From Chitinivibrio alkaliphilus ACht1 (GTDB lineage Bacteria > Fibrobacterota > Chitinivibrionia > Chitinivibrionales > Chitinivibrionaceae), in contig NZ_ASJR01000004.1 of assembly GCF_000474745.1 (NCBI RefSeq), forward strand, positions 55,988 through 119,987: a stretch of DNA of 64,000 bases. The letters run 5' to 3'. Every line of letters starts with the position of its first letter. Position 1 is the first letter of the stretch. Positions 1-64,000 of this stretch are shown here, one piece after another. The translations under genes were made by a program, and so were the position numbers. The notes under the pieces were generated by a model. The model did no database searches. It was not told the DNA's origin and saw only the letters and a list, made by a program, of their open reading frames with translations.

Positions 1-9
1 AGCCTTATT

Positions 10-1386
10 TTGTGGCGAAATATGTTTGTTCGAGGTGTTGAGAATATTCTCTTGGCAACAGGCACACTCCTTTTGCTTGCCACATCTTTCTATGACATGT
101 ATTTTATCCTTGTTGAGAAGGAGCCCTTTTTCTGGTCTACTGCCTATGGGTACATGGGGTTATCTGTTGCATGTGTATGTGTTTTAATGATTCATCACAA
201 GCGTGACATCGCTTCTATTGAGTTACAGAAGCTTGAAATTGATCAGACCAGTAGAAAATTACTGCATTCAAATCAGATGTTAGTAGAGTCTACGCGAAAG
301 ATAGAGGAATATGCTCATCTGAAAAATCGGTTCATTAAAAGTATTACCCATGAAATAGTTACTCCAATTAATGGAATCGCCGATTCAACTGATTATTTGC
401 GGAGTCTTGATTTTGAAAGGGATACAGCTGAGCCTTATATTGATAACCTACTCATCTCCTACTATAATTTAACGATCCTTTTTAATAATTTAGTTGATTA
501 TACCAGTCTTGATGAGTCAGATATCACCTTAGAATGTCATAAGTATAATTTTGAAAAATCTATACAGCGTCTGGTTGAGTATACTCGTAAGAATGCTCAG
601 TCAAAGGGGTTGACCTTTTCCTTTGAATATACCTCAGGTGGCTTGCCCTCCTTGGTGTATGGTGATGAAAAGCGAATCGCTCAGGTAATTCTTAATTTAT
701 TAAATAACGCGATAAAGTTTACCGAATTTGGTTCTGTTACCCTTAAGATATCCTGCGAAGAACATACTCTGTTTTGCTCAGTAAGTGATACTGGTGTCGG
801 GATAGATCCGACTCTGAAGGAAAATATTTTTAAGGCCTTCACCAGTGAACGGTCCTACTCGACGGGAAAAGAGATGTATGCAAATATTGGCTTAGGTTTA
901 GCCATTACCCACAGAATTGTCACATCCATGGGGGGAAATATTTCCTTTAGGAGTAGAAAAAATCGTGGTTCTACGTTCTCTATTGAGGTTCCGCTTCAGC
1001 GTATCTCAGATTCCCCCAGTACGGACTCTTCTATAGAGCAGAAAAGAATTTTGGTGGCTGAAGATAATCCCATTAATCAGAAACTTATTACGATTCTCTT
1101 AAAGACCTATAATTTGGTAGCTGTTGTAGTCGGAAATGGCTTTGAAGCTGTTGAGCGGGTGAAGCAAGAGTCCTTTGATTTGGTTATTATGGACATTCAA
1201 ATGCCTGTAATGGACGGACTTGAAGCGACGCGTGAGATAAAGAAATTATGTCCCTCTCTGCCCGTTATTGCATGGACTGCAAACAGTACCAGTGTTGAAT
1301 GTTCAGCCGCAGGTGTCGATGGCTTTTTATCAAAACCAACCTCAAGAGAATCGTTATATCACGAAGTTCTGGATAGAATTACATAA
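10..1386 (+). CDS. Hybrid sensor histidine kinase (2 TM, HisKA, HATPase_c, C-terminal REC). The frame is open to the window edge, so the gene may start slightly upstream.
   Basis: H-box 'ITHEIVTPINGI'; N/G boxes 'LLNNAIKFT', 'DTGVGI', 'GLGLAI'; receiver 'ILVAEDNPINQ...DLVIMDIQMPVMDG'. Confidence 0.8.
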   Translation: MWRNMFVRGVENILLATGTLLLLATSFYDMYFILVEKEPFFWSTAYGYMGLSVACVCVLMIHHKRDIASIELQKLEIDQTSRKLLHSNQMLVESTRKIEEYAHLKNRFIKSITHEIVTPINGIADSTDYLRSLDFERDTAEPYIDNLLISYYNLTILFNNLVDYTSLDESDITLECHKYNFEKSIQRLVEYTRKNAQSKGLTFSFEYTSGGLPSLVYGDEKRIAQVILNLLNNAIKFTEFGSVTLKISCEEHTLFCSVSDTGVGIDPTLKENIFKAFTSERSYSTGKEMYANIGLGLAITHRIVTSMGGNISFRSRKNRGSTFSIEVPLQRISDSPSTDSSIEQKRILVAEDNPINQKLITILLKTYNLVAVVVGNGFEAVERVKQESFDLVIMDIQMPVMDGLEATREIKKLCPSLPVIAWTANSTSVECSAAGVDGFLSKPTSRESLYHEVLDRIT

Positions 1387-1475
1387 TTTTATTGAGTTTC
1401 GTGAACGGACATACTTGCGGGGGCAAAAATAACGTATTTTCTGGCGGTGCAATTCTTACTATGAAGGGATAGTAC

Positions 1476-2618
1476 ATGTCAAAACCGAGCGGAAGGAGTT
1501 CCCGTGAATACACATCACGGCTCTACTCTGAAATGGCTGGTATTGAAAAATATGTGACGCGAGTGTTTTCAAAAGTTGCCTTTCCAAAAGAAGATATCGA
1601 CCGCCTCTTTTCTGTTGATAATGAAAGAGTTACTATTGTCTGTACTCATCGTAGCCATGCCGACTATCTTGTAACGGGCTTGGAGTTTATTCGAGAGGGG
1701 GTTCAGAATCTTCGTTTTGCTGCGGGAGATAATCTCACAGGACTTCCTTTTATTGGTATTCTCTTTCGTAAGGTCGGCTCTTTTACAGTACAGAGAGGTC
1801 GTGTACATAATCGACAGTATCTTTTTCGTTTGGCAGAGTTTGTAAAACGTCTGTTACAGCGGGGACAGAATGTACTTGTGTACCCAGAGGGGGGGCGAAG
1901 TTATTCTGGACGTATGCTGGAGATAAAAAGTGGTCTTATTGGTTCCACGATTATGGCGCAAAAGGAAAATCCCGAACGAGACTACTATATTTTGCCCATG
2001 GCTTGTTCCTATTCAGCAGTTCCTGAAGCGCAGTACTTTCATATTCTTCTTCGGGGTAAGGAGTGGCGAACCAAGAAGGGCTTTTTTATGAAAAGCCTTG
2101 GTTCACTTTTGTATTATGGTGCTGATGTGTGGACCTTTTTACAATTATGGTTATTTCCGCCAAAGAAAAATGAGATATACATAGATGTGGGTACTCCCGT
2201 TCGTGTAAAAGATATTACCGATGTTGAAGGGTTATATCGCAAGAATGCAAAGAATGAATTCTTTGCGAATGGGCGAGCAACCAAGGAGTGCTCGGTTTTT
2301 ATTAGGAAGCGTCTCTTACAGCTTTATCGAGTCCTTCCCCATAATATTGTTGCATACCTTATGGATACAAAGCTATATTACCAGGGAGAGTCAGCATCAA
2401 TAGAAAAGATTGAAGAGATTATTTCCTTCTTATCAACAAATGAGTGTAATACAAAGGGGCTTGATCATTTGTCTCCACAAGAGATTCTTTTGCAGGGGGG
2501 AGAGACGTTACGCTCTATGAAGGTTTGTCGAGAGAGAGGCAAGAAGGGTGTTGTGGTAAGAAAAAAAGACTTACTGCGGTATTATGCTAATACAGTATAT
2601 GATGTAATGGGAGAGTAG
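1476..2618 (+). CDS. GPAT/LPLAT-family acyltransferase (glycerol-3-phosphate/lysophospholipid acyltransferase-like)
   Basis: HX4D motif 'HRSHADY'; second acyltransferase motif 'VYPEGGRS'. Confidence 0.55.
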   Translation: MSKPSGRSSREYTSRLYSEMAGIEKYVTRVFSKVAFPKEDIDRLFSVDNERVTIVCTHRSHADYLVTGLEFIREGVQNLRFAAGDNLTGLPFIGILFRKVGSFTVQRGRVHNRQYLFRLAEFVKRLLQRGQNVLVYPEGGRSYSGRMLEIKSGLIGSTIMAQKENPERDYYILPMACSYSAVPEAQYFHILLRGKEWRTKKGFFMKSLGSLLYYGADVWTFLQLWLFPPKKNEIYIDVGTPVRVKDITDVEGLYRKNAKNEFFANGRATKECSVFIRKRLLQLYRVLPHNIVAYLMDTKLYYQGESASIEKIEEIISFLSTNECNTKGLDHLSPQEILLQGGETLRSMKVCRERGKKGVVVRKKDLLRYYANTVYDVMGE

Positions 2619-2619
2619 C

Positions 2620-4005
2620 ATGGGGTTTAGCGAGTTTATCAGTTGTGACGATATTATTGAGTTGGAGTCGGAAGATAAGGTTTCCGCCATAACCGAACTT
2701 GCCGAAGCCTTTTGTGAGATCCAAAAATGTGACAAGGCAAAACGTCTTATCAAAGATATCATTGCGCGGGAAGAGGCGGCATCGACCTTCGTTGGACAGG
2801 GTGTTGCCATACCACAGGCTGTAATGAATATGAAAGATGAGTATGCCATTATGGTGGGACGGAGCGCCATAGGCATCGATTATGGTGCGGTGCGTAATGC
2901 TCGGGCTCACATTATTGCCTTGGTTATTTCTAAGAAAAACATTGACGATGATGATACCTTTGAAGTTCTTTCGGAAATTTCAACATTCTTCCGTAATGAG
3001 ACGGTAAATAAGCTTATTCGGAGTGCAGAAGTTGAACGCCTTTCTGAGGTGATTTCAGAAGTTCGCAAAGAGGGTGATGATGACAAGGTACTGCCCGGTA
3101 AGAAAAAGACGACTACCAAGGGTAAGAAAGAACCGTTACTTTCTGCGGCAACAGCTCTTGCACGAGATGTGAATGCAAAGGCGGTAATGGTTTATGCCGA
3201 TGCAAAAAAAGATAATGAATTTATAAAAAATTTACGTACCCGTCGTCAAGTTATCGTTGTTACTTCAAATAAAACGCGTTTTAAAGATGAAGATTCGAAA
3301 TATTATTTAATTCAAGCCCCGCCTGCCCGTGGAGGATTTGGGTATGGGCAGGCAAAAATTGGGGTTCTTCTTGGGGTGTCAAAGGGCTTTTTGGGAAAAA
3401 ATGATACGGTTGTGTGTGTAACAGGGGACGAACATCAGGGGATTTTTAACTCCGTGGTTGTGATTGATATCGCTCATGAATTTGATTTCTTCTTCAATGC
3501 AACCAGTTCCATTGTTCCTGATGATGTAAAACCGGAAATTTTGGAGCGTGTACTCGGGCTTGCCTCAGAGATCAGTCTCGAAGGGCGTGAAAAACATCCT
3601 GTGGGAACTATTTTTGTTGTCGGTGATACAAACCGCGTAAATACCTACGTGACCCAGCTGATAATTAATCCGTTCCGCGGACTGAGCGAGTCTGAACGGA
3701 ATATCCTTGACCCAGGCCTGCAAGAAACGGTAAAGGAGTTTGCCGCTATTGACGGGGCTTTTGTTATTACCGGGGACGGAGTTGTTGTTTCTGCGGGAAG
3801 CCATTTGCGCCCCGAGCTTTCATCGGAGCAGAAAGAGAATCGTCGTGATCTTCCCAGTGGACTCGGTGCACGCCATGCTGCAGGTGCAGACATTACAGCT
3901 TGTTCTAATTCAATAGCTATTACCATTTCCGAATCAACCGGTCAAATTACGGTGTTTAAAAATGGGGATATTGTACTTACCCTTCAGCGTCCTTTGATAC
4001 CATAA
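2620..4005 (+). CDS. Diadenylate cyclase (DAC/DisA_N domain) with an N-terminal degenerate PTS EIIA(Ntr)-like domain and a central pyruvate-kinase-C-like alpha/beta domain
   Basis: C-terminal DAC motifs 'IDGAFVITGDGVVVSAG' and 'GARHAAGADI...SESTGQITV'. N-terminal EIIA-2-like 'REEAASTFVGQGVAIPQA', with Gln where the phospho-His sits. Middle 'AKAVMVYADAK...VVCVTGDEHQG' resembles PK_C. Confidence 0.65.
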   Translation: MGFSEFISCDDIIELESEDKVSAITELAEAFCEIQKCDKAKRLIKDIIAREEAASTFVGQGVAIPQAVMNMKDEYAIMVGRSAIGIDYGAVRNARAHIIALVISKKNIDDDDTFEVLSEISTFFRNETVNKLIRSAEVERLSEVISEVRKEGDDDKVLPGKKKTTTKGKKEPLLSAATALARDVNAKAVMVYADAKKDNEFIKNLRTRRQVIVVTSNKTRFKDEDSKYYLIQAPPARGGFGYGQAKIGVLLGVSKGFLGKNDTVVCVTGDEHQGIFNSVVVIDIAHEFDFFFNATSSIVPDDVKPEILERVLGLASEISLEGREKHPVGTIFVVGDTNRVNTYVTQLIINPFRGLSESERNILDPGLQETVKEFAAIDGAFVITGDGVVVSAGSHLRPELSSEQKENRRDLPSGLGARHAAGADITACSNSIAITISESTGQITVFKNGDIVLTLQRPLIP

Positions 4006-4006
4006 T

Positions 4007-4300
4007 ATGAAGTCCCTACTCAAATATATACGTATTCGGGATATTCTCTTATTATTGTTCCTTTTATGGGGGGGGAATTTTATATTCGGTACTCGTGGTG
4101 TTATTGCCCTCCAGCGTATTGAGAGGGCGAATGAACGGCGACAACAAGAGATACACCGGTATACTCAGAAATTAGACTCTCTTACAACTTATGCAGAGCT
4201 CTTAGAAAAGGATACAACCTATATTCGACGAATGGTGAAACAAAACATGGGGTATATCGATTCCGGAGAACGAATAATCCGCTTTGTTGACGAGGAATAG
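4007..4300 (+). CDS. FtsB/DivIC-like septum formation initiator (single TM plus coiled coil)
   Basis: N-terminal TM 'ILLLLFLLWGGNFIF', then a coiled coil 'LQRIERANERRQQEIHRYTQKLDSL'. About 97 aa, typical of the family. Confidence 0.4.
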   Translation: MKSLLKYIRIRDILLLLFLLWGGNFIFGTRGVIALQRIERANERRQQEIHRYTQKLDSLTTYAELLEKDTTYIRRMVKQNMGYIDSGERIIRFVDEE

Positions 4301-6099
4301 TGGATTCATCCCGCTTTCATGAAGTAAAAGAGCAGATTCGCGGCTCCATTGATATTGTATCATTTATTGAACGATACATTCCCTTACGGCGAGCTGGAGA
4401 AAACTACAAGGGCTTATGCCCATTTCACAATGAAAAATCCCCCTCCTTTGTGGTAAGTCCGCATAAGGAGATTTATCACTGTTTTGGCTGTGGAGCTGGG
4501 GGCGATCTTTTTGCCTTTATTATGGATATTGAAGGGTGCTCTTTTCGGGAAGCCTTAGAGATTGCTGCCAATGAAGCCGGGATCGATTTACAAAAACATG
4601 AAATTCCGGGACGGAGAAGGGGGGATTCCCCCAATTATGCCAGTACCGTACCTAAAGACTTTTTGTATCGGGCAAATTCCTATGGGGCGCATTATTTTTA
4701 TGCCAACATACGAAAGAGTGAACGGGCTATTTCCTTTTTCAAACACCGAGGTCTTTCAGCAGAAATTGTACGTGAGTTTAAGCTTGGATATGCACCAGAT
4801 CACTGGTCTGACTTTTCACAGGTAGCACAGGAAGACGGGTATTCTCGGAAAGTTCTTATTGCAGCTGGTCTTTCTTTGTCCCCCGCTCGGGGCAGCAGTA
4901 TTTATGATCGCTTTCGTCATCGTATTATGTTTCCTATTTTTGATGTATCAGGGAGGGTGATTGCCTTTGGAGGAAGGGCTTTGGAAGACGATCAGCAACC
5001 CAAATATGTAAATTCTCCGGAAACAGAAATATATCGGAAGAACAAGACGCTCTATGGCCTTAATTTTGCGCGTCCATTCATCCGCGATTCCCAAGAGATA
5101 CTGATCGTTGAAGGATATATGGATATGATATCTCTCTATGCGCGGGGCGTGTGTAATGTTGTTGCCACATGCGGCACTGCCCTTACAGTAGAGCAGGGCC
5201 GAATCTTGCGCCGCTTTGCTCCGCGGGTGTATCTCATCTTTGATGGTGATTCTGCGGGGATTGCTGCAGCCAAGCGAGCCATAGAAACTTTGATATCCCT
5301 GGAGTTGGATCTACGTATCGCCGTTCTTCCGCAGGGAGAAGACCCTGATACGCTTATCCAAGAAAAAGGGAAAGAGGGGTTTTTATACTTTGTACATAAA
5401 TCGCAAGAGGCTTTAGGGTTTTACATGGAATTTCTTAAAAAATCTCTTGATACGACGACTCCCCAAGGTCGATCTCAAGCGGTAGAACACTGTATTAGCC
5501 TCATAAGCCGAGTGGATAACCAAATTTTGGCATCGGAGTATGCACGCGAGGTCGCATTTATGTTTTCGGTTGATGAATCTCTTGTGATATCACGACTTAC
5601 CGGAAAAAAGCAAAGTGGAAATATACGAAGAGTGTCCTCTGAAGATGTTTTTCAACACAATGAGGGTGAGGGTTTTGAGACAACCGAAGAGGGGTCTTTG
5701 CTCCATTTTCTCGTTCAATATCCAGAATACGTCGAGCGCTATGCCTACCGTATTCAAGAAAATTTATTTATTGACCCTACCCATAAAGAGGTGTTTTCAT
5801 GTATCTTGAAACATGGAAAAGAGTTAAATAAGAATGTGGGTGCTGTTGAGAAGGAGTCTTTGCGGAAACTTCTTTCATATTTATTTATGAAAGAAATAGC
5901 AGTACAGCAAGATCATGATGAGTGGATAGAGTATAAACTTTCACGCTTGGAGAACTCCTTGGTGGCACGAAGAAAGAATCGTTTGGTAGAAGAGATTGCA
6001 CGAGCTCGTGATGCAGATACAAAACAGGCGTTACTAGCAGAATTAAATTCACTGACCGTACGGAAAAGCAGCGAGGAAGATATTCGTGGTGAGCAATAA
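4300..6099 (+). CDS. dnaG: DNA primase
   Basis: CHC2 zinc finger '[11 protein letters not shown]...CFGCGAGGD'; Toprim '[13 protein letters not shown]'; overlaps the downstream rpoD start. Confidence 0.9.
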
Positions 6100-7624
6100 T
6101 ACCAGTGGGAATGAAAAGATTATCAAACATTTTCGTAAACAGGCTCGGGTACAGGGGTTTGTCAGTGAAATAGAGATTAATGAGAATATTAGTTCTGAGG
6201 AAGAACGAACTCGCATTAAAGATCTTCTTACTGCTGAGGGCATAGAGATTAATCCCTTTGTTAAACGCCATAAATTGCGGAGCCCCAAAGATAAGCCGTA
6301 TAGCGGGGGTGGTCGTGGGAGTGCATCAAATGCTGCAATTATGTCCTATTTAAACCAAGTGGGGAATATTCCTCTCATGGATAAGGGACAAGAAATACAC
6401 TATGCTCGGCAAATGGTCTTTGCAAAGAATAAGCTTCTCGAAAGTGCCTTTGGGTCCTTGGTTATTCAAGAATTTCTTTTTCGTCTATACAATGAAATGC
6501 GTGACGGTGTCCTTTCATGGTATGATATTTTTGACCTTGATAGGGTTGCTCCCGATGGAAATGATGCGACGGAAGAAGAAATAGAGCACGCTCGGGAAAA
6601 TTTCTTTGCCCGCATAGAACAAATTGATGAGCTATCTGAACAAATCACCGCCCTACGTCGTGACGCAGAGGAGGTTACAACGCCCGAAGAGCGGCACGAG
6701 TGTGCAGAGAAAACTCGGGGGCTTCTTGATTCTCTTGTTGAACATTGCTTCTTTCTCCACTTAAATTATAAGCAGAAAGAAAGTATTATTGAAAAATACC
6801 GTCAATGGTTATGTAAGAACAGTTTCTCTACAGAGCTTCGCAATTTTGAGTCGTGGCAGAAGGTATACTTTGATGCCAAATACTCCATTGTTGAGGCGAA
6901 TGTGCGGTTGGTTATCAGTATTGCAAAGAAATATTCCTATAGCGGTATGGAAATGCTTGATATCATCCAAGAGGGGAATGAAGGGCTGATAAAAGCGGTT
7001 GAGAATTTTGATTATCGGAAAGGGTATAAGTTTTCTACCTATGCAACGTGGTGGATACGGCAGTCTATTACGCGTGCTATTAATGATAAGGGGAAAGCCA
7101 TTCGCATACCTGCAAACACCCTTGAACAGATAAATCGTGTGAATCGTTATATCCAAAATTGCGTCATGCGCACCGGCTCTGAGCCGGCTATTGAAGAAAT
7201 TTCCCAGGAGTTGAAGATTCCTGAGAGAAAAATCCGTATGATTCTACAGTACAATGGAGACCCCATATCCCTCGACTGGCAAATTTCTGAAAATGGAAAT
7301 TCCACCATCGGAGATTTTATACCTGATGAACGAATGGGTGATCCCAGTACTTCAGCAACGATAAAATGTTTTAAAGAAAATATCCATGCCTTGCTTGAAG
7401 AGCTTGACCCTTATGAGCGAGAGATTCTATTCCGTCGCTTTGGCCTTGATGGGGCAAAACGTAAGACCCTTAATGAGATTGGTGAAATGTTTAACATTTC
7501 CCGTGAGCGGGTTCGTCAGATTGAAACTGGTGCTCTGGAAAAGCTTCGTCACCCCAGCAGAAACAGTGTGCTTCGTGACTGGGAGCATAGCCGTGATGAG
7601 TTTGAGTCACTCCCGGATTATTAA
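6086..7624 (+). CDS. rpoD: RNA polymerase primary sigma factor (sigma-70)
   Basis: Region 2 '[14 protein letters not shown]'; region 4 HTH '[20 protein letters not shown]'; classic dnaG-rpoD gene order. Confidence 0.9.
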
Positions 7625-7731
7625 GAGAATTTATCCTCCTCAGATATGTAAATCCCTGATTTTATGCACCATTTACGGTCGGTGATATACTATATTTACT
7701 CTTTTGTAAAAAGGGGCCCACTGTTTTAATT

Positions 7732-8856
7732 ATGAAGATACCGGGGTGCATCATAGATACGGATATTAAGCGTGTTGTCGTGAAGATTGGCAGTAAGATT
7801 CTTACACCAACCTCACAGGGAGAGCACATTGGGCGTATATCAGCTCATATAGCAGATATACTCTCTCTTATGGAACAAGGTGTTTCTGTGGTTCTGGTTT
7901 CATCGGGAGCTGTGTCCCATGGACGTGTAAAGCTACAGCTTTCCCAACGGCCTCGGACAATTCCCCTAAAACAAGCCTGTGCCGGTGTCGGGCAGATAGA
8001 ACTGCTAACTCTATACTCTCGACTGCTCGAGAAAAAGGGTGTGCAGTGTGGCCAGATTTTACTTACGTGGGATGATATTGCAGATAAAAAACGCTATAAC
8101 AACTTACGTAACGCCTTGTTCACCATGCTTGATAACGGTATTCTTCCTATTATAAATGAAAATGATAGTGTTGGTGTTGAAGAGATTACCTTTGGGGATA
8201 ATGATACCTTGGCAGCGCAGATTGCAACAATACTGAATGCTGATCTCTTTGTAATGCTTACAGATATCAATGGCGTGTATACGGCAAATCCGCAGAAAGA
8301 TCCTGAGGCTCAACAACTTCAGCAAATAGAAAAAATAGATAACTCCCTACGTGCCATGGCCGATGCAGACGGAAGTGATGTAGGAACGGGGGGGATGGTG
8401 ACCAAAATAAATGCTGCAGATATGGTGACTCGAGCCGGTATTGCCGCGGTTATTGGGAATGGATACGATTACTCTTTGCTCTCTCTTTTGCGTATGTCCG
8501 GGGTCAGTACGTTTTTTGTGCCGACGCAGAAACGAATGAGTGGCAAAAAAAGATTTCTTGCCTTCACTGATACCCCTACGGGAACTGTTTACGTAGATCG
8601 CGGGGCGTATACCGCCATTGCGACCAAGGGGAAAAGTCTTCTTCCAGCGGGAGTACTCTCTGTTTCAGATGGCATTCAACCGGGAGATACTGTTGATATC
8701 TGTTGTGAGGGGCGTTCTTTTGCCCGGGGGATATCAAACTATGCGACGGAAGATATACGAAAAATCAATGGAAAGAAAACAGAGGATTTAGCTCGTATTT
8801 CCGGTGAAGGAACGTATAATGAAGTAGTACATCGAAATAATCTCGTTGTATTATAA
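7732..8856 (+). CDS. proB: Glutamate 5-kinase with a C-terminal PUA domain
   Basis: AA-kinase fold 'VVKIGSKILT...VSSGAV'; 374 aa with a PUA-like tail 'GDTVDICCEGRSFARGISNY'. Confidence 0.85.
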   Translation: MKIPGCIIDTDIKRVVVKIGSKILTPTSQGEHIGRISAHIADILSLMEQGVSVVLVSSGAVSHGRVKLQLSQRPRTIPLKQACAGVGQIELLTLYSRLLEKKGVQCGQILLTWDDIADKKRYNNLRNALFTMLDNGILPIINENDSVGVEEITFGDNDTLAAQIATILNADLFVMLTDINGVYTANPQKDPEAQQLQQIEKIDNSLRAMADADGSDVGTGGMVTKINAADMVTRAGIAAVIGNGYDYSLLSLLRMSGVSTFFVPTQKRMSGKKRFLAFTDTPTGTVYVDRGAYTAIATKGKSLLPAGVLSVSDGIQPGDTVDICCEGRSFARGISNYATEDIRKINGKKTEDLARISGEGTYNEVVHRNNLVVL

Positions 8857-8894
8857 TCATTGTCCTATAATTTTTTCGTAAAGAGGTACGTAGG

Positions 8895-11051
8895 ATGCGC
8901 TTAGTTTTGGCGATAGTTCTCGGGATTCCTGTTATCCTTTCAGCAACCACCTATGGGGGGAATGGCGCTGAGGTGCATACGCATGACCTAATGACTCTTC
9001 TTATGATACAGCTCGGGATTATTATCTTTGCTTCGCGAGTTGGGGGAGCTCTCTTTACACGTTTTCGTTTGCCCTCGGTACTGGGAGAAATATTTGCAGG
9101 TGTATGTATTGGTCCCCACATGCTTGGGGGGGTACCTCTTCTTGGGTTTCATAATGGCCTGTTTCCTCTCAGCTCATCTAACGGGATTCCTGTTTCGCCT
9201 GAGCTGTATGGTCTTGCTACGGTTGCATCAATTATACTTCTCTTTATGGCGGGGCTGGGTACAGACCTGAAGATGTTCTTGCGGTTTTCCCTTGCGGGAA
9301 GTGTGATTGGAATCGGAAGTGCTCTTATTGCCTTTTCTGCTGGTGCGGGGATTGCTGCTTTTTTCTTAAATTTGCCTATTACAGCTCCTTTACCGCTTTT
9401 TCTTGGTGTGGTATCCACAGCGACCTCCGTTGATATTACCGTGCGAATACTGTCAGAAAATAAAAAGCTTGATACTCCCGAGGGAGCAACTATTATTGCC
9501 GGTGCAGTGGTTGATGATATTTTCAGTATTGTTTTACTTGCCATGATAACCGGGTATGCCGTGTTGGAGGGGGTTCATGTCTCTTCGCAGTGGTTTCATG
9601 TTGGTATTATCGGGATTCGTGCTGTTTTTGTGTGGATCTTTTTTACTGTGCTGGGGCTTCTTTTCTCTGAAAAGATAGCTTTGTTTTTAAAGAAAAGCAA
9701 AAGTATTGACACTATTGCCATACTGAGTTTTGGTTTGGCCCTTATTCTTGCAGGGGTATTTGAGCGTGCCGGTCTTGCCATGATTATCGGGGCCTATATC
9801 ATGGGTCTAACTCTTTCTAAAACAGATCTCAGTCTTTCAATTCAAGATAAATTGCAAAGTTTAGAACATTTTTTTGACCCCATATTCTTTACGACCATTG
9901 GAATGTTTGTAAATGTGTTTAGTTTTTTGTCTCCCACGATACTTCTTTTTGGTATTGTTTTCTCTCTGGGAGGTATTATTGCAAAGCTTGTGGGATGTAG
10001 TATTCCCTCCTATTTTCTCAATTTTACTCACTTAGGAGCCGCACGTATTAGTTTTGGTATGATTCCCCGGGGAGAAGTGGGCTTGATTTTTGCGGGCTTA
10101 GGGTTATCCACGGGCATTTTAACACAGGATACCTTTGCCGTATCAGTTATGATGGCGGTTTCATCAACGGTTGTGGGGCCTGTTGTTCTTGAACGTCTCT
10201 TGCGTAAAGATAAAAAAGGTACGCGTCATGATATTGTTCTTGTGGAAAAAGTGCAGGTGCGGTTTCATTGTAGTAGTAGTGATTTAGCAGACTTAGTAGA
10301 GCGTAATGTTATTGATGCATATAGCAGTGAAGGGTTTTATGTTACCCGTCTTGAATCTGACCATGGGACGTATCACTTTCAAAAAGAGGATAGCTTAATT
10401 ACCCTGTATCGTGATGGAGTTGAAATGATTTTCGAAACTCCCGTGGATGATGAATCCTATGTTCGCAATATTCTCTATGAGACCATGGCAGATTTAAGTA
10501 GCCTTGTAAATACGGTAAAAAAGCTCGTGCGTCCAGAAGAGATGAAAAAGGAGTTTGCTCAAACTGCACAGCGGGTTAAATTTAATTTGGGCCATGTCTT
10601 TCGCCCTGAATTAATTGAGATGGATCTTCGAAGCGATACAAAGGAAGGGATTTTGCGCGAGCTTGTACACATCCTCACTCTCAATGGCTATATTGTTGAT
10701 GAAGCGGGAGCTTTAAAGGTTGTGTGGGATCGTGAACATGCCGTGAGTACAGGTATGGAAAATGGCGTCGCCCTACCTCATGGTCGGTTTTCTGGAGTAA
10801 ATGAATTGACTTCAGTTATCGGCTTTCATCGGGAGGGGGTTGATTTTAACTCCATGGATGGTAAACCAGCCCATGTTTTTGTTCTAACTCTTGTTCCTTC
10901 AGAAGTACAGGCTCCATATGTTCAATTTTTGGCGGCCATTGCCTCAGCACTAAATGGACCGCAGCGAGTAGCAACACTCTTAGAAAAGAAAACAAAAATT
11001 GAAGTTCTTGACTTTCTTAAAGAGTGCAACGATGATTCAAGAGAAAAATAA
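8895..11051 (+). CDS. Cation/H+ antiporter (CPA family membrane domain) fused to a cytoplasmic linker domain and a C-terminal PTS EIIA type-2 (Ntr-type) domain
   Basis: About 430 aa of polytopic membrane domain. The C-terminal region 'LIEMDLRSDTKEGILRELVHIL...ENGVALPHGRF...HVFVLTLVP' retains the conserved His. Confidence 0.75.
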   Translation: MRLVLAIVLGIPVILSATTYGGNGAEVHTHDLMTLLMIQLGIIIFASRVGGALFTRFRLPSVLGEIFAGVCIGPHMLGGVPLLGFHNGLFPLSSSNGIPVSPELYGLATVASIILLFMAGLGTDLKMFLRFSLAGSVIGIGSALIAFSAGAGIAAFFLNLPITAPLPLFLGVVSTATSVDITVRILSENKKLDTPEGATIIAGAVVDDIFSIVLLAMITGYAVLEGVHVSSQWFHVGIIGIRAVFVWIFFTVLGLLFSEKIALFLKKSKSIDTIAILSFGLALILAGVFERAGLAMIIGAYIMGLTLSKTDLSLSIQDKLQSLEHFFDPIFFTTIGMFVNVFSFLSPTILLFGIVFSLGGIIAKLVGCSIPSYFLNFTHLGAARISFGMIPRGEVGLIFAGLGLSTGILTQDTFAVSVMMAVSSTVVGPVVLERLLRKDKKGTRHDIVLVEKVQVRFHCSSSDLADLVERNVIDAYSSEGFYVTRLESDHGTYHFQKEDSLITLYRDGVEMIFETPVDDESYVRNILYETMADLSSLVNTVKKLVRPEEMKKEFAQTAQRVKFNLGHVFRPELIEMDLRSDTKEGILRELVHILTLNGYIVDEAGALKVVWDREHAVSTGMENGVALPHGRFSGVNELTSVIGFHREGVDFNSMDGKPAHVFVLTLVPSEVQAPYVQFLAAIASALNGPQRVATLLEKKTKIEVLDFLKECNDDSREK

Positions 11052-11131
11052 GAGCCTTATCATTCTCTGTGTGGCATGTTGTATATTCTTGATACGGTCT
11101 TATATGTGTTTTTTTAAAGGAGTGTCTTAGT

Positions 11132-11302
11132 ATGGCTCATCTTATTAATGACGAATGTCTTTCCTGTGGGGCGTGTGAACCGGAGTGCCCAGTAAGTGCA
11201 ATTAGTGAAGGTGATGGTAAATACATCATTGATGCTGATACTTGTACAGACTGCGGTGCATGCGTTGAAGTTTGCCCTGCTGATGCTATTGAAGCAAATT
11301 AG
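11132..11302 (+). CDS. 2x[4Fe-4S] ferredoxin (56 aa). Not in the ORF track because it is under 60 aa.
   Basis: 'CLSCGACEPECP' and 'CTDCGACVEVCP' cluster motifs; SD 'AAAGGAG' 8 nt upstream of the ATG. Confidence 0.75.
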   Translation: MAHLINDECLSCGACEPECPVSAISEGDGKYIIDADTCTDCGACVEVCPADAIEAN

Positions 11303-11322
11303 TGCACAGTGTTGCACAATCT

Positions 11323-11356
11323 AAAAAGGAGGTTCTTAGGAGCCTCCTTTTTTTGT
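11323..11356 (+). terminator. Rho-independent terminator downstream of the ferredoxin gene
   Basis: 'AAAAAGGAGG-ttcttaggag-CCTCCTTTTTTT': 7-10 bp stem followed by a T7 run. Confidence 0.6.
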
Positions 11357-11578
11357 TCTGTATAGTTGGTTACATATTGCTCTCGTAGTCTTGGTCTCTC
11401 CATGCGTGTCTCGGTTGTTTCCTATGAGGTTTCCACACAAAGGGGTGTTTTCTTATACGATTCTTATGTGCATACGGTCAGAATGTGTTTCGTGTTTTTG
11501 TTGTCTGAGTTTAAAAAAAATGGAAAAAATTGCATATGTACGATATACTAATCAAAGAAGACTACTTCTTTGATGAGG

Positions 11579-11821
11579 GTAATGATGAACTATGTTACAT
11601 ATATACAAGCTGAGCGAGAGTTTATCTTACGAAAAAAAGGGCAATACGGGGAGCAAATTAACCAAGATCCTGGAGAATCCTTTGTTATGGAGTGGGTACG
11701 AAACCATGCAAAAGATTTTCGTGCCGCGTGGGTTACATATAATTGCGAAACCTGTATGAATAAAATGAATTGCCCCACAGATTTCCAAGGCTGTACTCGA
11801 CAAAGTCATAATAGAGGGTAG
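11579..11821 (+). CDS. Hypothetical small Cys-rich protein (~80 aa) in an otherwise empty 580-bp gap
   Basis: ORF with 'GAGGG' 4-5 nt upstream of the ATG; 'NCETCMNKMNCPTDFQGC'. No family recognised. Confidence 0.2.
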   Translation, partial: VMMNYVTYIQAEREFILRKKGQYGEQINQDPGESFVMEWVRNHAKDFRAAWVTYNCETCMNKMNCPTDFQGCTRQSHNRG

Positions 11822-11884
11822 GGGCCTACTGCATAGCAGATAGCCCCCGCGTATCGCAGGGACTCCCGTAGTTATTTAATCATC

Positions 11885-13267
11885 TTACTCGTCATCTGTG
11901 TCGTCGTTAAAGAAAGAGTCGTACAGAACACGTACGGCCTTATCTTCGTCTGCAGAGTCAATTCCAAAGATAATACTGATTTCAGAACTTCCCTGGTTTA
12001 CTATGTTAATATTAATACCTGCATCAGCAAAAGCTTGTGCGGCTGCAGCGAGAACCCCAATTTTGTGCAAAAGTCCTTCACCAACAACCACAATTAAAGA
12101 GAGTCCAAACTCTGTTCTGATACTGTCTGGTGAGAGCTCATCCTCTATTTTACGAATAATTGAATTTACCGTTCCCGGTTGCAGCTGGTTTTGATCCAGA
12201 ACAACGGAGAGATCATCTACCCCCGACGGCGAGTGCTCGTAGGATAGTCCCAGCTCTTCAAATATCTGCAACGTTCTTCGACCAAAACCTTTTTCACGGT
12301 TCATGAGGTACTTTTGAATATTGAAAAGGCAAAATCCCGAAGCCGCGGCTATACCAATAACATCGCGCTCGTCGGGAAGACGATCGGAAACAATGAGGGT
12401 CCCTGGGTTTGATAGATTATTTGTATTACGCAACCGTATGGGGATTTTCTTTTCAGTAACAGGTTTCACTGCTTCCTCATGAAACACGTTAAAGCCCATG
12501 TAGGACAGCTCTCGCATTTCTTTATAGGTTAAGGCTGGTATTTGTTCAGGGTCTGAAACCACCTTGGGGTTTGCGCTCAGAATGCCATTTACGTCAGTCC
12601 AGTTTTCATACTCAATTGCACCAATAGCTTCTGCAATTAGGGCTCCTGTAAGGTCTGAGCCGCCGCGCGAAAAGGTGGCAACACTCCCATCTTCGGCGAT
12701 ACCATAAAATCCGGGAAAGACGACAACTTTTCCTGAATCAGCAATGGCAGCAATTTCTTCAAGGTTTTTCATTCCTTCTTCTGTCGGTTGAGCATCTCCA
12801 TATACAGAGCTGACTCGCAGTCCAATGGATTGTGGACAGACAAATTCAGCGGGAGTGTCGCAGAGATTGAGATATTGGCTGAAAAGATTTGCGTTAAATT
12901 CTTCGCCGCAGGCGACAATTGAGTCGCGTAGCTTTTCAGGATGTTCTTTATTTTGGGTAATACGAACGTCGAGCTCTGAGAGAACCTCCAGAATCACCTC
13001 TTCTGACAGTCCCAATTCGGTATAATTGGTAATAAATCGTTTTTTTACAGCTCCCACGTCGCGGCGTACATCCTTGTTTTTGAGGGTTTTTTCCGCAATA
13101 GTAATAAGGTGATCCGTCACTTTTGTTACAATGCCGGAAGAAAGTCCCGGTGCAGAAAGTACAAGGATTTTTCTCCGAGTGTCCAGGTCAAGAATTTTTT
13201 TTATCTGTGTTAAAGCTGACGCCGTGGCAACTGAAGTACCGCCGAATTTACATACAAGATAGGACAT
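11885..13267 (-). CDS. lysC: Aspartate kinase (monofunctional, tandem ACT domains)
   Basis: 'KFGGTSV' N-terminus; 'SRGGSDLT'; C-terminal ACT repeats. Confidence 0.85.
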   Translation of the reverse strand: MSYLVCKFGGTSVATASALTQIKKILDLDTRRKILVLSAPGLSSGIVTKVTDHLITIAEKTLKNKDVRRDVGAVKKRFITNYTELGLSEEVILEVLSELDVRITQNKEHPEKLRDSIVACGEEFNANLFSQYLNLCDTPAEFVCPQSIGLRVSSVYGDAQPTEEGMKNLEEIAAIADSGKVVVFPGFYGIAEDGSVATFSRGGSDLTGALIAEAIGAIEYENWTDVNGILSANPKVVSDPEQIPALTYKEMRELSYMGFNVFHEEAVKPVTEKKIPIRLRNTNNLSNPGTLIVSDRLPDERDVIGIAAASGFCLFNIQKYLMNREKGFGRRTLQIFEELGLSYEHSPSGVDDLSVVLDQNQLQPGTVNSIIRKIEDELSPDSIRTEFGLSLIVVVGEGLLHKIGVLAAAAQAFADAGININIVNQGSSEISIIFGIDSADEDKAVRVLYDSFFNDDTDDE

Positions 13268-13368
13268 CTTCGTGTCTCCTCAAATGGATATTGTAGTATG
13301 AAACATTTCGTTGTAATATATACTATGAAGCGCTTATTTTAAAGATGTGCGTAAATAAATATGGTAGA

Positions 13369-13632
13369 TTAAAGGTGTTGAAACCGCTCTTTTGAGCTAT
13401 AGAGATTACTGATTCTCACATTTATTTTATCACTATCAACGGTGATCTCGCCTTTTGCAAGAAGCTTGTTATTTACTAGTACGTCAACGCTTTCACCGGA
13501 AAGGCGGTTGAGGAGTACAAGCTTCCCCTTTTTCAATTTCAAAAGCTTTCGAACACTCATGCGGGTTTGGCCGAGTTGTACAGAAAGTTTGACTGGTACA
13601 TCAAGGAGCATATTAATTGAGTTTTCTGACAT
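13369..13632 (-). CDS. fliN: FliN-like flagellar motor switch protein (SpoA domain only, 87 aa)
   Basis: 'LLDVPVKLSVQLGQTRMSVRKLLKLKKGKLVLLNRLSGESVDVLVNNKLLAKGEITV' closely matches the FliN C-terminal consensus. Confidence 0.65.
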   Translation of the reverse strand: MSENSINMLLDVPVKLSVQLGQTRMSVRKLLKLKKGKLVLLNRLSGESVDVLVNNKLLAKGEITVDSDKINVRISNLYSSKERFQHL

Positions 13633-13682
13633 GACACCTCCTCTCTCTCTTTCGTATCGGTGTATTTATGGAAAATATTTAG

Positions 13683-14504
13683 TTATGACGTAAATAAAAG
13701 AGAAACTATTCCTGAAAATAGGTTCGTACTAATGCTGTTTCCACGAAATAGCGCTGTTTGTACCGTAAAGGAAATGCAGAGAATCAAGGGGATCCCTAAG
13801 GGAAGAATCATCCGTCGCACTACGGCTCTAACCGGTTTGTCGAGAAGTATCGATAATCCTTTAAAGTAGTATATAAGAGCCCCCCCTATGGCGATAGGCG
13901 GGCCCAAAATCGGTATAAAGGAAACGAGCATGGGCATACTACCATATGCATACACAGCAAAGAAAGCGGAGAAGGACAGTTGTGATTTTGCTGGTTTGAG
14001 GAATACAAATGTAATGAGGCTAAGCAGAAACAGAGAGAGAATACTTCCGGCAAGAGTCAAGGGGATGTTGAGTATGTAGAGCCCTGTTTGTATTTCTTCT
14101 GGAAAGCTCGAAAGCCCGATACGGTGTTCTATATCATAGGCAGAAACGTGCGGGCTTTGCTGGTGAATACGTTGATGAAATCGTCCTTGGGCAGATTCCG
14201 TGAAAAGCGTATTTCCGGAAAGAAGCCATGCATTGGTATGAAAAGTTAGAATAAGAAGAAAGAAAAATAAGGGAGGGGTGATACGTTGTACCGATGAAAG
14301 GGGAGAAAAAAAAGAAGAGGGCGTTTTGAGGAGACTCAGTAGTATGGAAAGAAAATCCTGTGAGCGAGAAACCGTTGTAAGACATGATGCAGATGCCTGA
14401 GGCTGGGTGGTTGTGTGGCAATGGGTGAGCGTTGTTGCCGTTCCACAGGTAGGACACTGAGAATGCGGTTCAAAAAAAGGGGTGTCGCATTTACAGCATT
14501 TCAT
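13683..14504 (-). CDS. Membrane protein with an N-terminal zinc ribbon (Yip1-like polytopic domain)
   Basis: 'MKCCKCDTPFFEPHSQCPTCG' followed by about five hydrophobic helices. Confidence 0.45.
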   Translation of the reverse strand: MKCCKCDTPFFEPHSQCPTCGTATTLTHCHTTTQPQASASCLTTVSRSQDFLSILLSLLKTPSSFFSPLSSVQRITPPLFFFLLILTFHTNAWLLSGNTLFTESAQGRFHQRIHQQSPHVSAYDIEHRIGLSSFPEEIQTGLYILNIPLTLAGSILSLFLLSLITFVFLKPAKSQLSFSAFFAVYAYGSMPMLVSFIPILGPPIAIGGALIYYFKGLSILLDKPVRAVVRRMILPLGIPLILCISFTVQTALFRGNSISTNLFSGIVSLLFTS

Positions 14505-14635
14505 TGTGATTACTATACCTTTTACTTATTGTATATACTATTTTCTTGTACGCAGGTTTGTGAGTAAAATACTACAATTTCAAAGGCAAATTGCCTTCTT
14601 TTCTGCGGAATGGCCATTTTTATGTTGGAGTACCT

Positions 14636-16531
14636 ATGATTGTAAAACTCTTTATGATTCTTCTTTTCGCAGGGCAGATACTCTTTTCCCAAGGGGCTAT
14701 TAATTATCGCCTCGGTAAGCAATATTACAATTCCGGAGAGTATGATTTGGCCTTGACTGAGCTTCATAGGGTGGTTACAGCATATCCTGATCACTACAAC
14801 GCACATTTGACTATCGGGGAAATTTATGTTGCAGAAGGGGAGTATGACTTAGCTGAGCAGAGTGTAAAAAAAGCTCTACGACATAATCCGAATTGGTCTA
14901 CGGCCTATGAGTTACTTGGATCAATTTATGAAGAACAGGGGAGCATTGATCAGGCAATTCAAGCCTATGAAGGTGCCTTGGGAGGTGCCGATTCCCTTCA
15001 GAAAGAACAAATAGAAGATGCCATTGATCGTTTATCTGGTCGCCGTACGGTTTCAGAGGGAGAGCTTGAAGAGCCTGCGGAGGATACTGTCGCAGAAAAG
15101 CTTCCTCGGTCGGAAGAAATTTCCGTGGATCGTCGTGATATACCAGCTCAAGCACAAGAAAAACTGGAAAAAGCAATCGACCTCTATCGGCGTGGTGTAC
15201 GTGAGGATAGTCGCAGCGATTTGGAAGAGTCATTACAATATATCCGCCGTGCCATTGCACTACATCCAGGATATCCCGCGGCATATTATTATGGTGGAGT
15301 GATTCGTCGTCGCTTTGGTCAAAATGACATGGCACGGGTGAATTTTGAGCGGGCGTTGCAAGATCCTGATATGGGGTATAATGCTCACTTTTATCTTGGC
15401 AGAATTCATGGCGATATGGAAAACTACGATACTGCTATTGATCATCTGCAGTCCTATATCTCCCTTACAGACTATGCTCCGGGTATTCGTCAGGCTCGTG
15501 CACACATAGAAGAGTATGAAGAAGCTCGGCAGGATCGTTCTCGCCGTGAAGATAAAGAGCGCCAATCGGTGTTTCGTGATCCCCTGGATGATGAGATCCG
15601 ACGAGTACCACCACAGCGATCTCTCCCACAGTATTTCCTGCGTATTGACAGTCTATTGGCAATGGTTGTTGTGGATACACTTACTGATGAGGGCCAAGCT
15701 ATGTTACGCGGGTATCGTGCCTATCATGATGATAAGCTTGACACAAGCATAGAAGCATTTTATGAAACCCTTGATGAGCATGCCAGCGGACAAGTTGCAG
15801 AATATTCTCTTTTTAATATTGGTATTGGGAGAATGTTGTTGCGTGATTGGGCAGAAGCAGCTCGAGTTTTTCGTGATTATCGAAACCGATTTCCCCAAGG
15901 TGAGCTTTTAGAGAAGGCGTCCTTTCTTGAAGCTCTCGCCACATATGAGATGGGCGACTTTGAGCAGAGCAGAACGCTTTTTACAAACCATGTGCGAAGT
16001 TTTTCCGAAGGATCCTTTGAAGGGAAATCTCAGGAAAAAATTGGAGATATTTATCGTCGTTTAGACGAGCCTGCAGATGCACGTACGGCCTATAGGAAAG
16101 CCGTGCAACATGCAGTGGGAACACACGATACGGTACATGCTCTCTACAAGAAGGGGTATCTACTTGAAACAATGAAAAATTCAGAACAAGCTCGTCATTT
16201 CTATGGAAAAGCAATCGCTGCTGCTGATGCTGGAGGTATCTCAGAACGGGTTCCTCACTCTTTATACCGCATGGCTGATCTCTATTACGATGCGGAAAAT
16301 CTTGAGCAGGCAAAGTTGGCCTACACCCGTGGAGTTCGCGAGTTTCCTGAATATCCCGATACGCCGTGGGGGTATTTTCAACTTGGTAATATTGCCTTAA
16401 AACGGCAAGAGTATGAAAAGGCTATTGAGTTGTATGAACGGGTAATGCGTGATTTTCCTGATGACTACTGGTCTGAGCAGGCTGAGTGGAGAAAACGCAA
16501 TGCCATTTGGGAGTATCAGTATGGGCGATAA
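14636..16531 (+). CDS. Secreted tetratricopeptide-repeat protein
   Basis: Signal-like 'MIVKLFMILLFAGQILFSQG'; multiple TPR units ('AYYYGGVIRRRFGQNDMA', 'AHFYLGRIHGDMENYDTA', etc.). Confidence 0.7.
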   Translation: MIVKLFMILLFAGQILFSQGAINYRLGKQYYNSGEYDLALTELHRVVTAYPDHYNAHLTIGEIYVAEGEYDLAEQSVKKALRHNPNWSTAYELLGSIYEEQGSIDQAIQAYEGALGGADSLQKEQIEDAIDRLSGRRTVSEGELEEPAEDTVAEKLPRSEEISVDRRDIPAQAQEKLEKAIDLYRRGVREDSRSDLEESLQYIRRAIALHPGYPAAYYYGGVIRRRFGQNDMARVNFERALQDPDMGYNAHFYLGRIHGDMENYDTAIDHLQSYISLTDYAPGIRQARAHIEEYEEARQDRSRREDKERQSVFRDPLDDEIRRVPPQRSLPQYFLRIDSLLAMVVVDTLTDEGQAMLRGYRAYHDDKLDTSIEAFYETLDEHASGQVAEYSLFNIGIGRMLLRDWAEAARVFRDYRNRFPQGELLEKASFLEALATYEMGDFEQSRTLFTNHVRSFSEGSFEGKSQEKIGDIYRRLDEPADARTAYRKAVQHAVGTHDTVHALYKKGYLLETMKNSEQARHFYGKAIAAADAGGISERVPHSLYRMADLYYDAENLEQAKLAYTRGVREFPEYPDTPWGYFQLGNIALKRQEYEKAIELYERVMRDFPDDYWSEQAEWRKRNAIWEYQYGR

Positions 16532-16901
16532 GCACATAAATGCATGTGGAGAGCGTTTGTGTACGGTTTTTTCAGAACAGGTTTCCTGTTATGAAGCACT
16601 CTTACATATCACGAAAAAACTATCCGGCTCCATTGCTGTATCCAAGGGAGATCTTACTTCTCTTATGTCTGTCATGGAGGAAAAGCAGCAGCTCATGCAG
16701 CATCTTGATACGTTAACGTCTGAGAATCAGACTGAAATGACCCTGTGGCAGGCAGAGCGGGAACATGCTTCTGAATCTGTGAGAGAGCAGGTGAATTCCT
16801 CCTTGGATAGAGTAACCCAGGCCATAGAACGATTTCTTCAAGCGGAGAAGCAATTACAAAAACAACTGGAGTTTTATGGAACAGCCGGAAAAACAGAATA
16901 A
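16521..16901 (+). CDS. FlgN-like coiled-coil protein. The assignment is tentative.
   Basis: ATG overlaps the TPR gene stop; 126 aa, helical and Q/E-rich ('MEEKQQLMQHLDTLTSENQ'). Confidence 0.35.
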   Translation: MGDKHINACGERLCTVFSEQVSCYEALLHITKKLSGSIAVSKGDLTSLMSVMEEKQQLMQHLDTLTSENQTEMTLWQAEREHASESVREQVNSSLDRVTQAIERFLQAEKQLQKQLEFYGTAGKTE

Positions 16902-18141
16902 CTCCACACCCCAGGAAGAACAGTTAAAGGAAATTATCCGTGATTTTGAAAAGCAATCACAGGTATTAACTCAGGCGTATCGTTCCATGGAGGAACAGTT
17001 TGCGGCATTAAATCTTGAGCTTGATTCAAAAAATAAAGCCTTAGAGAGTGCTCTTGCAGAAAAAGATGCGACATATACTCTGCTAAATTCCACCTTAGAA
17101 ACAATGCATAATGGGGTGATTGCCATTGATGTTGATGGAGTGGTAACGGTATTTAATTCAGCTGCAGAGAATATCTTAGGATATGCGCGGGATGAGGTAG
17201 TAGGGCAAACTATTACCACGGCGTTTTTGCATCATACCTTCTCAGAAAATTCACTGTGCGACACCTTTGATTCAGGATGTAATCATGAACTCGATGAGAA
17301 ATTTATCTGGGATAAAGAAGGGCGTCCGGTTCCAGTGAAATTTCAAAGCTCTCTTCTCTATAGTCCCTCAGGGGTTCTTCTTGGTGCTGTGGAGATATTT
17401 AGTGATCTTTCCCGGGTAAAGCAACTTGAAGAGGAGAATGCTCAAAACAAAACCCTCGCTGCCTTAGGGGAAATGGCTGCAACCTTGTCCCACGAAGTTA
17501 AAAATCCTCTTGGTGCCATGGGCACATGGGCACGTCTTTTGGATAGAAGTATTGCCTCTGAAGATACTAAAAGCCGCACTATTCTTGCTCACATCACCGA
17601 TGCCTTAACGCGATTAAATAAAATTGTCTCCAGTATGCTCATATTTGGCCGTCAGAGTGAATCAAGCCAATTACAGCGATGCAATTTGAGAGATCTAATG
17701 TGTGAACTGGCTGATAGTATGGAGGTTGAAATGGTATTTACCTCCGGGAAAGATATAACCTTTCTCCGTGAGTGGGATACGCGTGATCTTTTTGTTCGTG
17801 TTGATCCGGAAAAAATACGCCAGATTGTAATGAATTTAATGATTAATGCTATTCATGCCATAGATGAAAAGGGTACCATTACGTTGAAAATGGAAGGGAT
17901 TGATAAACGGGGTGATTCCTATGCAAAAATAACCCTTTCGGATACGGGGTGTGGGATCGCCGAGTCCACAAAGGAGCTTTTGTTTCGTCCCTTTCATACT
18001 ACAAAGGAAAATGGTACGGGCCTTGGTCTTGCTATTGTGCAGAAGTTGGTTGCCTTCCATAAGGGAACAATACAGGTTGATTCAACCCCGGGAGAAGGAA
18101 CAGCAATGCACCTGTTTCTTCCCGTTGATATCGTACAGTAA
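16876..18141 (+). CDS. PAS-domain sensor histidine kinase
   Basis: PAS 'MHNGVIAIDVDGVVTVFNSAAENILGYARDEVVGQ'; H-box 'LSHEVKNPLGAM'; HATPase 'LMINAIHA', 'DTGCGI', 'GTGLGLAIV'. Confidence 0.8.
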   Translation: MEQPEKQNNSTPQEEQLKEIIRDFEKQSQVLTQAYRSMEEQFAALNLELDSKNKALESALAEKDATYTLLNSTLETMHNGVIAIDVDGVVTVFNSAAENILGYARDEVVGQTITTAFLHHTFSENSLCDTFDSGCNHELDEKFIWDKEGRPVPVKFQSSLLYSPSGVLLGAVEIFSDLSRVKQLEEENAQNKTLAALGEMAATLSHEVKNPLGAMGTWARLLDRSIASEDTKSRTILAHITDALTRLNKIVSSMLIFGRQSESSQLQRCNLRDLMCELADSMEVEMVFTSGKDITFLREWDTRDLFVRVDPEKIRQIVMNLMINAIHAIDEKGTITLKMEGIDKRGDSYAKITLSDTGCGIAESTKELLFRPFHTTKENGTGLGLAIVQKLVAFHKGTIQVDSTPGEGTAMHLFLPVDIVQ

Positions 18142-18143
18142 GT

Positions 18144-20318
18144 ATGGTTGCAGCAGTGGTGTTTCCCATGTCACTTCATGGGGTTTTTGATTATGCTATT
18201 CCTGAAACTATGCGTTCACGGGTTCAGGTTGGAATGCCGGTGCACGTTTCCTTGCAAAATCGTACCCTTTGGGGAATTGTCTTGGAGATTCGCGCTTCTT
18301 CTTCTGTATCTCGGCTAAAACCCCTATTACAGCTTGATGAAGAGTCGTGGAATGAGTCTTCCTGTTCGTTGATTACCCTGTATTCCTGGATAAGTACGTA
18401 TTATCATACCCCTGTGGGAGATGTCTTTAAACCGCTTCTCAAGGGGGGTGTACAATCTGTTGCTCCAAAAACCAGACAGGTCTACTCTCTTTCTTCTTCT
18501 CCTCCAGAACAGATGACCCCACGTCAAAAGGAGATGTATGAACGCGTACGAAAGTACAGGGGAACTGTTTCACGGCAGGAGCTTCGAACAATTCATGGTT
18601 TGTCTGAATACATGATTCGCAGTTTTATTACAATGGGCGTTCTTCGTGCTCATACAGAACAGGTGTATCGAAATCCTTCTGTAAAAAGCGGGGCATCCTT
18701 TGAGCCTGAGGGGGTCCTGTCTACACAGCAGCAGCAAATTTATGAAGGCATTATCTCCGGGGACGGCCGCCCGGCTCTCATTCACGGTGTTACGGGCAGT
18801 GGAAAAACCCTTTTGTATCAAGAATTAGCACGATATGTGCTTCAGAAAGGAATGGGCGTACTTATTCTTGTTCCTGAGATCTCCCTGACTCCCCAGACAG
18901 TATCTCGTTTTGTGTCTGTTCTGGGAGATACGGTGGCCGTATTTCATAGTCGCATGTCTGCCGGTGAACGTCGTGATAGTATGGACCAGATTTTGCAAAA
19001 GAAGAAACGGGTACTTATCGGTGCACGAAGCAGCATTTTAGCTCCTCTTCCTTCTCCCGGCTTAATTATTGTGGATGAAGAACACGATGGGTCGTATAAG
19101 CAGGATGCTCCTGCCCCGCGGTATCATGCGCGAGATGTTGCGGTGATGCGCGGGCATCTACAAGGCGCGCAAGTTGTTTTGGGAAGTGCCACACCGTCTA
19201 TTGAAAGTTATGAAAACGCTCAATCTGGAAAATATTCCTTGTATACCTTGTCTGAACGATTTGGAGAGGCGGCGTTGCCTCAGATTGATGTTGTTGATAT
19301 GAAACCCCTGATTACCCAGGGTGAAGCAGCCCCTCTTTCTCCGTTGTTGCGTCGTGAAATGGAATACGCCCTGTGGAATAATCGTCAAATAATACTCCTG
19401 TTTAATCGCCGTGGTTTTTCCCGTTCTCGTATTTGCAGTTCATGCGGTGAAGTACATATGTGTCCGCATTGTTCGGTGAATATGGTTTATCATCGTAACG
19501 GTGATCAGCTTCGGTGCCATCATTGTGGATTCGTAGAAACACCGGAAGGCAATTGCCCCACTTGTGGAGCGCAAGAAATGGTTCTTGCAGGAACGGGAAT
19601 TCAAAAAGTTGAGGAGTATCTTAGCCAGTATTTTCCTCATGCAAGGGTGTTGCGCATGGATCATGACACAACGCGGAAAAAAGATGGGCATTCTCAGATA
19701 ATTTATCAATTTGAAAGTCGGAAAGCAGATATTCTTTTGGGTACTCAGATGGTCGCAAAGGGGCTGAATTTTCCCGGGGTATCACTTGTCGGTGTCTTAC
19801 AGGCTGATACCGCACTTTCTGTTCCTGATTTTAGGGGGTCTGAGCGTCTCTTTCAGCTCCTTATGCAGGTGGCTGGACGCGCTGGGCGTACGGATAATCT
19901 GGGAAAGGTTGTACTCCAGACCTTTTCTCCACAGGCCCCGGCTATAACCTATGCGGCGGCTCATGACTATGCAGGCTTTTTCTTTCAGGAACGCGCTGAT
20001 CGTTCTCATATGAGGTATCCACCATTTTCATATTTAGCTCGACTGCTTTTTGTGTCAAAACAGGAAGATTCTCTCATGACAGTGAGTGAAGCCATGGCAC
20101 GCATGATACAAAAAGAGGTTTCTCATAAGACTGCCGTTCTTGGTCCTGTTGCGGCAAGTATTGCTCGCATAAAAAAAGAGTTTCGAGCAACAATCCTTTT
20201 AAAGAGCAGTGATAGACAAGAGCTGCATCGTGTTCTTACTCGAGTGGAACAGGCACGTGTATCTACGGTAAAAAATGTTCGTATCGCCATTGATGTTGAT
20301 CCCAATTCCATGGAGTAA
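18144..20318 (+). CDS. priA: Primosomal protein N' (replication restart helicase)
   Basis: Walker A 'GVTGSGKT'; DEAH-like 'IIVDEEHD'; Cys4 zinc fingers 'CSSCG...CPHCS...CHHCG...CPTCG'. Confidence 0.9.
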   Translation: MVAAVVFPMSLHGVFDYAIPETMRSRVQVGMPVHVSLQNRTLWGIVLEIRASSSVSRLKPLLQLDEESWNESSCSLITLYSWISTYYHTPVGDVFKPLLKGGVQSVAPKTRQVYSLSSSPPEQMTPRQKEMYERVRKYRGTVSRQELRTIHGLSEYMIRSFITMGVLRAHTEQVYRNPSVKSGASFEPEGVLSTQQQQIYEGIISGDGRPALIHGVTGSGKTLLYQELARYVLQKGMGVLILVPEISLTPQTVSRFVSVLGDTVAVFHSRMSAGERRDSMDQILQKKKRVLIGARSSILAPLPSPGLIIVDEEHDGSYKQDAPAPRYHARDVAVMRGHLQGAQVVLGSATPSIESYENAQSGKYSLYTLSERFGEAALPQIDVVDMKPLITQGEAAPLSPLLRREMEYALWNNRQIILLFNRRGFSRSRICSSCGEVHMCPHCSVNMVYHRNGDQLRCHHCGFVETPEGNCPTCGAQEMVLAGTGIQKVEEYLSQYFPHARVLRMDHDTTRKKDGHSQIIYQFESRKADILLGTQMVAKGLNFPGVSLVGVLQADTALSVPDFRGSERLFQLLMQVAGRAGRTDNLGKVVLQTFSPQAPAITYAAAHDYAGFFFQERADRSHMRYPPFSYLARLLFVSKQEDSLMTVSEAMARMIQKEVSHKTAVLGPVAASIARIKKEFRATILLKSSDRQELHRVLTRVEQARVSTVKNVRIAIDVDPNSME

Positions 20319-20325
20319 TTCTACT

Positions 20326-21294
20326 ATGAGGCCCGTAAAGCTATTTTTTCTGCTCTTAAAAATAATTATAACTGTGTTGATCCTTCGTATGGTGCATCGT
20401 TCTTTCTTAGGAAATATGCAGGATCTTGTTTCGTTTTTTTCAGGGTTCCCTCTTCCATTTCATCGCTTTTTCTGGCCATTGTTTTTTGCCCTTTGCATGC
20501 AACTTCTTTTGGTAGTTCGATGGCGACAAACCTTGGCGCTTTTTGGAATTCATCCTCCTCTCTATGTTGTTATAAAAAGCTACTTTGTTGGAAGTCTCTT
20601 TGCATTTCTAACTCCGGGCCGTATTGGTGAAGTGTTTCGTGGTGCAGGGATGAATGAAGGGGGGCGTTTTACTGCGGGAGCAGCGGTTCTGTTTGAGCGT
20701 TTTTTTTCTACGGGGGTTGTTTTTCTCATTGCGTTACTTCTGTTTCATGTATATCCTGCTGCAGCAATTGACGTATTAGCTGAGGGGCAAAAACGGGTAT
20801 TTTCTATATATGCACTTTTTTTACATGTCTTAGGAGGTGTGTTTTTTATTTGTATGGTTCTTACCCCGCTGGTTCTGTTTACGTATATTCGTCGTTTTAT
20901 GCAGAAGGGTAAACTATTTATTCATATACTTCTTCTCTCCTCTGGTATTCATTTGTTTCTTCTTATGCAGGTGGGCTTTCTTTTTCACGCCCTTGTTCGC
21001 ACCTCTTTTCGAGAGGGGATGCTTGTGGCGTCTCAAACCTTTGCTGCGATTCATTTTGTCCCTGTGACCGTGGGTAACATGGGGGTACGCGAATATTTTC
21101 TGCATCTTTTTGGGCTCTATTTTTCCGAATATGCCGATGTTCATTTTCAACATAACATACTTGCCGTTTCTTTGGTTATCTTGGCGTGTAACCTCATCTT
21201 ACCAGCCTTGATAGGTCTTTTCCTTTTTATTTTCATAAATTTAATACAAGAAATTAGACAGTTCTTTAATTATATTGTAGGGTGTGACGCATAG
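20326..21294 (+). CDS. Polytopic membrane protein, flippase-like/LPG-synthase-TM (UPF0104) family
   Basis: About 8 TM helices; family-like motif 'FLTPGRIGEVFR'. Confidence 0.45.
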   Translation: MRPVKLFFLLLKIIITVLILRMVHRSFLGNMQDLVSFFSGFPLPFHRFFWPLFFALCMQLLLVVRWRQTLALFGIHPPLYVVIKSYFVGSLFAFLTPGRIGEVFRGAGMNEGGRFTAGAAVLFERFFSTGVVFLIALLLFHVYPAAAIDVLAEGQKRVFSIYALFLHVLGGVFFICMVLTPLVLFTYIRRFMQKGKLFIHILLLSSGIHLFLLMQVGFLFHALVRTSFREGMLVASQTFAAIHFVPVTVGNMGVREYFLHLFGLYFSEYADVHFQHNILAVSLVILACNLILPALIGLFLFIFINLIQEIRQFFNYIVGCDA

Positions 21295-21321
21295 GGACGC
21301 CGTTTCAGAAATGAGGTTATT

Positions 21322-23307
21322 ATGGAAGATGCTTTTACCAGCAGTGGCGTGGCATTTGCCTTTGGTGTTATCACGGGAGGGTTTATTGCGGTACTCCTCT
21401 CCATACTCTTTTTTATTATAGAAAACAGAGTACGATATGGACGGGAGAAGGAAAAGGAGCTTGTTGCTAAGACCGTGTCCGGACTCATGCGTCGTGTAAA
21501 TCATATTTTTATCAGCTATCGCTTGGGGGATATATCTTTCCGGCAGATGGAGGCAGAAAGCCGTGAGGTGATCTCTCAAATAGACGAGGAAGTTTCGGAA
21601 AATTCAGTCTTTTTGAACAATTCCTATGTTTCTATTATTCAACAGTATATCGATGAAAAAAATGAGAGCCTTGTAACAATTAAGGAGAGTTTGTCCGCTT
21701 CGTCAACCCAGGCAGCGGCCACAGATTACATACCCGATGGGGCTTCTTTCCAGAATGAATATGCACCTCGCATATCTTCAGCCACAGAGAATACAACTAC
21801 CCAAGAAGAAGAGGGGAGAGTTTCTTCTACAGATACTCAGGAAAAAGAAGCCCCCTTGGTATCACGCGAGTCTGAGACGATGGAAGCTCCCTCCACGGAG
21901 GACAACGCCTTCACAGATCTTACAGAATATATTGCCGGAGATGCTACGGATGAACCTCAGGATACAGAACCGGCTGTTTTTGAAAAAGATGATCGCCGAG
22001 ATACTGGATTAGAAGAACGGACGGTTACGGAGCAAACATCCGATGCGGCGTCTGGCGATATAGAACCTACTTATGCGGCGTCTGAAGATTTGAATGTCAG
22101 TGGTACAGAAGTGCTTAAGGACGATGCACTGTTACATGAACAAGATACTTCTGGTGTACATGGTTCTCATGATGAGGATGAGTCTTTCTCTCTTGGTGAT
22201 TTTATGGAAGAGAAATCTATGAAGGAGACAGTGGATACTTCTGCCGTAGATGAGATGGACGAGTCTGAATCTGGGGATGGTTCGAAGGAGCTTTCCCTCG
22301 ATGAAGCTGAATCTACGCCCCGTGATGCTACTGAGGATGCCTCCTTCTCCTTTGCGGGAAAACAAGATTTTACCGTCGAGGAAGAAGACGACTCTCATCC
22401 TGAGACTGAAGACGGTGCTTCATTAGGCCAAGAGCAGGAAACACCACACCACGAAAATAACGAGGAAGAGTTTGTTGATCTCCATTCTTCCGATCTTGCA
22501 ACTTCTGCTGCATCGAAGGAAAATTCCTCTTCGATGGAAGAACAAAATCAGGAGTCAGATGTCTCCTTGGCGATTGACGAAGATGATTTTAGTTTTGCTA
22601 TTGATAAGGCGTTTAATCTCACCTCGGAGGATGAGGAAGATGCGGTGGAGCAAGAGAACACATCCTTAGATGCAACCATTGAGCTTTCATCGGATACTCT
22701 CATGAGCGATGATACCTTGGCAGAGGAATCCCCCTTTGACTTCTCCTTTCATAGTGGGGGTGAAACCGAACAGAGGCAGACCGGAGATGAGGCTCCTACT
22801 GATCTTTCTGATCGTTCCCTGGATAGTATTGGCTTGGACGTATCTGAAGATACGGATGAAGCGTTTCCTTCTTTTCAGCATACTGATGAAGGCACATCCT
22901 TAGATACAACCATTGAGCTTTCGTCGGATACTCTCATGAACGATGATACCTTGGCTGAGGAGTCACCCTTTGACTTTTCCTTTCGCAGTGGAAGTGAACC
23001 TGAAAAGACTCAAGCTGATGATGAGTCTTCTCCTATTCCCGCGGAAAGTCCCCTTAATAGCATGGGTTTTGATTTTTCTGAAGATACAGAGGATGATTTC
23101 TCTTCCTTAGAAAGTCCCTTGGAGCGTACGCAGGAATTTAATCTTAATGACACAAGTGTACCCCTAGATCAGATAGATGTGGAAGCAACGCAGGAGTTTA
23201 ACCTCAACGACCTCATGTCTCAAGCAGAAGAGAGTAATGACTTGGATGATCAAGATATGGTGAGTGGGGACGATGTGGCGAATAAACTGGATGATCTATT
23301 TAAATAA
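21322..23307 (+). CDS. Membrane-anchored, highly acidic low-complexity protein with two tandem ~79-aa repeats
   Basis: N-terminal TM 'VAFAFGVITGGFIAVLLSILFFII', then a D/E/S/T-rich ~580 aa region. Repeats 'TIELSSDTLM[SN]DDTLAEESPFDFSF' appear twice, and 'TQEFNLND' appears twice. Confidence 0.55.
   Translation: MEDAFTSSGVAFAFGVITGGFIAVLLSILFFIIENRVRYGREKEKELVAKTVSGLMRRVNHIFISYRLGDISFRQMEAESREVISQIDEEVSENSVFLNNSYVSIIQQYIDEKNESLVTIKESLSASSTQAAATDYIPDGASFQNEYAPRISSATENTTTQEEEGRVSSTDTQEKEAPLVSRESETMEAPSTEDNAFTDLTEYIAGDATDEPQDTEPAVFEKDDRRDTGLEERTVTEQTSDAASGDIEPTYAASEDLNVSGTEVLKDDALLHEQDTSGVHGSHDEDESFSLGDFMEEKSMKETVDTSAVDEMDESESGDGSKELSLDEAESTPRDATEDASFSFAGKQDFTVEEEDDSHPETEDGASLGQEQETPHHENNEEEFVDLHSSDLATSAASKENSSSMEEQNQESDVSLAIDEDDFSFAIDKAFNLTSEDEEDAVEQENTSLDATIELSSDTLMSDDTLAEESPFDFSFHSGGETEQRQTGDEAPTDLSDRSLDSIGLDVSEDTDEAFPSFQHTDEGTSLDTTIELSSDTLMNDDTLAEESPFDFSFRSGSEPEKTQADDESSPIPAESPLNSMGFDFSEDTEDDFSSLESPLERTQEFNLNDTSVPLDQIDVEATQEFNLNDLMSQAEESNDLDDQDMVSGDDVANKLDDLFK
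22661..23130 (+). repeat. Two tandem ~235-bp coding repeats (about 90% nt identity across the first ~85 bp) inside the acidic protein gene
   Basis: Unit starts at ~22661 and ~22895 ('catccttagat[gc/ac]aaccattgagcttt...'). Confidence 0.7.
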
Positions 23308-23322
23308 AAGTGCAGGTGATAC

Positions 23323-24714
23323 GTGGGGGAGAAGATAGGCGTGAGTAGACGTCAAGATATTTGCGAGGTGAAAGCTCTTGAAAATCTACCCTGTAATGTG
23401 TCTGTTGCGGGATGGGTTCGCACGGTGCGCCGGGGCAAGAATATCCTTTTTATAGAGATAAATGATGGTTCCTGTCTGGAAAATCTTCAGGTTGTGTGTG
23501 ATCATCGGGTGAATTCTTTTTCGGAAATAGCAACGGTAAAAACAGGGGCATCGCTCAGTGTTTCGGGGAAATTGGTTATGTCGCCTGCATCGGGACAACG
23601 GGTTGAGTTGCAGGGGCAGATTGTACATATCTATGGCAGAGCCGATGCCACGTTTCCCTTGCAGAAAAAGGGGCACTCCATGGCATTTCTTCGAACCATG
23701 CCACATTTGCGTCCACGTACAAATACCTTTTCCGCGCTTACCCGGGTTCGTTCCGCCTTGAGTCAGGCCGTGCATCGTTTCTTTGATCAGCGCCGTTTTG
23801 TGTATCTGCATACTCCTATCATTACAGCCAATGATTGTGAAGGTGCAGGAGAGCTTTTTCAGGTAACCACACGAAAAGAAACTGAGGTAGCAGAGAGTCC
23901 TGACTCGTATGAACAGGACTTCTTTGGAAAAAAGACTTTTCTAACCGTGAGCGGTCAGCTTGAGGGTGAAGCTTATGCCACGGCCGTAGGAAAAATTTAC
24001 ACCTTTGGGCCAACATTTCGTGCAGAGAATTCCCATACCTCGCATCATTTGGCAGAGTTTTGGATGATAGAGCCTGAAGCGTCTTTTTATGAGTTGGGTG
24101 ACGTGATGAACTTGGCGGAAGACTTTTTGCGTTTTCTCTGTGGAGAACTTCTTTCGGTTTGTGCGGAGGACCTTTCTTTTTTTGATTCACGTATCTGTCC
24201 CGGAGTGCGAGAACGTCTTGAAAAAATACAGGAAACCCTCATTTGTCGCGTGTCATATACAGAGGCTGTCGCATCTATTCAAGAGGCTGATACAACCTTC
24301 GAAACAGCTTTGTCCTGGGGCATGGATCTCCAAAAAGAACATGAGCGGTATTTAACGGAAGTACTCTACGGCGCTCCTGTGATTGTGTATGATTATCCCC
24401 GTGAATTAAAACCGTTCTACATGAAAGTTAATGATGATACAAAAACCGTAGCAGCCATGGATCTTTTGGTTCCTCACGTGGGTGAATTAATTGGTGGGGC
24501 TGAGCGGGAGTCTCGCCTCGAGGTGCTTGTCGAACAGATGGCTCGTTGTAAGATTGATCCCAAGGCCTATGATTGGTATCTTGATTTGCGACGATATGGT
24601 TCTGTTCCCCACGGCGGTTTTGGTGTTGGTTTTGACCGACTCGTACAGTTTGTAACCGGTATGAAGAATATTCGTGATGTTATACCCTTTCCCCGATCAG
24701 CGGGATCTATTTAA
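23323..24714 (+). CDS. asnS: Asparaginyl-tRNA synthetase (class IIb aaRS with an OB anticodon-binding domain)
   Basis: OB fold '[23 protein letters not shown]'; motif 2 '[19 protein letters not shown]'; motif 3 '[11 protein letters not shown]'. A length of 463 aa fits AsnS rather than AspS. Confidence 0.7.
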
Positions 24715-24728
24715 GAAAAGAGGTTCCT

Positions 24729-24875
24729 ATGAAGTATGTTGTTCTCCTCTGTATGTTTGCCCTATTTGTTTCCTGTTCCTCTGGATCTCTTCTTTCTCCC
24801 GGAACCGGAGACGACTCAACTGTTTCCGATGAGTGGGTTCCCGAACGGTGGGATGATGAGGATAATGACGAATAA
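24729..24875 (+). CDS. Small acidic lipoprotein (48 aa). Not in the ORF track.
   Basis: 'MKYVVLLCMFALFVSCSSGS...' with lipobox 'FVSC', then 'DEWVPERWDDEDNDE'; begins 15 nt after the asnS stop. Confidence 0.45.
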   Translation: MKYVVLLCMFALFVSCSSGSLLSPGTGDDSTVSDEWVPERWDDEDNDE

Positions 24876-25305
24876 AGACACGGCAGACTATTTTCTGTAT
24901 CGTATTCTTGATGCCAATATGAATCGTCTTCGTGAAGGAATACGTGTGGTGGAAGAGTATTTTCGTTTTTTTTGTGAGGCTCCCAAGGAGACGCATCTTC
25001 TCAAAAACCATCGGCATATGCTGCAGGAGTTAGAAGAGGTTATTGGTGTCAATAATTTGCTAAACGCACGAGACGTTGCACGAGATATCCTTCGTGATGG
25101 TGCAACGGGAACAGAGCTTTCCCGAAGCTCTGTAGAACGGGTCTTCACCGCAAATATTCGTCGTGCCGAGGAGTCGGCTCGTGTAATAGAGGAGTATTGC
25201 AAGGTTCTTTCTTTGGAAGAGGCTGTGGTGATGGCAAAGAAAATTCGTTTTGATTTGTATGATTTAGAAGCAACTGTGGGGCTGAGTGGTTCGAAAAAAG
25301 ACTAA
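24856..25305 (+). CDS. Hypothetical helical protein (~150 aa). The start is uncertain: the track ORF begins at 24736 but overlaps the lipoprotein ORF.
   Basis: ORF 'MRIMTNKDTADYFLYRILDANMNRLREGIRVVEEYFRF...'. No confident family. Confidence 0.35.
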   Translation: MRIMTNKDTADYFLYRILDANMNRLREGIRVVEEYFRFFCEAPKETHLLKNHRHMLQELEEVIGVNNLLNARDVARDILRDGATGTELSRSSVERVFTANIRRAEESARVIEEYCKVLSLEEAVVMAKKIRFDLYDLEATVGLSGSKKD

Positions 25306-27670
25306 GGCAACGGTGAAGAAAGAGTCAGCTCCACGAGAGCAACGTGTTCGTATCCAAATATGGGGGTTGGTGTATCTGTCTGTAGCCATTCTTACTTTTG
25401 TGGCCCTTTTTTCCCACTATTATTCCCTTGACTCTGGTGTTATGGACAATGTACTTGGGCCGTATATTGGCACGTACCTCTCGCTTGGTTTAGGAGCTCT
25501 CTTTGCGCCGTTTCCCGCTGTATTTGTTCCCGTTGCTATTGGGGTAGTGGGGTGGAATATGCTATTTCAAAAACCCATACCGGTTCGGTATGTCTTTTTG
25601 ACAACCCTTTTTATTCTGTTGCTTTCCACAATTGCGTTTATTCCACGAATGCCTGCCATGGTGGGGGATGAGGTGTATCAGCTTGGAGGGGAAAATCTCA
25701 TGGGGTATTTTATCACCCGGGTTACCCTTCTGCCTCTTTTTGGAGATAAAATATTTGGTGCGTATTTTATTGTGTTTCTCCTGCTTATTATTACTATTAT
25801 GAGTTTCTTTCAACTTGATATTGTGCTTTTTATGCGACGTATATACGGGTGGGTAAGATCCCGTCTTGCTGTGCAAAAAAAGAAGGGGGCGAAGAATAGG
25901 CCACGGGATTTTATAAGAAATATTATATCCCGTATTCGTTCTCTTCTGCGTCCAAAAAAAACTGTCACGCGTCATGATACACAGGAAGCTATAGACATAG
26001 TACAATTTGAGCCGCCCCATGAAAATGAAACAAGAACAGACGCACCCGCCACGGCACCTTCGGAAGATCTCATTGTCTCCCCTGAAAAGGATGAACAGAA
26101 TCATGCCGGAAATGTTCCGGGATCTCATTCTGATGGTACTCCTCAAGAAGAATATGAACCTTCTCAAGCAGAGCAGTTCACAACCAGCTCGCGAGAACAT
26201 GCGCAGTATGTAATTCCTTCTGGTACAGTAATCCCCAATCCACCACGAAAAGACAACTCCATTGATCGTATTGCCTTGGAAGAAAAGGGACGTGTTCTGA
26301 TACAAACGCTCGAAGAGTTTAATGTAAAGGGGTGTACCATTGCTTCTATTCGCCCCGGTCCGGTAGTAAGTCGGTTTGAAATAAATCCGGCCCATGGTGT
26401 GCCGATTCGAAAAATATTGAAATTGCAGGATGATCTTGCTTTAAAGGTTGGGGGGCGTTCTATTCGTATCCAAGCGCCAATCCCTGGAAAATCCCTTGTG
26501 GGCATAGAGATTCCCAATGATACACGGGAAATTGTCTATTTTAAAGAGATTTTAGACTCCCGAGATTTTAAAAATTCCTCTGCAGCGCTTCCTGTCATTA
26601 TTGGGAAATCTATCTCCGGGCAACCCTTAATTGAAGATATTTCGAAAATGCCTCATCTTCTGATTGCAGGACAAACGGGAGCGGGGAAGTCTGTCGGTAT
26701 TAATTCTTTTATTGCCTCTCTTCTTCTCAGCAGAACCCCTGATGAGTTACGACTGATACTCATTGATCCGAAAAAGGTGGAAATGGCCTGTTATGAAGGT
26801 ATCCCTCACCTCATGTCTCCTGTTGTTACGGAGCCCGAAAAAGCAGTTGCTGCTCTTCAGTGGGGAGTTCGTGAAATGGAGTCTCGGTACAAGCTTCTTT
26901 CGCGGGTTGGCTCCAAAAATATAACCTCCTTTAACCAGAAATTTGACAGCGGACGTCTCTCCTCTTATGTTGAGCGGGGGGTGATTGAAGCAGAGGATGC
27001 AGAGAAGCTTCCCTATATTGTAATTATTGTTGATGAGTTAGCTGATCTGATGATGACGGCATCCAAGGATGTGGAGAAGTTGGTACAGCGTATTGCGCAG
27101 CTTGCCCGGGCTGTGGGAATTCATCTCATCGTTGCTACCCAGCGTCCATCCGTAGATATTATTACCGGGCCAATTAAGGCAAATTTAACCTCCCGTATCT
27201 CCTTTCGAACCATTCAGTCACAGGATTCGCGAACGATTCTCGGGTCGGTTGGTGCAGAAAAACTGCTGGGTATGGGAGATATGCTCTATTTAAAAAATGG
27301 AGCGCCAGCTATAGAACGGTATCATGGTGCTTTTATTTCGGAAGAGGATGTGGAAAATCTGGTGGCAGAAATTGCTGCGCAAGGTATTCAACCAGGCACT
27401 GTTGAATTTGATGAAGAGGAAGATACTGCTGCAACGGGAATTGTCGATAATGCTGATGACCTCTTTGAAGATGCGGCCCGTTTAGTGGTTTCCAATGGTT
27501 TGGGTTCAACATCAATGATACAACGGCGTTTGGAGGTTGGCTATGCCCGGGCTGGGCGTATTATGGATCAGCTTGAAAAAGCGGGTATTGTGGGCAAACC
27601 TAAGGGTAGTAAACCACGTGAACTGCTTGTAACAGATATGGAAGTACTTGATGAAATGTTCAATGCATAA
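25286..27670 (+). CDS. ftsK: DNA translocase FtsK/SpoIIIE
   Basis: N-terminal TM helices; Walker A 'GQTGAGKS'; Walker B 'IIVDELADLM'; gamma wHTH 'MIQRRLEVGYARAGRIMDQLE'. Confidence 0.85.
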   Translation: MVRKKTKATVKKESAPREQRVRIQIWGLVYLSVAILTFVALFSHYYSLDSGVMDNVLGPYIGTYLSLGLGALFAPFPAVFVPVAIGVVGWNMLFQKPIPVRYVFLTTLFILLLSTIAFIPRMPAMVGDEVYQLGGENLMGYFITRVTLLPLFGDKIFGAYFIVFLLLIITIMSFFQLDIVLFMRRIYGWVRSRLAVQKKKGAKNRPRDFIRNIISRIRSLLRPKKTVTRHDTQEAIDIVQFEPPHENETRTDAPATAPSEDLIVSPEKDEQNHAGNVPGSHSDGTPQEEYEPSQAEQFTTSSREHAQYVIPSGTVIPNPPRKDNSIDRIALEEKGRVLIQTLEEFNVKGCTIASIRPGPVVSRFEINPAHGVPIRKILKLQDDLALKVGGRSIRIQAPIPGKSLVGIEIPNDTREIVYFKEILDSRDFKNSSAALPVIIGKSISGQPLIEDISKMPHLLIAGQTGAGKSVGINSFIASLLLSRTPDELRLILIDPKKVEMACYEGIPHLMSPVVTEPEKAVAALQWGVREMESRYKLLSRVGSKNITSFNQKFDSGRLSSYVERGVIEAEDAEKLPYIVIIVDELADLMMTASKDVEKLVQRIAQLARAVGIHLIVATQRPSVDIITGPIKANLTSRISFRTIQSQDSRTILGSVGAEKLLGMGDMLYLKNGAPAIERYHGAFISEEDVENLVAEIAAQGIQPGTVEFDEEEDTAATGIVDNADDLFEDAARLVVSNGLGSTSMIQRRLEVGYARAGRIMDQLEKAGIVGKPKGSKPRELLVTDMEVLDEMFNA

Positions 27671-27681
27671 GGAGAGAGGCC

Positions 27682-29022
27682 ATGAGTTTTCCTGATTCTT
27701 TTCTCTGGGGGGCATCCACTGCGGCGTATCAAATTGAGGGTGCTGCTGCAACAGATGGTCGAGGTGCCTCTGTGTGGGATGCTTTTTGCCGAAAACCCGG
27801 AGCGGTGGTTGGAGGAGAAACGGGAGATGTGGCCTGTGATCATTACAATCGATATGCTGATGATATTGCCCTCTGGGCGTCTTTAGGGCTACAATCATAT
27901 CGCTTCTCCCTTTCGTGGTCACGCCTTTTTCCTCACGGCCGGGGACGGGTAAATTCCAAGGGGGTCGATTTCTATAATCGCGTAATTGACACGTTGCTGT
28001 TCCACAATATTACTCCGGTCATAACGCTCTTTCATTGGGACTTTCCCCTTGACTTATTTTATCAAGGGGGATGGCTTCATCGTGATAGTGCCTATTGGTT
28101 TGCCGACTACGCAGCCTTCGCAGCTCAAACCTTTGGCGATCGGGTTACATGGTGGATTACTCAGAATGAACCTCAGTGCTTTATTGAACTTGGGCATAAG
28201 ACTGGCTATCATGCACCGGGGCTTTCTCTACCGCAACGTGAGGTTTTATGGGCTGCTCATAATTCCCTTCGGGCCCATGGCTGTGCCTACGGACAAATGA
28301 AAGAGGTGCGGAATTCTCTCATGGTTGGGTATGGTCCCGTTGGCGTAACGTCTATCCCACAGGAGGAGACTTCAAAAAATATCATGCAGGCACGCCACCA
28401 CATGTTTTCACATACAGATGAGTCTCTTTTTACCAATACATGGTTTATGGACCCTGTTTTTAAGGGGGAATACCCTGAAGATGGGTGTCATTTCTATGGT
28501 ACAGATATGATTGAGTTTCACAGCAGTGATATGGAGGAAATTCATCAAGGTGCAGACTTCCTCGGTACAAACATCTATCACGGTACCTATATTAATGATA
28601 CAGGGGGTGAAGTAGCACCACCGCAAGGACATTCCACCACAGCCATGGGGTGGCCCATAACTCCCCGTGCGCTCTATTGGGGGCCTCGCTTCCTCTCTGA
28701 GCAGTATGGAGTACCCCTCGTCGTCACCGAAAATGGTATGGCCGGCACAGATTACGCAATGCCAGATGATACCATTATCGAAGACCCGTATCGAGTAGCC
28801 TATTTACGGCAGTATCTTCAAGAGCTTCGTCGGGCGTGCCGTGAAGGTGTTGACGTCCGTGGATACTTTGTGTGGTCAGCCCTTGATAATTTTGAGTGGG
28901 CAGAAGGATACGGAAAGCGCTTTGGTATTGTCTATGTCGATTATGAGACCCAAGAGCGTTTCTGCAAAAGGTCAGCCTTATGGTATAAAGAGGTTATAGA
29001 GAGCAATGGAAGAAATCTTTAG
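27682..29022 (+). CDS. GH1 beta-glucosidase
   Basis: N-terminal 'FLWGASTAAYQIEGA'; acid/base 'ITQNEP'; nucleophile 'VVTENGMA'. Confidence 0.85.
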   Translation: MSFPDSFLWGASTAAYQIEGAAATDGRGASVWDAFCRKPGAVVGGETGDVACDHYNRYADDIALWASLGLQSYRFSLSWSRLFPHGRGRVNSKGVDFYNRVIDTLLFHNITPVITLFHWDFPLDLFYQGGWLHRDSAYWFADYAAFAAQTFGDRVTWWITQNEPQCFIELGHKTGYHAPGLSLPQREVLWAAHNSLRAHGCAYGQMKEVRNSLMVGYGPVGVTSIPQEETSKNIMQARHHMFSHTDESLFTNTWFMDPVFKGEYPEDGCHFYGTDMIEFHSSDMEEIHQGADFLGTNIYHGTYINDTGGEVAPPQGHSTTAMGWPITPRALYWGPRFLSEQYGVPLVVTENGMAGTDYAMPDDTIIEDPYRVAYLRQYLQELRRACREGVDVRGYFVWSALDNFEWAEGYGKRFGIVYVDYETQERFCKRSALWYKEVIESNGRNL

Positions 29023-30121
29023 GAAGGAAGATCGGTATATGAAAAATATGTTCTGGAGTGATACGATTCAAGGATTGGAGCCGTATCAAGCAGGTGAACA
29101 GCCACAGGATAAGGCATATGTAAAACTGAACACTAATGAGAATCCCTATGGGCCTTCTCCGCGTGCTCAAGAGGTATTACGCCAGATTCCCTTTTCTGAT
29201 TTACGTTTGTATCCTGATCCTGAATCTTTGAAATTACGACAAAGTATTGCCACCTATTATGGGCGTTCTGTAGAAGAGGTTTTTGTTGGTAATGGTTCCG
29301 ATGAAATCCTCGCGTTTGTATATATGGCTTTTTTTCAAGGAAAGCGGCCAATCCGTATTCCCAGTATCACCTATAGCTTCTACCCTGTGTATTGTAATAT
29401 GTTTAATGTAGATGCTGTTCTTGAGCCCTTAGAGGATGATTTTACCCTGAATCTTGATTCGTACAGTACGGACAACGGCGGTATTATTTTTCCTAATCCC
29501 AATGCCCCCACGGGCCGAGCAGTTCCCTTGGAAGAGATACGCCAGCTTCTCCAAAGAAACACCGATTCTGTTGTGGTGGTGGATGAAGCATATGCCGATT
29601 TTGGTGCTGAGTCGGCGGTAGATCTTGTAGAGGAATTTCCGAATCTCTTGGTTGTGCAAACCTTTTCTAAATCCCGTTCTTTGGCGGGGCTTCGTGTTGG
29701 CTTTGCCATAGGAAATGCGGATCTTATTGCAGGGCTTTCAACAGTAAAAGATTCCTTTAATTCTTATCCTGTCGATCGGATTTCTCTGGAGGTGTGTGCC
29801 GCAGCCATGGATGATCATGACTACTTTGTTGAGTGTTGTGAAAAGATCAAGGCAACACGAGAGCGGGTGTCACAGCAACTTAGTTCCTGGGGTTTTTCCG
29901 TACTTCCTTCACAGGCCAATTTTATTTTTGTAAAACCTCCCGCCCCTATAACGGCAGAAAAAATGTACCTTCAGTTAAAAGAAAAAGGGGTGTTGGTTCG
30001 ATATTTTCATAATAAACCGGGAATAAAGGAATTTTGCCGGATTAGTATAGGATCTGATGCAGAGATGGATATCTTTATGGAGAAGATGTCTTCCATTCTT
30101 TCTTCGGTGGGGGTCGTATGA
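29006..30121 (+). CDS. hisC: Histidinol-phosphate aminotransferase. The start is probably the ATG near 29040.
   Basis: Class II aminotransferase; PLP-Lys context 'TFSKSRSLAGLRVGFAIG'. Confidence 0.8.
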   Translation: MEEIFRKEDRYMKNMFWSDTIQGLEPYQAGEQPQDKAYVKLNTNENPYGPSPRAQEVLRQIPFSDLRLYPDPESLKLRQSIATYYGRSVEEVFVGNGSDEILAFVYMAFFQGKRPIRIPSITYSFYPVYCNMFNVDAVLEPLEDDFTLNLDSYSTDNGGIIFPNPNAPTGRAVPLEEIRQLLQRNTDSVVVVDEAYADFGAESAVDLVEEFPNLLVVQTFSKSRSLAGLRVGFAIGNADLIAGLSTVKDSFNSYPVDRISLEVCAAAMDDHDYFVECCEKIKATRERVSQQLSSWGFSVLPSQANFIFVKPPAPITAEKMYLQLKEKGVLVRYFHNKPGIKEFCRISIGSDAEMDIFMEKMSSILSSVGVV

Positions 30122-30639
30122 ATCTTGATACAGTTATTGCTAAAATTCCTGATTTTCCCAAACCGGGAATTCTCTTTTATGATATTACGACCGTGTTTAA
30201 AACCCCGGCGGCACTTCGCTTTTGTCTTGAGCAAATCTGTTCACACTTCCCAGCAGAAGAAATTGACGGGGTCGTGGGAGTTGAAAGCCGTGGGTTTATC
30301 ATGAGTTCCCTCTACGCTCATGAGACTCAGACCCCGCTTCTTCTTGCTCGTAAGGCGGGAAAATTACCTGGGAAGACAGTGTCGAAGAAGTATGCCCTGG
30401 AATACGGTACGGCAACCATGGAAATGCATGTGGAAGATATTGTTGCGGGAAAAAGATACCTCATTGTGGATGATTTAATTGCCACAGGCGGAACTCTTGC
30501 CGCCGTGGCACATATGATAGAACAACAGGGGGGAGAAGTGGCAGGGATTTTTTCTATTATCGGCTTGCCCTTTCTTCAATATGAGGAGAAAATAGGTCAG
30601 TATCGAATCATTACCTTGCAGGACTATCACGGTGAGTAG
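30118..30639 (+). CDS. apt: Adenine phosphoribosyltransferase
   Basis: PRPP-binding 'LIVDDLIATGGT'; 173 aa. Confidence 0.85.
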   Translation: MNLDTVIAKIPDFPKPGILFYDITTVFKTPAALRFCLEQICSHFPAEEIDGVVGVESRGFIMSSLYAHETQTPLLLARKAGKLPGKTVSKKYALEYGTATMEMHVEDIVAGKRYLIVDDLIATGGTLAAVAHMIEQQGGEVAGIFSIIGLPFLQYEEKIGQYRIITLQDYHGE

Positions 30640-31384
30640 TCGTTCCTTGTGCTCCCATGAGTTTGGCATACTCATGGGGCGCATCAAGGCTTCTAATATC
30701 CACAAATTCTCCCCGAGGACACTCTCGCAGGGCTGTGAGTTGGGTTAATATGCGCTCAGCAGCCTTCCGTGGAGAGAGCATTACTCCTGTGGCGTGTGCT
30801 TCTGCTATGCGTTCTACGGCATGATATTTGTTTCGATCCACATCCGTACGCAGATAATGCGTCATCTGTGTGTCTATCAAGCCGGGGGCGAGGGCGGTGA
30901 GTCCTGTTTCCTGTGGAAACTCATGGGCGTATAACTTTATAAGCATATTACCTGCTGCTTTTGAAAGTGCATATCCTCCCCAGCCTCTATTTCCCACCAC
31001 AGCGGCTCCGGAAGAGATCAGTATGATGTGTCCCACGGAGTGTATATGGTGGAGAAACCAATCGAGAATACTTTTCTGAGCCCATACATTCACATTGAAG
31101 ATGTCTTGGAGTTCTGAAACCGCTGTTTCAGAAAGATCTGCAATTCTTCCCAATACCCCCGCATTGAGAATGACAAGATCCACATGCTTCAAATCTTTCA
31201 TCAGAGTGGTGAGGGTTGGGTGAATCGTTTCTCTTTTACGAATGTCACAAGTCGCATGTGTAATATCTGCGCGGGGGCAGTTCCGTCTGCTTATTCCATA
31301 CACATCCCAGCCGGCATCTGTTAAGGTTTCGCCGAGCCCAAGGCCGAGACCACTGCTTATTCCACTAATAAATGCCTTTTTCAT
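30611..31384 (-). CDS. Short-chain dehydrogenase/reductase (SDR)
   Basis: 'KKAFISGISSGLGLGL' Rossmann motif; 'YALSKAA' catalytic YxxxK. Confidence 0.7.
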   Translation of the reverse strand: MKKAFISGISSGLGLGLGETLTDAGWDVYGISRRNCPRADITHATCDIRKRETIHPTLTTLMKDLKHVDLVILNAGVLGRIADLSETAVSELQDIFNVNVWAQKSILDWFLHHIHSVGHIILISSGAAVVGNRGWGGYALSKAAGNMLIKLYAHEFPQETGLTALAPGLIDTQMTHYLRTDVDRNKYHAVERIAEAHATGVMLSPRKAAERILTQLTALRECPRGEFVDIRSLDAPHEYAKLMGAQGTTTHRDSPAR

Positions 31385-31397
31385 TGTTCCTCCTGTG

Positions 31398-32282
31398 TTA
31401 TTGTCCCATATTCATGAGAGGAAGGGGAGATGGACTCTCACCGTTCATAAAATAAATCTTAGATCCTTCATCCTGTGATATCTCTTTCAGTGCTTCCATG
31501 GCCTGTAGTTGAATATAGGCAGGATTGTCTTGCATGGCTTCATTGATACGAGCTATTTCAAGAGCGCGTGCTTCTGAAAGTATCATGATTTTCTCTGCTT
31601 CTTTTTCTGCGGCTTCACGTTCTGCCTCAGCTTGAGCAACTTTCTGTTTTTGTTCTGTACGAAATCTTTGGAGCTCTGCCTGTTGTTGAAGGGCTCGTTG
31701 TTCATGCTCTTTCTTCAGTTAAATGGCTTTAACAATAAATTCTGGTAGATTGATGTCCCGAATAAGAACGTCAGTCACAATAATACCGCGATGGGTAAGG
31801 TAGGTTTGAAGATCGCGAAGAATTCCGGTTTTTAATTGTTTCTGTGTTTCCGCGGTGAAAAAGTGTTCAGCACGTTCAATATCTTTTCCCTGTTCACGAA
31901 CGATTGAACGGATTGCTGGGTTGATATGGATACGAATAAGATCATCAATGGTTCCAATATTACGGAGAATAGCCCCAGCTTTCTCTGTGTTAATACGATA
32001 TTGTACACTCACATCGATAACTGTTTGGAGTTGATCTTGCGTTGGAACCTGTATCGTTTCTTTTATGGTTTTTTCTCTTCCATCGTAGTGCACCCATGAG
32101 AGAAGGGGGTTTACGGGAAAGTGAAGCCCCTCAGAATATGTTCGTTCAAGGACTTTCCCAAAAAGAACTGGTACTCCAACGTGCCCCGGTGAAACAACAA
32201 CAAAGGTTTTGTTTCCAAGAACAAGTAAGAAAAGAATACATAGTACTGAAAGGGTGAAAAGAACTTTCTGTGGTGTTTTCAA
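31398..32282 (-). pseudogene. SPFH/band-7 (HflC/HflK-like) gene interrupted by one in-frame TAA (31719-31721) at about codon 188 of 295
   Basis: ORFs 31719-32282 and 31398-31586 share one frame. Read across the stop, the sequence is '...EFIVKAI*LKKEHEQRALQQQAELQRFRTEQKQKVAQAEAEREAAEKEAEKIMILSEAR...', the expected band-7 coiled-coil tail. Confidence 0.6.
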
Positions 32283-34267
32283 TGTGGGGTCTTCTTGGTA
32301 AGATTCTCTAAAAAAGTTTCAGTATAAATGGGTATCCCGAGGGACTCCGCTTTTGTATATTTTGATCCACTATTTTCACCCGCAATAAGTGCAGTGGTGG
32401 AGCGGCTCACAGAAGAGGTAACTCGTGCCCCCTTTGATTCAAGAAGCTTTTTTGCTTCAGCCCGAGTGAATTCCGAGAGGGTTCCGGTTATGACATAGGT
32501 TGAGCCTTCAAGAGAGGTGTCACTGTTTTTTCCTGATGTTTCTTCCGTACGGAGGCCCAGATTTTTCAGTTCTGATATAAGGGATTTATTTTCCGGGGTG
32601 GAAAAATATGAGAAGAGTGACGCTGCTATTTCTGGTCCAACCGTATGAATTTTCTCCAGCTCCTCACAGCTCATATTCATAAGTTTTTCAAGGGAGCCTG
32701 TTTCTGCAGCAAGCACCCGTGCTGTTTCACTTCCAACAAGGGGAATACCCAAGGCATGCACGAGAGAGGCGAGACCTGCATTTTTGCTTTTCTCGAGAGA
32801 TTTGAGTAGCTTTGATGCTGATCGTTCACCCATACGGGGAAGGGGGACGAGCTCTTCTTTAGTGAGTTTAAAGAGATCTGCCGGGGTTTCTATCATTTTT
32901 CTTTGCAGAAGCTCTTCGAGAATGGCTGGCCCAAGACCGTCAATATTCATGGCAGCTCGTGAAACAAAATGTTTGAGAAAAGAGAACCGTTGTGCCGGGC
33001 AGGCTGTATTAACGCAGCGAAGTGCTACTGTATGCGGCTCTTTAACAAGAGGTGAGTGACATGATGGACAATGAAAGGGGAGTTCGAAGGGAGTGGTGGT
33101 ACGTTTTTCTGCAACGGAGATAACCTTAGGAATAATTTCCCCACTCTTTTCCACGGTTACCATATCTCCCACATTCACAGAAAGCCGATATATTTCGTCA
33201 TAATTATGGAGTGTGGCATTTTGAACGGTCGTGCCCGACAAGGATATTGGCCTTAGGCGAGCAACGGGGGTGATTACTCCCGTTCTTCCCACCTGTGCAT
33301 CAATGGCGGTAATTTCCGTAATACCGCGATCCGGGGCAAATTTATAGGCTCGTACCCATCGGGGAGATTTTGCCGTAAGACCGATTTCATCATAGCGATT
33401 TATTTCATCAACCTTAATAACCATTCCATCTATGGGGTAGGGGTGATTTTCTTTTTTGCGCTCCCATTCTGAACAGAATGACAGTAAGGGGGCTGGTTTT
33501 GCAAATGGTTCAGAATGAATGACCGTATGAAATCCCAGGTGCTTCAGTTTTTCAAGATTCTTGCTATGCGAGAGCTCGCTTCCTTCTGCCAAGAGTGCAT
33601 AGGCATGGAAATCAAGTCCACGTCGTGCAACCTTCTGCGGAGAAAGCAGTTTTATTGTTCCTGCGGCTGTATTACGTGGGTTCTGCATGGGAGGCTGCCC
33701 GTTTTCTTTCAGTTCCTTATTGAGGTGATGAAAACGTGGATAGCTCATAAGAATTTCCCCGCGCACCTCCAGAAAACCGGGGGCGTCAATTTGTAGGGGG
33801 ATTGTGCGTATGGTACGAACATTCTCTGTGATACAATCCCCCCGGGTACCGTCGCCACGGGTCACAGCACGAATGAATCGTCCGTCTTGGTAGTGAAGGG
33901 CACAGGCGACACCGTCCATTTTTAATTCTGCAATACAACTTAGAGCACCGTATTTTTGTATATCATGAATCCATTTTTCCAACTCTTCTTTTGAGTAGGT
34001 ATTGGTGATACTCAACATAGGGGTGGCATGGGTGTATTTGAGAAAACCCTCTGTGAGGTCACTTCCTATGCGCTGAGTGGGAGAGTTTGGCGATACAAGA
34101 TGGGGGTACTGCTGTTCTAACTCCACCAGCTCTCTATACAGAAGGTCATAGTGATAGTCAGAGATCTCCGATCTCCCAGTGCCGTAATAGGTTGCATCAT
34201 AGTATGCAATTTTTCGATACAGCTCATTCATACGTGTTTGGCTCATGACAGACCCTTTCTGCGTCAC
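32279..34267 (-). CDS. ligA: NAD+-dependent DNA ligase
   Basis: Adenylation 'ELKMDGVA'; Cys4 zinc finger 'CPSCHSPL...CVNTACPAQ'; HhH and BRCT tail. Confidence 0.9.
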   Translation of the reverse strand: MTQKGSVMSQTRMNELYRKIAYYDATYYGTGRSEISDYHYDLLYRELVELEQQYPHLVSPNSPTQRIGSDLTEGFLKYTHATPMLSITNTYSKEELEKWIHDIQKYGALSCIAELKMDGVACALHYQDGRFIRAVTRGDGTRGDCITENVRTIRTIPLQIDAPGFLEVRGEILMSYPRFHHLNKELKENGQPPMQNPRNTAAGTIKLLSPQKVARRGLDFHAYALLAEGSELSHSKNLEKLKHLGFHTVIHSEPFAKPAPLLSFCSEWERKKENHPYPIDGMVIKVDEINRYDEIGLTAKSPRWVRAYKFAPDRGITEITAIDAQVGRTGVITPVARLRPISLSGTTVQNATLHNYDEIYRLSVNVGDMVTVEKSGEIIPKVISVAEKRTTTPFELPFHCPSCHSPLVKEPHTVALRCVNTACPAQRFSFLKHFVSRAAMNIDGLGPAILEELLQRKMIETPADLFKLTKEELVPLPRMGERSASKLLKSLEKSKNAGLASLVHALGIPLVGSETARVLAAETGSLEKLMNMSCEELEKIHTVGPEIAASLFSYFSTPENKSLISELKNLGLRTEETSGKNSDTSLEGSTYVITGTLSEFTRAEAKKLLESKGARVTSSVSRSTTALIAGENSGSKYTKAESLGIPIYTETFLENLTKKTPH

Positions 34268-34300
34268 TGCATATGGAAGAATTAAATCGGTGAAACACGA

Positions 34301-35167
34301 TTATGGTTGCGGCGGTAGACAGAGTCCGCCGGCTAGCTCCTGAAGGTGGGATATCTCCTGTTTCCAGAGTTCTGGGCGAGGAGTTTCCAAAACAAGGGGG
34401 ATTTTCGTAAAGGTATCGTTTTGGGCGATATATTCAAACACAGCCATGCCGAGCTCCCCTGCTCCCAAAATTTCATGCCGATCTTTTCGTGATCCAAAGG
34501 GGGTTTTGGAATCATTCAGATGAAGTCCACGAAGGTATGAGAGGCCGATGCGAGCGTCGAGCTCTTCAAAAAATTGTGCAGCACCCTCTTTGGTAGAGAG
34601 GTCATATCCAGCCGAAAAGGCGTGGCATGTGTCGATGCACACACCCATGCGATTTTTTTTATTCACTTGGGAGATAATCTCGGCTAGATGCTCAAGGCGA
34701 TATCCGAGGTTGGTACCCTGGCCGGAGGTGTTTTCCAGGACAAGGGTGACATCTTCTGTTTCTGCTAAGGCACTGTTTATAGATTCAGCAATAAGGGCTA
34801 AGGCTTGCGACTCACTATTTTTGTTGAGATGACTTCCGGGATGAATATTTAAGGTTGCAAGAGAGAGGAGGGAGCATCGTTGTAATTCATCAATACAGCA
34901 GCTCAATGACTTTATACGCTTTTCCCGTTCTGGATTACATAAATTTACCAAGTATGTTCCATGAGGGAGAACCATGTCAGACGTATACTCTGCTGCATGC
35001 ATATTTTCCCAGAAGGATGAAATTGTATCAGGGGTAAGGGGCTTTGCATGCCATTGACGCTGGTTCTTAGTAAACATTCCAAAGCCAGTCGCGCCAAGTT
35101 CACTGGCACGTTCAGGAGCATTTTGAACTCCTCCGGTAATTGACACATGCGGGCCAATGTATTTCAT
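34301..35167 (-). CDS. nfo: Endonuclease IV (AP endonuclease). The start is probably at the 'MKYIGPHVS' Met.
   Basis: 'GPHVSITGG', 'HLNDSK', 'DRHE' metal-binding motifs. Confidence 0.85.
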   Translation of the reverse strand: MKYIGPHVSITGGVQNAPERASELGATGFGMFTKNQRQWHAKPLTPDTISSFWENMHAAEYTSDMVLPHGTYLVNLCNPEREKRIKSLSCCIDELQRCSLLSLATLNIHPGSHLNKNSESQALALIAESINSALAETEDVTLVLENTSGQGTNLGYRLEHLAEIISQVNKKNRMGVCIDTCHAFSAGYDLSTKEGAAQFFEELDARIGLSYLRGLHLNDSKTPFGSRKDRHEILGAGELGMAVFEYIAQNDTFTKIPLVLETPRPELWKQEISHLQELAGGLCLPPQP

Positions 35168-35283
35168 GATGTATCCTTTTTCTTGAAAATACATTGTGAT
35201 GAAGGTCGGTACAATCATTAATTCATAGAAAAAGGGAGTATCCCGAAGGATACTCCCCTGTATTCGACAAGCTCAGAATGCAG

Positions 35284-38200
35284 TTACTGAGAATCTTTCT
35301 CAGCAAGCTTTTCTAGAAGCTTGTACCGATTTGCCACTTCAACAGCAGAACTCTCAAGAAGGGAGTCAGAAAGATCTTTCTGGCTTTGCGCAAGAGTTCT
35401 AAACCGGTTTTCACTTAAGGCAAACTCCTTATAATCCATGGTAGGAGCCTTGCTATCGATGGAAAGAGGATTCTTTCCTTCTTGAGCAAGTTCAGGGTTG
35501 TACCGGTAGAGTTGCCAGTGTCCTGATTTAACTGCCGCGTCTTGGTGTTTCACACCGTCCTTGAGGTTAAACCCATGGGCAATACAGTGTGAGTAGGCAA
35601 GTACAAGAGATGGGCCGTCGTAGGCTTCAGCCTCACGCATGGCCTTAACCACTTGGTTTGGATTGGAAAGAGACACCTTGGCAACATAGATATTACCATA
35701 GCTCATGGCAATCATACCAAGATCTTTCTTTTCCGCTGGTTTACCGCTGGCAGCAAATTTTGCTACGGCTCCCTTAGGAGTAGCCTTCGATGACTGACCG
35801 CCCGTATTTGAGTACACTTCCGTATCCATGACAAGAACATTTACATTCTTACCGGATGCAAGGACGTGATCCAAACCGCCATAGCCAATATCGTAAGCCC
35901 AGCCATCACCACCAAATGCCCATACAGACTTATCTACAATATAGTCTGCAAGGGTTTGAAAGTCTTTCTTGAGGCTCGTGTCATTGCCAATCATCTCTTT
36001 CAAGTCTTCAATATCTTTGCGAAGAGATGCACGCTCCTCATTTGTCGCCTGTGGCGCTTCAAGTACAGCGGCTATCTTTTCAGATATTTCAGGAGAACTG
36101 CTTTCTTCTTGAAGTTTACGGGAAACTTCAAAGGCTCGCTCTCGAAATTTATCAACGGTCATGCGCATACCAAAGGCAAGTTCGGCATTGTCCTCAAAGA
36201 GAGAGTTGTTCCATGTAGGCCCGCGACCATCTTTGGTTGTGGTGTAGGGAGTTGTGGGAAGGTTTCCACCATAGATTGAAGAACATCCCGTGGCATTGGC
36301 AATAATTGCACGGTCGCCAAAAAGCTGTGATATGAGTTTCACATACTGAGTTTCACCACAGCCGGCACAAGCACCGGAAAACTCAAAAAGAGGTGTGACA
36401 AACTGCGTGCCTTTAAAGTTGCTCATGTCTTTATCATCAACCACCACATCGGGAAGTTTGTTGATAAAGAAATCCCAGTTTTCAGACTCTTTAGCGCGCA
36501 TCTCATCAGTTAAAGGAGTCATTTTAATGGCTTCCTTTGCCTTCATGGGACATGATTCAACACAGAGTCCACATCCAGTACAGTCAAGAGCTGATACTTG
36601 CAGGGTATACTTCATATCCTTATATTTTGCTTTACCGTCACACGATTTAAATGTGCTTGGTGCATCTGAAAGCTCTTTTGCATCGTACACCTTGGGACGA
36701 ATAACCGCATGGGGACACATAAAGGAACAACGATTACACTGAATACAGGTTTCGCAGTTCCAAACGGGGATATGAACAGCAACATTTCGTTTTTCGAACT
36801 TTGTTGTTCCCGTCATCCACTTCCCGTCAGCGGGCATTTCCGATACTTTTACCGTTTCACCTTCTTGACGGATAAGTTTAGCCGTAACGTTTTTCACAAA
36901 CTCAGGAGCCTCACCGGGCACTGTATCCAGATCCTCTGCCTGCTTTGTTATTTCCGCATAGTTTACTTCTTCAATACGGGAGAGTGCTGCGTCAACTGCT
37001 TGGTAGTTCATGTTGACAATTTCATCACCCTTCTTGCCGTAGGTCTTTTTAATTGCGTCTTTAATGGCTTTTACCGCATCAGCTTCATCCATAATACCAG
37101 ATATTTTAAAGAAGGCTGTTTGCATTACCATGTTGATACGAGATCCTAAGCCAATTTCTTCAGCAATGGTGACTGCATCTATTACATAGAATTTTAATTT
37201 CTTTGCAACAATCTCTTCCTGTACTTTTCCGGGAAGCTTATCCCATACTTCATCTTTTCCATAGGGAGAAGTAAGAAGAAAGGTTCCACCCTCTTCAAGG
37301 TTTTTCAGCATGGCATACTTTTCAAGAAACGAAAAGTTATGACAGGCGAGAAAATTTGCTTTTGAAATAAGGTATGGAGCACGGATCTTCTTGGGACCAA
37401 AGCGGAGGTGTGAGGTCGTGAGGGAGCCAGATTTTTTTGAGTCATACACAAAGTACCCCTGAGTGTAGTTCTCTGTCTCCTTAGCAATAATTTTAATTGA
37501 ATTTTTATTTGCCCCAACTGTACCATCAGAACCGAGGCCGTAAAAGAGCCCACGAAATACATCATCGCCTTCGATATTGAAGTTTGGATCGAAAGGAAGA
37601 GAGGTATTCATAACATCATCATTGATACCGATGGTAAAATGATTTTTAGGTGCATCTGCAGAAAGGTTGTCAAAGACAGCCTTTACCATGGCAGGTGTGA
37701 ATTCAGCAGAACCAAGACCATAGCGACCACCAACCACACGTGGCCAATGGGTAAAATGCGCTTGCTGTTGTTCTTGCATTTCTCCAATTGCAGTGCGAAC
37801 ATCTTCATAGAGAGGTTCTCCTAAAGAGCCAGGTTCTTTGGTGCGGTCAAGAACTGCAATTTTTTGCACCGTGGCGGGGATCTCCTTAACAAAGAGTTCA
37901 GCACTAAAAGGACGATACATTCGTACTTTCAAAACCCCTACTTTTTCACCAGTATTGTTCAAGTATTCCACAGTCTCATGAATTGTTTCGTTACCGGCAC
38001 CCATGGCAACAATAACTTTTTCGGCGTCTTCTGCACCAAAATATTCATACAAACGATAGTTTCGGCCGGTTAGCTTTCCAAATTTGTCCATCTGATTTTG
38101 AAGGATTCCGGGAAGTTTCTCGTAATACGCATTTACGGTTTCACGGCCGGTAAAGTATACATCAGGGTTTTGTGAAGTACCCATTATTTGGGGATGATCG

Positions 38201-38829
38201 GGAGAGAGGCCACGCTGGCGATGTGCGCGAACCAAGTCATCATCAATCATTTCTTTCATATCATCGTAGGTAAGCTCTTCAATCTTCTGGATTTCATGGG
38301 AAACACGGAATCCTTCAAAAAAGTGAAGAAAGGGGATGCGTGATTCCAAGGTCGCTGCTTGAGAGATAAGGGCAAAATCCTGCGCTTCTTGAACCGACGC
38401 GGAGGAGAGCATGGCAAAACCCGTTTGGCGGCATGCCATAACATCGGAGTGATCTCCAAAGATGGAGAGCGCTTGGCATGCAAGAGATCGTGCACTTACA
38501 TGAAATACCGTTGGCGTGAGCTCACCGGCAATCTTGTACATGTTTGGAATCATCAGGAGTAGTCCCTGAGAAGCCGTGAAGGTTGTTGTCAAAGCACCCG
38601 TTGAAAGTGCTCCATGAACCGCACCAGCGGCTCCGCCTTCAGATTGTAGTTCTGAAACATGTGGAACTGAATCCCAAATGTTTTTCTCATGCATTGCCGA
38701 TTTGGCATCGGATATCTCCCCCATGGGAGAGGAAGGAGTAATCGGGTAAATTGCAATGACTTCGTTAGTGGCATGAGCCACGTGAGCCGTTGCGGAGTTA
38801 CCGTCATGGGGCACCATATTCCTTGCCAT
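35284..38829 (-). CDS. nifJ: Pyruvate:ferredoxin (flavodoxin) oxidoreductase, single-chain 1181 aa
   Basis: Two ferredoxin-type clusters 'CIQCNRCSFMCP', 'CTGCGLCVESCP'; TPP-binding 'GGDGWAYDIGYGG'. Confidence 0.9.
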   Translation of the reverse strand: MARNMVPHDGNSATAHVAHATNEVIAIYPITPSSPMGEISDAKSAMHEKNIWDSVPHVSELQSEGGAAGAVHGALSTGALTTTFTASQGLLLMIPNMYKIAGELTPTVFHVSARSLACQALSIFGDHSDVMACRQTGFAMLSSASVQEAQDFALISQAATLESRIPFLHFFEGFRVSHEIQKIEELTYDDMKEMIDDDLVRAHRQRGLSPDHPQIMGTSQNPDVYFTGRETVNAYYEKLPGILQNQMDKFGKLTGRNYRLYEYFGAEDAEKVIVAMGAGNETIHETVEYLNNTGEKVGVLKVRMYRPFSAELFVKEIPATVQKIAVLDRTKEPGSLGEPLYEDVRTAIGEMQEQQQAHFTHWPRVVGGRYGLGSAEFTPAMVKAVFDNLSADAPKNHFTIGINDDVMNTSLPFDPNFNIEGDDVFRGLFYGLGSDGTVGANKNSIKIIAKETENYTQGYFVYDSKKSGSLTTSHLRFGPKKIRAPYLISKANFLACHNFSFLEKYAMLKNLEEGGTFLLTSPYGKDEVWDKLPGKVQEEIVAKKLKFYVIDAVTIAEEIGLGSRINMVMQTAFFKISGIMDEADAVKAIKDAIKKTYGKKGDEIVNMNYQAVDAALSRIEEVNYAEITKQAEDLDTVPGEAPEFVKNVTAKLIRQEGETVKVSEMPADGKWMTGTTKFEKRNVAVHIPVWNCETCIQCNRCSFMCPHAVIRPKVYDAKELSDAPSTFKSCDGKAKYKDMKYTLQVSALDCTGCGLCVESCPMKAKEAIKMTPLTDEMRAKESENWDFFINKLPDVVVDDKDMSNFKGTQFVTPLFEFSGACAGCGETQYVKLISQLFGDRAIIANATGCSSIYGGNLPTTPYTTTKDGRGPTWNNSLFEDNAELAFGMRMTVDKFRERAFEVSRKLQEESSSPEISEKIAAVLEAPQATNEERASLRKDIEDLKEMIGNDTSLKKDFQTLADYIVDKSVWAFGGDGWAYDIGYGGLDHVLASGKNVNVLVMDTEVYSNTGGQSSKATPKGAVAKFAASGKPAEKKDLGMIAMSYGNIYVAKVSLSNPNQVVKAMREAEAYDGPSLVLAYSHCIAHGFNLKDGVKHQDAAVKSGHWQLYRYNPELAQEGKNPLSIDSKAPTMDYKEFALSENRFRTLAQSQKDLSDSLLESSAVEVANRYKLLEKLAEKDSQ

Positions 38830-39057
38830 ATAATTCTCCTGTTTTAGTAGTAGTAAAACTTAGTATACCTCGACCCTTAAGATATATTTTTATTTATATC
38901 TTTTGATAAAAAAGAGTGAAAGTTTTGTCTTCTGTAGCAGTGCCTAACAATGTTTGTTCTTGTTTTTTGCGAGAGTTCTGTAACTCTACACAGGAGATAT
39001 ACTATTTTTGTGAAAATCGATTTTTCCCATATGGTACTGTCACAAAAAGGGGGACGA

Positions 39058-40071
39058 ATGAATAAAATAGGTGTAACCATACTGTTGGGGCTACTCAGCT
39101 TTGCAGTTTTTTCAAAGGAGTCGAGTGTGAACGAAGGTGTATTTGCGCAAATGAAGACATCGAAAGGGAGTATCACAATACAGTTGTATTATGATAAAAC
39201 TCCCCTAACTGTTGCCAATTTTGTTGGGTTGGCAGAAGGGAACATATCTAATACTGCCCAAGATGAGGGGGATCCTTTTTATGATAGAGTAGTGTTTCAT
39301 CGTGTTGTTGATGGCTTTGTTGTTCAGGGCGGAGATCCAACTGGTACAGGACGCGGTGGTCCGGGGTACCAATTTCCTGATGAAATTGTACCTGGTTTAA
39401 CCCATTCAAAGGCGGGTATATTATCTATGGCGAACGCTGGTCCTGGCACCAATGGAAGTCAATTTTTTATTACCCTCGATGCACAGCCACATCTTGATGG
39501 AAAGCATACCGTGTTTGGCGAAGTAGTGTCCGGTATGGATGTGGTGAACTCCTTACGGCAAGGTGATACGATTCGTTATGTCGATATAGAGCGTGTTGGC
39601 AGTACGGCGCAGGAGTTCTCTGCAGATCAAGACCATTTTGATCAACTTCTTGCAGATGTGAAAGAGGAGGAGACGCGTCGGCAGGAAAAAGAGCGGGATG
39701 CTCAGGCAGCTTCCATTGCAGAAAAATATCCCGATGCACAAAAATCAGAGGCGGGCTTTTTCTATATTCGTGAGGCGGAAGGAACGGGAGATACTCCCCA
39801 AAAAGGAGCAACTGTATCGGTCCATTATACGGGAAGTTTTCTTGATGGACAGGTTTTTGATAGTTCAAGACGACGTGGTACTCCCCTCGAATTTAGCCTT
39901 GGCATGGGAGAGGTGATTTCAGGGTGGGATGCTGCTCTGTTAGAAATGAAACAGGGTGAAAAACGAACAATCATACTTCCTCCGGAGCTTGCCTACGGTG
40001 AGCAGGGTGCAGGAGGCGTTATTCCTCCCAATGCATGGTTAGTATTTGAGGTTGAACTTATCGATTTTTAA
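39058..40071 (+). CDS. Secreted bifunctional peptidyl-prolyl cis-trans isomerase (cyclophilin domain plus FKBP domain)
   Basis: Signal 'MNKIGVTILLGLLSFAVFS'; cyclophilin 'FHRVVDGFVVQGGDPTGTGRGG...LSMANAGPGTNGSQFFIT'; FKBP 'YTGSFLDGQVFDSS...PLEFSLGMGEVISGWD'. Confidence 0.75.
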   Translation: MNKIGVTILLGLLSFAVFSKESSVNEGVFAQMKTSKGSITIQLYYDKTPLTVANFVGLAEGNISNTAQDEGDPFYDRVVFHRVVDGFVVQGGDPTGTGRGGPGYQFPDEIVPGLTHSKAGILSMANAGPGTNGSQFFITLDAQPHLDGKHTVFGEVVSGMDVVNSLRQGDTIRYVDIERVGSTAQEFSADQDHFDQLLADVKEEETRRQEKERDAQAASIAEKYPDAQKSEAGFFYIREAEGTGDTPQKGATVSVHYTGSFLDGQVFDSSRRRGTPLEFSLGMGEVISGWDAALLEMKQGEKRTIILPPELAYGEQGAGGVIPPNAWLVFEVELIDF

Positions 40072-40277
40072 GGTCGTTATTCTCACGGAAGTAGTCAATG
40101 GATTCGTGATATATCCGTTGACTGCTTGGTGAGTAATGCTGTTCCCATGCAGGTCTATTCTGAAATATTTTGTGTATACGCGGGGTGGGCTGGCGCTGTT
40201 GCATCCTATATACTATATTTGAAATACGAACCCCTCTTTGTCGTTGCTATGACTGCGTATTTTACCCCCGGTGAGGA

Positions 40278-41639
40278 GTGTCTGTGAGAGAAAAAGGTTT
40301 TTTTCAGCGGATTTACGGATATGTACGGAGTGTGCATCCTGAAACGCATATATACCTCTATATAGCCCTAGTCATTCTTGGTATTATTTGGTATGCCCTT
40401 TATACTTCCTACATGCTTGAGCGACTCACAACCTACTCAAAAGCTTCCACCCAAGCTCACGCTGAAATGGTGAGTGATGTTCTTTTTAGTGACTTAAGTC
40501 AATACCGAAAACATAGTATTATTCAAGGTATTGTGGAAGATTTTGATATGCCCATTATTTTTACCGATGAATATGGTGAGCCCCATATTTGGTGGAATAT
40601 CTACCGACGAAAAGGGTTGTTCCAACGCGAGAAGATAGCCTATGACGACGATTCTTACGAGACTATCCAGTATCTACGTCAGAAGGTTCGTGAGTTTGAA
40701 AATACCTATGCGCCTAAGTTGGTGTATGCAGGCAACTCAGCCACACGCATGGGGTGGCTCTACTTTAGTGATAGTACCTTTCTTTCTGGGGTTCGTCTGC
40801 TTCCCTTCTTTGAGGTTTTCTTTGTCTTAATAATTATTCTTGCTATTTATATTGTATTGAAATCCATACTTTTTTCGGAACGACGAAGCTTATGGATTGG
40901 TCTTGCCAAGGAGACGGCACATCAAATGGGAACTCCCATTACATCTCTTTTAGGGTGGATTGAGTACTTAAAGCTAGAAAGCACGAGTTATGAATCAGAT
41001 TTTACCCTTGATTACGATACCATGGAAGAAGACAGCTTTCCCAATAAAGTCAATGATATCGCCAGTGATATGGAACGGGATATTGCTCGCTTGAGAAAAG
41101 TGGCAAATCGCTTTGAGCTCATTGGTTCAAAGCCTTCCTTGCGTCCTAGCTGTTTACGAAAGCTTCTTGAAGATCACGGTGCATATTTTTCGCGGCGTGT
41201 TCCTGTCTTTGGACGAAAGGTGAACGTCGCTGTTGATATTAAAAATGATCTTCCCCCGGTACTTTTAAATAGCGATCTTCTGAGCTGGGTTTTTGAAAAT
41301 TTGTTTAAAAACTCCCTCGATGCCATGGATAAAGCAGAGGGTGAGATATATATTAGCGCTGAACATGTAAAGGTTGATAGGGTTGTTATTGTACGACATC
41401 GTGATAATGGCTGTGGTGTTGGCAAGGACAAGCGTAACACGGTTTTTTCTCCGGGCTATACCACTAAGAGAAGAGGGTGGGGCCTTGGTCTGGCCTTGGC
41501 ACGAAGAATTATCCAAACCTATCACAAGGGTAAAATCTATATTTCCTGGACAAAAAAGGGGGAGGGCACTGAAATTGTGATTGAATTGCCCGTAGCACCC
41601 CAGGCAAAAAAAGGAGCAGTCCATGCCGATGAAGCGTAA
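40278..41639 (+). CDS. Two-TM sensor histidine kinase (PorY-like architecture)
   Basis: TM1 'IYLYIALVILGIIWYALY'; TM2 'FFVLIIILAIYIVLKSILF'; H-box 'ETAHQMGTPITSLLGWIEYL'; HATPase 'NSLDAM', 'DNGCGV', 'GWGLGLALARR'. Confidence 0.75.
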   Translation: MSVREKGFFQRIYGYVRSVHPETHIYLYIALVILGIIWYALYTSYMLERLTTYSKASTQAHAEMVSDVLFSDLSQYRKHSIIQGIVEDFDMPIIFTDEYGEPHIWWNIYRRKGLFQREKIAYDDDSYETIQYLRQKVREFENTYAPKLVYAGNSATRMGWLYFSDSTFLSGVRLLPFFEVFFVLIIILAIYIVLKSILFSERRSLWIGLAKETAHQMGTPITSLLGWIEYLKLESTSYESDFTLDYDTMEEDSFPNKVNDIASDMERDIARLRKVANRFELIGSKPSLRPSCLRKLLEDHGAYFSRRVPVFGRKVNVAVDIKNDLPPVLLNSDLLSWVFENLFKNSLDAMDKAEGEIYISAEHVKVDRVVIVRHRDNGCGVGKDKRNTVFSPGYTTKRRGWGLGLALARRIIQTYHKGKIYISWTKKGEGTEIVIELPVAPQAKKGAVHADEA

Positions 41640-43194
41640 GCGCGTACTATGGATTGACGACGAGGTCGAATATCTTCGTTCACATATCATGTTTCTTGAA
41701 ACCCGCGGCTATGCCGTAACCCCTGTCTTTAGTGGTGATGATGGGCTGTATCAGTTGCAAAAAGGGGAGGACCGTTATGATATTGTGCTCCTTGATGAGC
41801 AGATGCCCGGTAAGGATGGGTTAACTGTTCTTGTGGAAATAAAAGAGCTCTACCCAGATCTTCCTGTTGTTATGGTGACAAAAAGCGAGGAAGAAGAGCT
41901 CATGGAAAAAGCGATTGGCAGAAATATTGATGGATATCTTACCAAACCGGTGAATCCAAGTCAAGTGTTACTGGTTTGTAAAAATCTGCTTAATTCCGGA
42001 GAATATGTTTCGAAACAGGCCAAAACACTCTTTGTAAAAAGTTATTCTGACATCCAAACATCGCTGAACCGTTCTCTCGGATACAAGGAGTGGGTAAAGC
42101 TGTATCACAGTTTAATAAAACGAGAAATGAGTCTTTCTGATATCGATGATGAGTCCATCCGGCAGGGACATCACGGACAGTTTAACGACGCAAATAAGAA
42201 ATTTGGTGACTGGCTTATTTCAGTATATCCGAAATGGGTTGAGGAATCTGTGGCTCGCCCTACCATGTGTCACGATATCCTTAAAAAATTCATTATACCA
42301 GAAATCTCTTCTGGGCGCCCCATTGCCTTTTTGGTTCTTGATTCTCTTCGTATGGATCAATACATTACCATTCAACGGATTATTAAACGAAATTTTCAAG
42401 TAAACAACTATTTCTACTACTCCCTTATTCCTACGGCGAAGGAAATTGCCCTTTCTTCACTTTTGACAGGTGCACTTCCGCGTGATATCAAAAAAGAGCA
42501 TGAAAGCCTTTGGAGTGTGGTGGAGCAGGGAGGTACTGTGTGGGAAGAGTTGGTAAAAATAGGTCTTGAGCCAAGTGATATTCCTCACGAAAAACGAACC
42601 TTTTACGATTTTTCCGCAGGGGCTATTGATATAGACTCTATTGCTTCCTCCATTGTACGGGATGGCTGTGTTCCCACCATTCATGCTGATTTTCTACAGC
42701 TTTTTGCTGGATTTGACTCTTCTGCAGCGTTGGGTGAAATGGCTGCAAATGGAACAGCCTTTCGTGAGATGCTTGAGTCATGGTTTCGTGGTTCTCGTTT
42801 GTATGAGTTACTACGGAGACTGAGCAGTGAAGAAGTTACGGTAATTCTCACATGCAGCTCTGGGAATATCCTCAGCACGCGTGGTACGGAGTACTATGGG
42901 CAAGATCAAAAAATATATTCGGGGCGTTTTCGTTATGGAGAATCTGTTTCGTGTGATGAGCGTTTTGGCTATCATCTCACAGAGCCTGAACGATTCGGCC
43001 TTCCCGTACGAAGTGATTCCACCCTGTATATTTCATTGAAAGAAAACTATTATTTCACTGAACATGCGTCCTATCAAGAGTATAATCGGCATTATAAGAA
43101 TAGCTTTGAGCGTGGGGGAGTCAGTATGGATGAGGTAATTCTGCCACTTTCTGTACTAAAGCCAAAGGTTCTTGATTTAGACTTGGACTTTTAG
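41623..43194 (+). CDS. Response regulator with an N-terminal receiver and a C-terminal PglZ/alkaline-phosphatase-like domain (PorX-like)
   Basis: REC 'VLWIDDEVEYL...DIVLLDEQMPGKDGL...TKP'. A ~390-aa C-terminal domain includes 'AFLVLDSLRMDQ'. Total length 523 aa, similar to PorX-type regulators. Confidence 0.55.
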   Translation: MPMKRKRVLWIDDEVEYLRSHIMFLETRGYAVTPVFSGDDGLYQLQKGEDRYDIVLLDEQMPGKDGLTVLVEIKELYPDLPVVMVTKSEEEELMEKAIGRNIDGYLTKPVNPSQVLLVCKNLLNSGEYVSKQAKTLFVKSYSDIQTSLNRSLGYKEWVKLYHSLIKREMSLSDIDDESIRQGHHGQFNDANKKFGDWLISVYPKWVEESVARPTMCHDILKKFIIPEISSGRPIAFLVLDSLRMDQYITIQRIIKRNFQVNNYFYYSLIPTAKEIALSSLLTGALPRDIKKEHESLWSVVEQGGTVWEELVKIGLEPSDIPHEKRTFYDFSAGAIDIDSIASSIVRDGCVPTIHADFLQLFAGFDSSAALGEMAANGTAFREMLESWFRGSRLYELLRRLSSEEVTVILTCSSGNILSTRGTEYYGQDQKIYSGRFRYGESVSCDERFGYHLTEPERFGLPVRSDSTLYISLKENYYFTEHASYQEYNRHYKNSFERGGVSMDEVILPLSVLKPKVLDLDLDF

Positions 43195-43195
43195 T

Positions 43196-43630
43196 ATGCA
43201 ATTTACGACACATTCTGCGCAGGAGACTCGTCTAATTGGAGAACGCTTAGCTTCTTTGCTTTCTCCCGGTGCAGTAGTTGCTCTTGAGGGCGATTTAGGA
43301 AGTGGTAAGACCGAGTTGGTTCGTGGCTATATGAGTCGTGTCTTTCCGGGAGAGATCGTTCATAGCCCAAGCTTTTCTATTGTTAATACCTATGGCTCAG
43401 GGGAACAGTATGTGCATCATTTTGATTTTTATCGGCTTCATTCCCCAGATGAACTATTCGAAATTGGGTTTTCAGAATATCTTGAGAGTACTGCCGTTGT
43501 GTTTATTGAATGGGCCGACATGTTTCCCCACGTTATTCCTCCCCATGCAGAGCATATACATATGCGAACGGCTGGAGAAGAGTCTGGTCGGATTATTGAA
43601 ACAACCCTGTCTCAACTCTGTCCAAAATAG
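43196..43630 (+). CDS. tsaE: tRNA t6A biosynthesis ATPase TsaE
   Basis: P-loop 'GDLGSGKT'; 144 aa; 'HFDFYRL' motif. Confidence 0.8.
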   Translation: MQFTTHSAQETRLIGERLASLLSPGAVVALEGDLGSGKTELVRGYMSRVFPGEIVHSPSFSIVNTYGSGEQYVHHFDFYRLHSPDELFEIGFSEYLESTAVVFIEWADMFPHVIPPHAEHIHMRTAGEESGRIIETTLSQLCPK

Positions 43631-44583
43631 TTGCTGCTGATTGCCTCTTCTATGGCCTTTTTCGCTTCTGCGTACAAACTGTCTATACGTTGTGACTCCG
43701 CTTTGATACGATCGCTGTTATGCTCCTTTGCAGCATCCTCCATGAAGGCACTGCAGAGATTGAGCTTTTCCACTCCGAGGTTTGATGTTGCTCCTTTCAT
43801 TGTGTGGGTGTGATGACGCAGGGCATCCCAATCTTCTGTATTCACAAGGTCGTGGAGTTTTTCTAGATCACGAGGAAAACGTTGGAGAAATGCCGTAAGT
43901 ATTTTAAGAGCAACGTCTTTTTCGTAATACCCGTGTAAAAACGCTTCCTTGTTAAAGATGAGGGTGGTTTCGGGAATTGGAATCTCGCTGCTCGTATGGG
44001 TAAGGATATTCTCAATTTTTTCCTGTAACACATTCATATCTATCGGTTTTGTAATGTAATCATTCATACCAGCTTCTATGGCTTTTTCTTTGATATCTGA
44101 AAGAGCGTGGGCAGACATGGCAATAATGGGCGTCTGTTTATTTTTGTCAACATAGTTTCGAATGTACTTTGTTGTTTCAAAGCCATCCATCTCAGGCATT
44201 TGTATATCCATAAGTATCACATCATATACCGTTTCTTCGGTCAGTTTTATCACCTCTTTCCCATCCTGTGCTAAATCTGTTTTAACTCCCATTTCTCCAA
44301 GTAATGCTAGGCTTACTTCTTGGTTGATCTCATTATCTTCCACAAGAAGAATGGTTGTGTTTTTCAGTGTTGTTTGTGTTTCTTTTTCTGTTGTTTTGGG
44401 CGTTGAGTCTGTAGAAAAAACAGAAAGGAGCTCTTGTCCCATCTCCGTAATAGGAGCGTCTTTGTGGATACTGTGGGTGTATTCTGAGTGCACAGGGGGA
44501 GCCACTTTCTCGGGTAAGGAGAATTCGTTTGCAACACGAAAAGTCATCGATAGTAGATATTGTTTTTGCAAATTGTGCGGCAC
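43612..44583 (-). CDS. Receiver (REC) plus HPt phosphotransfer protein. The N-terminus is uncertain, and it may be the frameshifted C-terminal part of the upstream hybrid kinase.
   Basis: REC 'ILLVEDNEINQ...DVILMDIQMPEMDGF...TKP'; HPt 'RHHTHTMKGATSNLG'. The track ORF starts at a GTG right after a TGA. Confidence 0.65.
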   Translation of the reverse strand: MPHNLQKQYLLSMTFRVANEFSLPEKVAPPVHSEYTHSIHKDAPITEMGQELLSVFSTDSTPKTTEKETQTTLKNTTILLVEDNEINQEVSLALLGEMGVKTDLAQDGKEVIKLTEETVYDVILMDIQMPEMDGFETTKYIRNYVDKNKQTPIIAMSAHALSDIKEKAIEAGMNDYITKPIDMNVLQEKIENILTHTSSEIPIPETTLIFNKEAFLHGYYEKDVALKILTAFLQRFPRDLEKLHDLVNTEDWDALRHHTHTMKGATSNLGVEKLNLCSAFMEDAAKEHNSDRIKAESQRIDSLYAEAKKAIEEAISSNYFGQS

Positions 44584-47473
44584 TCATCCCTTTCAAGTCA
44601 TCAGAGACAACAACTCCTTCGTATGCGATCTCTTTTGTATAGAGATGATTAATTGCTTCTGGGGCACTCTCACATCGATCGGCTGTGAGGCGCATATCCT
44701 TGATTTTGTTCCACACATACTCTTCATGAGTGGGGATAATAAAGAGTAATGTTCGTTCCCGCAGGGGAGAAAGGGTTATGTCTTTTGGTTGCTGAAGAGG
44801 GAGGCGTATCCAAAAAATAGCTCCACGGGGAGAGTTGTCACGAACACCAATTTCTCCTCCCATAAGGGTTGTTAATTCTTTTGAGATTGCTAAACCCAGG
44901 CCTGTTCCACCATATTTTCGGGTTGTCGATGTGTCCGCCTGGGAGAATTTATCAAAGAGTACTTCTTTCTTTTCATCCCGTACTCCAATGCCGGAATCTT
45001 CCACAGCAATATGTAGGGGAGTATCTTTTGCTGTGGTGACCCGAATAAAAACCCCTCCTTGGTGGGTAAATTTTATCGCATTTGATACAAGGTTTGTTAT
45101 CACTTGCCGAAGGCGGATTGGGTCACCACGGAAAAACTCCGGTACATCTGAGGCTATGTCATATTTTAGGGAAAGCCCCTTCTCTTCAGCTTTAAAGGAG
45201 AGACTGAGCATCGTTTCCGAAAGTAGCTTATGAATACTGAAGTCGATTGACTCTAAATCAAGACGTTTTGCTTCTATTTTAGAAATATCAAGAATATCAT
45301 TGACTAAGCTGAGAAGAATTTGGCCACTACTACTAATACTCTCTGCAAATTTTTCTTGTTTGTCATCTAAGTTTGTCGAGAGAAGAAGTTTTATAAGACC
45401 AAGAATACCGTTAAGTGGGGTTCGTATTTCGTGAGACATGTTTGCAATGAAGTCACTTTTCGCTGAATTGGCAAGTTTTGCCTTTTTTGCAAGTCTTTGA
45501 GCAATATCTTTTTGTTTGGTAAGGGCAAGGGTATACTCCTCGGCCTTCTTTCTCATACGCTCTTCATCTTCGGCAATACTTAAGGCATTTCGACTTGTTT
45601 CGTCAATGGATTCGACAAGAGTATAGATAGCATGCTCAAGGGTGGTACTTTCTTGCGCAAGACTTTCTTTGAGAGAAAGTAGTTGTGAGAAGAGAGAGGA
45701 ACATTCAGAAGAGGCGTCTCGTGGATAATTTTCCTCTAAATGTGCGACCAGTTCGAAAAGAGTATCCTTTGCTTCATGGAATTGTCGTATCTGGTTTGAA
45801 ATATCAATACGAGAGGTTTTCTCGGCAACTTTATTTTGCGTTTCCTGTATATCGATATCAGTGAAAAAGCCCTTTTCCGGATTATATTTTTGTTTTTTAT
45901 TAAGACGGCGAAGCAGGGTGTTTACCTCTTCCTTAAGTTCACGGATTCGGGTTTCACGACCGTTCATAAGGTGATTCATAATTTCCAGTTCGCGGTACTG
46001 TCTTTGCAGTTTCTTTTCTGCCAGCACTTTCTCGGTAATGTTTTCTTTAATAGCAATGTAGTTTGTAATTGCGCCTTGAGAATTTTTTATAGGAGAAATA
46101 GTTGCAACTTCATAGTAAATATCGCCGGATTTGTTTTTATTTTCGAATTCACCATGCCAGGTTCTACCGGATGAAATTGTTTTCCATAGTTCTTCATAGT
46201 AGCTTTCATCCATATGTCCTGATTTTAATATGCGCGGATTTTCCCCAATAGCTTCTTCGGCTGTATAGCCCGTAGAAAGGGTAAAGGCTGGGTTTACATA
46301 CTCAATGATTCCTTCAAGGTCTGTAATAACAACGGTCGATTTTGTTTGTTCTATGGCAATGTTAATTCGTCGATTTTGTTCTTCTGTTTTCTTCTGCTTG
46401 GTTACCTCTATATGGGTACCAAACATGGTTACGGGGGCGCCTGTTTCATCCCACTCCAAAATCTTTCCCTTCCCATGAATCCACACCCAATGTCCTTTTT
46501 TATGATGCATACGAAATTCAATGTCGAGTTCTTCTGATTCTTTTTTAAGGCATTGATTCACGGCGTGCAGTGTTTCGGAAACGTCATCGGGATGGAGGAG
46601 GTTTTTCCATGTATCAAAGCCGGTTTCTCCCAATTCTTCCGAGGTATAGCCGATAATATTGACCCATCCCGTATCGAAATACGTTTCGTTGGTTTTTATA
46701 TTCCATTTCCATGTACCGATGTTGAGAGATTCCGTGATGCGGAAAAAATATTCTCGCTGTGCGTCTGCATAGGCAGATCGATGAATTTGATCTGTAATAT
46801 CTATTATATATGACACGCAGTCTGAAAGAGCTCCCTCTTCATAGGTGAAGAGGGTGTAGTGATCAACCCAGATGTATTCTCCCACATGAGTTTCAAGGCG
46901 GTAGGGGGTATGGTGCAGGGTTTCTGCTTTATGTGATATGGCTTGAGTAATTTCTTTTGTATAGGTGTCTCGATCCTGTGAAGAGATGAGAGATGTATAC
47001 AAAATTCTATTCTGAAGAAAATCTTTGGGGAAATAGCCGAGAATGGATTGGGTATTCTCAGAAACAAAAGACAGGCTATGAGTATCGATGTCCTTCCAAT
47101 GAAACAACATGACAGGACCATTCATAAAGAGGACTCGTTCATACTCAAGTTCTTGTCTCTTTTTGTGTGTGTCAGTTATATCAAGGGCAGAACAGAGAAC
47201 TTGTGAGGCCCCCGCTGATGGTGGGAGATTGGGAATTAAATGCACACAAAAAAAACGCGATTCTCCCTGAGAGTTTTCCATGGATGTCCACGTACACAGG
47301 GCCTCTCCAGAGGAGAGAACCTGTTCAATTTCTTCGTATAAGGGGCTTTCTTCGGTGAACATATTCTCCTGCTCTTCTGCAAGATGGAAAAACTCTTGTG
47401 TTGCCCTGTTTGCATATTGATACGTGCGCTGTATATCGATTGCCCAAAGTAGAACTGTTTTTCCCATACACAC
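44333..47473 (-). CDS. Multi-PAS hybrid sensor histidine kinase (PAS x3-4, HisKA, HATPase_c, degenerate receiver)
   Basis: H-box 'MSHEIRTPLNGILG'; 'LVSNAIKFT', 'DSGIGV', 'GTGLGLAISK'. The C-terminal 'TLLFIIPTHEE...VVVSDDLKGMS' is receiver-like but lacks the acidic pocket. Confidence 0.8.
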   Translation of the reverse strand: MCMGKTVLLWAIDIQRTYQYANRATQEFFHLAEEQENMFTEESPLYEEIEQVLSSGEALCTWTSMENSQGESRFFCVHLIPNLPPSAGASQVLCSALDITDTHKKRQELEYERVLFMNGPVMLFHWKDIDTHSLSFVSENTQSILGYFPKDFLQNRILYTSLISSQDRDTYTKEITQAISHKAETLHHTPYRLETHVGEYIWVDHYTLFTYEEGALSDCVSYIIDITDQIHRSAYADAQREYFFRITESLNIGTWKWNIKTNETYFDTGWVNIIGYTSEELGETGFDTWKNLLHPDDVSETLHAVNQCLKKESEELDIEFRMHHKKGHWVWIHGKGKILEWDETGAPVTMFGTHIEVTKQKKTEEQNRRINIAIEQTKSTVVITDLEGIIEYVNPAFTLSTGYTAEEAIGENPRILKSGHMDESYYEELWKTISSGRTWHGEFENKNKSGDIYYEVATISPIKNSQGAITNYIAIKENITEKVLAEKKLQRQYRELEIMNHLMNGRETRIRELKEEVNTLLRRLNKKQKYNPEKGFFTDIDIQETQNKVAEKTSRIDISNQIRQFHEAKDTLFELVAHLEENYPRDASSECSSLFSQLLSLKESLAQESTTLEHAIYTLVESIDETSRNALSIAEDEERMRKKAEEYTLALTKQKDIAQRLAKKAKLANSAKSDFIANMSHEIRTPLNGILGLIKLLLSTNLDDKQEKFAESISSSGQILLSLVNDILDISKIEAKRLDLESIDFSIHKLLSETMLSLSFKAEEKGLSLKYDIASDVPEFFRGDPIRLRQVITNLVSNAIKFTHQGGVFIRVTTAKDTPLHIAVEDSGIGVRDEKKEVLFDKFSQADTSTTRKYGGTGLGLAISKELTTLMGGEIGVRDNSPRGAIFWIRLPLQQPKDITLSPLRERTLLFIIPTHEEYVWNKIKDMRLTADRCESAPEAINHLYTKEIAYEGVVVSDDLKGMSAAQFAKTISTIDDFSCCKRILLTRESGSPCALRIHPQYPQRRSYYGDGTRAPFCFFYRLNAQNNRKRNTNNTEKHNHSSCGR

Positions 47474-47550
47474 TCCGGAGGTATTTTATGTGTAATTACA
47501 CTTGATATGTAAGTGTAGCATCCTCCGGAGGTATGCGCAATTCTTTTTTC

Positions 47551-50136
47551 TTATTTTCGCACTTCGTAGGAGAGAGTGTCCGTATTATTTCGGGTTACTA
47601 CTACGGTTTGAGTAGCATCCAATTCGCCTGATATGAGCAATTTAGAAATATCTGTTTCTACACGACGCTGGATAAGACGTTTGAGAGGCCGTGCTCCAAA
47701 ATGGGGGTCATATCCTGTTTGTGCTAAGTATGTCAGGGCAGAGTCATCTATTTCTATTTGAATATCTTGTGCAGCAAGCCGTTTTCGTAGTCGCTCTATC
47801 TGTAGACGAGTAATTTCACGTATATGCTCCGTGGAGAGGCCGTGAAAAAGAATTGTCTCATCAATACGATTAAGAAATTCCGGCTTAAAATGGTTATGGA
47901 GTAACCCTTCTATGGTTGTTCGTAGGGAGTCCATGTGTGCTGTTCCCTGTTCAAGAATCTTGTCTGAACCAAGGTTGGAGGTCATAATGATAATGGTATT
48001 TTTAAAATTTACCACTCGACCCTTTGAATCCGTGACATGCCCTTCATCCAGTATTTGTAGAAGAATATTGAATACATCAGGATGCGCCTTCTCGATTTCA
48101 TCAAGCAGAACTACCGCGTAGGGTTTACGGCGTATCGATTCGGTTAGTTTTCCCCCTTCATCATACCCAACATATCCCGGAGGTGCTCCAATTAGTTTTG
48201 ACACAGAGTGTTTTTCCATACACTCAGACATATCAATTCGCACCATGGCTCGTTCATCATCAAAGAGATTTTCTGCCAAGGTGCGGGCGAGCTCTGTTTT
48301 CCCCACTCCCGTAGGTCCGAGGAAAAGGAATGAGCCAATAGGTTTGTTGGGGTCATTTAAACCAGCTCGGGCACGAAGGATTGCATCAGAAACGTGATGT
48401 ACGGCATCGTTTTGACCCACAACTCGTTCATGCAGTCTGTCTTCCAAATGAAGCAGTTTTTCCCGTTCGCCCTGCACGAGTTTTTCAACAGGAATTCGAG
48501 TCCATTTGCTTACCACTGTGGCAATATCCTCTTCAGTAATTTCTTCTGAGAGAAGTTTGTTTTCCTCATTATTTCGTGAATGCTCTTCGGCCCGTTGAAG
48601 AGCTTCTTCGGTTTGTGGGATACGGCCGTGTTTCAGCTCTGCAGCACGGGTGAGATCGTATTCCCGTTCTGCCCGGGCAAGTTCTGATTTATATTGATCT
48701 AAGAGGGCCCGAAGCTCACGTTGTCGTGAGACGGTTTGCTTTTCTCGCTCCCACCGTGTAAGGAGAGTATTTCGTTTTTCTTCAATATCTGCGAGGCGCT
48801 CACGGAGTTCCCGTAATTTCTCAGAATTTTGAAATTCATCATCTTCCTGCAGCCCGCGTATCTCTATTTCAAGTTGGAGTTTTTTTCGTGTTAATTCATC
48901 TATCTCAATAGGAGAGGAGTCGATCTCCGTACGGCGTAATGCCGCAGCCTCATCCATGAGGTCAATGGCTTTATCCGGAAGAAATCGAGCGGTAATATAG
49001 CGATCGGAAAGGGTCGCCGCGGCAATGAGAGTGTCATCACGAATCTTAACCCCATGGTGCACTTCATAGCGATCACGAAGCCCCCGGAGTATGGATACAG
49101 TATCTTCCACCGTAGGTTGTTCAACCATTACTGTCTGGAATCGTCGCTCCAGAGCGGCATCTTTCTCAATATGCTTTTGGTATTCGTCAAGAGTTGTGGC
49201 TCCAATACAGTGAAGCTCTCCCCGCGCCAACATCGGTTTTAAGAGGTTACCAGCATCCATGGAACCCTCTGTCTTTCCAGCCCCGACAACGGTGTGGAGC
49301 TCATCGATAAAAAGGATGATAGAACCGGCGTCCTTTACTTCTCGAAGAACCTCTTTTAAACGTTCTTCAAATTCTCCACGATATTTGGCTCCGGCAATGA
49401 GTGCTCCCATGTCAAGAGAGACGAGACGTTTCTCTTTTAAGCTTTCCGGTACATCTCCCTCTATGATACGCCGGGCAAGTCCTTCTGCAATAGCTGTTTT
49501 TCCTACGCCGGGTTCACCAATTAACACAGGATTATTTTTGGTTCGCCGTGAAAGAATTTGGATTACCCGACGAATTTCTTCATCGCGACCAATGACTGGA
49601 TCAAGGTTTCCTTCACGGGCACGATTGGTAAGATCTTGACCAAATTTTTCCAGAGCATTCATGGTATCTTCAGGAGTATCCGTGGTTATTTTTTTGTCTT
49701 TGCGTAACTCCTTTACAGCAGCCTCTACTGCTTCTGCGGTTATACCGTGGGAGGTAAGTATCTGTTTCATGGGGGGACTTTTATGGAGAATTCCCAAAAA
49801 CAGATGATCCGTAGATACGTAGGCATCTTGGCTTTTTCGAGCTCTTTTTTCAGCATCAGCAAGCACCAGGGTGGATTCTCGTGACAGGTATGGGCTTTGT
49901 GCACCGGTTCCACTTACAGAGGGGAGTTTGGCAAGTTCGCGATCAAGGGCCTTTTGTAACATGTCCCGATCTTTCCCCATGGTGGTTAATAACTCTGGTA
50001 TAAATCCCTCTTCTTGAGAAATAAGGGCATGGAGAATGTGGACAGGGGCTATTTCGCTGTTGTTTCGTTCAAGGGCAGTAAGTTGTCCTTCCTGTATTGC
50101 TTCTTGGGCTTTCTTGGTAAATGTTTCAAAATTCAT
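47551..50136 (-). CDS. clpB: Chaperone ClpB (AAA+ disaggregase)
   Basis: Two Walker A sites 'GEPGVGKT', 'GPTGVGKT'; long M-domain coiled coil; 861 aa. Confidence 0.9.
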
Positions 50137-50242
50137 GGGAAACTCCTTTGTATTTTGAATACGATTCTTTTCATGTGGTCTAAAACAAAAAGTGTGCCAA
50201 TCCGTATGTAAGACAATTTCGATCGCTTTTGCAACAATTTGT

Positions 50243-50271
50243 TTGAAATTTTAACAGAAATCGCCTATGAT
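50243..50271 (+). promoter_or_regulatory. Putative sigma-70-type promoter upstream of the GH8 genes
   Basis: TTGAAA, 17 nt spacer, TATGAT, about 170 nt upstream of the GH8 start. Confidence 0.35.
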
Positions 50272-50440
50272 GTGGCAAAAGGAGTGGTAAAACTTCGCTT
50301 TTTTTTAAAATTGGAATCTCCTGTCCATGGGGTATTAAATGAGCAAAAATGTCAAAAGATAAATATGAAATATGAACAGTTTTGTATATACTATACAGTA
50401 AGCAGTAATAGGATATACCACCGTGACAAGTGAGTTGTGT

Positions 50441-51655
50441 ATGGGCCACGTCGTTTTCTTCCTTCTATGGATTCTTTGTGCAGGTTGTATTGGTGCTGAT
50501 ACTGTGCCTCACCGCCCTTTTCCACAGGAGGAACGGTGGGGGCATGCGATTCGTCCCAGCCAGTACTCTCAAGAAGAGTTGAATAACCACGTGGTTGATC
50601 TGTATGAGTACTACCGTGATACGTATTTGCGCCCGTCTCAAAGAACTGAAGGAGGGTATTATATCCACTCAGGTGGAACAAATGTTAATTTTTCTACCAC
50701 GGCAACCGTTTCGGAAGCTCATGGATATGGTATGATACTTTTTGCTCTTATGGCTGGGCATGATGTGGAGGCAAAAGAGTATTTTGATGGTATGGTTGCT
50801 TTCTTTCTGGATCATCCCAGTGGTGCCAATCCTTATAATATGTCATGGGAAATTGAGGGGCAAGAACGTCGACGCCCCAGAAATTCTGCTACCGATGGAG
50901 ATTTAGATATTGCCTATGCCCTTATTTTGGCGCACAATCAATGGGGTTCCACGGGGCGGTATGACTATCGTCAAAAGGCATACGACATGATTATTCATGG
51001 GATTTTGGTGGATAATATGTCTCAGCGTACAAAACGAACCCTTCTGGGTGACTGGGATAGGGATCACTATACCTCTCGTACATCCGACTGGATGCCTGCT
51101 CATTTTCGCGCATTTGCAGATGTTACGGGGGATGACTTTTTTCTTGAGGCTATTGATACTGTGTACGCCTTGATAGAAAGTGTACAGAGTGAATTCTCTC
51201 CTCACACCGGCCTTCTTCCCGACTTTATTACGGGGCGGTTCCCCGAACCGGATCCCCGTGGTGGTGGAACCTATGAGAATAATTCTGAGAAGTATGATTG
51301 GAATGCGTGTCGAGTTCCATGGCGGATTGCCACGGAGTATCTACACCATGAATCTCCTGCGGCGCGAGAGTTTTGTAGTACCGTTATAGAGTGGCTTATT
51401 GCCCACACTGAGGGGGATCCCCGTCGTATTACGGCAGGCTATACCCTTTCGGGTGAAGAGTTAGTAGATTACTCTTCTGTAGCATTTCAGGCGCCTTTTG
51501 CCCTTGCGGCAACGGTTGATGAGCGATTCCAAGACTATCTTGATGCATCGTGGGATATCCTGCGTAAAGATCGTGGTAATGGTGTGTATGTAACAGCGAT
51601 TAATTTATTTTCCATGCTTTTAATTTCGGGTAATTGGTGGGCCCCTCAAGGATAG
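50441..51655 (+). CDS. Secreted glycoside hydrolase family 8, catalytic domain only. The start is either ATG 50441 or GTG 50423.
   Basis: Signal 'MGHVVFFLLWILCAGCIG'; GH8 signature 'ATDGDLDIAYALILAHNQW'. Confidence 0.8.
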   Translation: MGHVVFFLLWILCAGCIGADTVPHRPFPQEERWGHAIRPSQYSQEELNNHVVDLYEYYRDTYLRPSQRTEGGYYIHSGGTNVNFSTTATVSEAHGYGMILFALMAGHDVEAKEYFDGMVAFFLDHPSGANPYNMSWEIEGQERRRPRNSATDGDLDIAYALILAHNQWGSTGRYDYRQKAYDMIIHGILVDNMSQRTKRTLLGDWDRDHYTSRTSDWMPAHFRAFADVTGDDFFLEAIDTVYALIESVQSEFSPHTGLLPDFITGRFPEPDPRGGGTYENNSEKYDWNACRVPWRIATEYLHHESPAAREFCSTVIEWLIAHTEGDPRRITAGYTLSGEELVDYSSVAFQAPFALAATVDERFQDYLDASWDILRKDRGNGVYVTAINLFSMLLISGNWWAPQG

Positions 51656-51683
51656 TTAGGTACTGTAACCAGATGGAGTTGAT

Positions 51684-53887
51684 ATGCCGTGTATAAAACT
51701 GTTATTCTGTCTTTTTGTTCTCAGTGTTCAGCTGTGGGCAGGGCCACAAAGACCGTTTCCGCAAGAGGTTTCCCCTGAGCATGCAATTCAGCCTGATAGA
51801 TATACCCAGGAAGAGATGAACGAAGATGTTATTGCTGTCTATGAGCATTACAAAACCTTTTTGCGTGAGTCTTTGCGTACCCCCGGGGGATATTACATGC
51901 TTGCTGGCGGAACAAACATTGGCTTTGATACCACGGCAACAGTTTCCGAGGCTCACGGGTACGGTATGATTGTTTTTGCTCTTATGGCAGGATATGACGA
52001 GGGAGCTAAGGAATATTTTGATGGAATGTATCAATTTTATCGAGACAATCCAAGCTATGTTAATTCCTATAATATGGCATGGGAAATTGAGGGGTTGGAG
52101 CGTGAACGTGGTGAGCGTTCCTCAGCCACCGATGGGGATATGGACATTGCCTATGCTCTTCTTCTTGCGCATCGTCAGTGGGGTTCAGATGGGGAAATAG
52201 ACTATTTGCAGGCGGCACAAAATCTTATTACCCGGGGGTTAAAAGAAGACTGCATGTCTCCTTATACGGCTCGTATTATGCTGGGAGATTGGGATCAATG
52301 GAGTGATAATTATCACTATACCACACGGAGTTCAGACTGGATGACTGCTCATCTTCGGACCTATTACTGGGCAACGGAAGATGCGTTTTGGCTTGAAGCG
52401 GTAGACACCGTGTACAGTATTATGGATGCCATCACCCAAAACTATTCTCCCCAGACGGGGTTGATGCCTGATTTTGTTGCCGGCAGAGATCCCTATCCCG
52501 ACCCTGATGGAGGAGGTACTGGTGAACCAAACTCACATAAATATGACTGGAATGCATGCCGTGTTCCTTGGCGTATCGGTATGGATTATGTTCATTTTGA
52601 AAGCCCGGAGGCACGAGAAGCAGCAAAAAATATGATGACATGGGTCATGGAAAAGACCGGAGGAGATCCTGCTGAGATAGTGGGAGGCTATCATCTTGAT
52701 GGTACGCCAATTGAGGGGCGGGCACCAACGATTGCCTTTCAAGCACCCTTTGCAGTAACAGCCATGATTGATGAAGAATATCAGGACTTTTTAAACAAAA
52801 GCTGGGCCCTAATGCGAGAAGGGAAAGAGACAAGCGTATATCGAACAGCACTCAACCTTCTATCTATGCTTGTGGTATCGGGTAACTGGTGGAACCCTGT
52901 GGAGGAAAGACCGGGGCAGAGGGAGTTTCGACTAAATGTGCATAATGGCACCGGTGGTGGTGTCTACGAAGTGGGGGATACGGTGACTATCCATGCGGAC
53001 GATCCTCCTGCCGGTACGGAGTTTTTAAGTGGGGTGGGGATGTTTCTTTTCTTCCAACGTCAACAGAAAAGACAATCGTCTTTACTATGCCACGTCAAGA
53101 TCTTTTCTTTACTGCATTTTATAGAGATCCCTCTGCAGAAAAAGATACGACGGGACTTTCCCCGTGTCTTATAGAACATATTTCCTGGGAGGTCGATGCC
53201 GATCTTCTTGGTTCGGAGGTTCGTTATACTACGAATGATGAGTTCCTTGAAATTTCACTTTCTCTTCTTGAGGATGGCTATAGTAGTTACTCATGGATAA
53301 AAGCGGTAGGCCGTGCAGAGGGGGCATATGATGCGGTTGATTATATTGCTGTTTCCTACTCTGCAGACAGAGATTTCAATCTTGTCCTTGACCAAAGACA
53401 ATTAACTGATAGAGGAGCCTCTCATTTTTACCAGCTTCCTGCAACGGACACCGTAACAACCCTCTTTATTCCTGTTGGAGATTTTGTCCAGCCAGACTGG
53501 ACACCTTCGTATTTACAACGAGATACCCCCCGTATGGAAGATGTCTATGCCCTTTCATTTCAAGGAAGAGAGAAAGGGAGTACCACGGATATCTCCTTGT
53601 ATAGCCTCCGACTAAATTATTTTGCTCCCTATACAACAGAGACGATTTCTTCGTCTGTAGAGTCATCTTCTTACGGTATACGACATGCTCCGGGGCGAAT
53701 ACTCTTTCCACGGGAAATTTCCCATGGATTGTTTACTCTGTATACAACACAGGGGCGTCGGGTTCATGAAGAGCAACTATTTCAAGGAAATACGGAGCTG
53801 CGGATTGATTTTCTACGCAGAGGTACGTACATCGGTGTTCTGGAGACATCTGATGGAAGAATTGTACATACTTTCAGCGTAAAATAG
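51684..53887 (+). CDS. GH8 paralog with Listeria-Bacteroides-type B-repeat, CBM-like module and C-terminal sorting-type beta domain. It carries an apparent 1-nt frameshift in the T5 run at 53022-53026; as-sequenced ORFs are 51684-53174 and 53087-53887.
   Basis: GH8 signature 'ATDGDMDIAYALLLAHRQW'. Read across the frameshift: 'GGGVYEVGDTVTIHADDPPAGTEF|KWGGDVSFLPTSTEKTIVFTMPRQDLFFTAFY'. Tail 'GLFTLYTTQGRRVHEE...GTYIGVLETSDGRIVHTFSVK'. Confidence 0.65.
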
Positions 53888-54001
53888 TGGCAATTATGTC
53901 AGAAATGTATTAAATTACTACGGAGATGAAACAGAACAGGAACTACTCCTGGGTTGGTTTTCATAGAGGATATTACGGTGTTTTACAAAAAGAGGTTGTG
54001 T

Positions 54002-56314
54002 ATGAAGGTTACAAAACGTACTATGGTATCTGCTCTTATGTGTATCACCCTTGCGGTGATGACATTTGGACACGATTATCAAAAAGCTTTAAATATGTCT
54101 GTCCGTTTTTTTGGTGCCCAGCGATGCGGTAGTGACGTACATTCATGGATTGGACATGAGTCATGTCACTGGCACGATTATAGCATTGATGGGGTTGATT
54201 TGGGTGGTGGCTGGCATGATTGCGGAGACCATATTAAATTTGGTCTTACCGGTGGCTATTCAGCAGCATTGCTTCTGCACGCCTATTTAAATTTTCCAGA
54301 TGCCTTTGAAGATAATTACTCCTACGAAAATTCAGCCGGTAGTCCCAATGGTATCCCCGATGTGTTAGTTGAGGTTAAACATTACACGGACTACGCGTTA
54401 AAGATGCTTCAAGGCGACACTTTTTACTACCAGGTGGGAGATATGCAGAGCGATCACCACCAGTCCTGTTCTCGCCCCGATTATCAAACAAACAATGAGA
54501 CCGGAGGCTCCCGTCGGTATTATTCTGTAGATGGAGGGGGGGCTTCCAACGTTGCGGGTACCCATGCTGCTGTGCTTGCCATGATGTCACGGGCATATCG
54601 TGAATTTGACGAAGAGTATGCGGACTTATGCCTGGAAACGGCCAAAAAGATGTTTGCCTTTGGTGATGCAAAACATGAAGCCTTAGGTACAATGGATGGT
54701 CAAGAAGAAAACAGTCCCTATGAAGATGATACCTTTGCTGACGACATGGCCTTCGGTGCTATTGAGCTGTATAATGCAACGGAAGAGCAAGACTACTTAC
54801 TGGCAACTCGTTCCTTTGTAGAAAATGGTGGAGGTCTTCCCACGTACTATGTTTTAAATTATAACCGTGTAAATCCTCTTGCTGTGTATAGTTTTGCGCA
54901 AGTCCTTTCGTCTCAAGGAACTGGTCTGAGACGTGAAGTAGATAATTATCTTGATAAAATGACAGATCTTGGTTTTGCTTTCTGGAATGGATGGGGTAGT
55001 TTAAAGTATACTGCGGCCGGCTCGTATGTTGCCTTATTAGCCTATGATCTTTTTCCTGATAGCACGCATTACCGTGATTTTGCAGAGGCAAACATCGACT
55101 TTATTCTTGGAGATCATGGCGGTTCTGCTGGTAATTTCAGTGCGGGATATAGTTTCCTTTCTGGATATGGGGATGATTACCCCATGGATTTAATCCACCA
55201 CAAGGCTGCTTTTGGTGGGGCACCATGTGCCTTTGGTTCCGGATGGGGCCAGTTTGGCAGTGATGCTGCAAATGAGTATCGTCTTGAGGGAGCTCTTGTT
55301 GGTGGTCCCACCGATGAAGGAGGGACGTATTGGGAACAACGTGGCGGAGATGGCGGGTATTACACAAGTGAAGTGTGTATTTACTATAATGCTCCCTTTG
55401 TAGCTGCTTTGGCGGCATTCCTGCATGAAGGTGATGATGACGGTGATGACGGCGATGATGACGGCGATGATGATGGCGATGATGATGGCGATGATGATGG
55501 CGATGATGATGGCGATGATGATGGCGATGATGATGGCGATGATGTAAATCTTTCAGGGTATCTTGGATGGTATGTATATCACGATGATTTTGGATCATCC
55601 ATAGATACATCAGGTGGTCTCCTCCAAGATGATAGCTTGGTAGAGATAACGTTTGATATGGTTGAAGAAAATGCAGATGATGAAATTTGGCCGTATGGTG
55701 GGTTAGCTACAGCTCTTTCTACTTCCTTAGCAATGCCAGAGTATATCACTTTTAGCTATTCTGCAACCAACGATTTCAACGTTGTCCTCCCCATGGATGC
55801 GGTATCACAAGCTGGAGGTGATTATCGAGCATCTCTTCCTGCTACAGGTGGATCATGGGAGACTGTTACCTTGTCCTTAAATGCGAACACCTTTTCTCAG
55901 CCGGGGTGGGCAGATAACGTAGACTTTGATAAGTCTACGGTTGAGTCCTTTGAAATTACTCCCGATTTTGATGGAGCCACCGGAGAAATTGCAATTCGTG
56001 GAGTCTATATTGACGGTTTCTCTCCTGACCAGGTGCCCCTTATTGGTAGTGGCCGTTCTGTCTCTTCAGGCACGGGAATATCCTTACTATCTGTAACAGA
56101 ACAGTCTTTGGGGATTTCTGTGCCTGATGCTGGCATGTATACAATTAGAGCATTTACTCCTGATGGTCGTAAGGTTGGACAAATCGTAAATCGTATGGAA
56201 GCGGGTGAAAACCGTGTCGGTTGGTTCGGTCAGAATACCTTTGCCAGCAATGTAATATTGTTGCAGGTACAAGGTCAGGGGTATTCTCAAGTGTTGCGAG
56301 TTAATATGCGTTAA
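54002..56314 (+). CDS. Secreted GH9 endoglucanase with poly(DDDG) linker, CBM-like module and C-terminal sorting-type beta domain
   Basis: SD 'AAGAGG'; signal 'MKVTKRTMVSALMCITLAVMTF'; GH9 motif 'DLGGGWHDCGDHIKFG'; tail 'GMYTIRAFTPDGRKVGQIV...VILLQVQGQGYSQVLRVN'. Confidence 0.8.
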   Translation: MKVTKRTMVSALMCITLAVMTFGHDYQKALNMSVRFFGAQRCGSDVHSWIGHESCHWHDYSIDGVDLGGGWHDCGDHIKFGLTGGYSAALLLHAYLNFPDAFEDNYSYENSAGSPNGIPDVLVEVKHYTDYALKMLQGDTFYYQVGDMQSDHHQSCSRPDYQTNNETGGSRRYYSVDGGGASNVAGTHAAVLAMMSRAYREFDEEYADLCLETAKKMFAFGDAKHEALGTMDGQEENSPYEDDTFADDMAFGAIELYNATEEQDYLLATRSFVENGGGLPTYYVLNYNRVNPLAVYSFAQVLSSQGTGLRREVDNYLDKMTDLGFAFWNGWGSLKYTAAGSYVALLAYDLFPDSTHYRDFAEANIDFILGDHGGSAGNFSAGYSFLSGYGDDYPMDLIHHKAAFGGAPCAFGSGWGQFGSDAANEYRLEGALVGGPTDEGGTYWEQRGGDGGYYTSEVCIYYNAPFVAALAAFLHEGDDDGDDGDDDGDDDGDDDGDDDGDDDGDDDGDDDGDDVNLSGYLGWYVYHDDFGSSIDTSGGLLQDDSLVEITFDMVEENADDEIWPYGGLATALSTSLAMPEYITFSYSATNDFNVVLPMDAVSQAGGDYRASLPATGGSWETVTLSLNANTFSQPGWADNVDFDKSTVESFEITPDFDGATGEIAIRGVYIDGFSPDQVPLIGSGRSVSSGTGISLLSVTEQSLGISVPDAGMYTIRAFTPDGRKVGQIVNRMEAGENRVGWFGQNTFASNVILLQVQGQGYSQVLRVNMR
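55430..55544 (+). repeat. Near-perfect 12-bp tandem repeat (GATGATGGCGAT)n, about 9.5 units, encoding (DDDG)n
   Basis: Direct reading of 'gatgatggcgat' iterated; the opposite strand gives an artefactual His/Arg-rich ORF. Confidence 0.9.
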
Positions 56315-56340
56315 AACTACGTGTAGTATCGGTAAAAGTT

Positions 56341-56375
56341 GAAGCGGAGAAGGGGTTACTTCTCCGCTTCTGTGT
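56341..56375 (+). terminator. Rho-independent terminator after the GH9 gene
   Basis: 'GAAGCGGAGAA-ggggttac-TTCTCCGCTTC' perfect 11-bp stem, then 'tgtgttctc'. Confidence 0.6.
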
Positions 56376-56450
56376 TCTCATAGGATTGAGTAGAGAATAA
56401 TTGTAGCAGGATATATATTAGGGAAGAAAACCACCAAATCAGGAGGAGTT

Positions 56451-59003
56451 GTGAGCGAATATATCCCCGCTAACATAGAAAAATACTGGCAAGATACATG
56501 GGAAAAAGAGGGGCTTTTTTCTGCTAAAACCGATGAGACAAAGGAAAAGAAGTACATTCTGAGCATGTTTCCTTACCCTTCCGGCGCACTGCATATGGGA
56601 CATGTGATGAATTATACAATTAACGATGTTGTTGCTCGGTATTATATGATGAAGGGGTATAATGTCATGACTCCTATTGGGTGGGACTCCTTTGGCTTAC
56701 CCGCTGAAAATGCGGCAATTCGTTTGGGTATTCACCCGTCAGAAAATATAGAAACCAATATTGCACGCATGAAAGATCAGATGAAAATGGCCGGTTGGGG
56801 CTTTGATTGGAAACGCGAGCTTGCCACTTCATCTGAAGCGTATTATCAATGGACGCAAGAACTCTTTCTCCGTTTTTATGAAAAGGGATTGGTAGAGAAA
56901 AAAGATGGAACGGTAAATTGGTGCCCCAGCTGTGAAACCGTCCTTGCCAATGAACAAGTACAGGATGGTAGTTGTGAGCGGTGCGGCACCACTGTATCTC
57001 AGCGTGATCTTGCACAGTGGTATTTTCTCATGTCTCAATATGCTCAGAAACTTCTTGATGGACATAAAAATTGCAATGAATGGCCAGAACGGGTTATTAA
57101 AATGCAAAAGGAATGGATTGGCCGTTCTGAAGGAGCAACAATTCGATTTCAAGTGGAGGGGCATGATGAGTCGGTAGAAATCTACACGACTCGTCCTGAT
57201 ACACTGTGGGGGGTTACTTTTATGTCTATGGCTCCGCAACACCCCTTAGTTGAGACCTTGGCTGCACATGCTGATGATCCTGATTCAGTGTTGGGAAAAG
57301 TTGCTGAAATGCGATCTTTAGGAACATCAGAAAAAGAGTTACAAGCGCGAGAAAAAGAAGGGGTGTTCACCGGTGCCTATGCCATAAACCCCGTCAACGG
57401 TGATCGTATTCCTATCTATGTGGGGAATTTTGTTCTCATGAATTATGGAACAGGTATCGTTATGGCTGTTCCAACTCATGACCAACGAGATTTTGAATTT
57501 TCTGAAAAATATGGTATTACGCGAAAAATTGTCATCCAACCTGAAGATGCGTCAGAATCATTTACTGTTGCGAATATGACAGAGGCATATACCGGTGATG
57601 GCGTACTCGTCGATTCAGGCCCCTTTACGGGACAAAATAATCGCCATGCCATGAACGATATCATTTCATGGTTTGAAGAGAAAGGATATGGGCGACGGGA
57701 GGTTAACTTCCGTTTACGTGACTGGCTTTTATCACGACAACGATATTGGGGCTGTCCCATTCCCATGATTCATTGCCCCAGTTGTGGCACGGTTCCGGTT
57801 CCCCGCAAAGATCTTCCTGTGCAACTTCCCGAGAATGTAGAGTTTCAGTCCGGTGGAGATTCACCCTTGGCTTATTGTGAAGACTTTGTCTCTGTAGCGT
57901 GTCCAGAGTGTGGTGAAGCAGCACGTCGGGAGACTGATACCATGGATACTTTTGTCGATAGCTCGTGGTATTATTTGCGATTTTGTTCTGCTCAATGTGA
58001 TGATGCGCCATTTCATTCAGATGAGGTGAACTATTGGGGCCCCGTTGATATCTACATTGGGGGTATTGAACATGCAACTATGCATTTGATTTACGTGCGC
58101 TTTTTTGCTCAGGTCTTGAATGAAATGGGGGTGATTGATTTTACAGAGCCGGCAAAGAAGCTCTTCACGCAAGGGATGGTCTGTTCTACCGCTCATTATT
58201 GTACTACCCATAAGTGGCTTCATGAGAGCGATGTCAAAGACGGAACCTGCGTCCATTGTGGAGCGGTTGTTACCAGTGAAGTAACAAAAATGAGCAAAAC
58301 AAAACTGAATGTGGTTGATCCAGAAGATATTATTTCAAAGTACGGTGCAGATACAATGCGTATGTACATCCTTTCCGATACCCCTCCCGTCAAAGATCGC
58401 ATTTGGAGTGAAGAGGGAGTTCATGGTATTTACCGTTTTATCAAACGGTATTGGGCTGTTGTTCAAGATGCCATTGCGCACCTTATGGATCCTGCAACTC
58501 CAGATGAAGGAGCAAGTGATGCGGCTATTCGTTATGCTGCTCATTACGCATTAGAAAAATCTATCGCCTCTTTCGAAGAGAATTGGCAGTTTAATACCGC
58601 CATTGCTCGAGCGATGGAGTTGACGACTACGATTAAAAAATTGACCCCGAAAACAGGGAAAAGATCCTTACGAGAAGCAGTCTCAATACTTGTACGGACA
58701 GTTGCTCCAATTATTCCTCATGCTTCGGAAGAGCTCTGGCAATCACTTGGGGAGACTGGTTCTATCTTTTCTGCCAGCTATCCAAAGGTAGATCCTTCGG
58801 CCCTCATACAGGACGAGGTAACTATTGTGGTACAGGTGAATGGAAAGATGCGGGGTAAATTTACCGCCGCCAAAGATTCTGCCAAAACAGATCTTGAGAA
58901 GCGTGCCTTTGAAGAGCCAAATGTGCAGAAGTTTACCGAAGGTGCTACGGTACGAAAAGTGATTGTGATCCCCAATAAAATAGTTAATATTGTGGTATCC
59001 TAA
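56451..59003 (+). CDS. leuS: Leucyl-tRNA synthetase
   Basis: HIGH 'HMGHVMNY'; KMSKS 'VTKMSKTKLN'; 850 aa. Confidence 0.9.
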   Translation: MSEYIPANIEKYWQDTWEKEGLFSAKTDETKEKKYILSMFPYPSGALHMGHVMNYTINDVVARYYMMKGYNVMTPIGWDSFGLPAENAAIRLGIHPSENIETNIARMKDQMKMAGWGFDWKRELATSSEAYYQWTQELFLRFYEKGLVEKKDGTVNWCPSCETVLANEQVQDGSCERCGTTVSQRDLAQWYFLMSQYAQKLLDGHKNCNEWPERVIKMQKEWIGRSEGATIRFQVEGHDESVEIYTTRPDTLWGVTFMSMAPQHPLVETLAAHADDPDSVLGKVAEMRSLGTSEKELQAREKEGVFTGAYAINPVNGDRIPIYVGNFVLMNYGTGIVMAVPTHDQRDFEFSEKYGITRKIVIQPEDASESFTVANMTEAYTGDGVLVDSGPFTGQNNRHAMNDIISWFEEKGYGRREVNFRLRDWLLSRQRYWGCPIPMIHCPSCGTVPVPRKDLPVQLPENVEFQSGGDSPLAYCEDFVSVACPECGEAARRETDTMDTFVDSSWYYLRFCSAQCDDAPFHSDEVNYWGPVDIYIGGIEHATMHLIYVRFFAQVLNEMGVIDFTEPAKKLFTQGMVCSTAHYCTTHKWLHESDVKDGTCVHCGAVVTSEVTKMSKTKLNVVDPEDIISKYGADTMRMYILSDTPPVKDRIWSEEGVHGIYRFIKRYWAVVQDAIAHLMDPATPDEGASDAAIRYAAHYALEKSIASFEENWQFNTAIARAMELTTTIKKLTPKTGKRSLREAVSILVRTVAPIIPHASEELWQSLGETGSIFSASYPKVDPSALIQDEVTIVVQVNGKMRGKFTAAKDSAKTDLEKRAFEEPNVQKFTEGATVRKVIVIPNKIVNIVVS

Positions 59004-59007
59004 CTTT

Positions 59008-59044
59008 ACGGGGGGGGCTTTTCTACCGTTTTGAGGCTCCCCCT
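59008..59044. terminator. Possible bidirectional terminator between convergent leuS and the DUF1573 gene
   Basis: 'CGGGGGGGGC-ttttctaccgttttgag-GCTCCCCC' imperfect G/C stem with a large loop. Weak. Confidence 0.25.
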
Positions 59045-59984
59045 ACTCTTTTCCTTCCAAGGTCACTACTGCTCGGGTAATTTCCCCATGAGGTCCGTAA
59101 AACAGAAGTTTTCCTCCCGCATATCCTTCTACGCTACTGTAAAACGAAATTGGTACGGTGTGCCGTTCAAGTTCAGATGGATAGCGTTGTTTTAGTCTAC
59201 GGTGTATTTCTTGAGCCGGTCGAGCTGATGGACCGAGTAAGTTGGCTACATACTCCATGATTGCTTCTCGTTCATCCAGTATGTGCATACATTGTTTTGC
59301 GTAGTCTGAAGCCGGACATACTTCTTTTAAGGCAGTAAGAGGGGGATCTGTTTTAAATCCCGCATCTTTTATAAGACGGGTTTTGGCAGAGATATAATCT
59401 GCAAGGGCTGCTATAACCAGGTCAGGATTAACCTCAGAAGGCTGGTGCGTGAATTCTACGGGGATCTTAATATCTTCCTCTGTTGATGTGCCTCGAAGAA
59501 AATAGATGTGAGTGAGGGGAAAGATACTTTTTTCTGTGAGTACATACAAAGTATCTTTAAACTGATTCTTGTGAGCGTCTTCCTCGACAATATGAAGAAA
59601 GCGACTTTCGAGGGTAAGTCCGGAAAAGGCGTGTGCTCGAAGATGAATACGTTGTATACTTTCATTTTGTGCATTACTAAAGAGAGTGACGGAGTGTGCA
59701 TGTTGCCCGCTACCTGCAATGGAGAGATGAATTGTAAGGTGCGTGGAGTCTCCCGGAGCCACAATACTATCATAGGTAACATCGGTGCAGCCACAGCTCA
59801 TGCGGACACGTGATATCTTGAGGGTATCTTGGCCGGTGTTCTGTACAATAAAGGTGTGTACGGTATCGATGGGGGTGCCTTCATAGGGCAAAATGCCGAA
59901 GTCATGCTCTGTTGTATCAAGCTCTAATAGAGCAGCATGTGTTGGGTACAGCACAACAAAAAAGATACAAAGAAGGAATTTCAT
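59043..59984 (-). CDS. Secreted DUF1573-family protein
   Basis: Signal 'MKFLLCIFFVVLYPTHA'; 'HDFGILPYEGTP...FIVQNTGQDTLKISRVRMSCGCT' matches the DUF1573 core. Confidence 0.55.
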   Translation of the reverse strand: MKFLLCIFFVVLYPTHAALLELDTTEHDFGILPYEGTPIDTVHTFIVQNTGQDTLKISRVRMSCGCTDVTYDSIVAPGDSTHLTIHLSIAGSGQHAHSVTLFSNAQNESIQRIHLRAHAFSGLTLESRFLHIVEEDAHKNQFKDTLYVLTEKSIFPLTHIYFLRGTSTEEDIKIPVEFTHQPSEVNPDLVIAALADYISAKTRLIKDAGFKTDPPLTALKEVCPASDYAKQCMHILDEREAIMEYVANLLGPSARPAQEIHRRLKQRYPSELERHTVPISFYSSVEGYAGGKLLFYGPHGEITRAVVTLEGKE

Positions 59985-60025
59985 GGGAGCATCCCTTGAA
60001 AGAATAGTACGTTTTACAAAATATA

Positions 60026-61615
60026 TCAATTCCGCCGGCGATCAAGGGTACGATATTGTATTGCCTCAGAAACGTGTTGGGAGGATATGGTCGGACTACC
60101 TGCAAGATCTGCTATGGTTCTGGACACCTTAATGATGCGATCGTAGGCTCGTGCAGAAAGTCCGAGTTTCTCCATGGCTTTTTTGAGGAGCAAACTTGAC
60201 GATTCATCCATATCACAATGGGTACGCATATGCTGTGGCTCCATAGATGCATTGCTATGAATGGAGGTCTTAGCAAATCGCTCTCCTTGAATTTTTTTTG
60301 CATGCTCTACATGCTGTTGCATCTGTTGTGACGTACTGGTTCCCTTCTTTTGTTTTAGTTCTTCGTAAGGAAGGGCTGGTACTTCAATATGAATATCTAT
60401 ACGATCGAGGAGGGGACCCGATATCTTTGAAATGTAGCGGGCGATGGACGTTGGGGTACAGGTACATCGCTGGGAGGTGTCTCCGTAATATCCGCACGGG
60501 CAGGGGTTCATTGCAGCAATGAGCATGAAGTTTGAAGGGTAAGTAAGGGTAAGGCTTGAACGGGATATGGTTACTTGTTGATCTTCTAAGGGTTGTCGCA
60601 GGTTTTCCAAAACATTTTTGTTAAACTCTGGCAACTCATCAAGAAATAGTACCCCGTTATGGCTTAGGCTAATTTCGCCTGGACGCGGGTAGGAACCTCC
60701 TCCGGTCAATCCAGCATACGAGATTGTGTGGTGGGGTGAGCGAAATGGTCGGGTTGTTAAGATGGGACGTTGTGGGTCAAGTTTTTGTGCAACAGAGTGT
60801 ATCTTGGTAGTTTCCAAAGATTCATCGAGGGTGAGGGGCGGAAGGATGGAGGGGATACGTCGTGCTATCATGGTTTTTCCGGAACCGGGAGGTCCAATCA
60901 TCAGGATATTATGATTCCCCGCTGCGGCTACAGTTATGGCACGCTTCACATGTTCTTGCCCTTTTACATCGATAAAATCTTTTTCTCCACGCTCTCTTTG
61001 AGAAAAATATTCTCCTATTCGACAGCGACAGGGTGGAATGTTTTGGGTTCCTTCAATGAACTGAACACATTCAAGAAGATTTGCGAGAGGTACAACATCA
61101 ATTCCCTCAGCTACAGAGGCCTCTTCGGCATTTTCCCGGCCAAGAAGAATACGAGAGAACCCCTGTTCTCGAGTGCCAAGACTAATAGGTAGGCACCCCG
61201 TAATTTTTTTTATCGACCCATCAAGGGAGAGTTCTCCAATAACAACAGTATTGCTCATATCGGTATGTGGGTGTACCTGTCCTGAGGCAATAAGTATCCC
61301 TACGGCTATGGGGAGATCGTACGCAGAGCCTTCTTTGCGAATATCTGCCGGTGCCATGTTTATGGTTACTTTTCTCGCGGGGAATTCAAACCCACAATTT
61401 TTAATAGCAGACATTACCCGCTCTCTACTTTCCCGAACCGCTCCATCGGGAAGGCCTACGATGGTGAAGCTTGGAAGGGCTTCCGTAATATCTGTTTCAA
61501 TTTTAATTGTGAAAGCATCAAGGCCGAGAAGGGCCATACTGTAAACGTGTGATAGCATTGCAGTTCTCCCGTGTTTATTCTCCTGAGGTGTCTGATGACT
61601 CCTGACCGAGTTCAA
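60026..61615 (-). CDS. YifB/ComM-family Mg-chelatase-like AAA+ ATPase
   Basis: Lon-like N-domain; Walker A 'GPPGSGKT'; 'VLFLDELPEF'; C-terminal 'RAYDRIIKVSRTIADLAG'. Confidence 0.8.
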   Translation of the reverse strand: MNSVRSHQTPQENKHGRTAMLSHVYSMALLGLDAFTIKIETDITEALPSFTIVGLPDGAVRESRERVMSAIKNCGFEFPARKVTINMAPADIRKEGSAYDLPIAVGILIASGQVHPHTDMSNTVVIGELSLDGSIKKITGCLPISLGTREQGFSRILLGRENAEEASVAEGIDVVPLANLLECVQFIEGTQNIPPCRCRIGEYFSQRERGEKDFIDVKGQEHVKRAITVAAAGNHNILMIGPPGSGKTMIARRIPSILPPLTLDESLETTKIHSVAQKLDPQRPILTTRPFRSPHHTISYAGLTGGGSYPRPGEISLSHNGVLFLDELPEFNKNVLENLRQPLEDQQVTISRSSLTLTYPSNFMLIAAMNPCPCGYYGDTSQRCTCTPTSIARYISKISGPLLDRIDIHIEVPALPYEELKQKKGTSTSQQMQQHVEHAKKIQGERFAKTSIHSNASMEPQHMRTHCDMDESSSLLLKKAMEKLGLSARAYDRIIKVSRTIADLAGSPTISSQHVSEAIQYRTLDRRRN

Positions 61616-62861
61616 GCTGAATCTCTTCTATACGTTGTTTGTCCATTTTGGTTATTTCTATGGTAAGGGCTTGGTAGCGAAAGGTCGTGTGCTGTTTTGG
61701 CACATCACCCAATTCATAATACACAAGCCCACCGAGGGTATTATATTTATCATTTTTATAATCAAAATTATAGTGGAGTCGCTCACAAAGATCATCCAGT
61801 TCAATATGAGGGTCAGCAATATAAGTAGTATCACCGATTTTTTGGAGAGGTTCATGGTGTTCATCATGTTCATCGTGAATTTCTCCCACGATCTCTTCCA
61901 AAATGTCTTCCATGGTTACCAGGCCTGCCGTGCCACCATATTCATCTACAACTACAACCATATGACTTCGCTGAGCTTTCATATCTGCCATAAGGTCAGC
62001 CAATTCTTTATTGATAGGAACAAAATGAGCAGGTCTCATAAGGTCTTTTATTGACCAAGGGTTCGAGGGATGTTTCGAAATCCACGCCATAATATCTTTC
62101 ACATAGAGAATACCCACGATTCGATCGATATTTTCTGTATACACAGGAATGCGAGAGTGCCCCATTTCACTAATACTCTCCAAGGCTTTTTGGGGAAGCG
62201 TATTAATTTCAACTCCTTCAATATCAATGCGTGGAAGCATTATTTCTCGCACAGAGGTCTTATCAAAGTTAAAGATATTGTGGATCATCTGTTTTTCTGT
62301 GTCATCAAGGCCGTCTTCCTGTATGCCCGCATCGTCAAGGATTCGCTGTTCCTCCTCAGAAAGAAAGTCAAAATACCCACTGTCACCGCGAAACTTTGAG
62401 ATCACGAGAGTTGAGAGAAACATGAGTGCCGTAAAGGGAAGAAAGAGGATGTTGATAATACGGTAGAAAAAATATGCAGGAACCATATACCTTGCCTGCG
62501 ACGTCTGAGAGACTATTTTGGGAATACTGTAGGTGCCGATGGGAAGGAGTACTATGGAAATCCCCATGGTTAAAAGAGCTGTATGAAGTTGGTGCTCCTT
62601 GAGAGGGTAGATGATGAAAAAACAGGAAAGAATGTTAACGGCTGTAAAAAAAGTTTTTGCAAAGGATATGGTGCTTGAAACCTGAATTTTTTGTTGAGAC
62701 AGGCGTAATATTTTTCCCGCAATAAATCGTAATAATTCGCTCTCTAGCTTCAGATACTCTCGTTGTGCGTACAAAAAGACTCCCTTGATGGTAGATAGCA
62801 AAGAGAGGGCGAGCAGGGATACGATATACAGTACTAGAATAAAAAGAGAAATTTCGTTCAA
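61575..62861 (-). CDS. CNNM/CorC/TlyC-family transporter-associated protein (DUF21 TM, CBS pair, CorC_HlyC)
   Basis: Four N-terminal TM helices; CBS pair 'VREIMLPRIDIEGV...DRIVGILYVKDI'; C-terminal 'TIEITKMDKQRIEEIQL'. Confidence 0.8.
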   Translation of the reverse strand: MNEISLFILVLYIVSLLALSLLSTIKGVFLYAQREYLKLESELLRFIAGKILRLSQQKIQVSSTISFAKTFFTAVNILSCFFIIYPLKEHQLHTALLTMGISIVLLPIGTYSIPKIVSQTSQARYMVPAYFFYRIINILFLPFTALMFLSTLVISKFRGDSGYFDFLSEEEQRILDDAGIQEDGLDDTEKQMIHNIFNFDKTSVREIMLPRIDIEGVEINTLPQKALESISEMGHSRIPVYTENIDRIVGILYVKDIMAWISKHPSNPWSIKDLMRPAHFVPINKELADLMADMKAQRSHMVVVVDEYGGTAGLVTMEDILEEIVGEIHDEHDEHHEPLQKIGDTTYIADPHIELDDLCERLHYNFDYKNDKYNTLGGLVYYELGDVPKQHTTFRYQALTIEITKMDKQRIEEIQLELGQESSDTSGE

Positions 62862-63316
62862 AGGGTCTCCTTATGCGGATCACAGGTGAAATATTTTGCT
62901 TCTATAGCTTCCATTTCCGTGCGATCAGCTTCGTTTTGGTGGTCATATCCAAGCAAATGAATGAGGCCATGAGTAAAGAGACGCGCCACCTCTTCCTCTT
63001 CGGTAATGTGGTAGAGGCGGCTTTGGGCTTGAGCACGTTTCGTACAGAGGTATATTTCACCGAGAAAGTCGGGGTCATTAAAAGGGTAGGAGAGGACATC
63101 CGTGACCTTGTTTTTGTCTCGGGAGAACGCATTGAGCCGGCAGATTGTTTCCTCTGAACAGAAAATGAGGTCTACCCGCTGTTCATTGGAGATGTTCTCC
63201 TGGGAATATACTTTCTCGGCAATTGCCACAATAGGGGCTGAATGAACCGGTACTTCACCACATTCCGATACAATGGTGAGGGGGGGCTTAGGGGTATTAT
63301 CGACAGTGTTCTTCAT
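62858..63316 (-). CDS. ybeY: rRNA maturation endoribonuclease YbeY
   Basis: Zn-binding 'HGLIHLLGYDH'; 152 aa. Confidence 0.8.
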   Translation of the reverse strand: MKNTVDNTPKPPLTIVSECGEVPVHSAPIVAIAEKVYSQENISNEQRVDLIFCSEETICRLNAFSRDKNKVTDVLSYPFNDPDFLGEIYLCTKRAQAQSRLYHITEEEEVARLFTHGLIHLLGYDHQNEADRTEMEAIEAKYFTCDPHKETL

Positions 63317-63476
63317 AACAATCTATGAGCTCCATATTTGCTGGGTCTGCTTGAATGGCATCGAAGAGATCGTGGCAGGAGGTAATTCCGCGTTCTTCCA
63401 TGCATGGGGGAAGTTCCTGAGAGGAAGAGCAGGCTGCCATGGCCCAGAAAAACATGAAAAGAAAGAGGATTCTCAT
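63297..63476 (-). CDS. Putative small lipoprotein (59 aa). Not in the ORF track; its ATG overlaps the hisS stop (ATGA).
   Basis: 'MRILFLFMFFWAMAACSSSQELPPCMEERGITSCHDLFDAIQADPANMELIDCYEEHCR'; lipobox 'AMAAC'. Confidence 0.3.
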   Translation of the reverse strand: MRILFLFMFFWAMAACSSSQELPPCMEERGITSCHDLFDAIQADPANMELIDCYEEHCR

Positions 63477-64000
63477 AGGTTCTCCAAACGGGCTGAAAGG
63501 GCCTCTTTAAACTGCTCCATGGGAATATTTTCTTCTTCCCCGGTTTGCATAATTTTTATACGATAGTTTCCGGACGCTTCTTCTTCACCACCCGTGAGAA
63601 GAGCGATCTTACAGCGCGATGCCGCAGCTTTTTTCAATTGTTTGCCCACTGCATTCATCTTTAAGGGGAATTCCGTGGAAATACGAGCATTTCGAAGCCG
63701 CGCCGTGATGCTCATAGCTGCAGATATATCCTTTGTAACGGAGATAACAAAGACATCACACTTTGCCGGTTCAGTGGGGAGAGCTCCTTTTTCACGTAGA
63801 AGGTCAGAGAGCACCACATCACCCATGGCAAACCCCACGGCAGGGGTCGGTGTGCCGCCGTATAGCTCAATAAGTCTATTATACCGTCCACCACCTGCAA
63901 TAGCGCGCATCGAGCGGCGTGTGTCAAAGACCTCAAAGACAATACCGGTGTAGTAAGCAAGCCCACGAACGATGGTTATATCGAAGCTACAGTAGTCTGC
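63473..64000 (-). CDS. hisS: Histidyl-tRNA synthetase, C-terminal part only (the 5' end lies beyond the window)
   Basis: The frame is open to the window edge: '...VRGLAYYTGIVFEVF...AIAGGGRYNRL' (motif 3), then the anticodon-binding domain. Confidence 0.8.
   Translation of the reverse strand, partial: ADYCSFDITIVRGLAYYTGIVFEVFDTRRSMRAIAGGGRYNRLIELYGGTPTPAVGFAMGDVVLSDLLREKGALPTEPAKCDVFVISVTKDISAAMSITARLRNARISTEFPLKMNAVGKQLKKAAASRCKIALLTGGEEEASGNYRIKIMQTGEEENIPMEQFKEALSARLENL

Follow-up and report, generated by a model that had tools for sequence, protein, structure and literature searches.

A predicted DacZ-type diadenylate cyclase of Chitinivibrio alkaliphilus with an EIIA(Ntr)-like domain lacking the phospho-acceptor histidine

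The stretch of the Chitinivibrio alkaliphilus ACht1 genome analysed here (64,000 nt; the window) contains a gene for a protein in which a PTS EIIA type-2/PtsN-like domain, a domain related to the C-terminal domain of pyruvate kinase (PK_C) and a diadenylate cyclase (DAC) domain follow one another (Table 1). The architecture is not a discovery; the gene is correctly annotated and belongs, as one ordinary member among many, to a large catalogued family. What is modestly new is that the acceptor His of the EIIA-like domain is replaced and drifting in Fibrobacterota, with the surrounding loop and nearly all other family-conserved residues fixed. The protein is probably an active, soluble DacZ-type cyclase whose EIIA-like module stands outside the PTS phosphorelay and has been kept for a structural or regulatory purpose; we infer both the activity and the role of the module.

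Table 1. Features of the cyclase gene and its neighbours (positions in the window)
Feature	Position	Strand	Details
Short PlsB-like glycerol-3-phosphate acyltransferase core	1476..2618	+	380 aa; PF01553; abuts the DAC gene upstream
DAC gene ORF	2620..4005	+	461 aa; ATG start; complete; EIIA-like + DacZ_P + DAC
PTS EIIA type-2/PtsN-like domain	2656..3060	+	residues 13-147
Gln66 codon (CAG)	2815..2817	+	phospho-acceptor His position of EIIA-2/PtsN
Thr113 codon (ACC)	2956..2958	+	second active-site His position
Lys/Asp-rich disordered linker	3073..3123	+	residues 152-168; pLDDT <50
DacZ_P domain, PK_C-related alpha/beta module	3127..3489	+	residues 170-290
DAC catalytic domain	3574..3969	+	residues 319-450; DGA 378-380, RH 418-419, S-x-S-T 437-440
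DivIC/FtsB-like	4007-4300	+	downstream of the DAC gene
DnaG	4300-6099	+	downstream of the DAC gene
RpoD	6086-7624	+	downstream of the DAC gene

Domain layout and family of the protein

The ORF delimited in an earlier note on this DNA, and the six peptides quoted from it, were found exactly in place (GVAIPQA at residues 61-67, AKAVMVYADAK at 186-196, VVCVTGDEHQG at 264-274, DGAFVITGDG at 378-387, GARHAAG at 416-422 and SESTGQITV at 437-445). The note had recognised a C-terminal DAC, and Pfam bore this out (PF02457, 68.5 bits against a cut-off of 27), the DAC fold being matched too. The N-terminal kinship with EIIA type 2/PtsN also held, by profile (PTS_EIIA_2, 63.1 bits against 27) and by fold. 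The middle domain, which had been called PK_C-like, matched the folds of the pyruvate kinase C-domain and of AF0103 and scored 80.5 bits with DacZ_P (PF21755; cut-off 27.4), the Pfam models DacZ_T and DacZ_A touching it as well; PK_C itself (PF02887) reached 17.9 bits, under its cut-off of 28, so that the domain is related to PK_C at the level of superfamily or fold only and is not a PK_C member. Since a dedicated Pfam model exists for it, this domain is not new. No transmembrane segment was detected, indicating a soluble protein. Alignments with homologues start at residue 1 of the N-terminus, and the linker shows low conservation and a length that varies among them. The AlphaFold model has low confidence in the arrangement of the domains relative to one another (pTM 0.43), so the scaffold mechanism proposed below takes no support from it. 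The idea of a horizontal-transfer island was unsupported, the GC content of 0.43 being like that of the remaining window, and no Rfam family, c-di-AMP riboswitches included, was found in the 64 kb.

The DAC domain is the most conserved part of the protein, with a mean pairwise identity of 0.78 in the Fibrobacterota clade. Residues D378, R418, H419 and S437 were invariant in 198 family members, and G379, A380, S439 and T440 were conserved in at least 90% of them. The RHR motif reads R418-H419-A420, with an Ala that may affect catalysis, and the ‘SEETG’ of CdaA reads ‘SESTG’, substitutions that might be taken to indicate a pseudo-enzyme or a c-di-AMP receptor in place of a cyclase. Both variants, however, are the norm across the DacZ-type family: they are seen among the 120 Verrucomicrobiota homologues, 118 of which carry Ala as third residue of RHR. 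Further, the DGA motif is kept, the invariant residues listed above lie in the most constrained domain, and the protein was found in every Fibrobacterota lineage sampled, as expected of a housekeeping enzyme. A non-catalytic protein is thus most improbable. Judged by its sequence, the gene product is a probable c-di-AMP-synthesising enzyme, and it is probably a housekeeping c-di-AMP synthase, one that is conserved across Fibrobacterota.

The earlier note matched this architecture to none of the DAC classes it named (DisA, CdaA, CdaS, CdaM), leaving out DacZ/CdaZ, whose defining feature is a PK_C-like domain preceding the DAC (PMC6741144). The combination of PK_C-like domain and DAC is that of this known class (DacY; Haloferax volcanii DacZ, Methanocaldococcus jannaschii CdaZ), in which, as in the Chitinivibrio protein, the PK_C-like domain comes immediately before the DAC on its N-terminal side. 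Cyclase activity is established for enzymes of the DacZ class (Braun 2019, PMC6741144), among them M. jannaschii CdaZ, as cited in PMC10249747. The NCBIfam DacZ model aligned over residues 185-456 with 114.1 bits, and the DAC motif variants are common to the class; with a cut-off of 430 for the haloarchaeal DacZ equivalog (NF041371), the protein is a DacZ homologue and not an equivalog. Unlike the archaeal enzymes, it is bacterial and has an additional N-terminal EIIA-2 domain of ∼150 aa.

The three-domain combination is not new either. It was present in all of the best 120 listed homologues (two of them missing no more than their precomputed DacZ_P mark) and across some 100 divergent clusters at 50% identity; homologue P0124 has the same three Pfam domains, and a search from the Opitutales homologue P0153 gave 2,908 matches, placing the Verrucomicrobiota-type sequences above 2,900. 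The EIIA_2-DacZ_P-DAC design therefore spans Fibrobacterota, Verrucomicrobiota and Planctomycetota with thousands of proteins, and the Chitinivibrio protein aligned over its full length with members from the latter two phyla at 30-38% identity. This family probably corresponds to the class named ‘DacD’ in the census of Corrigan & Gründling 2013, a circumstantial link drawn from the ‘DacD’ representatives listed by Braun 2019 (PMC6741144), all of them Verrucomicrobia of taxa with this architecture. Within the searchable literature, full-text searches yielded no description of an EIIA-DAC fusion and no enzymatic or phosphorylation data on any EIIA-DacZ_P-DAC member.

The acceptor position of the EIIA-like domain

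In alignments, Gln66 falls in the column of the phospho-acceptor His of the solved PtsN proteins 2a0j (‘GQGVAIPHG’), 4gqx and 3urr, so that the ‘A-[ILM]-P-H’ loop of EIIA type 2/PtsN is present without its His, as the earlier note had claimed. The second active-site His is likewise absent, its place being taken by Thr113 in alignments with solved PtsN proteins and family representatives; at this position, the equivalent of H111 in EIIA-Mtl and H120 in PtsN, 53 of the 81 family representatives (the Chitinivibrio protein included) have His and 13 have Tyr. Compared with PtsN, EIIA(Ntr) and EIIA-Mtl, the domain thus lacks both active-site His residues and shares its polypeptide with an enzyme, and its scores lie far below those of the PtsN equivalogs (29.9 against 138.7 bits for TIGR01419; 20.4 against 221 bits for NF008145). 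The picture drawn in the earlier note, a c-di-AMP synthase governed by a PtsN-like module that cannot be phosphorylated, appears to be a fair one.

The residue at position 66, read from alignments, follows the lineage. Outside Fibrobacterota it was His in 75 of 77 three-domain representatives, and in 116 of 120 Verrucomicrobiota homologues. Within the Fibrobacterota clade (n = 121) it was Gln in 69 sequences, His in 24, Tyr in 12 and Lys in nine, with others in the rest; the residues met there include Q, K, Y, S, T, L, F, I and R. Counted by species genome, 44 of 66 had Gln and 16 His. At the 64 positions conserved in at least 80% of sequences outside Fibrobacterota, the consensus of the phylum departs only at position 66 (and at L415F). 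Within the clade the loop is kept, E51, F57, G59 and A63 being present in all 121 sequences and G61 and P65 in 120, and the mean pairwise identity of the EIIA domain (0.52) is nearly that of DacZ_P (0.57), which argues that the EIIA domain is not decaying. On this sequence comparison, and with a history of position 66 that NJ and parsimony trace only roughly, the loss of the His is a derived state specific to Fibrobacterota and not a property of the architecture. The term ‘degenerate’, used in the earlier note for the EIIA domain, suits Fibrobacterota; it does not describe the architecture, in which the His is conserved elsewhere. His at position 66 in about one quarter of Fibrobacterota, whether reverted or retained, suggests that phospho-control may persist in some lineages.

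A domain that cannot accept phosphate might still report PTS status by docking HPr/NPr, or HPr~P, on its conserved active-site surface, the cyclase then sensing the phosphorylation state of the carrier through binding and not phosphotransfer. This would fit a clade-invariant loop in which the acceptor residue alone changes, and the EIIA-Mtl chain of the solved structure 2few, reportedly an engineered H65Q protein made for studying a PTS protein complex, has Gln at the acceptor position. HPr-type phosphocarriers persist in Fibrobacterota: the HPr of F. succinogenes is Fisuc_1002 (PMC5442110), and an HPr-like ORF with an intact His (GLHLRPAA) occurs in a Q-type locus (L052). No EI or HPr gene was found in the 64-kb window, and for Chitinivibrio these carriers are presumed from the HPr of other Fibrobacterota and from a CPA2 antiporter, encoded 5 kb away in the window, that bears an EIIA domain with its His. 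The tolerance of very different residues at position 66 is hard to square with a precise docking site, and docking was judged unlikely.

Genes adjacent to the cyclase gene

The last base of the upstream acyltransferase gene (2618) all but touches the start of the DAC gene (2620). The acyltransferase scored 97.9 bits with TIGR03703 (plsB), below the cut-off, and matched the glycerol-3-phosphate acyltransferase structure 9vuq in the PDB (E 1.9e-18). In 58 of the 66 Fibrobacterota genomes the DAC gene is preceded, at a distance of at most 110 nt, by an acyltransferase homologue; those loci of Verrucomicrobiota and Planctomycetota that were inspected lacked the pairing. A metagenomic protein, P0122, joins acyltransferase, EIIA, DacZ_P and DAC in one chain, although it comes from a single 13-kb contig, has a truncated acyltransferase part and may reflect a deletion or an assembly artefact. 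A link between the loss of the His and the acyltransferase neighbour was considered and rejected, H-type Fibrobacterota having the neighbour too.

The pseudo-EIIA domain might have been re-purposed in Fibrobacterota to contact the acyltransferase, whose gene is predicted to be co-transcribed, thereby linking c-di-AMP to phospholipid synthesis. The phylum-specific pairing, the abutting genes and the P0122 fusion would favour such a contact. However, the pairing is equal in H-type and Q-type members and so does not track the loss of the His, the fusion carries the doubts just mentioned, and synteny alone is no proof of physical interaction; the contact is accordingly held to be highly doubtful. 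A broader scenario, in which Fibrobacterota cut their c-di-AMP synthase from an ancestral PTS phosphorelay by neutralising the His, kept the domain, and re-wired the enzyme to membrane-lipid synthesis via the adjacent acyltransferase, is decidedly unlikely.

The three genes downstream of the DAC gene (4007..7624) abut or overlap and probably form one operon. The order DAC, DivIC/FtsB-like, DnaG, RpoD is shared with the nearest relatives (L008, L028, L035 and L072); in 40 of the 66 Fibrobacterota loci it is replaced by a phosphoglucose isomerase gene directly downstream. This last neighbour would suit a different explanation, namely that DacZ_P is the real sensor, binding a central metabolite such as a sugar phosphate and setting the cyclase allosterically, and that the EIIA-like domain is vestigial. 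Such a sensor would also be consistent with the fold likeness to two ligand-binding proteins, given that PK_C reportedly binds FBP and AF0103 FMN (Braun 2019, PMC6741144), and with the clade-invariant polar residues D194, R220, Q232 and Q244. Against it, PK_C falls below the Pfam cut-off, and the only DacZ_P residues conserved family-wide are A177, L250, G269 and D277; with almost no polar residue among them, no common ligand pocket is evident. Moreover, an EIIA domain as conserved as DacZ_P in the clade is not a decaying vestige. A metabolite-sensing DacZ_P domain with a vestigial partner was thus considered about as unlikely as docking.

Proposed role and its meaning

The preferred explanation, a cyclase with a retained module outside the phosphorelay, would run as follows. 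The protein would be the Fibrobacterota orthologue of the EIIA-2/DacZ_P/DAC family of Verrucomicrobiota and Planctomycetota, whose cyclases have the same domain order and share its family-conserved residues bar one, the acceptor His that is Gln in Chitinivibrio. In the family at large, the His-bearing EIIA(Ntr)-like domain presumably receives phosphate from a carrier of the HPr/NPr type, and c-di-AMP synthesis would in this way be tied to the phosphorylation state of the PTS. With the acceptor His replaced in Fibrobacterota, and in Chitinivibrio the second His too, no phosphate would be taken up at the canonical site, and the EIIA fold and active-site loop would still be under purifying selection. 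The EIIA-like and PK_C-like modules may then form a fixed scaffold, structural or regulatory, that mimics the unphosphorylated state and sets the head-to-head pairing of two DAC domains. This pairing is a required catalytic step in all DACs. The N-terminal modules may also bind a partner or ligand. The DAC gene is predicted to be expressed together with that of the PlsB-like acyltransferase, which would suggest that c-di-AMP is coordinated with membrane-lipid synthesis and envelope growth.

Parallels exist in other bacteria. In two reported cases, an EIIA protein acting in trans determines how much of a nucleotide second messenger is present: EIIA-Ntr~P acts on SpoT/Rel in Caulobacter (PMC4848567), and in Vibrio cholerae the target of EIIA-Glc is a c-di-GMP phosphodiesterase (PMC6877527). 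There the EIIA is a separate protein whose phospho-state matters, whereas the Chitinivibrio module is part of the enzyme itself and, in this lineage, is predicted to be unable to take up phosphate. The CdaA-CdaR-GlmM system of Firmicutes resembles the predicted Chitinivibrio arrangement in that the gene for a housekeeping DAC shares a transcript with one for envelope biosynthesis, and resembles the proposed scaffold role in that DAC-DAC pairing controls cyclase activity; the CdaA-GlmM complex 9g69 was among the fold matches. CdaA, however, is membrane-anchored and has neither EIIA nor PK_C-like domains, and its partner is a peptidoglycan-precursor mutase, in place of the candidate lipid acyltransferase of the Chitinivibrio DAC.

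No part of c-di-AMP signalling is understood less well than the on-off control of diadenylate cyclases. The present family amounts to a natural experiment on it, since one enzyme occurs with an intact PTS-type phospho-acceptor in Verrucomicrobiota and Planctomycetota and with that residue neutralised in most Fibrobacterota. If the re-wiring scenario were true, c-di-AMP synthesis in Verrucomicrobiota and Planctomycetota would be directly controlled by HPr/NPr-dependent phosphorylation, a PTS-to-c-di-AMP link for which the searchable literature offers no experimental demonstration in any organism. If the His-bearing forms are PTS-regulated, the carbon and nitrogen status read by the PTS would be passed through c-di-AMP to K+/osmolyte and envelope homeostasis, the role played by free PtsN in Proteobacteria, which mostly lack c-di-AMP.

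Domain composition and active sites of the cyclase

The limits proposed in the earlier note for the diadenylate cyclase (DAC) gene proved exact, and all six peptide strings quoted there were found at the expected residues. The GC content of this ORF was similar to that of the remainder of the window, and its product was 100% identical to the NCBI entry 'diadenylate cyclase [Chitinivibrio alkaliphilus]'. Pfam searches identified PTS_EIIA_2 (residues 13-147; 63.1 bits), DacZ_P (PF21755, 'probable sensor domain'; residues 170-290; 80.5 bits) and DAC (residues 319-450; 68.5 bits), all above the curated cut-offs. With 17.9 bits, PK_C proper stayed below its cut-off of 28. The middle domain is accordingly a relative of PK_C, and a dedicated Pfam family (DacZ_P) already exists for it. 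In NCBIfam, the haloarchaeal DacZ model matched residues 185-456 with 114 bits, far below its equivalog cut-off of 430, and sub-threshold matches were obtained for fructose-type EIIA, PtsN, CdaA, CdaM, CdaS and DisA. These matches show that the protein had been correctly read as a fusion of EIIA-2, PK_C-like and DAC domains. No hydrophobic stretch long enough for a membrane helix was found anywhere in the 461 residues; the cyclase is soluble, has three domains and keeps its DAC active-site signature intact.

In phmmer alignments, Gln66 fell exactly on the phospho-acceptor His of solved PtsN proteins ('GQGVAIPQA' in the cyclase, 'GQGVAIPHG' in 2a0j and 'GEGVAIPHG' in 4gqx/3urr), so the claimed change of this His to Gln holds. 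The EIIA-Mtl chain of structure 2few, which we take to be an engineered non-phosphorylatable mutant, also has Gln in this column. The column of the second active-site His was occupied by Thr113; the EIIA fold of the Chitinivibrio cyclase thus has neither active-site His. In the DAC domain, D378, R418, H419 and S437 were invariant in 198 aligned family members, and G379, A380, S439 and T440 were each at least 90% conserved. The departures from the CdaA consensus (RH-A in place of RHR, and S-x-S-T in place of S-E-E-T) are the norm in this family and are shared by an archaeal DAC locus (L083). Since the catalytic residues are conserved and the deviations family-typical, diadenylate cyclase activity is likely, and it is unlikely that the protein is a pseudo-enzyme.

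Spread and earlier description of the architecture

The three-domain design was present in all 120 matches listed of 648 close homologues (two lacked only the precomputed DacZ_P mark); the named ones were Fibrobacter, Chitinispirillaceae and Chitinivibrionales. In an exhaustive HMMER search, 2,388 of 1.84 billion cluster representatives matched, with about 100 distinct 50%-identity clusters aligning full-length at 30-40% identity; two-domain DacZ_P-DAC proteins of about 300 aa were also among them. Named members of the divergent clusters were Verrucomicrobiota (Verrucomicrobiia, Opitutales) and Planctomycetaceae. An Opitutales protein (P0153) used as query retrieved 2,908 further matches, the best 120 of which all had the three domains (one without the precomputed DacZ_P mark); isolates among the matches listed included Rubellicoccus peritrichatus and Cerasicoccus maritimus. 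When one genome was scanned for each species, 66 Fibrobacterota species had the full-length protein, and Planctomycetota had both three-domain and two-domain forms. The HMMER matches also included relatives with other architectures (P0262, P0193, P0220 and P0251): DHH-DHHA1, DacZ_P and DAC, a possible phosphodiesterase-cyclase fusion; DacZ_P, DAC and a DAO oxidoreductase; and EIIA_2, a stretch of ~230-300 aa with no assigned domain, and DAC.

The PK_C-like plus DAC design corresponds to the DacZ/CdaZ (DacY) class, which occurs in some bacteria and is active in H. volcanii (Braun 2019, PMC6741144). According to PMC10249747, M. jannaschii CdaZ is active, and the classification of Galperin 2023, cited in PMC12901056, comprises 22 DAC families. 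The representatives listed for the older 'DacD' class were all Verrucomicrobia (Lacunisphaera, Coraliomargarita, Puniceicoccaceae and Opitutae; Braun 2019, PMC6741144). The EIIA-DacZ_P-DAC proteins were found here in the same taxa, which makes it very probable that this architecture was already in the catalogues in 2013, the link to 'DacD' being circumstantial. The 2023 census reportedly also defined three PK_C-related 'DacZ_N' domains. No mention of an EIIA-DAC fusion was found in open-access texts, nor any experimental work on this architecture in a literature search. The three-domain family is almost certainly a catalogued one and, within its Fibrobacterota branch, the Chitinivibrio protein is unexceptional. 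What the earlier note observed was confirmed and, of its interpretation, the domains and the His loss stand; the implied novelty of an architecture outside the described classes was not borne out, as this DAC family is widespread and annotated in databases.

Loss of the acceptor histidine in Fibrobacterota

His occupied alignment position 66, the acceptor column, in 75 of the 77 three-domain representatives from outside Fibrobacterota and in 116 of 120 Verrucomicrobiota homologues. Within the Fibrobacterota clade (121 sequences with at least 48% identity to the query), this position held Gln (69), His (24), Tyr (12) or Lys (9), besides Ser, Thr, Leu, Phe, Ile and Arg. For the 66 species genomes, the counts were 44 Gln, 16 His and one each of Thr, Tyr and Ser, with three unread. 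Fitch parsimony on a rough NJ tree placed His at the root and Gln in the Fibrobacterota ancestor, with at least 18 changes at this position within the clade; position 66 is now free to vary. The loop around it is frozen: E51, F57, G59 and A63 were present in all 121 sequences, and G61 and P65 in 120. Among the 64 positions at least 80% conserved outside Fibrobacterota, the Fibrobacterota consensus departs only at 66 (H to Q) and at 415 (L415F, a conservative change). Mean pairwise identity within the clade was 0.52 for EIIA, 0.57 for DacZ_P and 0.78 for DAC; EIIA and DacZ_P are conserved to a similar degree, and EIIA is therefore not in decay. The distinctive feature is a lineage-specific, targeted neutralisation of one site, the acceptor His, in this phylum.

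Gene neighbourhood and possible control of the cyclase

The cyclase belongs to a tightly packed string of five genes, which sets it a short way upstream of the dnaG-rpoD pair. The acyltransferase that abuts it matched PF01553, TIGR03703 (97.9 bits, below cut-off) and a PDB GPAT (E 1.9e-18). This five-gene order was found elsewhere only in four loci of relatives (L008, L028, L035 and L072). An acyltransferase homologue lay at most 110 nt upstream of the cyclase in 58 of the 66 Fibrobacterota genomes; it was absent from the Verrucomicrobiota and Planctomycetota loci examined. The downstream gene was PGI in 40 of the 66 loci, DivIC-DnaG occurring only in the Chitinivibrio-like sub-lineage. Co-location of the cyclase gene with a lipid acyltransferase is conserved, and recruitment of the EIIA-like domain by this enzyme would be one role for that domain, an unlikely one; the neighbour accompanies both Gln- and His-bearing Fibrobacterota cyclases. 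A 714-aa metagenomic protein (P0122) joins acyltransferase, EIIA, DacZ_P and DAC; this may reflect a genuine fusion, a deletion or a faulty assembly. As it comes from a single 13-kb contig and its acyltransferase part lacks the C-terminal ~120 aa, it was given little weight.

A conserved ORF of ~150 aa, with no match in Pfam or NCBIfam, lies just upstream of the acyltransferase-DAC pair in locus L001, with equivalents in 39 of the 66 Fibrobacterota loci; beyond it, these loci carry a divergent Mla (MlaE/F/D) lipid-transport operon. The ORF is absent from the Chitinivibrio window, a hybrid histidine kinase being found upstream in its place. In a Planctomycetaceae locus (L007), an HD-domain protein divergently adjacent to a His-bearing three-domain cyclase is a possible c-di-AMP phosphodiesterase partner. 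C. alkaliphilus has been described as a chitin specialist; glycoside hydrolase genes of the window are included in the table.

Positions of the features discussed, in the window or in loci of relatives
Feature	Sequence	Positions	Strand	Details
Kinase	window	10-1386
Five-gene string	window	1476-7624	+	PlsB-like acyltransferase, DAC, DivIC/FtsB-like, DnaG, RpoD; 1-nt gaps or overlaps
PlsB-like acyltransferase	window	last base 2618	+	380 aa
DAC	window	2620-4005	+	461 aa
proB	window	7732-8856
CPA2 (Kef-like) cation:proton antiporter	window	8895-11051	+	C-terminal PTS EIIA-2
Kinase	window	16876-18141
ORF	window	21322-23307	+	661 aa; no Pfam match at E <= 1e-5
GH1 beta-glucosidase	window	27682-29022
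Dense two-component cluster	window	40278-47473		histidine kinase; 523-aa response-regulator protein (output region without assigned family); RR-Hpt protein; 1046-aa multi-PAS hybrid kinase
Glycoside hydrolase cluster	window	50423-56314	+	two GH8, one GH9
ORF	window	53087-53887	+	266 aa; no Pfam match at E <= 1e-5
~150-aa ORF	L001	6283-6747
P0122	L006	6001-8145		714 aa
HD-domain protein	L007	7057-7878	-	273 aa
HPr/NPr-like ORF	L052	12992-13258	+	88 aa

PTS carriers are still present in Fibrobacterota. HPr is annotated in F. succinogenes (Fisuc_1002; PMC5442110), and in an uncultured Fibrobacterota genome (L052) an HPr/NPr-like ORF, its active site the canonical 'GLHLRPAA', follows a Gln-bearing cyclase at a distance of 5.6 kb. 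The 64-kb window was found to contain neither a PTS carrier nor a riboswitch, and no second DAC. The antiporter gene directly 3' of proB encodes an EIIA-2 domain with its acceptor His intact ('GVALPHG', residues 624-630). One organism thus uses two EIIA modules in cis, 5 kb apart: a phosphorylatable one on an ion transporter and, on the cyclase, one without the His. Antiporter residues ~440-565, between its two domains, had no Pfam match.

DAC domains make c-di-AMP only when paired head-to-head, and it is this pairing on which known regulators act, such as GlmM on CdaA or the N-terminal helices in CdaS. Signalling by PtsN runs through protein contacts that depend on its phospho-state. In the His-bearing relatives, the EIIA module would be phosphorylated by HPr/NPr, thereby tuning the cyclase. 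In Chitinivibrio, it would be locked in a non-phosphorylatable form and may serve as a scaffold, structural or regulatory, or as a surface for binding a partner. Docking of HPr on the EIIA-like domain without phosphorylation seems rather unlikely, and sensing of a metabolite by DacZ_P is similarly improbable. What remains of interest is that nature offers a clean contrast of orthologues with and without the His, through which a putative PTS control of c-di-AMP synthesis can be addressed directly.

Follow-up and report, generated by a model that had tools for sequence, protein, structure and literature searches.

A NapA-type CPA2 antiporter of Chitinivibrio alkaliphilus carrying a conserved C-terminal EIIA domain as a putative phosphorylation-dependent switch

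The antiporter gene described here lies within a 64-kb stretch of DNA from Chitinivibrio alkaliphilus ACht1 that was analysed as a whole (64,000 nucleotides, hereafter the window), and its product is, as judged from its sequence, a NapA-type CPA2 antiporter to which a regulatory tail of two domains is attached (Table 1). The reading frame begins with an ATG that is preceded by a Shine-Dalgarno element, and the RefSeq version of the protein (WP_162146694.1) starts four codons later than ERP38836.1. The gene is probably co-transcribed with proB, located immediately upstream, and the proB-antiporter order is the same in two close relatives (L081 and L082), in which the small ferredoxin gene on the downstream side is also kept. 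An intrinsic-terminator-like hairpin located beyond the ferredoxin gene would constitute the end of the proB-antiporter-fdx unit.

Table 1. Features of the antiporter gene and of its surroundings, with positions as numbered in the window
Feature	Position	Strand	Details
EIIA-like/DacZ_P/DAC diadenylate cyclase gene	2620..4005	+	ERP38831.1; context only, outside the antiporter unit
Gln66 of the cyclase, in place of the EIIA His	2815-2817	+	BLASTP alignment with antiporter His629
proB (glutamate 5-kinase)	7732..8856	+	38 nt upstream of the antiporter gene; no terminator in the gap
Shine-Dalgarno element of the antiporter gene	8880..8886	+	AAAGAGG, 8 nt before the ATG at 8895
CPA2 antiporter/middle domain/EIIA fusion gene	8895..11051	+	718 aa; ERP38836.1
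Membrane transport domain, NapA-like CPA2	8970..10202	+	aa 26-436; aligned with Thermus NapA residues 7-375; from Pfam, PDB, hydropathy and AF2 helices
Asp207-Asp208, 'DD' ion/proton-binding motif	9513..9518	+	Aligns with NapA VIDDV; TM5-equivalent helix
Lys364	9984..9986	+	Opposite the conserved NapA Lys (GKVLG) in the alignment; TM10-equivalent helix; invariant in alignment A1
Family-specific middle domain, ~105 aa	10248..10562	+	aa 452-556; predicted beta-alpha-beta4-alpha, KA1/TBP-like fold
PTS EIIA type-2 domain	10596..11024	+	aa 568-710; PF00359; PtsN structures 2A0J, 4GQX, 3URR, 1A6J
His629 codon (CAT), predicted phospho-acceptor	10779..10781	+	In GVALPHGRF, aa 624-632
Ferredoxin gene, downstream of the antiporter gene	11132..11302	+	56 aa, 2x[4Fe-4S]; kept in L081 and L082
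Intrinsic-terminator-like hairpin	11323..11352	+	13-bp stem and T run

The membrane domain matches the Pfam family Na_H_Exchanger (PF00999) at aa 47-438 (E 1e-48; 166.4 bits against a gathering score of 26.2), and its best match among solved transporters is Thermus NapA (PDB 5BZ3/4BWZ, E ~2e-32 to 4e-33). Of the 120 homologs listed, 119 conserve the DD motif and all 120 have Arg392 and Glu394. The domain carries the combined DD and Lys signature of electrogenic CPA2 proteins, and the antiporter is probably electrogenic. Its score against the TIGR00932 (2a37) subfamily model is below the cut-off (123.2 against 238.3 bits), indicating that the protein belongs to a divergent subfamily. In common with NapA of Thermus thermophilus, an electrogenic Na+/H+ antiporter (4BWZ, 5BZ2, 5BZ3) with which it can be aligned at aa 38-437, the C. 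alkaliphilus protein possesses the DD motif, the lysine, the unwound ATSVxIT segment (ATSV-IT in the alignment) and the PRGEVGLI segment. However, the solved NapA chains (385-394 aa) stop soon after the membrane domain and provide no match to the tail, whereas the C. alkaliphilus protein has an additional hydrophobic helix at its N-terminus and, past the membrane domain, both the KA1/TBP-like middle domain and the EIIA.

CPA2 proteins with a DD motif include Na+ as well as K+ transporters, and the transported ion would be either Na+ or K+. The strongest alternative to a Na+/H+ antiporter is a K+ efflux system akin to Kef and YcgO, in which the EIIA would gate K+/H+ exchange for the purpose of K+ and turgor homeostasis, much as PtsN acts on YcgO and Trk. 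This possibility draws on the fact that the known ion targets of PtsN are all K+ systems, on weak KefC/KefB matches among the HMM and PDB results, and on the names 'Kef-type K+ transport system' and 'potassium transporter Kef' which some sources apply to homologs. However, the antiporter matches NapA (E ~2e-32) much better than KefC (E 4.5e-4), it scores a mere 23-30 bits against KefB/KefC equivalog cut-offs of 750-800, and it has no KTN/RCK domain; furthermore, an organism of soda lakes would strongly need electrogenic Na+/H+ exchange. We thus regard K+ efflux as rather unlikely, though it fares better than the other alternatives considered below.

The region between the membrane and EIIA domains (aa 452-556) has no Pfam match and no PDB sequence match. 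Its fold is confidently predicted and is of a generic KA1/TBP-like kind, not that of a CorC or RCK domain. Among the sequences listed, this middle domain is found exclusively in CPA2-EIIA proteins, and it is this exclusiveness which suggests that the CPA2 domain, the middle domain and the EIIA represent a co-evolved three-part unit.

The C-terminal domain (aa 568-710) matches PTS_EIIA_2 (PF00359) with an E value of 7.5e-26 and 91.3 bits, well above the gathering score of 27, and covers profile positions 2-143 of 144. An earlier note on this DNA had described the domain as an EIIA of type 2 that retains its histidine and had named an HMM search as the check; both the Pfam score and the position of His629 within GVALPHGRF bear this description out. 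The label 'EIIA(Ntr)' used in the same note holds in part. The domain belongs to the Fru/Mtl/Ntr class, and its best solved-structure matches (over aa 570-688) are PtsN proteins (2A0J, E 8e-12); however, it scores below the cut-offs of the PtsN equivalogs (53.8 against 138.7 for TIGR01419, and 26.6 against 221 for NF008145), and the fructose-IIA (fruA IIA) model scores it higher than the PtsN model does (75.6), though still under its cut-off. With these scores, and being fused to a transporter rather than forming a stand-alone protein of ~150-160 aa, the domain was rejected as PtsN proper. Compared to the stand-alone PtsN/EIIA-Ntr proteins (N. meningitidis 2A0J, E. coli 1A6J), it has the GxAxPH phosphorylation loop in common, but differs in being fused and in the lack of an rpoN-linked operon, neither rpoN nor ptsO being found in the 64-kb window.

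His629 is invariant in 120 of 120 homologs listed, and the same applies to the whole surrounding loop, G-[IV]-A-[IL]-P-H-G-[KR], across these sequences of 40-63% identity. A second His-bearing EIIA is present in 42 of the 120 homologs listed, and the loop is invariant there too. The EIIA of a neighbouring cyclase family (see below) provides an internal control for this invariance, as the same position varies freely in that family.

Relatives of the antiporter are encoded in at least 578 species genomes from at least ten phyla, and the fusion is therefore not rare. The family is large and annotated but unstudied: the full-text literature yielded nothing on CPA2-EIIA fusions and no experimental paper on the family, for which an earlier bioinformatic mention is possible, nor did it yield biochemical data on any member. 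The carriers are mostly Spirochaetota, Planctomycetota and members of the FCB/PVC groups, whose PTS has been described as regulatory and permease-less, EI and HPr being kept without permeases (PMC2405797). HPr is likewise annotated in Fibrobacter succinogenes (Fisuc_1002; PMC5442110).

All-against-all clustering of the open reading frames in 80 antiporter loci identified no conserved operon partner, the most widely shared neighbour being a PstB-like ABC ATPase (11 of 80 loci). PTS genes were sought in these loci and in the window by tblastn using HPr of E. coli and B. subtilis, NPr of E. coli and an approximate EI sequence of E. coli. No EI, HPr or HprK gene was found in the 64-kb window or in the ~9 kb past its right end, and only two of the 80 loci (L040 and L046) gave HPr and EI matches; in both, ptsH-ptsI lies 7 kb upstream of the antiporter gene on the same strand. 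A weak EI-like match was additionally obtained in L048. The absence of these genes from the sequence covered around the antiporter and the absence of a conserved PTS neighbour both count against a phosphorylation switch.

The remaining 78 loci, in which the antiporter gene has no linked PTS genes, are consistent with a second alternative, namely that the EIIA works without phosphorylation, by binding a metabolite or partner or by stabilising the dimer, and that His629 is kept for structural or ligand-binding reasons. The cyclase family indeed retains EIIA-like domains that lack the His yet clearly remain functional modules, and PtsN acts on its targets through protein-protein contact rather than phosphotransfer. 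We nevertheless consider this explanation unlikely: the phosphorylation loop is invariant in the 120 sequences listed and in the second EIIA domain, yet decays in the cyclase family, and the carrier phyla are the very ones reported to possess EI and HPr but no permeases (PMC2405797).

The said cyclase is a diadenylate cyclase encoded on the same strand, the end of its gene lying 4.9 kb before the start of the antiporter gene; this is close to the 5 kb given in the earlier note, which had proposed that the two genes form one module linking PTS-Ntr, c-di-AMP and ion homeostasis. The protein combines PTS_EIIA_2 (PF00359, as in the antiporter), DacZ_P (PF21755, 80.5 bits) and DAC (PF02457, 68.5 bits), and its catalytic motifs, D378-G-A and R418-H419, are invariant in 120 of 120 sequences listed. 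Its DacZ_P (pyruvate-kinase-C-like) sensor, DAC domain and DGA and RH motifs resemble those of archaeal DacZ/CdaZ; however, it is a bacterial (Fibrobacterota) protein with an extra N-terminal pseudo-EIIA, and it scores below the cut-off of the DacZ equivalog NF041371 (114.1 against 430 bits). The earlier note was correct in calling this EIIA degenerate, as BLASTP places Gln66 opposite antiporter His629 in an alignment of 28% identity over only 60 aa. The corresponding residue in the cyclase family is Q in 68, H in 24, Y in 12 and K in 9 of 120 sequences listed, i.e. the histidine is gone in about 80% of members, this one included, and owing to this loss the cyclase EIIA cannot act as a phospho-acceptor here.

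Two related MAGs (L081 and L082), whose antiporters are 59-62% identical to the present one, have the same gene order, acyltransferase-DAC-divIC-dnaG-rpoD-proB-antiporter, and both fusion types are present in Fibrobacter, Chitinispirillaceae and Chitinivibrionales. Moreover, c-di-AMP is generally known to regulate K+ transport and some CPA2 antiporters in Firmicutes. These observations, together with the nearness of the two genes and their common Pfam domain, favour a module in which a shared phosphorelay would govern both proteins. Against this, the four housekeeping genes divIC, dnaG, rpoD and proB lie between the cyclase and antiporter genes, which belong to separate transcription units. 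Furthermore, a DAC domain was found in none of 80 antiporter loci of other species, of which 48 include 6.3 kb or more of upstream sequence (among them four Fibrobacterota loci). The conserved neighbour of the cyclase is instead a PlsB-like acyltransferase gene, which in the window (1476-2618) is separated from the cyclase gene by 1 nt and which also accompanies the cyclase in Fibrobacter and in another Chitinivibrionales genome (L084 and L085), where no antiporter gene occurs within 10 kb of it. All named sources of the cyclase fusion are Fibrobacterota, whereas the antiporter fusion extends over ten or more phyla.

No RCK_C, CBS, USP-type or other known c-di-AMP receptor domain was detected in the antiporter itself. 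In S. aureus CpaA and B. subtilis KhtTU, a membrane domain of the CPA2 type is similarly combined with a regulatory tail or partner in the cytoplasm, and their RCK_C/TrkA_C domains bind c-di-AMP; such a domain was not detected in the C. alkaliphilus antiporter, nor does a KhtT-like gene adjoin it, and membership of this c-di-AMP-regulated CPA2 type was thus rejected. A joint module, with the cyclase EIIA lacking its histidine and the linkage confined to two close relatives, is highly improbable, and the apparent PTS/c-di-AMP module seems to reflect the local arrangement of genes in one family. The cyclase stands apart as an enzyme found across Fibrobacterota, and its conserved acyltransferase partner points to membrane-lipid or envelope signalling. 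The suggestion in the earlier note that phosphorelay control of ion flux is wired to second-messenger synthesis therefore survives with respect to the intact and conserved EIIA of the transporter, but not with respect to the cyclase.

Three known systems serve as a comparison for an antiporter with an EIIA tail. In E. coli, unphosphorylated PtsN inhibits the K+/H+ antiporter YcgO (CvrA) in trans, through an interface at PtsN His73 that is broken by phosphorylation (PMC11808508; bioRxiv 10.64898/2026.08.14.744764). There, a cytoplasmic antiporter tail is where an EIIA of type 2 docks, with the phospho-site histidine deciding the interaction (PMC11808508; bioRxiv 10.64898/2026.08.14.744764); however, YcgO is a CPA1 protein with an RCK and CorC tail and PtsN is a separate protein, whereas here a CPA2 domain with a DD motif is followed by a tail that is neither RCK nor CorC, and the EIIA is fused. 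The protein was accordingly not assigned to the YcgO/CvrA type of PtsN-regulated antiporters, as it does not have a CPA1 core with an RCK and CorC tail, nor to the glutathione-gated KefB/KefC systems, whose equivalog HMM cut-offs it does not reach and whose C-terminal KTN/RCK domain it lacks. LacS of Streptococcus thermophilus and S. salivarius is likewise a secondary transporter with a fused C-terminal EIIA; phosphorylation of this EIIA by HPr(His~P) modulates transport, and a 2023 review names LacS as the sole bacterial transporter for which regulation by direct phosphorylation is known (PMC10710835). It differs in being a sugar transporter of the GPH family, while the substrate here is an ion. 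The EIIA(Glc)-type domain of LacS also belongs to a different fold family from EIIA type-2.

On balance, we hold with some confidence that the C. alkaliphilus protein is a NapA-type cation/proton antiporter whose EIIA tail acts as a built-in regulatory switch controlled by phosphorylation of His629, the most likely mechanism being that the PEP-dependent phosphorylation state of this residue controls antiport. Phosphorelay control of ion flux is the most reasonable reading because the transporter EIIA is intact and strongly conserved. Building on the observed domain architecture, catalytic signatures, invariant histidine, exclusive three-part architecture and wide distribution, a regulatory, permease-less PTS chain (PEP to EI to HPr/NPr) would reversibly phosphorylate His629, the state of which would report PEP/pyruvate status, i.e. 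that of energy and carbon. One state of the EIIA would dock on the transport domain, via or together with the middle domain, and alter the antiport rate; such an arrangement would do in cis what PtsN does to YcgO in trans, and would parallel, for an ion transporter, the EIIA(Glc)-like tail that LacS carries. In this scheme we infer both the phosphodonor and the direction of the EIIA effect on antiport. The full-length AF2 model of the antiporter, with a pTM of only 0.63, does not fix the packing of the domains against each other and was counted against the switch.

More tentatively, and as a proposal that may well prove too broad, the family might join LacS as a second and far more widespread example of a bacterial transporter whose own polypeptide is phosphorylated on a histidine to switch it, and as the first among ion transporters. 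CPA2-adaptor-EIIA proteins would in that event represent a main physiological output of EI-HPr in permease-less lineages (Fibrobacterota, Spirochaetota, Planctomycetota, Omnitrophota, Lentisphaerota, Marinimicrobia and others), coupling Na+(K+)/H+ homeostasis and the use of membrane potential to PEP/pyruvate via an undescribed KA1/TBP-like adaptor.

To our knowledge, PTS-dependent control of ion transport has so far been known in trans only, from PtsN acting on TrkA, KdpD and YcgO in Proteobacteria. The fusion family offers a linked and easily testable system for establishing which processes in spirochaetes, planctomycetes and FCB/PVC bacteria are controlled by 'orphan' PTS chains that lack permeases, as well as how the phosphorylation state of an EIIA acts on a transporter of the CPA fold. 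C. alkaliphilus is a haloalkaliphile whose surroundings have a pH of about 10 and contain molar Na+; in such an organism the switch would tie the extrusion of Na+ and the capture of H+, both of which draw on the membrane potential, to energy supply. For this fermentative haloalkaliphile, the findings suggest a coupling of Na+/H+ exchange to carbon and energy status.

In Chitinivibrio alkaliphilus ACht1 (Fibrobacterota; Chitinivibrionia), the 718-aa product of the antiporter gene is identical to GenBank ERP38836.1, annotated as 'Na(+)/H(+) antiporter', and contains the Pfam domains Na_H_Exchanger (E 1e-48) and, C-terminally, PTS_EIIA_2 (91.3 bits; gathering score 27). The domain search thus bore out, far above chance expectation, the proposal of an earlier note that this antiporter carries a C-terminal type-2 EIIA with its histidine retained ('GVALPHGRF'). 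The annotated start differs between databases, as RefSeq WP_162146694.1 (714 aa) begins at a TTG four codons downstream of the ATG of ERP38836.1; the Shine-Dalgarno sequence AAAGAGG ahead of the ATG favours the latter.

Hydropathy and an AlphaFold model of the full-length protein (mean pLDDT 83, pTM 0.63) delineated three confident modules, joined by linkers of lower confidence (aa 437-451 and 545-570). The nearest solved relative of the membrane domain is NapA of Thermus thermophilus (E ~2e-32 to 4e-33), KefC being a distant match (E 4.5e-4). The 'DD' pair of NapA aligns with Asp207-Asp208 and its lysine with Lys364, while the motifs ATSVxIT and PRGEVGLI are common to both proteins; together these features form the electrogenic CPA2 signature. 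Among the best 120 homologs, 119 retain the DD pair and all have Arg392/Glu394. By alignment, the ion- and proton-binding residues of this NapA-like CPA2 core are intact. Na+ is favoured as the transported cation, K+ being possible.

Both Pfam domains are present over the full length of all 120 best homologs (40-63% identity), in which His629, the predicted phospho-acceptor, and the entire G-[IV]-A-[IL]-P-H-G-[KR] loop are invariant. The neighbouring cyclase (ERP38831.1, 'diadenylate cyclase'), composed of PTS_EIIA_2 (63 bits), DacZ_P and DAC domains (Pfam), served as a control. As the earlier note had supposed, its EIIA is degenerate, Gln66 lying opposite His629 in a BLASTP alignment; among 120 sequences of the cyclase family this position is occupied by Gln (68), His (24), Tyr (12) or Lys (9), and the domain is a pseudo-EIIA in most members, that of the window included. 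Such variation in the control indicates that selection acts specifically on the histidine of the antiporter family. The label 'EIIA(Ntr)' holds in part: PtsN proteins are the best solved-structure matches of the antiporter EIIA, yet the domain falls far under the cut-offs of PtsN equivalog models and the fructose-IIA model scores higher. Additionally, 42 of the 120 homologs (~890 aa; P0023, P0029, P0032, P0033 and P0080 among them) possess a second C-terminal EIIA_2 with a GxAIPH histidine, giving two predicted phospho-acceptor domains per antiporter.

The middle domain has no Pfam match even at E 10, no PDB match by sequence or profile and, for its fold, no Foldseek match at E <= 1e-3. Modelled alone on a 39-sequence alignment, it adopts a confident beta-alpha-beta4-alpha fold (core pLDDT >90). 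The possibility that it mimics the CorC domain by which the E. coli antiporter YcgO binds PtsN was rejected, the fold being neither CorC nor RCK. A profile search of 1.84 billion proteins retrieved only 254 clusters (50% identity). The domain always lies at ~aa 430-590 of 680-900-aa proteins in full-length matches, and Pfam identified PTS_EIIA_2 in all ten odd-length matches checked, six of which also kept Na_H_Exchanger while the remaining four start at or slightly before the middle domain, like N-terminally cut fragments; it therefore appears, from these sequences, to be exclusive to the CPA2-EIIA architecture.

When one genome per species was scanned, antiporter relatives were located in at least 578 species, the best 80 of which include Spirochaetota, Fibrobacterota (Fibrobacter and Chitinispirillaceae among them), Marinimicrobia, Omnitrophota, Planctomycetota, Lentisphaerota/Victivallales, Kiritimatiellia, Elusimicrobiota, Cloacimonadota and others. 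The fusion is common and has been annotated before (JGI, for instance, calls it 'KefB / fructose-specific PTS IIA'); no paper describing or testing it was found in the literature searched. The window antiporter is an ordinary member of a large, annotated, uncharacterised family.

Genes for EI, HPr and HprK are absent from the 64-kb window and from ~9 kb past its right end. HPr and EI genes accompany the antiporter in only two of the 80 loci, from an Omnitrophota single-cell genome (L040) and a related MAG (L046), where they lie 7 kb upstream, separated from the fusion gene by metK, ahcY, two pilT-like genes and pfk (unrelated housekeeping genes). This shows that at least some fusion carriers encode the phosphodonor chain. 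Furthermore, Fibrobacter succinogenes has an annotated HPr (PMC5442110), and the fusion-carrying phyla overlap those reported to possess EI and HPr yet no PTS permeases (PMC2405797).

The earlier note had further joined antiporter and cyclase in a possible PTS-Ntr / c-di-AMP / ion-homeostasis module. Their spacing of about 5 kb was accurate (4.9 kb separate the end of the cyclase gene from the antiporter start downstream); the evidence is against the module. The cyclase is followed by divIC, dnaG and rpoD, proB and the antiporter forming a separate unit, and the order acyltransferase-DAC-divIC-dnaG-rpoD-proB-antiporter is kept in two close relatives only, which is ordinary synteny. The linkage did not extend further: tblastn detected a DAC domain in none of 80 other antiporter loci (best 80 of at least 578; upstream flank of at least 6.3 kb in 48, including two Fibrobacter, one Fibrobacteres and one Chitinispirillaceae), and no antiporter lies within 10 kb of the cyclase in L084 (Fibrobacter) or L085 (Chitinivibrionales). 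The named sources of the cyclase fusion are Fibrobacterota only, whereas the antiporter fusion is pan-phylum; the same Fibrobacterota lineages hold both. The antiporter contains no c-di-AMP receptor domain of known type. A looser physiological connection, to which these data lend no support, is conceivable.

The cyclase is translationally coupled to an upstream PlsB-like glycerol-3-phosphate acyltransferase gene (TAG-C-ATG junction, 1-nt gap), a pair kept across Fibrobacterota. L084 and L085 share the arrangement Mla-operon / acyltransferase / DAC / pgi / yjbQ, the Mla lipid-transport operon being divergent and upstream of the pair, which hints that c-di-AMP is tied to membrane lipid or envelope functions. 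This cyclase type, a bacterial DacZ-like enzyme bearing a pseudo-EIIA at its N-terminus, appears to occur throughout the phylum.

In the window, proB, encoding glutamate 5-kinase (the first step towards the osmolyte proline), lies 38 nt upstream of the antiporter gene with no terminator in the gap, and proB-antiporter-fdx forms one apparent transcription unit, an order also seen in the two closest relatives only (MAGs L081 and L082). Across the 80 loci from other species (best 80 of at least 578) no antiporter neighbour is conserved. The commonest, a PstB-like phosphate-ABC ATPase (11 loci), lies 0.75-1.1 kb upstream in several unrelated phyla, a gap of about the size of phoU, and the fusion gene may be linked to a pst/phoU operon. 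Elsewhere, the window encodes glycoside hydrolases and two-component proteins; C. alkaliphilus is described as an obligate chitin specialist, and families GH8 and GH9 include cellulases, chitosanases and glucosaminidases. The receiver+Hpt and PAS kinase ORFs share 250 nt, which makes a wrongly called start codon in one of them probable.

Coordinates of the features in the window, the antiporter protein (aa) and the loci of other genomes
Feature	Position	Remark
Hybrid histidine kinase/receiver gene	10-1386	window start
Acyltransferase-cyclase pair	1476-4005
Cyclase gene	2620..4005 (+)
proB-antiporter-fdx	7732-11352	ended by the hairpin
Shine-Dalgarno	8880-8886
Antiporter gene	8895..11051 (+)	ATG 8895; RefSeq TTG 8907
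Ferredoxin gene	11132-11302	56 aa, 2x[4Fe-4S]; downstream of antiporter
Strong terminator-like hairpin	11323-11352	after ferredoxin gene
GH1, two GH8, one GH9 genes	27682-29022 and 50423-56314
Two-component cluster	40278-47473	histidine kinase, response regulator, receiver+Hpt protein, multi-PAS histidine kinase
Receiver+Hpt ORF	43612-44583
PAS kinase ORF	44333-47473
Membrane domain	aa 26-436	preceded by N-terminal hydrophobic helix
Na_H_Exchanger	aa 47-438	Pfam
Middle domain	aa 452-556
PTS_EIIA_2	aa 568-710	Pfam
GVALPHGRF	aa 624-632
proB-antiporter-fdx	L081 8757-12416; L082 8697-12305
ptsH-ptsI (HPr + Enzyme I)	L040 966-3104; L046 1141-3185	same strand as fusion gene
PstB-like ATPase gene	L016 7556-8329; L044 8164-8949; L061 8080-8811; L076 8236-9012
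Acyltransferase-cyclase pair	L084 8891-11395; L085 8872-11389

With high confidence, the protein can be described as a CPA2 antiporter whose EIIA tail is regulatory, its cytoplasmic portion consisting of the architecture-specific adaptor and an EIIA type-2 domain in which the phospho-acceptor loop is invariant. In E. coli, unphosphorylated PtsN binds the YcgO tail via a surface including His73 and keeps the transport helices in an inhibited state, from which phosphorylation frees YcgO (PMC11808508; bioRxiv 10.64898/2026.08.14.744764). By analogy, His629 would be phosphorylated by HPr/NPr~P of a regulatory PTS, and in one phosphorylation state EIIA and adaptor would dock onto the transport domain, altering its activity; LacS, a sugar transporter with a fused EIIA, provides a second analogue. 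Phosphorylation-dependent regulation of the antiporter is considered somewhat probable. Of the phosphorelay-wired ion flux envisaged earlier, control by an EIIA in cis is plausible given the invariant loop and the PtsN-YcgO and LacS parallels, while the c-di-AMP part is not upheld. The new aspect would plausibly be PTS-EIIA control of a secondary transporter exerted in cis on a CPA2 ion antiporter, via a private adaptor.

Follow-up and report, generated by a model that had tools for sequence, protein, structure and literature searches.

An operon of Chitinivibrio alkaliphilus linking a histidine kinase and a TsaE/UbK-family protein to a PorX ortholog with a degenerate catalytic site

Three genes in the 64-kb stretch of C. 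alkaliphilus ACht1 DNA analysed here (the window), encoding a sensor histidine kinase, a response regulator and a TsaE/UbK-family protein, form an hk-porX-tsaE operon of Chitinivibrionia/Chitinispirillia-like Fibrobacterota. Profile and structure-model comparisons indicate that the regulator is a full-length ortholog of PorX, the central regulator of type IX secretion (T9SS). Judged by alignment, its C-terminal domain keeps the alkaline-phosphatase (AP) fold but has lost six of seven metal and nucleophile residues, together with the counterpart of Arg276. We consider it probable that the operon encodes a kinase-driven PorX signalling module in which the C-terminal domain would be a non-catalytic scaffold.

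Organization of the operon

The ORFs called for the kinase (40278–41639, plus strand, 453 aa) and the regulator (porX; 41623–43194, plus strand, 523 aa) lie where a preliminary description had placed them and share 17 nt (41623–41639), bearing out the operon pair that it had claimed. This pair is incomplete, as tsaE/ubK (43196–43630, plus strand, 144 aa) follows as a third member, separated from the porX stop codon by a gap of 1 nt. Inspection of the sequence revealed AAGGAG 7 nt ahead of the regulator ATG, and no convincing internal terminator was found within hk-porX-tsaE. An RBS-like GAGGAG suggests that the true start of the kinase gene may be the GTG at 40284.

The PorX ortholog

The regulator can be divided into a CheY-like receiver (REC; residues 1–125, 41623–41997), a three-helix bundle linker (residues 126–215, 41998–42267, with helices predicted at residues 125–149, 154–173 and 177–206) and a PglZ-type domain of the AP superfamily (APS; residues 216–523, 42268–43194), all on the plus strand. 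The receiver was recognised by Pfam Response_reg (74.5 bits), and the whole protein scored 427.7 bits (cut-off 300) against the NCBIfam equivalog T9SS_RR_PorX (NF052313), the match running end to end from residues 7 to 515 on profile positions 2–513 of 513. Using phmmer, residues 3–515 were aligned with the PorX crystal structures (8ted/7pvk) with E values of about 1e-86 to 3e-86. The AlphaFold (AF2) model (pLDDT 89) resembles PorX 7pvk_A with a TM score of 0.77 (E 1e-50). PorX structures fill the first 17 places among its PDB matches, with TM scores of up to 0.77, and are followed by a BREX PglZ at only 0.44. The preliminary description, which had proposed a receiver joined to a PglZ/AP-type domain at the size of PorX and a comparison with PorX structures, is thus upheld on both points. 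Its other suggested route, the Pfam PglZ model (PF08665), succeeded only in part: the score of 19.2 bits is below the gathering score of 25 and covers residues 234–299 only. The AP fold was recognised through the PorX profile and structures. Most homologs of the regulator carry a precomputed PF08665 match; taken alone as the decisive test, this sub-threshold and partial hit would have misled. We regard the homology of the C-terminal domain as settled because the full-length PorX model and the fold comparison agree.

All the receiver switch residues are present, namely D12, D13, the phospho-acceptor D58 (codon 41794–41796), T86, Y105 and K108; the last four are invariant in 120 homologs, and D12 and D13 are invariant or nearly so. 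Receiver identity is 72–86% across the Fibrobacterota homologs, and the closest protein match to the regulator is 68% identical. Compared with the known PorX proteins (P. gingivalis PGN_1019/PG0928 and F. johnsoniae Fjoh_2906; PDB 7PV7/7PVK, 8P6F and 8TED), the regulator has the same length, three-domain architecture, predicted fold and REC switch residues, with about 30% identity end to end; in both cases a tsaE/ubK gene lies downstream, and the lineage is an FCB lineage with T9SS genes, represented here by sprA of a close relative. It differs in that its gene is operon-linked to a kinase gene, whereas the known porX genes are orphans, and in that the interface residue S385 of P. gingivalis PorX is replaced by Glu.

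Loss of the catalytic residues

In P. gingivalis PorX, the di-zinc and nucleophile residues are D239, T272, D361, H365, D415, H416 and H500 (PMC9757075); the F. johnsoniae equivalents of these ligands have likewise been described in the literature. In the alignment, the residues found at these seven sites were D240, K273, Q359, G363, S412, S413 and R497, so that only D239 is kept. The nucleophile T272 is replaced by K273 (42439–42441), the D415/H416 pair by S412/S413 (42856–42861) and H500 by R497 (43111–43113), all on the plus strand. For D361 and H365, replaced by Q359 and G363, the alignment is ambiguous and the nearby Asp356 might match D361, but no His can serve as the counterpart of H365 in any register. 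In addition, Arg276, which contacts the nucleotide in PorX, corresponds to L277. Since six of the seven residues and Arg276 are lost, a phosphodiesterase assay should be negative; we predict that the domain hydrolyses neither oligonucleotides nor bis-pNPP, and the Zn-induced dimerisation and phosphodiesterase activity of PorX would not be expected here. According to the literature, about 50% of gingipain secretion remains in P. gingivalis when PorX carries the catalytic mutation T272V.

The seven catalytic residues are intact in all of the 78 homologs/loci from outside Fibrobacterota, and an NJ tree places their loss, nested and stepwise, inside this phylum. The fold-core residues P270, G414, R435, G498, G499, E504 and P508 are invariant among homologs; those of P. 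gingivalis PorX are P269, G417, R438, G501, G502, E507 and P511 (PMC9757075). Within the degenerate clade, position 273 is conserved as Lys/Arg and position 497 as Arg. Pairwise identity in the APS domain is 39% among degenerate members versus 71% among members with intact sites, the corresponding values for REC being 76% versus 84%. Some relatives are named 'bifunctional response regulator/alkaline phosphatase family protein' by NCBI, an annotation that is probably wrong for most Fibrobacterota members. Response regulators with pseudoenzyme output domains are known, e.g. the degenerate GGDEF/EAL receivers. As in these, an enzymatic output fold has been retained after loss of the catalytic residues while the receiver remains intact, although the PorX domain has a different fold and chemistry.

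The histidine kinase and its linkage to porX

The preliminary description had called the kinase a classical two-TM enzyme, which agrees with its features: two hydrophobic segments (approximately residues 24–46 and 172–198) flanking a periplasmic loop of some 125 aa, an H-box with His215 (codon 40920–40922; motif AKETAHQMGTP) directly after TM2 without a HAMP domain, and a HATPase_c domain (63 bits). Kinases of the same family are 30–49% identical to it over the full length, and the PorX-linked members have in common the motif W.G[ML]AKETAHQLGTP..SL.GW. This family was found immediately upstream of PorX in 19 of the 73 loci of a cross-phylum sample, representing at least 7 phyla (Fibrobacterota, Zixibacteria, Latescibacterota, Eisenbacteria, Gemmatimonadota, Poribacteria and some Ignavibacteria), and it occupies the same position in the relatives L081, L084, L086, L087 and L088. 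By contrast, none of the 24 Bacteroidota loci sampled has it immediately upstream of PorX or within ±10 kb of porX; among loci with no adjacent kinase, only L027 and L040 have a family member within ±10 kb, at a distance of 1–2 kb.

The gene overlap and the conservation of the pairing across phyla make it very probable that the kinase is the cognate partner of the PorX ortholog. Since the kinase lies upstream of PorX in many loci outside Bacteroidota, the operon pair is ordinary there: the linkage is the common arrangement in at least 7 non-Bacteroidota FCB phyla and not special to this organism, and the unlinked state of Bacteroidota looks derived. The novelty of the locus therefore lies in the naturally inactivated enzyme domain.

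P. gingivalis PorY (PGN_2001) has been described as a membrane-bound histidine kinase whose TM segments are N-terminal and which also comprises a phospho-acceptor and an ATPase domain (PMC4800418). Compared by description, the kinase found here matches this architecture, and both are presumed partners of a PorX-type regulator; porY is an orphan gene, whereas the kinase gene here is immediately upstream of the regulator gene and overlaps it. A PDB search with the kinase returned generic kinase domains only, no PorY model was among the NCBIfam matches, and the best 120 matches to a profile of PorX-linked kinases were close Zixibacteria-type relatives only.

The tsaE/ubK gene

The product of the third gene matches TIGR00150 (96 bits, cut-off 60.1) and PF02367 (118.5 bits) and, like other members of the UbK1/TsaE/YjeE/YdiB family, contains all four family motifs: Walker A (GDLGSGKT32), HxDxYR (HFDFYR75), SPT/S (SPS57) and EW105. 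In P. gingivalis, UbK1 phosphorylates PorX at Tyr79, and ubK1 is downstream of porX in 81 strains (PMC13241743). The adjacency extends well beyond that species, being found in 64 of the 75 sampled loci and in more than 12 FCB phyla. The phosphosite does not: position 79 is Asp in the regulator, and Tyr79 is not conserved in its relatives (Y77 is unique to the regulator), so that the conserved porX-tsaE linkage is not explained by Tyr79.

Genomic context

The host is a flagellated, cellulose-degrading Fibrobacterota bacterium. The preliminary description, which had inferred a motile FCB-group lineage from fliN and flgN-like genes, was right about the lineage, which is Fibrobacterota of the Chitinivibrionia/Chitinispirillia type, and about the former gene, which encodes an 87-aa flagellar switch protein of the stand-alone FliN (SpoA) type (13369–13632, minus strand; PF01052, 70.8 bits); the flgN-like ORF is borderline, falling just below the cut-off (30.4 versus 30.5 bits). 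Since flagella are ancestral in Fibrobacteres (PMC4704652) and T9SS has been reported for several FCB phyla (PMC11285876), their occurrence together is expected here.

Downstream of the operon, GH8, GH8 and GH9 cellulase genes were found at 50423–56314 on the plus strand, the second GH8 gene apparently being split by a frameshift (51684–53174 and 53087–53887). The products of the last two GH genes terminate in a module of approximately 170 aa that they have in common and a basic tail of roughly 80 aa (pI 9.5–9.7). It had been suggested that these hydrolases carry T9SS C-terminal domains (CTDs). The hydrolases are real, but evidence for the CTDs is sub-threshold only, ORF 53087–53887 scoring 17.9 bits against TIGR04183 (cut-off 23) and 13.1 bits against PF18962 (cut-off 27). 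The GH9 tail gave no match in the T9SS CTD search, a database homology search with the module of ORF 53087–53887 found nothing, and BLASTP against a protein with a weak Por_Secre_tail match at the syntenic position of L085 was not significant.

No T9SS core gene was found within the 64-kb window. A relative of the regulator, P0002 (59% identity, with the same degenerate site), is encoded on contig L081, where the operon is followed at 5 kb by sprA (TIGR04189, 434 bits, cut-off 200) and preceded by fliS; an FGE-sulfatase protein encoded beside this sprA, considered as a possible GldK/PorK, had no NCBIfam match. The literature on T9SS in Chitinivibrio and on PorX outside Bacteroidota yielded general statements only. 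The earlier proposal of a T9SS-regulatory module in a motile FCB lineage is thus favoured by the PorX ortholog, the flagellated lineage and sprA in a relative, but finds no T9SS core gene in the window to support it.

Proposed function

In the reading that we favour, the two-TM kinase would sense a periplasmic or envelope cue and autophosphorylate at His215, and the phosphate would then pass to Asp58 of the PorX ortholog. Output would proceed through the strongly conserved receiver, which would dimerise and bind partners in a phosphorylation-dependent manner. If PorX is taken as the model, these may include the cytoplasmic portion of the PorL/GldL motor of T9SS and/or an ECF sigma factor, and the module may thereby control T9SS; in F. 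johnsoniae PorX, the phosphorylated REC is the GldL-binding part (PMC10951265). Regulation of T9SS by PorX is debated, and PorX roles beyond T9SS have been reported (PMC9757075; PMC13241743). The AP-fold domain would be a folded and selected module that neither binds two zinc ions nor forms a Thr-phosphate intermediate, and thus would act as a scaffold and not as a phosphodiesterase. Two observations count against a scaffold: the conserved Lys/Arg 273 and Arg 497 could mean a new ligand-binding function, and the faster evolution of the APS domain can be read as drift towards loss.

The former observation, a conserved Lys/Arg in place of the nucleophile and a conserved Arg in place of the Zn1 histidine, is at the root of another reading, rather improbable in our view, in which the di-zinc pocket has been rebuilt as a metal-free phosphate/nucleotide sensor, and this pseudoenzyme receptor would combine a small-molecule signal with the kinase input to control T9SS-dependent cellulase export in a flagellated bacterium. 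A larger but still minor share of probability goes to a module unrelated to T9SS, which would control another conserved process, e.g. envelope or translation-linked physiology, or would feed a CheY-like signal into the flagellar motor of this motile lineage. The window contains fliN and a flgN-like ORF next to no T9SS core gene, the serS-hk-porX-tsaE synteny lies amid housekeeping genes, and PorX-tsaE adjacency (64/75 loci) is far more conserved than any T9SS-gene adjacency; moreover, PorX roles that can be separated from T9SS output are described in a JBC 2026 study (PMC13241743), and the authors of a NAR 2022 study doubt that PorY/PorX regulate secretion (PMC9757075). These points are countered by the reports of PorX homologs in all T9SS-encoding species (PMC10951265) and of T9SS in FCB-type lineages such as all the phyla recovered here (PMC11285876), by the proximity (5 kb) of sprA to the operon in the close relative L081, and by the lack of conservation of the UbK1 target Tyr79 (D79 in the regulator, with Y77 unique to it).

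An active PorX phosphodiesterase coupling oligonucleotide hydrolysis to T9SS control as in P. gingivalis, the model implied by the preliminary description, would suit the full-length PorX architecture and fold as well as the 'bifunctional' NCBI name of some relatives, but is very improbable given the replacement of six of the seven residues, including T272 by Lys and D415/H416 by two Ser, and of Arg276 by Leu; the mutations T272A and D361A/H365A abolish PorX activity (PMC9757075). Slightly less credible still is a decaying gene that is losing its C-terminal domain, leaving a non-functional regulator or a stand-alone receiver: the low APS identity of degenerate members (39%, versus 71% for intact ones), set beside that of REC (76% versus 84%), would fit decay, yet an unbroken protein of 515–540 aa is maintained in over 100 diverged homologs from Fibrobacterota, the fold core is invariant, the structure model is confident over the C-terminal domain, operon synteny is preserved in relatives and, bar one partial record, no REC-only truncation was seen among the matches. 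The pseudogene reading was rejected on these grounds. The idea of a receiver joined to a phage-defence component of BREX/Pgl type, as marked by the PglZ-type domain, draws on a weak NCBIfam BREX_PglZ_3 match (65.8 bits) and a Foldseek match to BREX PglZ 9zn5_B (E 7e-11). A distant AP-superfamily PglZ fold is common to both proteins. BREX/Pgl PglZ proteins keep their metal ligands and have no receiver, whereas the regulator has a receiver and has lost the ligands; its score is far under the family cut-off of 250, the TM score is only 0.44, no brxA/B/C, pglX or brxL was seen among the annotated ORFs across the window, and the synteny of the gene with housekeeping genes holds in different phyla, so that a BREX identity is effectively refuted.

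Which kinase truly feeds PorX and what purpose its phosphodiesterase serves are open questions in the literature, and this locus bears on both. The conserved upstream kinase family is a tangible candidate for the kinase with which PorX was ancestrally paired, with Bacteroidota PorY possibly a displaced ortholog, and the porX-tsaE/ubK linkage, recently used to find a PorX kinase of P. gingivalis, is ancient and phylum-spanning. As to the phosphodiesterase, Fibrobacterota provide a natural experiment: the catalytic site has been taken apart step by step in this phylum while fold, receiver and operon persisted, which suggests that catalysis is dispensable for the conserved core function of PorX.

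Organization of the hk-porX-tsaE operon

The preliminary description placed a two-TM histidine kinase and a receiver-PglZ regulator in an operon pair, and both ORFs were found exactly there: the kinase (453 aa, 40278–41639) and the regulator (523 aa, 41623–43194) lie on the + strand and overlap by 17 nt. The kinase is indeed of the classical type, with two hydrophobic segments (approximately residues 24–46 and 172–198), an H-box (AKETAHQMGTP) whose His215 lies immediately past the second segment, and a HATPase_c domain. An RBS-like GAGGAG fits the GTG start at 40284 better than the start two codons earlier at 40278, and AAGGAG precedes the regulator ATG at 7-nt spacing within the end of the kinase gene. 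The pair had, however, been described without its third gene, tsaE (43196–43630, +), which begins one base past the regulator stop codon. Promoter- and terminator-like sites in pattern scans were not above those in shuffled sequence, and none fell at the junctions of the operon genes. We read hk, porX and tsaE as a single operon.

Directly upstream of the kinase is an exported-looking fusion of cyclophilin-type and FKBP-type peptidyl-prolyl isomerases (38950–40071, +); in relatives this slot is occupied by serS. Convergent with tsaE are a REC-Hpt ORF (43612–44583, −) and a 1046-aa multi-PAS hybrid histidine kinase (44333–47473, −), which have about 250 nt in common, read in different frames. 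A frameshift may have interrupted what was one phosphorelay gene, or else the REC-Hpt start may be mis-set. Elsewhere in the window, two EIIA(Ntr)-type modules with unrelated outputs occur within 8 kb, one in a diadenylate cyclase (DAC) fused with PTS EIIA-2 and DacZ_P sensor domains (2620–4005, +), the other at the C-terminus of a Na+/H+ exchanger (8895–11051, +; EIIA-2). Across positions 1–64000, 30 of the 32 2-kb bins show positive GC skew and the + strand carries most of the long ORFs; the window seems to be leading-strand sequence of a single replichore.

The regulator is a PorX ortholog

Pfam detected Response_reg clearly in the regulator (74.5 bits), whereas the PglZ profile, proposed earlier as the check, covered 66 residues at a sub-threshold 19.2 bits (gathering score 25). 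Full-length comparisons were decisive instead. The NCBIfam PorX equivalog (T9SS regulator) matched end to end with 427.7 bits (cut-off 300), and phmmer against the PDB aligned residues 3–515 with the crystal structures of F. johnsoniae and P. gingivalis PorX (E 3e-86) and returned no full-length match other than PorX. The AlphaFold model, built on 120 homologs (mean pLDDT 89), had PorX chains as all of its best 17 PDB matches (E 1e-50, TM up to 0.77, 30% identity), followed by a BREX PglZ with a TM of 0.44. The closest database relatives share 41–68% identity, and those with a named source all come from Fibrobacterota MAGs (Chitinivibrionales, Chitinispirillales and Fibrobacter). The suspected PorX-like regulator is a PorX-family module by descent, but without one defining feature of the characterised proteins of P. 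gingivalis and F. johnsoniae, the catalytic heptad.

Degeneration of the catalytic site

The metal and nucleophile residues of P. gingivalis PorX are D239, T272, D361, H365, D415, H416 and H500 (PMC9757075), equivalent to D237, T271, D360, H364, D414, H415 and H499 in F. johnsoniae (bioRxiv 2024.05.15.594396). With numbering anchored on the PorX T272A chain 7pvk, D239 corresponds to D240 of the window protein, while T272 is replaced by K273, D415 by S412, H416 by S413 and H500 by R497. D361 and H365 align with Q359 and G363, where the register is uncertain, yet no histidine occurs at the latter position in any register. The nucleotide-contacting Arg276 is Leu277, which counts against retained nucleotide binding. 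The fold-core residues of P. gingivalis PorX (P269, G417, R438, G501, G502, E507 and P511; PMC9757075) have equivalents (P270, G414, R435, G498, G499, E504 and P508) that are invariant across 120/120 Fibrobacterota homologs, as are the receiver residues D58, T86, Y105 and K108. Since six of the seven di-zinc/Thr-phosphate residues are lost while the fold core is invariant, the C-terminal domain is predicted from its sequence to be folded but incapable of di-zinc Thr-phosphate chemistry. Basic residues are conserved at positions 273 and 497, and the site could conceivably have been rebuilt into a ligand pocket that holds no metal. At the AP-domain dimer interface, E382 (42766–42768) takes the place of P. 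gingivalis S385, and the P. gingivalis S385E/S389E mutant no longer dimerises; this hints that the Zn-dependent AP-AP contact is not conserved in the window protein.

A scan of species-representative genomes, a sample rather than a census, gave at least 80 PorX loci, the listed matches being labelled as Bacteroidota, Rhodothermales, Balneolaceae, Ignavibacteria, Calditrichia, Cloacimonadota, Zixibacteria, Latescibacterota, Eisenbacteria, Gemmatimonadetes, KSB1, Poribacteria and Fibrobacterota. Among the matches listed, all 78 PorX proteins from outside Fibrobacterota have the seven catalytic residues unchanged; deviations are confined to the window and the two loci from Fibrobacterota. The best 120 database homologs, all Fibrobacterota-like, include 18 that keep all seven residues and 52 that keep two or fewer. 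A rough neighbour-joining tree unites the Fibrobacterota proteins in one clade with a basal grade of intact sites and a nested order of loss: the Zn1 histidines (H365/H500), then D239, then D415/H416 and the nucleophile. The most degenerate clade on this tree, with ten members, is the window's own. Intact, partly and fully degenerate members share the serS-hk-porX-tsaE neighbourhood and are therefore orthologs of a single locus, as opposed to paralogs. Pairwise identity of the C-terminal domain is 39% among degenerate versus 71% among intact-site members, indicating faster evolution, while the receiver is hardly altered (76% versus 84%).

Conservation of the tsaE and kinase neighbours

Among the matches listed, 64 of 75 loci have a same-strand TsaE homolog no more than 300 nt downstream of porX. 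A 2026 study reported ubK1, of the TsaE/YjeE family, 3' of porX in 81 P. gingivalis strains, and Tyr79 of PorX as a target phosphorylated by UbK1 (PMC13241743). The window TsaE carries the full set of four family motifs; in the window PorX, Asp79 aligns with Tyr79, and the neighbouring Tyr77 was found in this protein alone. The porX-tsaE adjacency is ancient and real; the Tyr79 phosphosite does not explain it.

Linkage of kinase and porX, previously regarded as striking, proved to be widespread. Upstream ORFs were recovered by tblastn with the window kinase. Among the matches listed, 73 loci could be read upstream of porX, and 19 of these have a full-length homolog (30–49% identity) whose end overlaps the porX start or lies at most a few tens of bases from it. 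These were found in Fibrobacterota (2/2), Zixibacteria (3/3), Latescibacterota (3/3), Eisenbacteria (3/5, plus one 1.8 kb away), Gemmatimonadetes (1/1), Poribacteria (1/1), Ignavibacteria-labelled loci (3/12) and unlabelled loci (3/7); among the same matches, none was detected in 24 Bacteroidota or in Balneolales, Rhodothermales, Cloacimonadota and Calditrichia. Four signatures set the family sharply apart: W.G[ML]AKETAHQLGTP..SL.GW, RF..IGS.P.L, NL.KN..DA and F.PG[FY][ST]TK.RGWGLGL; its members also have part of the periplasmic loop in common. The presence of this family across the deeper FCB phyla indicates that the linked arrangement is the usual one there, and the 'orphan' state described for P. 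gingivalis (PMC4800418) looks derived. In the sub-lineage of P0013, a PorX of 49% identity with a degenerate site, porX-tsaE is retained and the upstream kinase is gone (contig L085, 10001–11990); the linkage can thus be lost within Fibrobacterota too.

Relation to T9SS and flagella

Of the flagellar genes noted earlier, fliN is solid (PF01052, 70.8 bits) and the flgN-like ORF is only borderline. The former is an isolated FliN/SpoA-domain gene (87 aa, 13369–13632, −), and the latter (16449–16901, +) overlaps a TPR gene and a PAS kinase gene; both lie outside flagellar gene clusters. Flagella are ancestral in Fibrobacteres, with loss only in Fibrobacteraceae (PMC4704652), and T9SS has been reported for Fibrobacterota and several further FCB phyla (PMC11285876). 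Coexistence of the two is ordinary for this part of the tree.

Of the glycoside hydrolases to which T9SS-type C-terminal domains had been ascribed, the GH9 and the second GH8 each have a basic tail (about 80 aa, pI 9.5–9.7); HMM support for a T9SS domain was below threshold, and a homology search found nothing. The two enzymes share a C-terminal module of about 170 aa (E 2e-9, 26% identity). The cellulases of F. succinogenes have a basic C-terminal domain that has been read as a divergent T9SS signal (PMC6851124). The second GH8 is seemingly frameshift-split (51684–53174 and 53087–53887, +), by sequencing error or as a pseudogene; its downstream ORF, which matches no separate family, bears the basic tail. 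In the GH9, a long acidic low-complexity linker of (D/G) repeats (55430–55545, +; e.g. DDDGDDGDDDGDDDG...) separates the catalytic domain from the C-terminal module.

No T9SS core gene was found in the 64-kb window, and the best direct evidence on T9SS comes from L081, a 207-kb contig of a relative. It encodes P0002, a 59%-identical ortholog with the same degenerate site, in the order fliS, hk, porX, tsaE, ftsH, with sprA (TIGR04189, 434 bits, cut-off 200) 5 kb further. Directly upstream of sprA (16536–21569) on L081 is an FGE-sulfatase-domain protein (15326–16525), which had no NCBIfam GldK/PorK match; GldK/PorK belong to the FGE-sulfatase fold family. We consider it unlikely that the module controls a process other than T9SS, the main rival reading. 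The gene pair first described is confirmed, and its interpretation as a T9SS-regulatory module is partly supported.

Proposed mechanism

It is most likely that the kinase would sense a periplasmic cue and phosphorylate Asp58 of the PorX ortholog, that the phosphorylated receiver would be the output towards a putative T9SS target, and that the C-terminal domain would act as a structural or dimerisation module, a candidate scaffold. A receiver output would mirror F. johnsoniae, in which the motor protein GldL is bound by the phosphomimetic PorX receiver and not by the PglZ domain (PMC10951265). The P. gingivalis catalytic mutant T272V keeps about half of gingipain secretion, which agrees with a receiver output and a structural C-terminal domain. 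The decay of the PorX active site across the phylum Fibrobacterota, the cross-phylum porX-tsaE pair and the conserved cognate-kinase family of porX merit specialist attention.

Follow-up and report, generated by a model that had tools for sequence, protein, structure and literature searches.

The nearest described precedent for this locus is given by the surface glycanases of Fibrobacter succinogenes, which follow a layout of catalytic domain, CBM and basic terminal domain (BTD), as in FSU_2914 (GH5-CBM11-BTD/TIGR04183) and FSU_2303 Cel8B (GH8, type II BTD). The basic C-terminal domain of about 80 aa, which is found there and here alike, is now read as a signal for type IX secretion (T9SS; PMC6851124, PMC3079729). 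The window, that is the whole 64,000-nt stretch of DNA that was analysed, belongs to Chitinivibrio alkaliphilus by 100 % protein match, and another gene within it is possibly split. The cluster enzymes have the phylum, a signal peptide, a GH catalytic domain and a beta-sandwich module in common with the F. succinogenes glycanases. Unlike in F. succinogenes, the module here has no match to the CBM11/CIA30 sequence model, the second GH8 enzyme (GH8b) has an extra InlB-B-repeat-like domain, and the host eats chitin where the comparison host eats cellulose. The layout of these enzymes is already known in Fibrobacterota. Our main reading, held at a probability of about 0.65, is that the cluster is chromosomal and vertically inherited and encodes three Sec-exported inverting beta-1,4-glycanases, with a module-tail cassette on GH9 and formerly on GH8b.

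The enzymes and their transcription signals

An earlier sequence-only reading had proposed three same-strand exported enzymes in the order GH8, GH8 and GH9, and this is borne out by Pfam and by a check of the ORFs (Table 1); the motifs it quoted, the ORF limits, the two module strings and the two tail strings are all found in the sequence. The signature ATDGDLDIAYAL lies within ORF 50423-51655 (GH8a), ATDGDMDIAYAL within ORF 51684-53174 (GH8b) and the motif GGWHDCGDHIKFG within ORF 53954-56314 (GH9). Both GH8 domains exceed the Pfam cut-off of 24 bits, and GH9 scores 277 bits against a cut-off of 27.7 bits with the model covered end to end. Lysine is very low in the cluster proteins (1.2-2.1 % vs 5.1 % background) and their pI is 4.1-5.0, and so they are taken to be exported. 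GH8a is indeed a bare catalytic domain lacking the C-terminal cassette, and although its mechanical ORF begins at GTG 50423 the likely start is ATG 50441, matching a 404-aa NCBI protein (P0008). It is 71 % identical to a 417-aa GH8 of the related genome L001, and 55 % identical to GH8b. For GH9 the likely start is ATG 54002, as judged from an orthologue that begins MKRKK.

Table 1. Features of the cluster and its borders (positions in the window)
Feature	Position	Strand	Remarks
clpB	47551-50136	minus	
Intergenic region between divergent clpB and GH8a	50137..50440	.	contains promoter-like hexamers 50243-50271
GH8a: signal peptide, GH8 catalytic domain	50441..51655	+	PF01270 62.4 bits
GH8b first frame: signal peptide, GH8 catalytic domain, first half of Flg_new_2	51684..53026	+	Pfam GH8 72.3 bits
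Flg_new_2 (divergent InlB B-repeat) of GH8b	52941..53122	+	PF18998; spans frameshift
Frameshift site TTTTTAA (T5A2 run)	53022..53028	+	one nucleotide fewer than orthologues
GH8b second frame: remainder of Flg_new_2, module, tail, stop	53027..53887	+	mechanical ORF 53087-53887
GH8b CBM11/CIA30-like module	53159-53626	+	module HMM 131.9 bits
GH8b basic T9SS-type tail	53660-53884	+	tail HMM 45.5 bits
GH9 enzyme, signal peptide at N-terminus	54002..56314	+	mechanical ORF begins TTG 53954
GH9 catalytic domain	about 54077-55411	+	
12-nt tandem repeat, 9.4 copies, acidic (DDDG)n linker of GH9 enzyme	55432..55544	+	TRF score 198, 96 % matches
GH9 CBM11/CIA30-like module	55541-56032	+	
GH9 T9SS-type tail	56072-56311	+	
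Intrinsic terminator 3' of GH9 gene	56341..56380	+	12-bp stem 56341-56370, 7 GC pairs, T-rich tail

The flanking signals fare unequally. A promoter claimed upstream of GH8a is present as a site (10/12 matches) but carries no evidence value, its frequency being that of shuffled sequence (12 sites found vs 13.4 +/- 3.6 expected), and an Rfam search of the clpB-GH8a intergenic region matched no family. The strong terminator claimed at 56341-56375 stands, given its stem and a folding energy of -23.7 kcal/mol (z = -4.33) that 0/200 shuffles reach. The genes are presumably co-transcribed; the gap from GH8b to GH9 has a hairpin (53937-53951) that may divide the cluster into two transcripts.

Inheritance of the cluster and the broken frame of GH8b

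Housekeeping genes adjoin the cluster, and the two available related Fibrobacterota genomes have the gene orders GH8-GH8-GH8-GH9-leuS (L001) and clpB-GH8-GH9 (L004), with 60-71 % identity between the cluster genes and their L001 counterparts. The GC content, GC3 and synonymous codon usage of the cluster lie within the range of 36 other window ORFs. The suggestion that the cluster might be a horizontally acquired island is therefore rejected, its composition resembling that of the flanks and its clpB- or leuS-adjacent position being the same in both relatives, and it retains next to no credibility. What spoke for it is a tetranucleotide correlation with the rest of the window of 0.81, vs 0.934 +/- 0.013 for equal-sized pieces, but it reflects a shortage of AAAA, GAAA and AGAA that arises because the cluster proteins are very lysine-poor, acidic and exported; moreover no mobility genes, repeats or tRNA were found at the cluster borders. 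The synteny in L001 and L004 rules acquisition out.

GH8b had been presented as a single gene with module and tail, and the domains are there, but not in one reading frame, the two parts having been silently joined across 53026/53027. Read through, the first frame ends at 53174 and yields a 496-aa product, its last 49 aa out of frame, that is 100 % identical to an NCBI protein of that length (P0001). The frame change is -1, and at this site the orthologues read TTT AAA AAG TGG (L001) and TTC AAA AAA TGG (L004). The orthologues are single proteins of 730-739 aa, a length that one added base restores to GH8b; only after such repair is Flg_new_2 detected (26.8 bits vs a cut-off of 23.6), a domain also found in the orthologues P0002 and P0003. 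The same break occurs in a second assembly, a Logan contig of run SRR29904084 that terminates within the GH9 (DDDG)n repeat, though the break could be an artefact common to both assemblies.

How the break is to be understood bears on what GH8b now is. That it is a homopolymer sequencing or assembly artefact, the true gene encoding, as the orthologues do, an unbroken GH8-Flg_new_2-module-tail enzyme of 734 aa, is a tentative alternative deserving some weight: exactly one base is concerned, inside the T5A2 run, the 287 codons downstream are stop-free with all invariant residues of the module preserved, the genome was published as a draft in 99 contigs (PMC4704652, Table 1), and the second, possibly split window gene would fit the same pattern. 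Against this, the contig from the separate SRA run is 100.000 % identical to the window over 9,809 nt, T5 run included. The recurrence of the frameshift in two assemblies would suit a cluster in decay, a remnant of Fibrobacterota cellulolytic heritage in which GH8b has already become a pseudogene while GH8a and GH9 are dispensable, as would the inability of C. alkaliphilus to grow on cellulose, xylan and chitosan-type polymers (PMC4704652; PMC4814513 for the sister genus) and its complement of only about 20 GH genes (PMC4814513). Decay is nevertheless rather improbable, with GH8a and GH9 intact in their catalytic motifs, the catalytic domain of truncated GH8b complete, the cluster and its order retained in two relatives at 52-71 % identity, and endoglucanase and chitosanase activities expressed by chitin-grown Chitinispirillum (PMC4814513). 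Very improbable is a -1 ribosomal slippage at G UUU UUA that would bridge the frames and give a short periplasmic and a long surface enzyme from one gene. UUU UUA is a slippery codon pair at which a -1 slip gives the exact orthologous length, and the 83 nt downstream fold at -21.7 kcal/mol (z = -2.5, matched by 2/200 shuffles); but the heptamer begins with G and not U, the predicted structure begins about 1 nt past the site, the three available orthologues have an unbroken frame and no such site, and a T5 run does not reach the length needed for transcriptional slippage.

Under the main reading, that of a vertically inherited and functional cluster, GH8b would have carried a GH9-like module-tail cassette before losing one base in the T/A run, and as written would give a 496-aa enzyme lacking module and tail; this product would probably be active but confined to the periplasm. 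GH8a, having no cassette, would likewise remain periplasmic and could act on imported oligomers.

The shared module and the basic tails

The homology of a C-terminal module in GH8b and GH9 is upheld (25 % identity over 236 aa of shared region, E = 9e-10), but not its supposed size of about 100 aa, the shared region being about 165 aa plus tail. The module recurs in other carbohydrate-active enzymes and also in proteases: it is present in 335 representative proteins at E <= 1e-3, joined to S8, M12, C25 and C39-like peptidases, CE4, GH18, GH5, GH8 and GH9 enzymes and lipase, with several 740-760-aa GH8 homologues of GH8b among its carriers. In about two thirds of full-length copies it ends 78-100 aa from the C-terminus. 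By fold, its top matches are without exception type-B CBMs (CBM11, CBM30, CBM29, CBM86, CBM8 and CBM4), whereas by sequence the module matches nothing in the PDB and no CBM, and the window copies do not match PF08547 even at E <= 10. It is an uncatalogued module of binding type beside a secretion tag, and would bind carbohydrate.

Since the module is also joined to proteases and esterases, it may do something other than bind carbohydrate. It may be a secretion or anchoring adaptor travelling with the T9SS tail, be it a spacer, a stalk or an element recognised by the attachment machinery, rather than a CBM; the nearly fixed module-tail spacing, the chemically unrelated partner enzymes and the missing CBM match at sequence level all lean that way. 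The fold matches point to a CBM instead, a genuine CBM, either CBM6 or CBM11, routinely sits immediately ahead of the basic terminal domain in Fibrobacter enzymes (PMC3079729, PMC6851124), and a CBM could also serve proteases that target a chitin-protein matrix, so that the adaptor role seems a minority possibility.

The tails were taken for T9SS sorting-type domains, and this holds for the family profile and the fold but not for the curated scores of the window tails themselves. Both fail the curated models, GH8b reaching 17.9 bits with TIGR04183 (cut-off 23) and GH9 giving no match, whereas 23/34 family tails match TIGR04183. The tail-family profile matches the sorting domains of NucA, RgpB, RemA and FspA (3.5e-7 to 1e-3), among them the proven T9SS domains of NucA (3.5e-7) and RgpB (7e-5), and the predicted tail fold agrees with T9SS sorting domains, which supports a type A assignment at the level of profile and modelled fold. 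The tail pI of 9.7-10.0 (9.96 for GH8b) fits the basic terminal domain of Fibrobacter, reinterpreted as a T9SS signal (PMC6851124). In the GH9 cassette the CBM11/CIA30-like beta-sandwich is followed directly by a basic sorting domain of type A that would hand the enzyme to the type IX secretion system; this would move it over the outer membrane, cut the tail off and deposit the enzyme at the cell surface or close to it, with the CBM-like module as the membrane-nearest domain.

Likely substrates and structural relatives

Within their family the GH8 domains fall in the chitosanase/licheninase branch, and the GH9 domain is of endoglucanase type, and therefore the most likely substrates, as far as homology can tell, are deacetylated chitin stretches (chitosan) and/or beta-glucans accompanying natural chitin. 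GH8 and GH9 relatives also cleave cellulose, lichenan and xylan. A Chitinispirillum homologue is annotated as chitosanase/endoglucanase, and extracts of that organism grown on chitin show CMCase and chitosanase activity (PMC4814513). C. alkaliphilus, a chitin specialist of soda lake habitat, grows on chitin only (PMC4814513, PMC4704652), and the role of the cluster would be accessory deconstruction of polymers that are not themselves growth substrates.

Among known systems, the module is only 12-15 % identical to CBM11 of C. thermocellum Lic26A-Cel5E (1v0a) and to the CIA30 fold (NDUFAF1, 7zkq), from which it differs in having conserved motifs that are peculiar to it, W-x4-D-x2-GS along with F-x-QP-x-W, and an almost obligatory T9SS-tail partner. 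With the type A T9SS domains (RgpB 5hfs; RemA, NucA, FspA and RemZ with SprA, 8gl6, 8glk, 8glj and 8gl8; mirolase 8qb1) the tails share a C-terminal seven-strand Ig-like sandwich, G-R/K-x-V/L, G-x-Y-I/L-V and a terminal basic residue, but they are divergent, with the N-terminal PNP-type motif replaced and the window copies under curated cut-offs, and their host is of Fibrobacterota and not Bacteroidota. Among solved structures the two GH8s are closest to chitosanases, GH8a to ChoK of Bacillus sp. K17 (1v5c) and 7cju (E about 3e-78, vs 5e-25 for the cellulase CelA), aligning over about 380 aa with the acid motif SE.(2)GYGM, the ATDGD.DIA signature and 'NA.RVP', in which Asn replaces the CelA-type Asp. 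In the ChoK branch the proton acceptor is placed differently (Adachi 2004, cited after PMC5407803), and the loop glutamate proposed as base aligns one residue out of register; the Bacillus chitosanases are free secreted Gram-positive proteins that have neither module nor T9SS tail. The GH9 domain has its closest solved structures in Cel9M of Clostridium cellulolyticum (1ia6, 1.1e-46) and the animal-type GH9 endoglucanases (1ks8, 7e-36), which it resembles in having DxxD and the catalytic Glu and in lacking an N-terminal Ig domain and CBM3c, but their conserved HHR is HHK here (HHS or HHA in relatives), and the C-terminal extension consists of the acidic repeat, the CBM11-like module and the T9SS tail in place of a dockerin.

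The GH8-GH8-GH9 cluster and its genomic setting

The three same-strand genes lying between clpB and leuS encode two GH8 enzymes and one GH9, as the sequence-only reading had it; Pfam supports all three families, and every string quoted in that reading was found at its position. PF01270 (GH8) gives 62.4 bits with GH8a, the first gene, and 72.3 bits with GH8b, the second, against a cut-off of 24, and PF00759 (GH9) gives 277 bits with the third, covering model positions 1-444 of 444. PROSITE gives the GH8 signature as A-[ST]-D-[AG]-D-x2-[IM]-A, and the Glu of S-E-x2-GYGM serves as catalytic acid. The window carries the signature as ATDGDLDIAYAL and ATDGDMDIAYAL, and the VSEAHGYGM common to GH8a and GH8b aligns the acid Glu to the 'tsEgqGYGM' of chitosanase 7cju. 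The two GH8 catalytic domains share 55 % identity. The …LCAGC… stretch of GH8a, weighed as a possible lipoprotein signal, does not match the usual lipobox.

In the GH9, whose nearest relatives are Cel9M and animal-type endoglucanases, HDCGDH (the DxxD motif) and TSEVCIYYNAP (with the catalytic Glu) align to the Cel9M motifs. The H-H-R substrate-binding motif ('phHRa' in Cel9M) is absent from the three cluster GH9s compared, being HHK in the window and HHS and HHA in two related Fibrobacterota MAGs, L001 and L004. It is a variant of this clade, compatible with GH9 membership, and perhaps signals changed contacts with the substrate.

Positions of the cluster genes, associated features and counterparts in related genomes
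Feature	Sequence	Position	Strand	Remark
Receiver + HPt ORF	window	43612-44583	minus	
Sensor kinase ORF (PAS, HisKA, HATPase)	window	44333-47473	minus	1044-aa product
Logan contig match	window	45684-55492		SRA run SRR29904084
GH8a	window	50441-51655	plus	ORF 50423-51655
GH8b catalytic frame	window	51684-53174	plus	496-aa product
GH8b junction, TTTTTAA	window	53022-53028	plus	
Fold after junction	window	53028-53110	plus	83 nt
GH8b module + tail	window	53087-53887	plus	mechanical ORF, frame from 53027; 266-aa product
Weak hairpin	window	53937-53951		
GH9	window	54002-56314	plus	ORF 53954-56314; HHK in 'LIHHKAAFGG'
(DDDG)n linker repeat	window	55432-55544	plus	12-nt unit, 9.4 copies
DUF1573 / HYDIN-like Ig-domain gene	window	59043-60029	minus	
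Third GH8	L001	1291-2769		492 aa
GH9 counterpart	L001	5182-7449		HHS
GH9 counterpart	L004	5140-7662		HHA

That the cluster might be an acquired island does not hold up, its GC and codon usage being within the background, its position the same in two relatives and its flanks housekeeping genes. The window order clpB-GH8a-GH8b-GH9-leuS places it where L001 has GH8(417)-GH8(492, tail only)-GH8(739)-GH9(755)-leuS and L004 has clpB(minus strand)-GH8(730)-GH9(840), lengths in amino acids. GH8a pairs with the 417-aa protein of L001 (71 % identity), the GH8b catalytic domain with the 739-aa protein (65 %) and the GH9 with the 755-aa protein (60 %). By the matching order and these pairings the core pair, a GH8 and a GH9 each with a C-terminal cassette of module and tail, is ancestral, and the extra GH8 copies are tandem duplicates from which parts of the cassette have been lost. 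The third GH8 of L001 has a tail of type IX secretion (T9SS) type directly after the catalytic domain, without the module or Flg_new_2 (PF18998, the divergent InlB B-repeat domain), and so three export formats, bare, tail only and full cassette, occur within the one L001 cluster.

The comparison with the flanks which the sequence-only reading had proposed gives no sign of foreign origin: GC (0.44-0.48), GC3 and synonymous codon usage are all inside the spread of the 36 other window ORFs. The tetranucleotide correlation of the cluster with the rest of the window is lower (0.81 versus 0.934 +/- 0.013), with AAAA, GAAA and AGAA the deviating words, but as island evidence this was ruled out since it traces to amino-acid composition. 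The cluster proteins contain 1.2-2.1 % Lys versus 5.1 % in the other window ORFs and have a pI of 4.1-5.0, only the T9SS tails being basic (~10), and it is this lysine-poor acidic composition that accounts for the odd profile. Such a composition is expected of proteins exposed to alkaline brine. No mobility genes or tRNA were found at the cluster borders, the flanks being clpB, leuS and housekeeping genes, and the wider neighbourhood holds PFOR, PPIase, two-component proteins, a ComM-like gene, corC and ybeY besides. Closest to the cluster lie the genes for ClpB, a sensor kinase, LeuS and a DUF1573 protein; a SusC/SusD pair of the Bacteroidota-type polysaccharide utilization locus is absent beside the enzymes, likewise in L001 and L004. 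The DUF1573 / HYDIN-like gene comes directly after leuS, outside the cluster, and its product has a hydrophobic N-terminus.

Of the transcription signals proposed earlier, the terminator after the GH9 gene is convincing (12-bp stem, −23.7 kcal/mol, z = −4.3), and the promoter-like site does exist, although such sites are no commoner here than in shuffled sequence. A search of the region against Rfam gives no riboswitch or leader. A weak hairpin followed by GGTTGGTTTT separates the stop codon of GH8b from the start of GH9; it might attenuate read-through, and the genes may therefore be transcribed in more than one unit.

The broken frame of the second GH8 gene

The module and tail attributed earlier to the second GH8 are indeed present, but in a frame that differs from that of the catalytic domain, a break which the sequence-only reading missed. 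The product of the catalytic frame is 100 % identical to the NCBI protein 'glycosyl hydrolase family 8 [Chitinivibrio alkaliphilus]', which identifies that species as the source of the window. If the two frames are joined at TTTTTAA, the result is a 733-aa protein in which the Pfam domain Flg_new_2 straddles the junction (26.8 bits, cut-off 23.6). In each of the three closest homologues (739, 730 and 737 aa) a single ORF holds these domains in the same order, with identities of 55, 46 and 42 % and 99-100 % of the query covered. Orthologues read PAG-YVFKK-W (TTT AAA AAG TGG) or PAG-WSFKK-W (TTC AAA AAA TGG) at the junction, and the window, with TTT TTA AG TGG, has one base fewer.

A contig assembled from a different SRA run (the Logan contig) is 100.000 % identical to the window along their match, frameshift site included, and so the break is reproducible between two assemblies. 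From these sequences the break is probably a true mutation in the strain (a probability of about 0.65). An artefact would have to be common to both assemblies, which is possible if rather unlikely. That ribosomal slippage bridges the two frames seems very improbable: the site does read G UUU UUA, and the 83 nt after the junction form a structure of modest stability, at −21.7 kcal/mol (z = −2.5, equalled by 2 of 200 shuffles), but no such site occurs in the three available orthologues, and the fold, though the sole feature favouring slippage, is probably coincidence.

As written, then, the GH8b product keeps its whole catalytic domain but lacks module and tail. The 266-aa product of the downstream ORF has no exact match in a word-indexed protein search and may be absent from deposited proteins. 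The NCBI annotation of a 496-aa protein conceals the loss of the module and of the secretion tail, and with these the predicted site of action changes.

Two other sites in the region deserve mention. The hybrid sensor kinase gene (43612-47473) looks split: the kinase ORF has a Cys/Arg/Asn-rich end, seemingly out of frame, and is overlapped by 250 nt by the receiver + HPt ORF, with the Logan contig giving an identical kinase product. A second frameshift would explain this, as would a separate REC-HPt gene with its start at an internal ATG. In the GH9 gene the (DDDG)n linker is encoded by a tandem repeat, its place being taken in L001 by a short poly-Asp and in L004 by an insert of ~95 aa and of no recognised type. 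The Logan contig, from short reads, ends inside this repeat, which leaves room for a variable or mis-assembled number of copies.

A shared module coupled to a sorting-type tail

A homologous module of ~100 aa had been proposed for the second GH8 and the GH9. The homology stands (25 % identity across 236 aa of the two C-terminal regions, E = 9e-10), but the module extends to ~165 aa, with the tail coming after a short linker. In the GH9 it takes up residues ~530-695 of the 786-aa ORF product, and its conserved features are a W, a D-x2-GS motif and an F-x-QP-x-W motif. It has no model in Pfam or NCBIfam. An exhaustive search with a five-copy profile against 1.84 billion representative proteins, each standing for a cluster of proteins at least 50 % identical, matched 335 proteins at E <= 1e-3, of which 151 reach E <= 1e-10, whereas a word-indexed protein search with nearly the same alignment returned no match, which seems to reflect a limit of candidate selection. 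Among 168 copies near full length, 16 lie at a truncated protein end, and ~115 of the remainder end 78-100 residues ahead of the C-terminus, directly before a tail of matching length. Partner domains, tallied for 69 of the best-scoring proteins, are Flg_new_2 (36), Por_Secre_tail (14), polysaccharide deacetylase (8), subtilase, GH18 and C39-like peptidase (5 each), M12 peptidase (4), GH8 (3), GH9 and GH5 (2 each), plus others. Occurrence in other CAZymes, the point on which the sequence-only reading had staked its proposal, is therefore borne out, GH18, GH5 and polysaccharide deacetylase proteins carrying the module as well as GH8 and GH9. The five module proteins whose source is named all belong to Chitinispirillum alkaliphilum or to Fibrobacterota MAGs.

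An AlphaFold model of the GH9 module and tail (34-sequence alignment, mean pLDDT 89) predicts a CBM11 beta-jelly-roll for the module. By sequence, a PDB search with the module profile gives no match, and PF08547 (CIA30) has no match to either window module at E <= 10, matching only two or three members of the family (best E 7e-8 and 9.5e-5). A fold match without a sequence match points to a divergent CBM11/CIA30 relative by structure alone, coupled to the tail. A bolder and distinctly tentative proposal, on balance doubtful, is that the module is an unclassified CBM family, related to CBM11 in structure only, T9SS-tail-linked and spread across the whole extracellular arsenal of Chitinivibrio/Chitinispirillum-type Fibrobacterota. 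That arsenal would comprise glycanases, chitin deacetylases, GH18 chitinases and proteases, and such a family would supply the substrate binding that C. alkaliphilus is missing, its chitinases being reported without known chitin-binding domains and its chitin degradation to occur only with intact cells (PMC4814513). The module is a candidate for a new CBM family in alkaline, saline chitin or chitosan processing, and the module-tail cassette, with its 335 representative clusters outside Pfam and NCBIfam, may serve as a marker of surface-exposed hydrolases.

As for the tails, their likeness to T9SS sorting domains is carried by the family rather than by the window copies, which fall below the curated HMMs: with TIGR04183 and PF18962, GH8b reaches 17.9 bits (TIGR04183, cut-off 23, E 0.0022) and GH9 has no match. 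Among 34 family tails, 23 match TIGR04183 and 13 match PF18962. A tail profile of 32 sequences, the window tails being rows 1 and 2, matches the sorting domains of NucA (3.5e-7), RgpB (7e-5), RemA (1.2e-4), FspA (1e-3) and RemZ (2.6e-3), all with a T9SS role experimentally established. The tail is modelled as an Ig-like seven-strand sandwich at the extreme C-terminus, with a signal peptide at the N-terminus. Among the ORFs scanned within the 64-kb window there are no T9SS components (SprA/Sov, PorV, PorU, GldKLMN). The window tails are basic (pI 9.7 and 10.0), in agreement with the 'basic terminal domain' (BTD) of Fibrobacter glycanases, since reinterpreted as a T9SS signal (PMC6851124).

Substrate, role and precedents

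Against solved structures GH8a matches the chitosanases 7cju and 1v5c (ChoK) and the glucanase 5xd0 at E 3e-78 to 3e-74, and the cellulase CelA at 5e-25; the BcsZ model gives the window GH8s only 22-28 bits. The 'dwNAcRVP' (WNACRVP) of the window aligns to the chitosanase 'yyNAsRVP', in a column whose Asn we take to be at the position of CelA Asp278. With the acid Glu, the signature and this alignment the window GH8s fit the GH8 branch with a relocated proton acceptor, a subfamily concept (Adachi) cited in PMC5407803. A loop Glu in GGGT.E is kept in six of seven cluster-type GH8s, but phmmer places it one residue from the ChoK-type Glu (Glu309).

C. alkaliphilus is a haloalkaliphilic obligate chitin degrader of the Fibrobacterota (PMC4814513, PMC4704652). 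Chitin-grown cells of a sister genus show CMCase and chitosanase activity with no growth on those polymers (PMC4814513), and the 'cellulases' of C. alkaliphilus have been read as tools for polymer deconstruction and not for energy (PMC4704652). The chitin-only growth, the sister-genus activities and that reading together favour an accessory role, in which the surface enzymes are predicted to attack deacetylated chitin and/or associated beta-glucans. Chitosanase-type GH8s would suit an obligate chitin degrader that attacks deacetylated chitin too. GH8a, having no tail, would act in the periplasm, the same logic having been applied to chitinases without a Por domain (PMC4814513). The cluster enzymes are expected to withstand high pH and high salt.

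The cluster itself is of little consequence, its GH8 and GH9 genes being annotated in a published genome. Within the libraries searched, the GH8b frameshift and the module-tail cassette defined as a family of its own appear not to have been recorded before. The layout, in which a catalytic domain is joined to a beta-sandwich module and a basic T9SS tail, is the established one in Fibrobacterota, with precedents in the GH5-CBM11-BTD and CBM6-BTD enzymes and in Cel8B of F. succinogenes (PMC3079729, PMC6851124).
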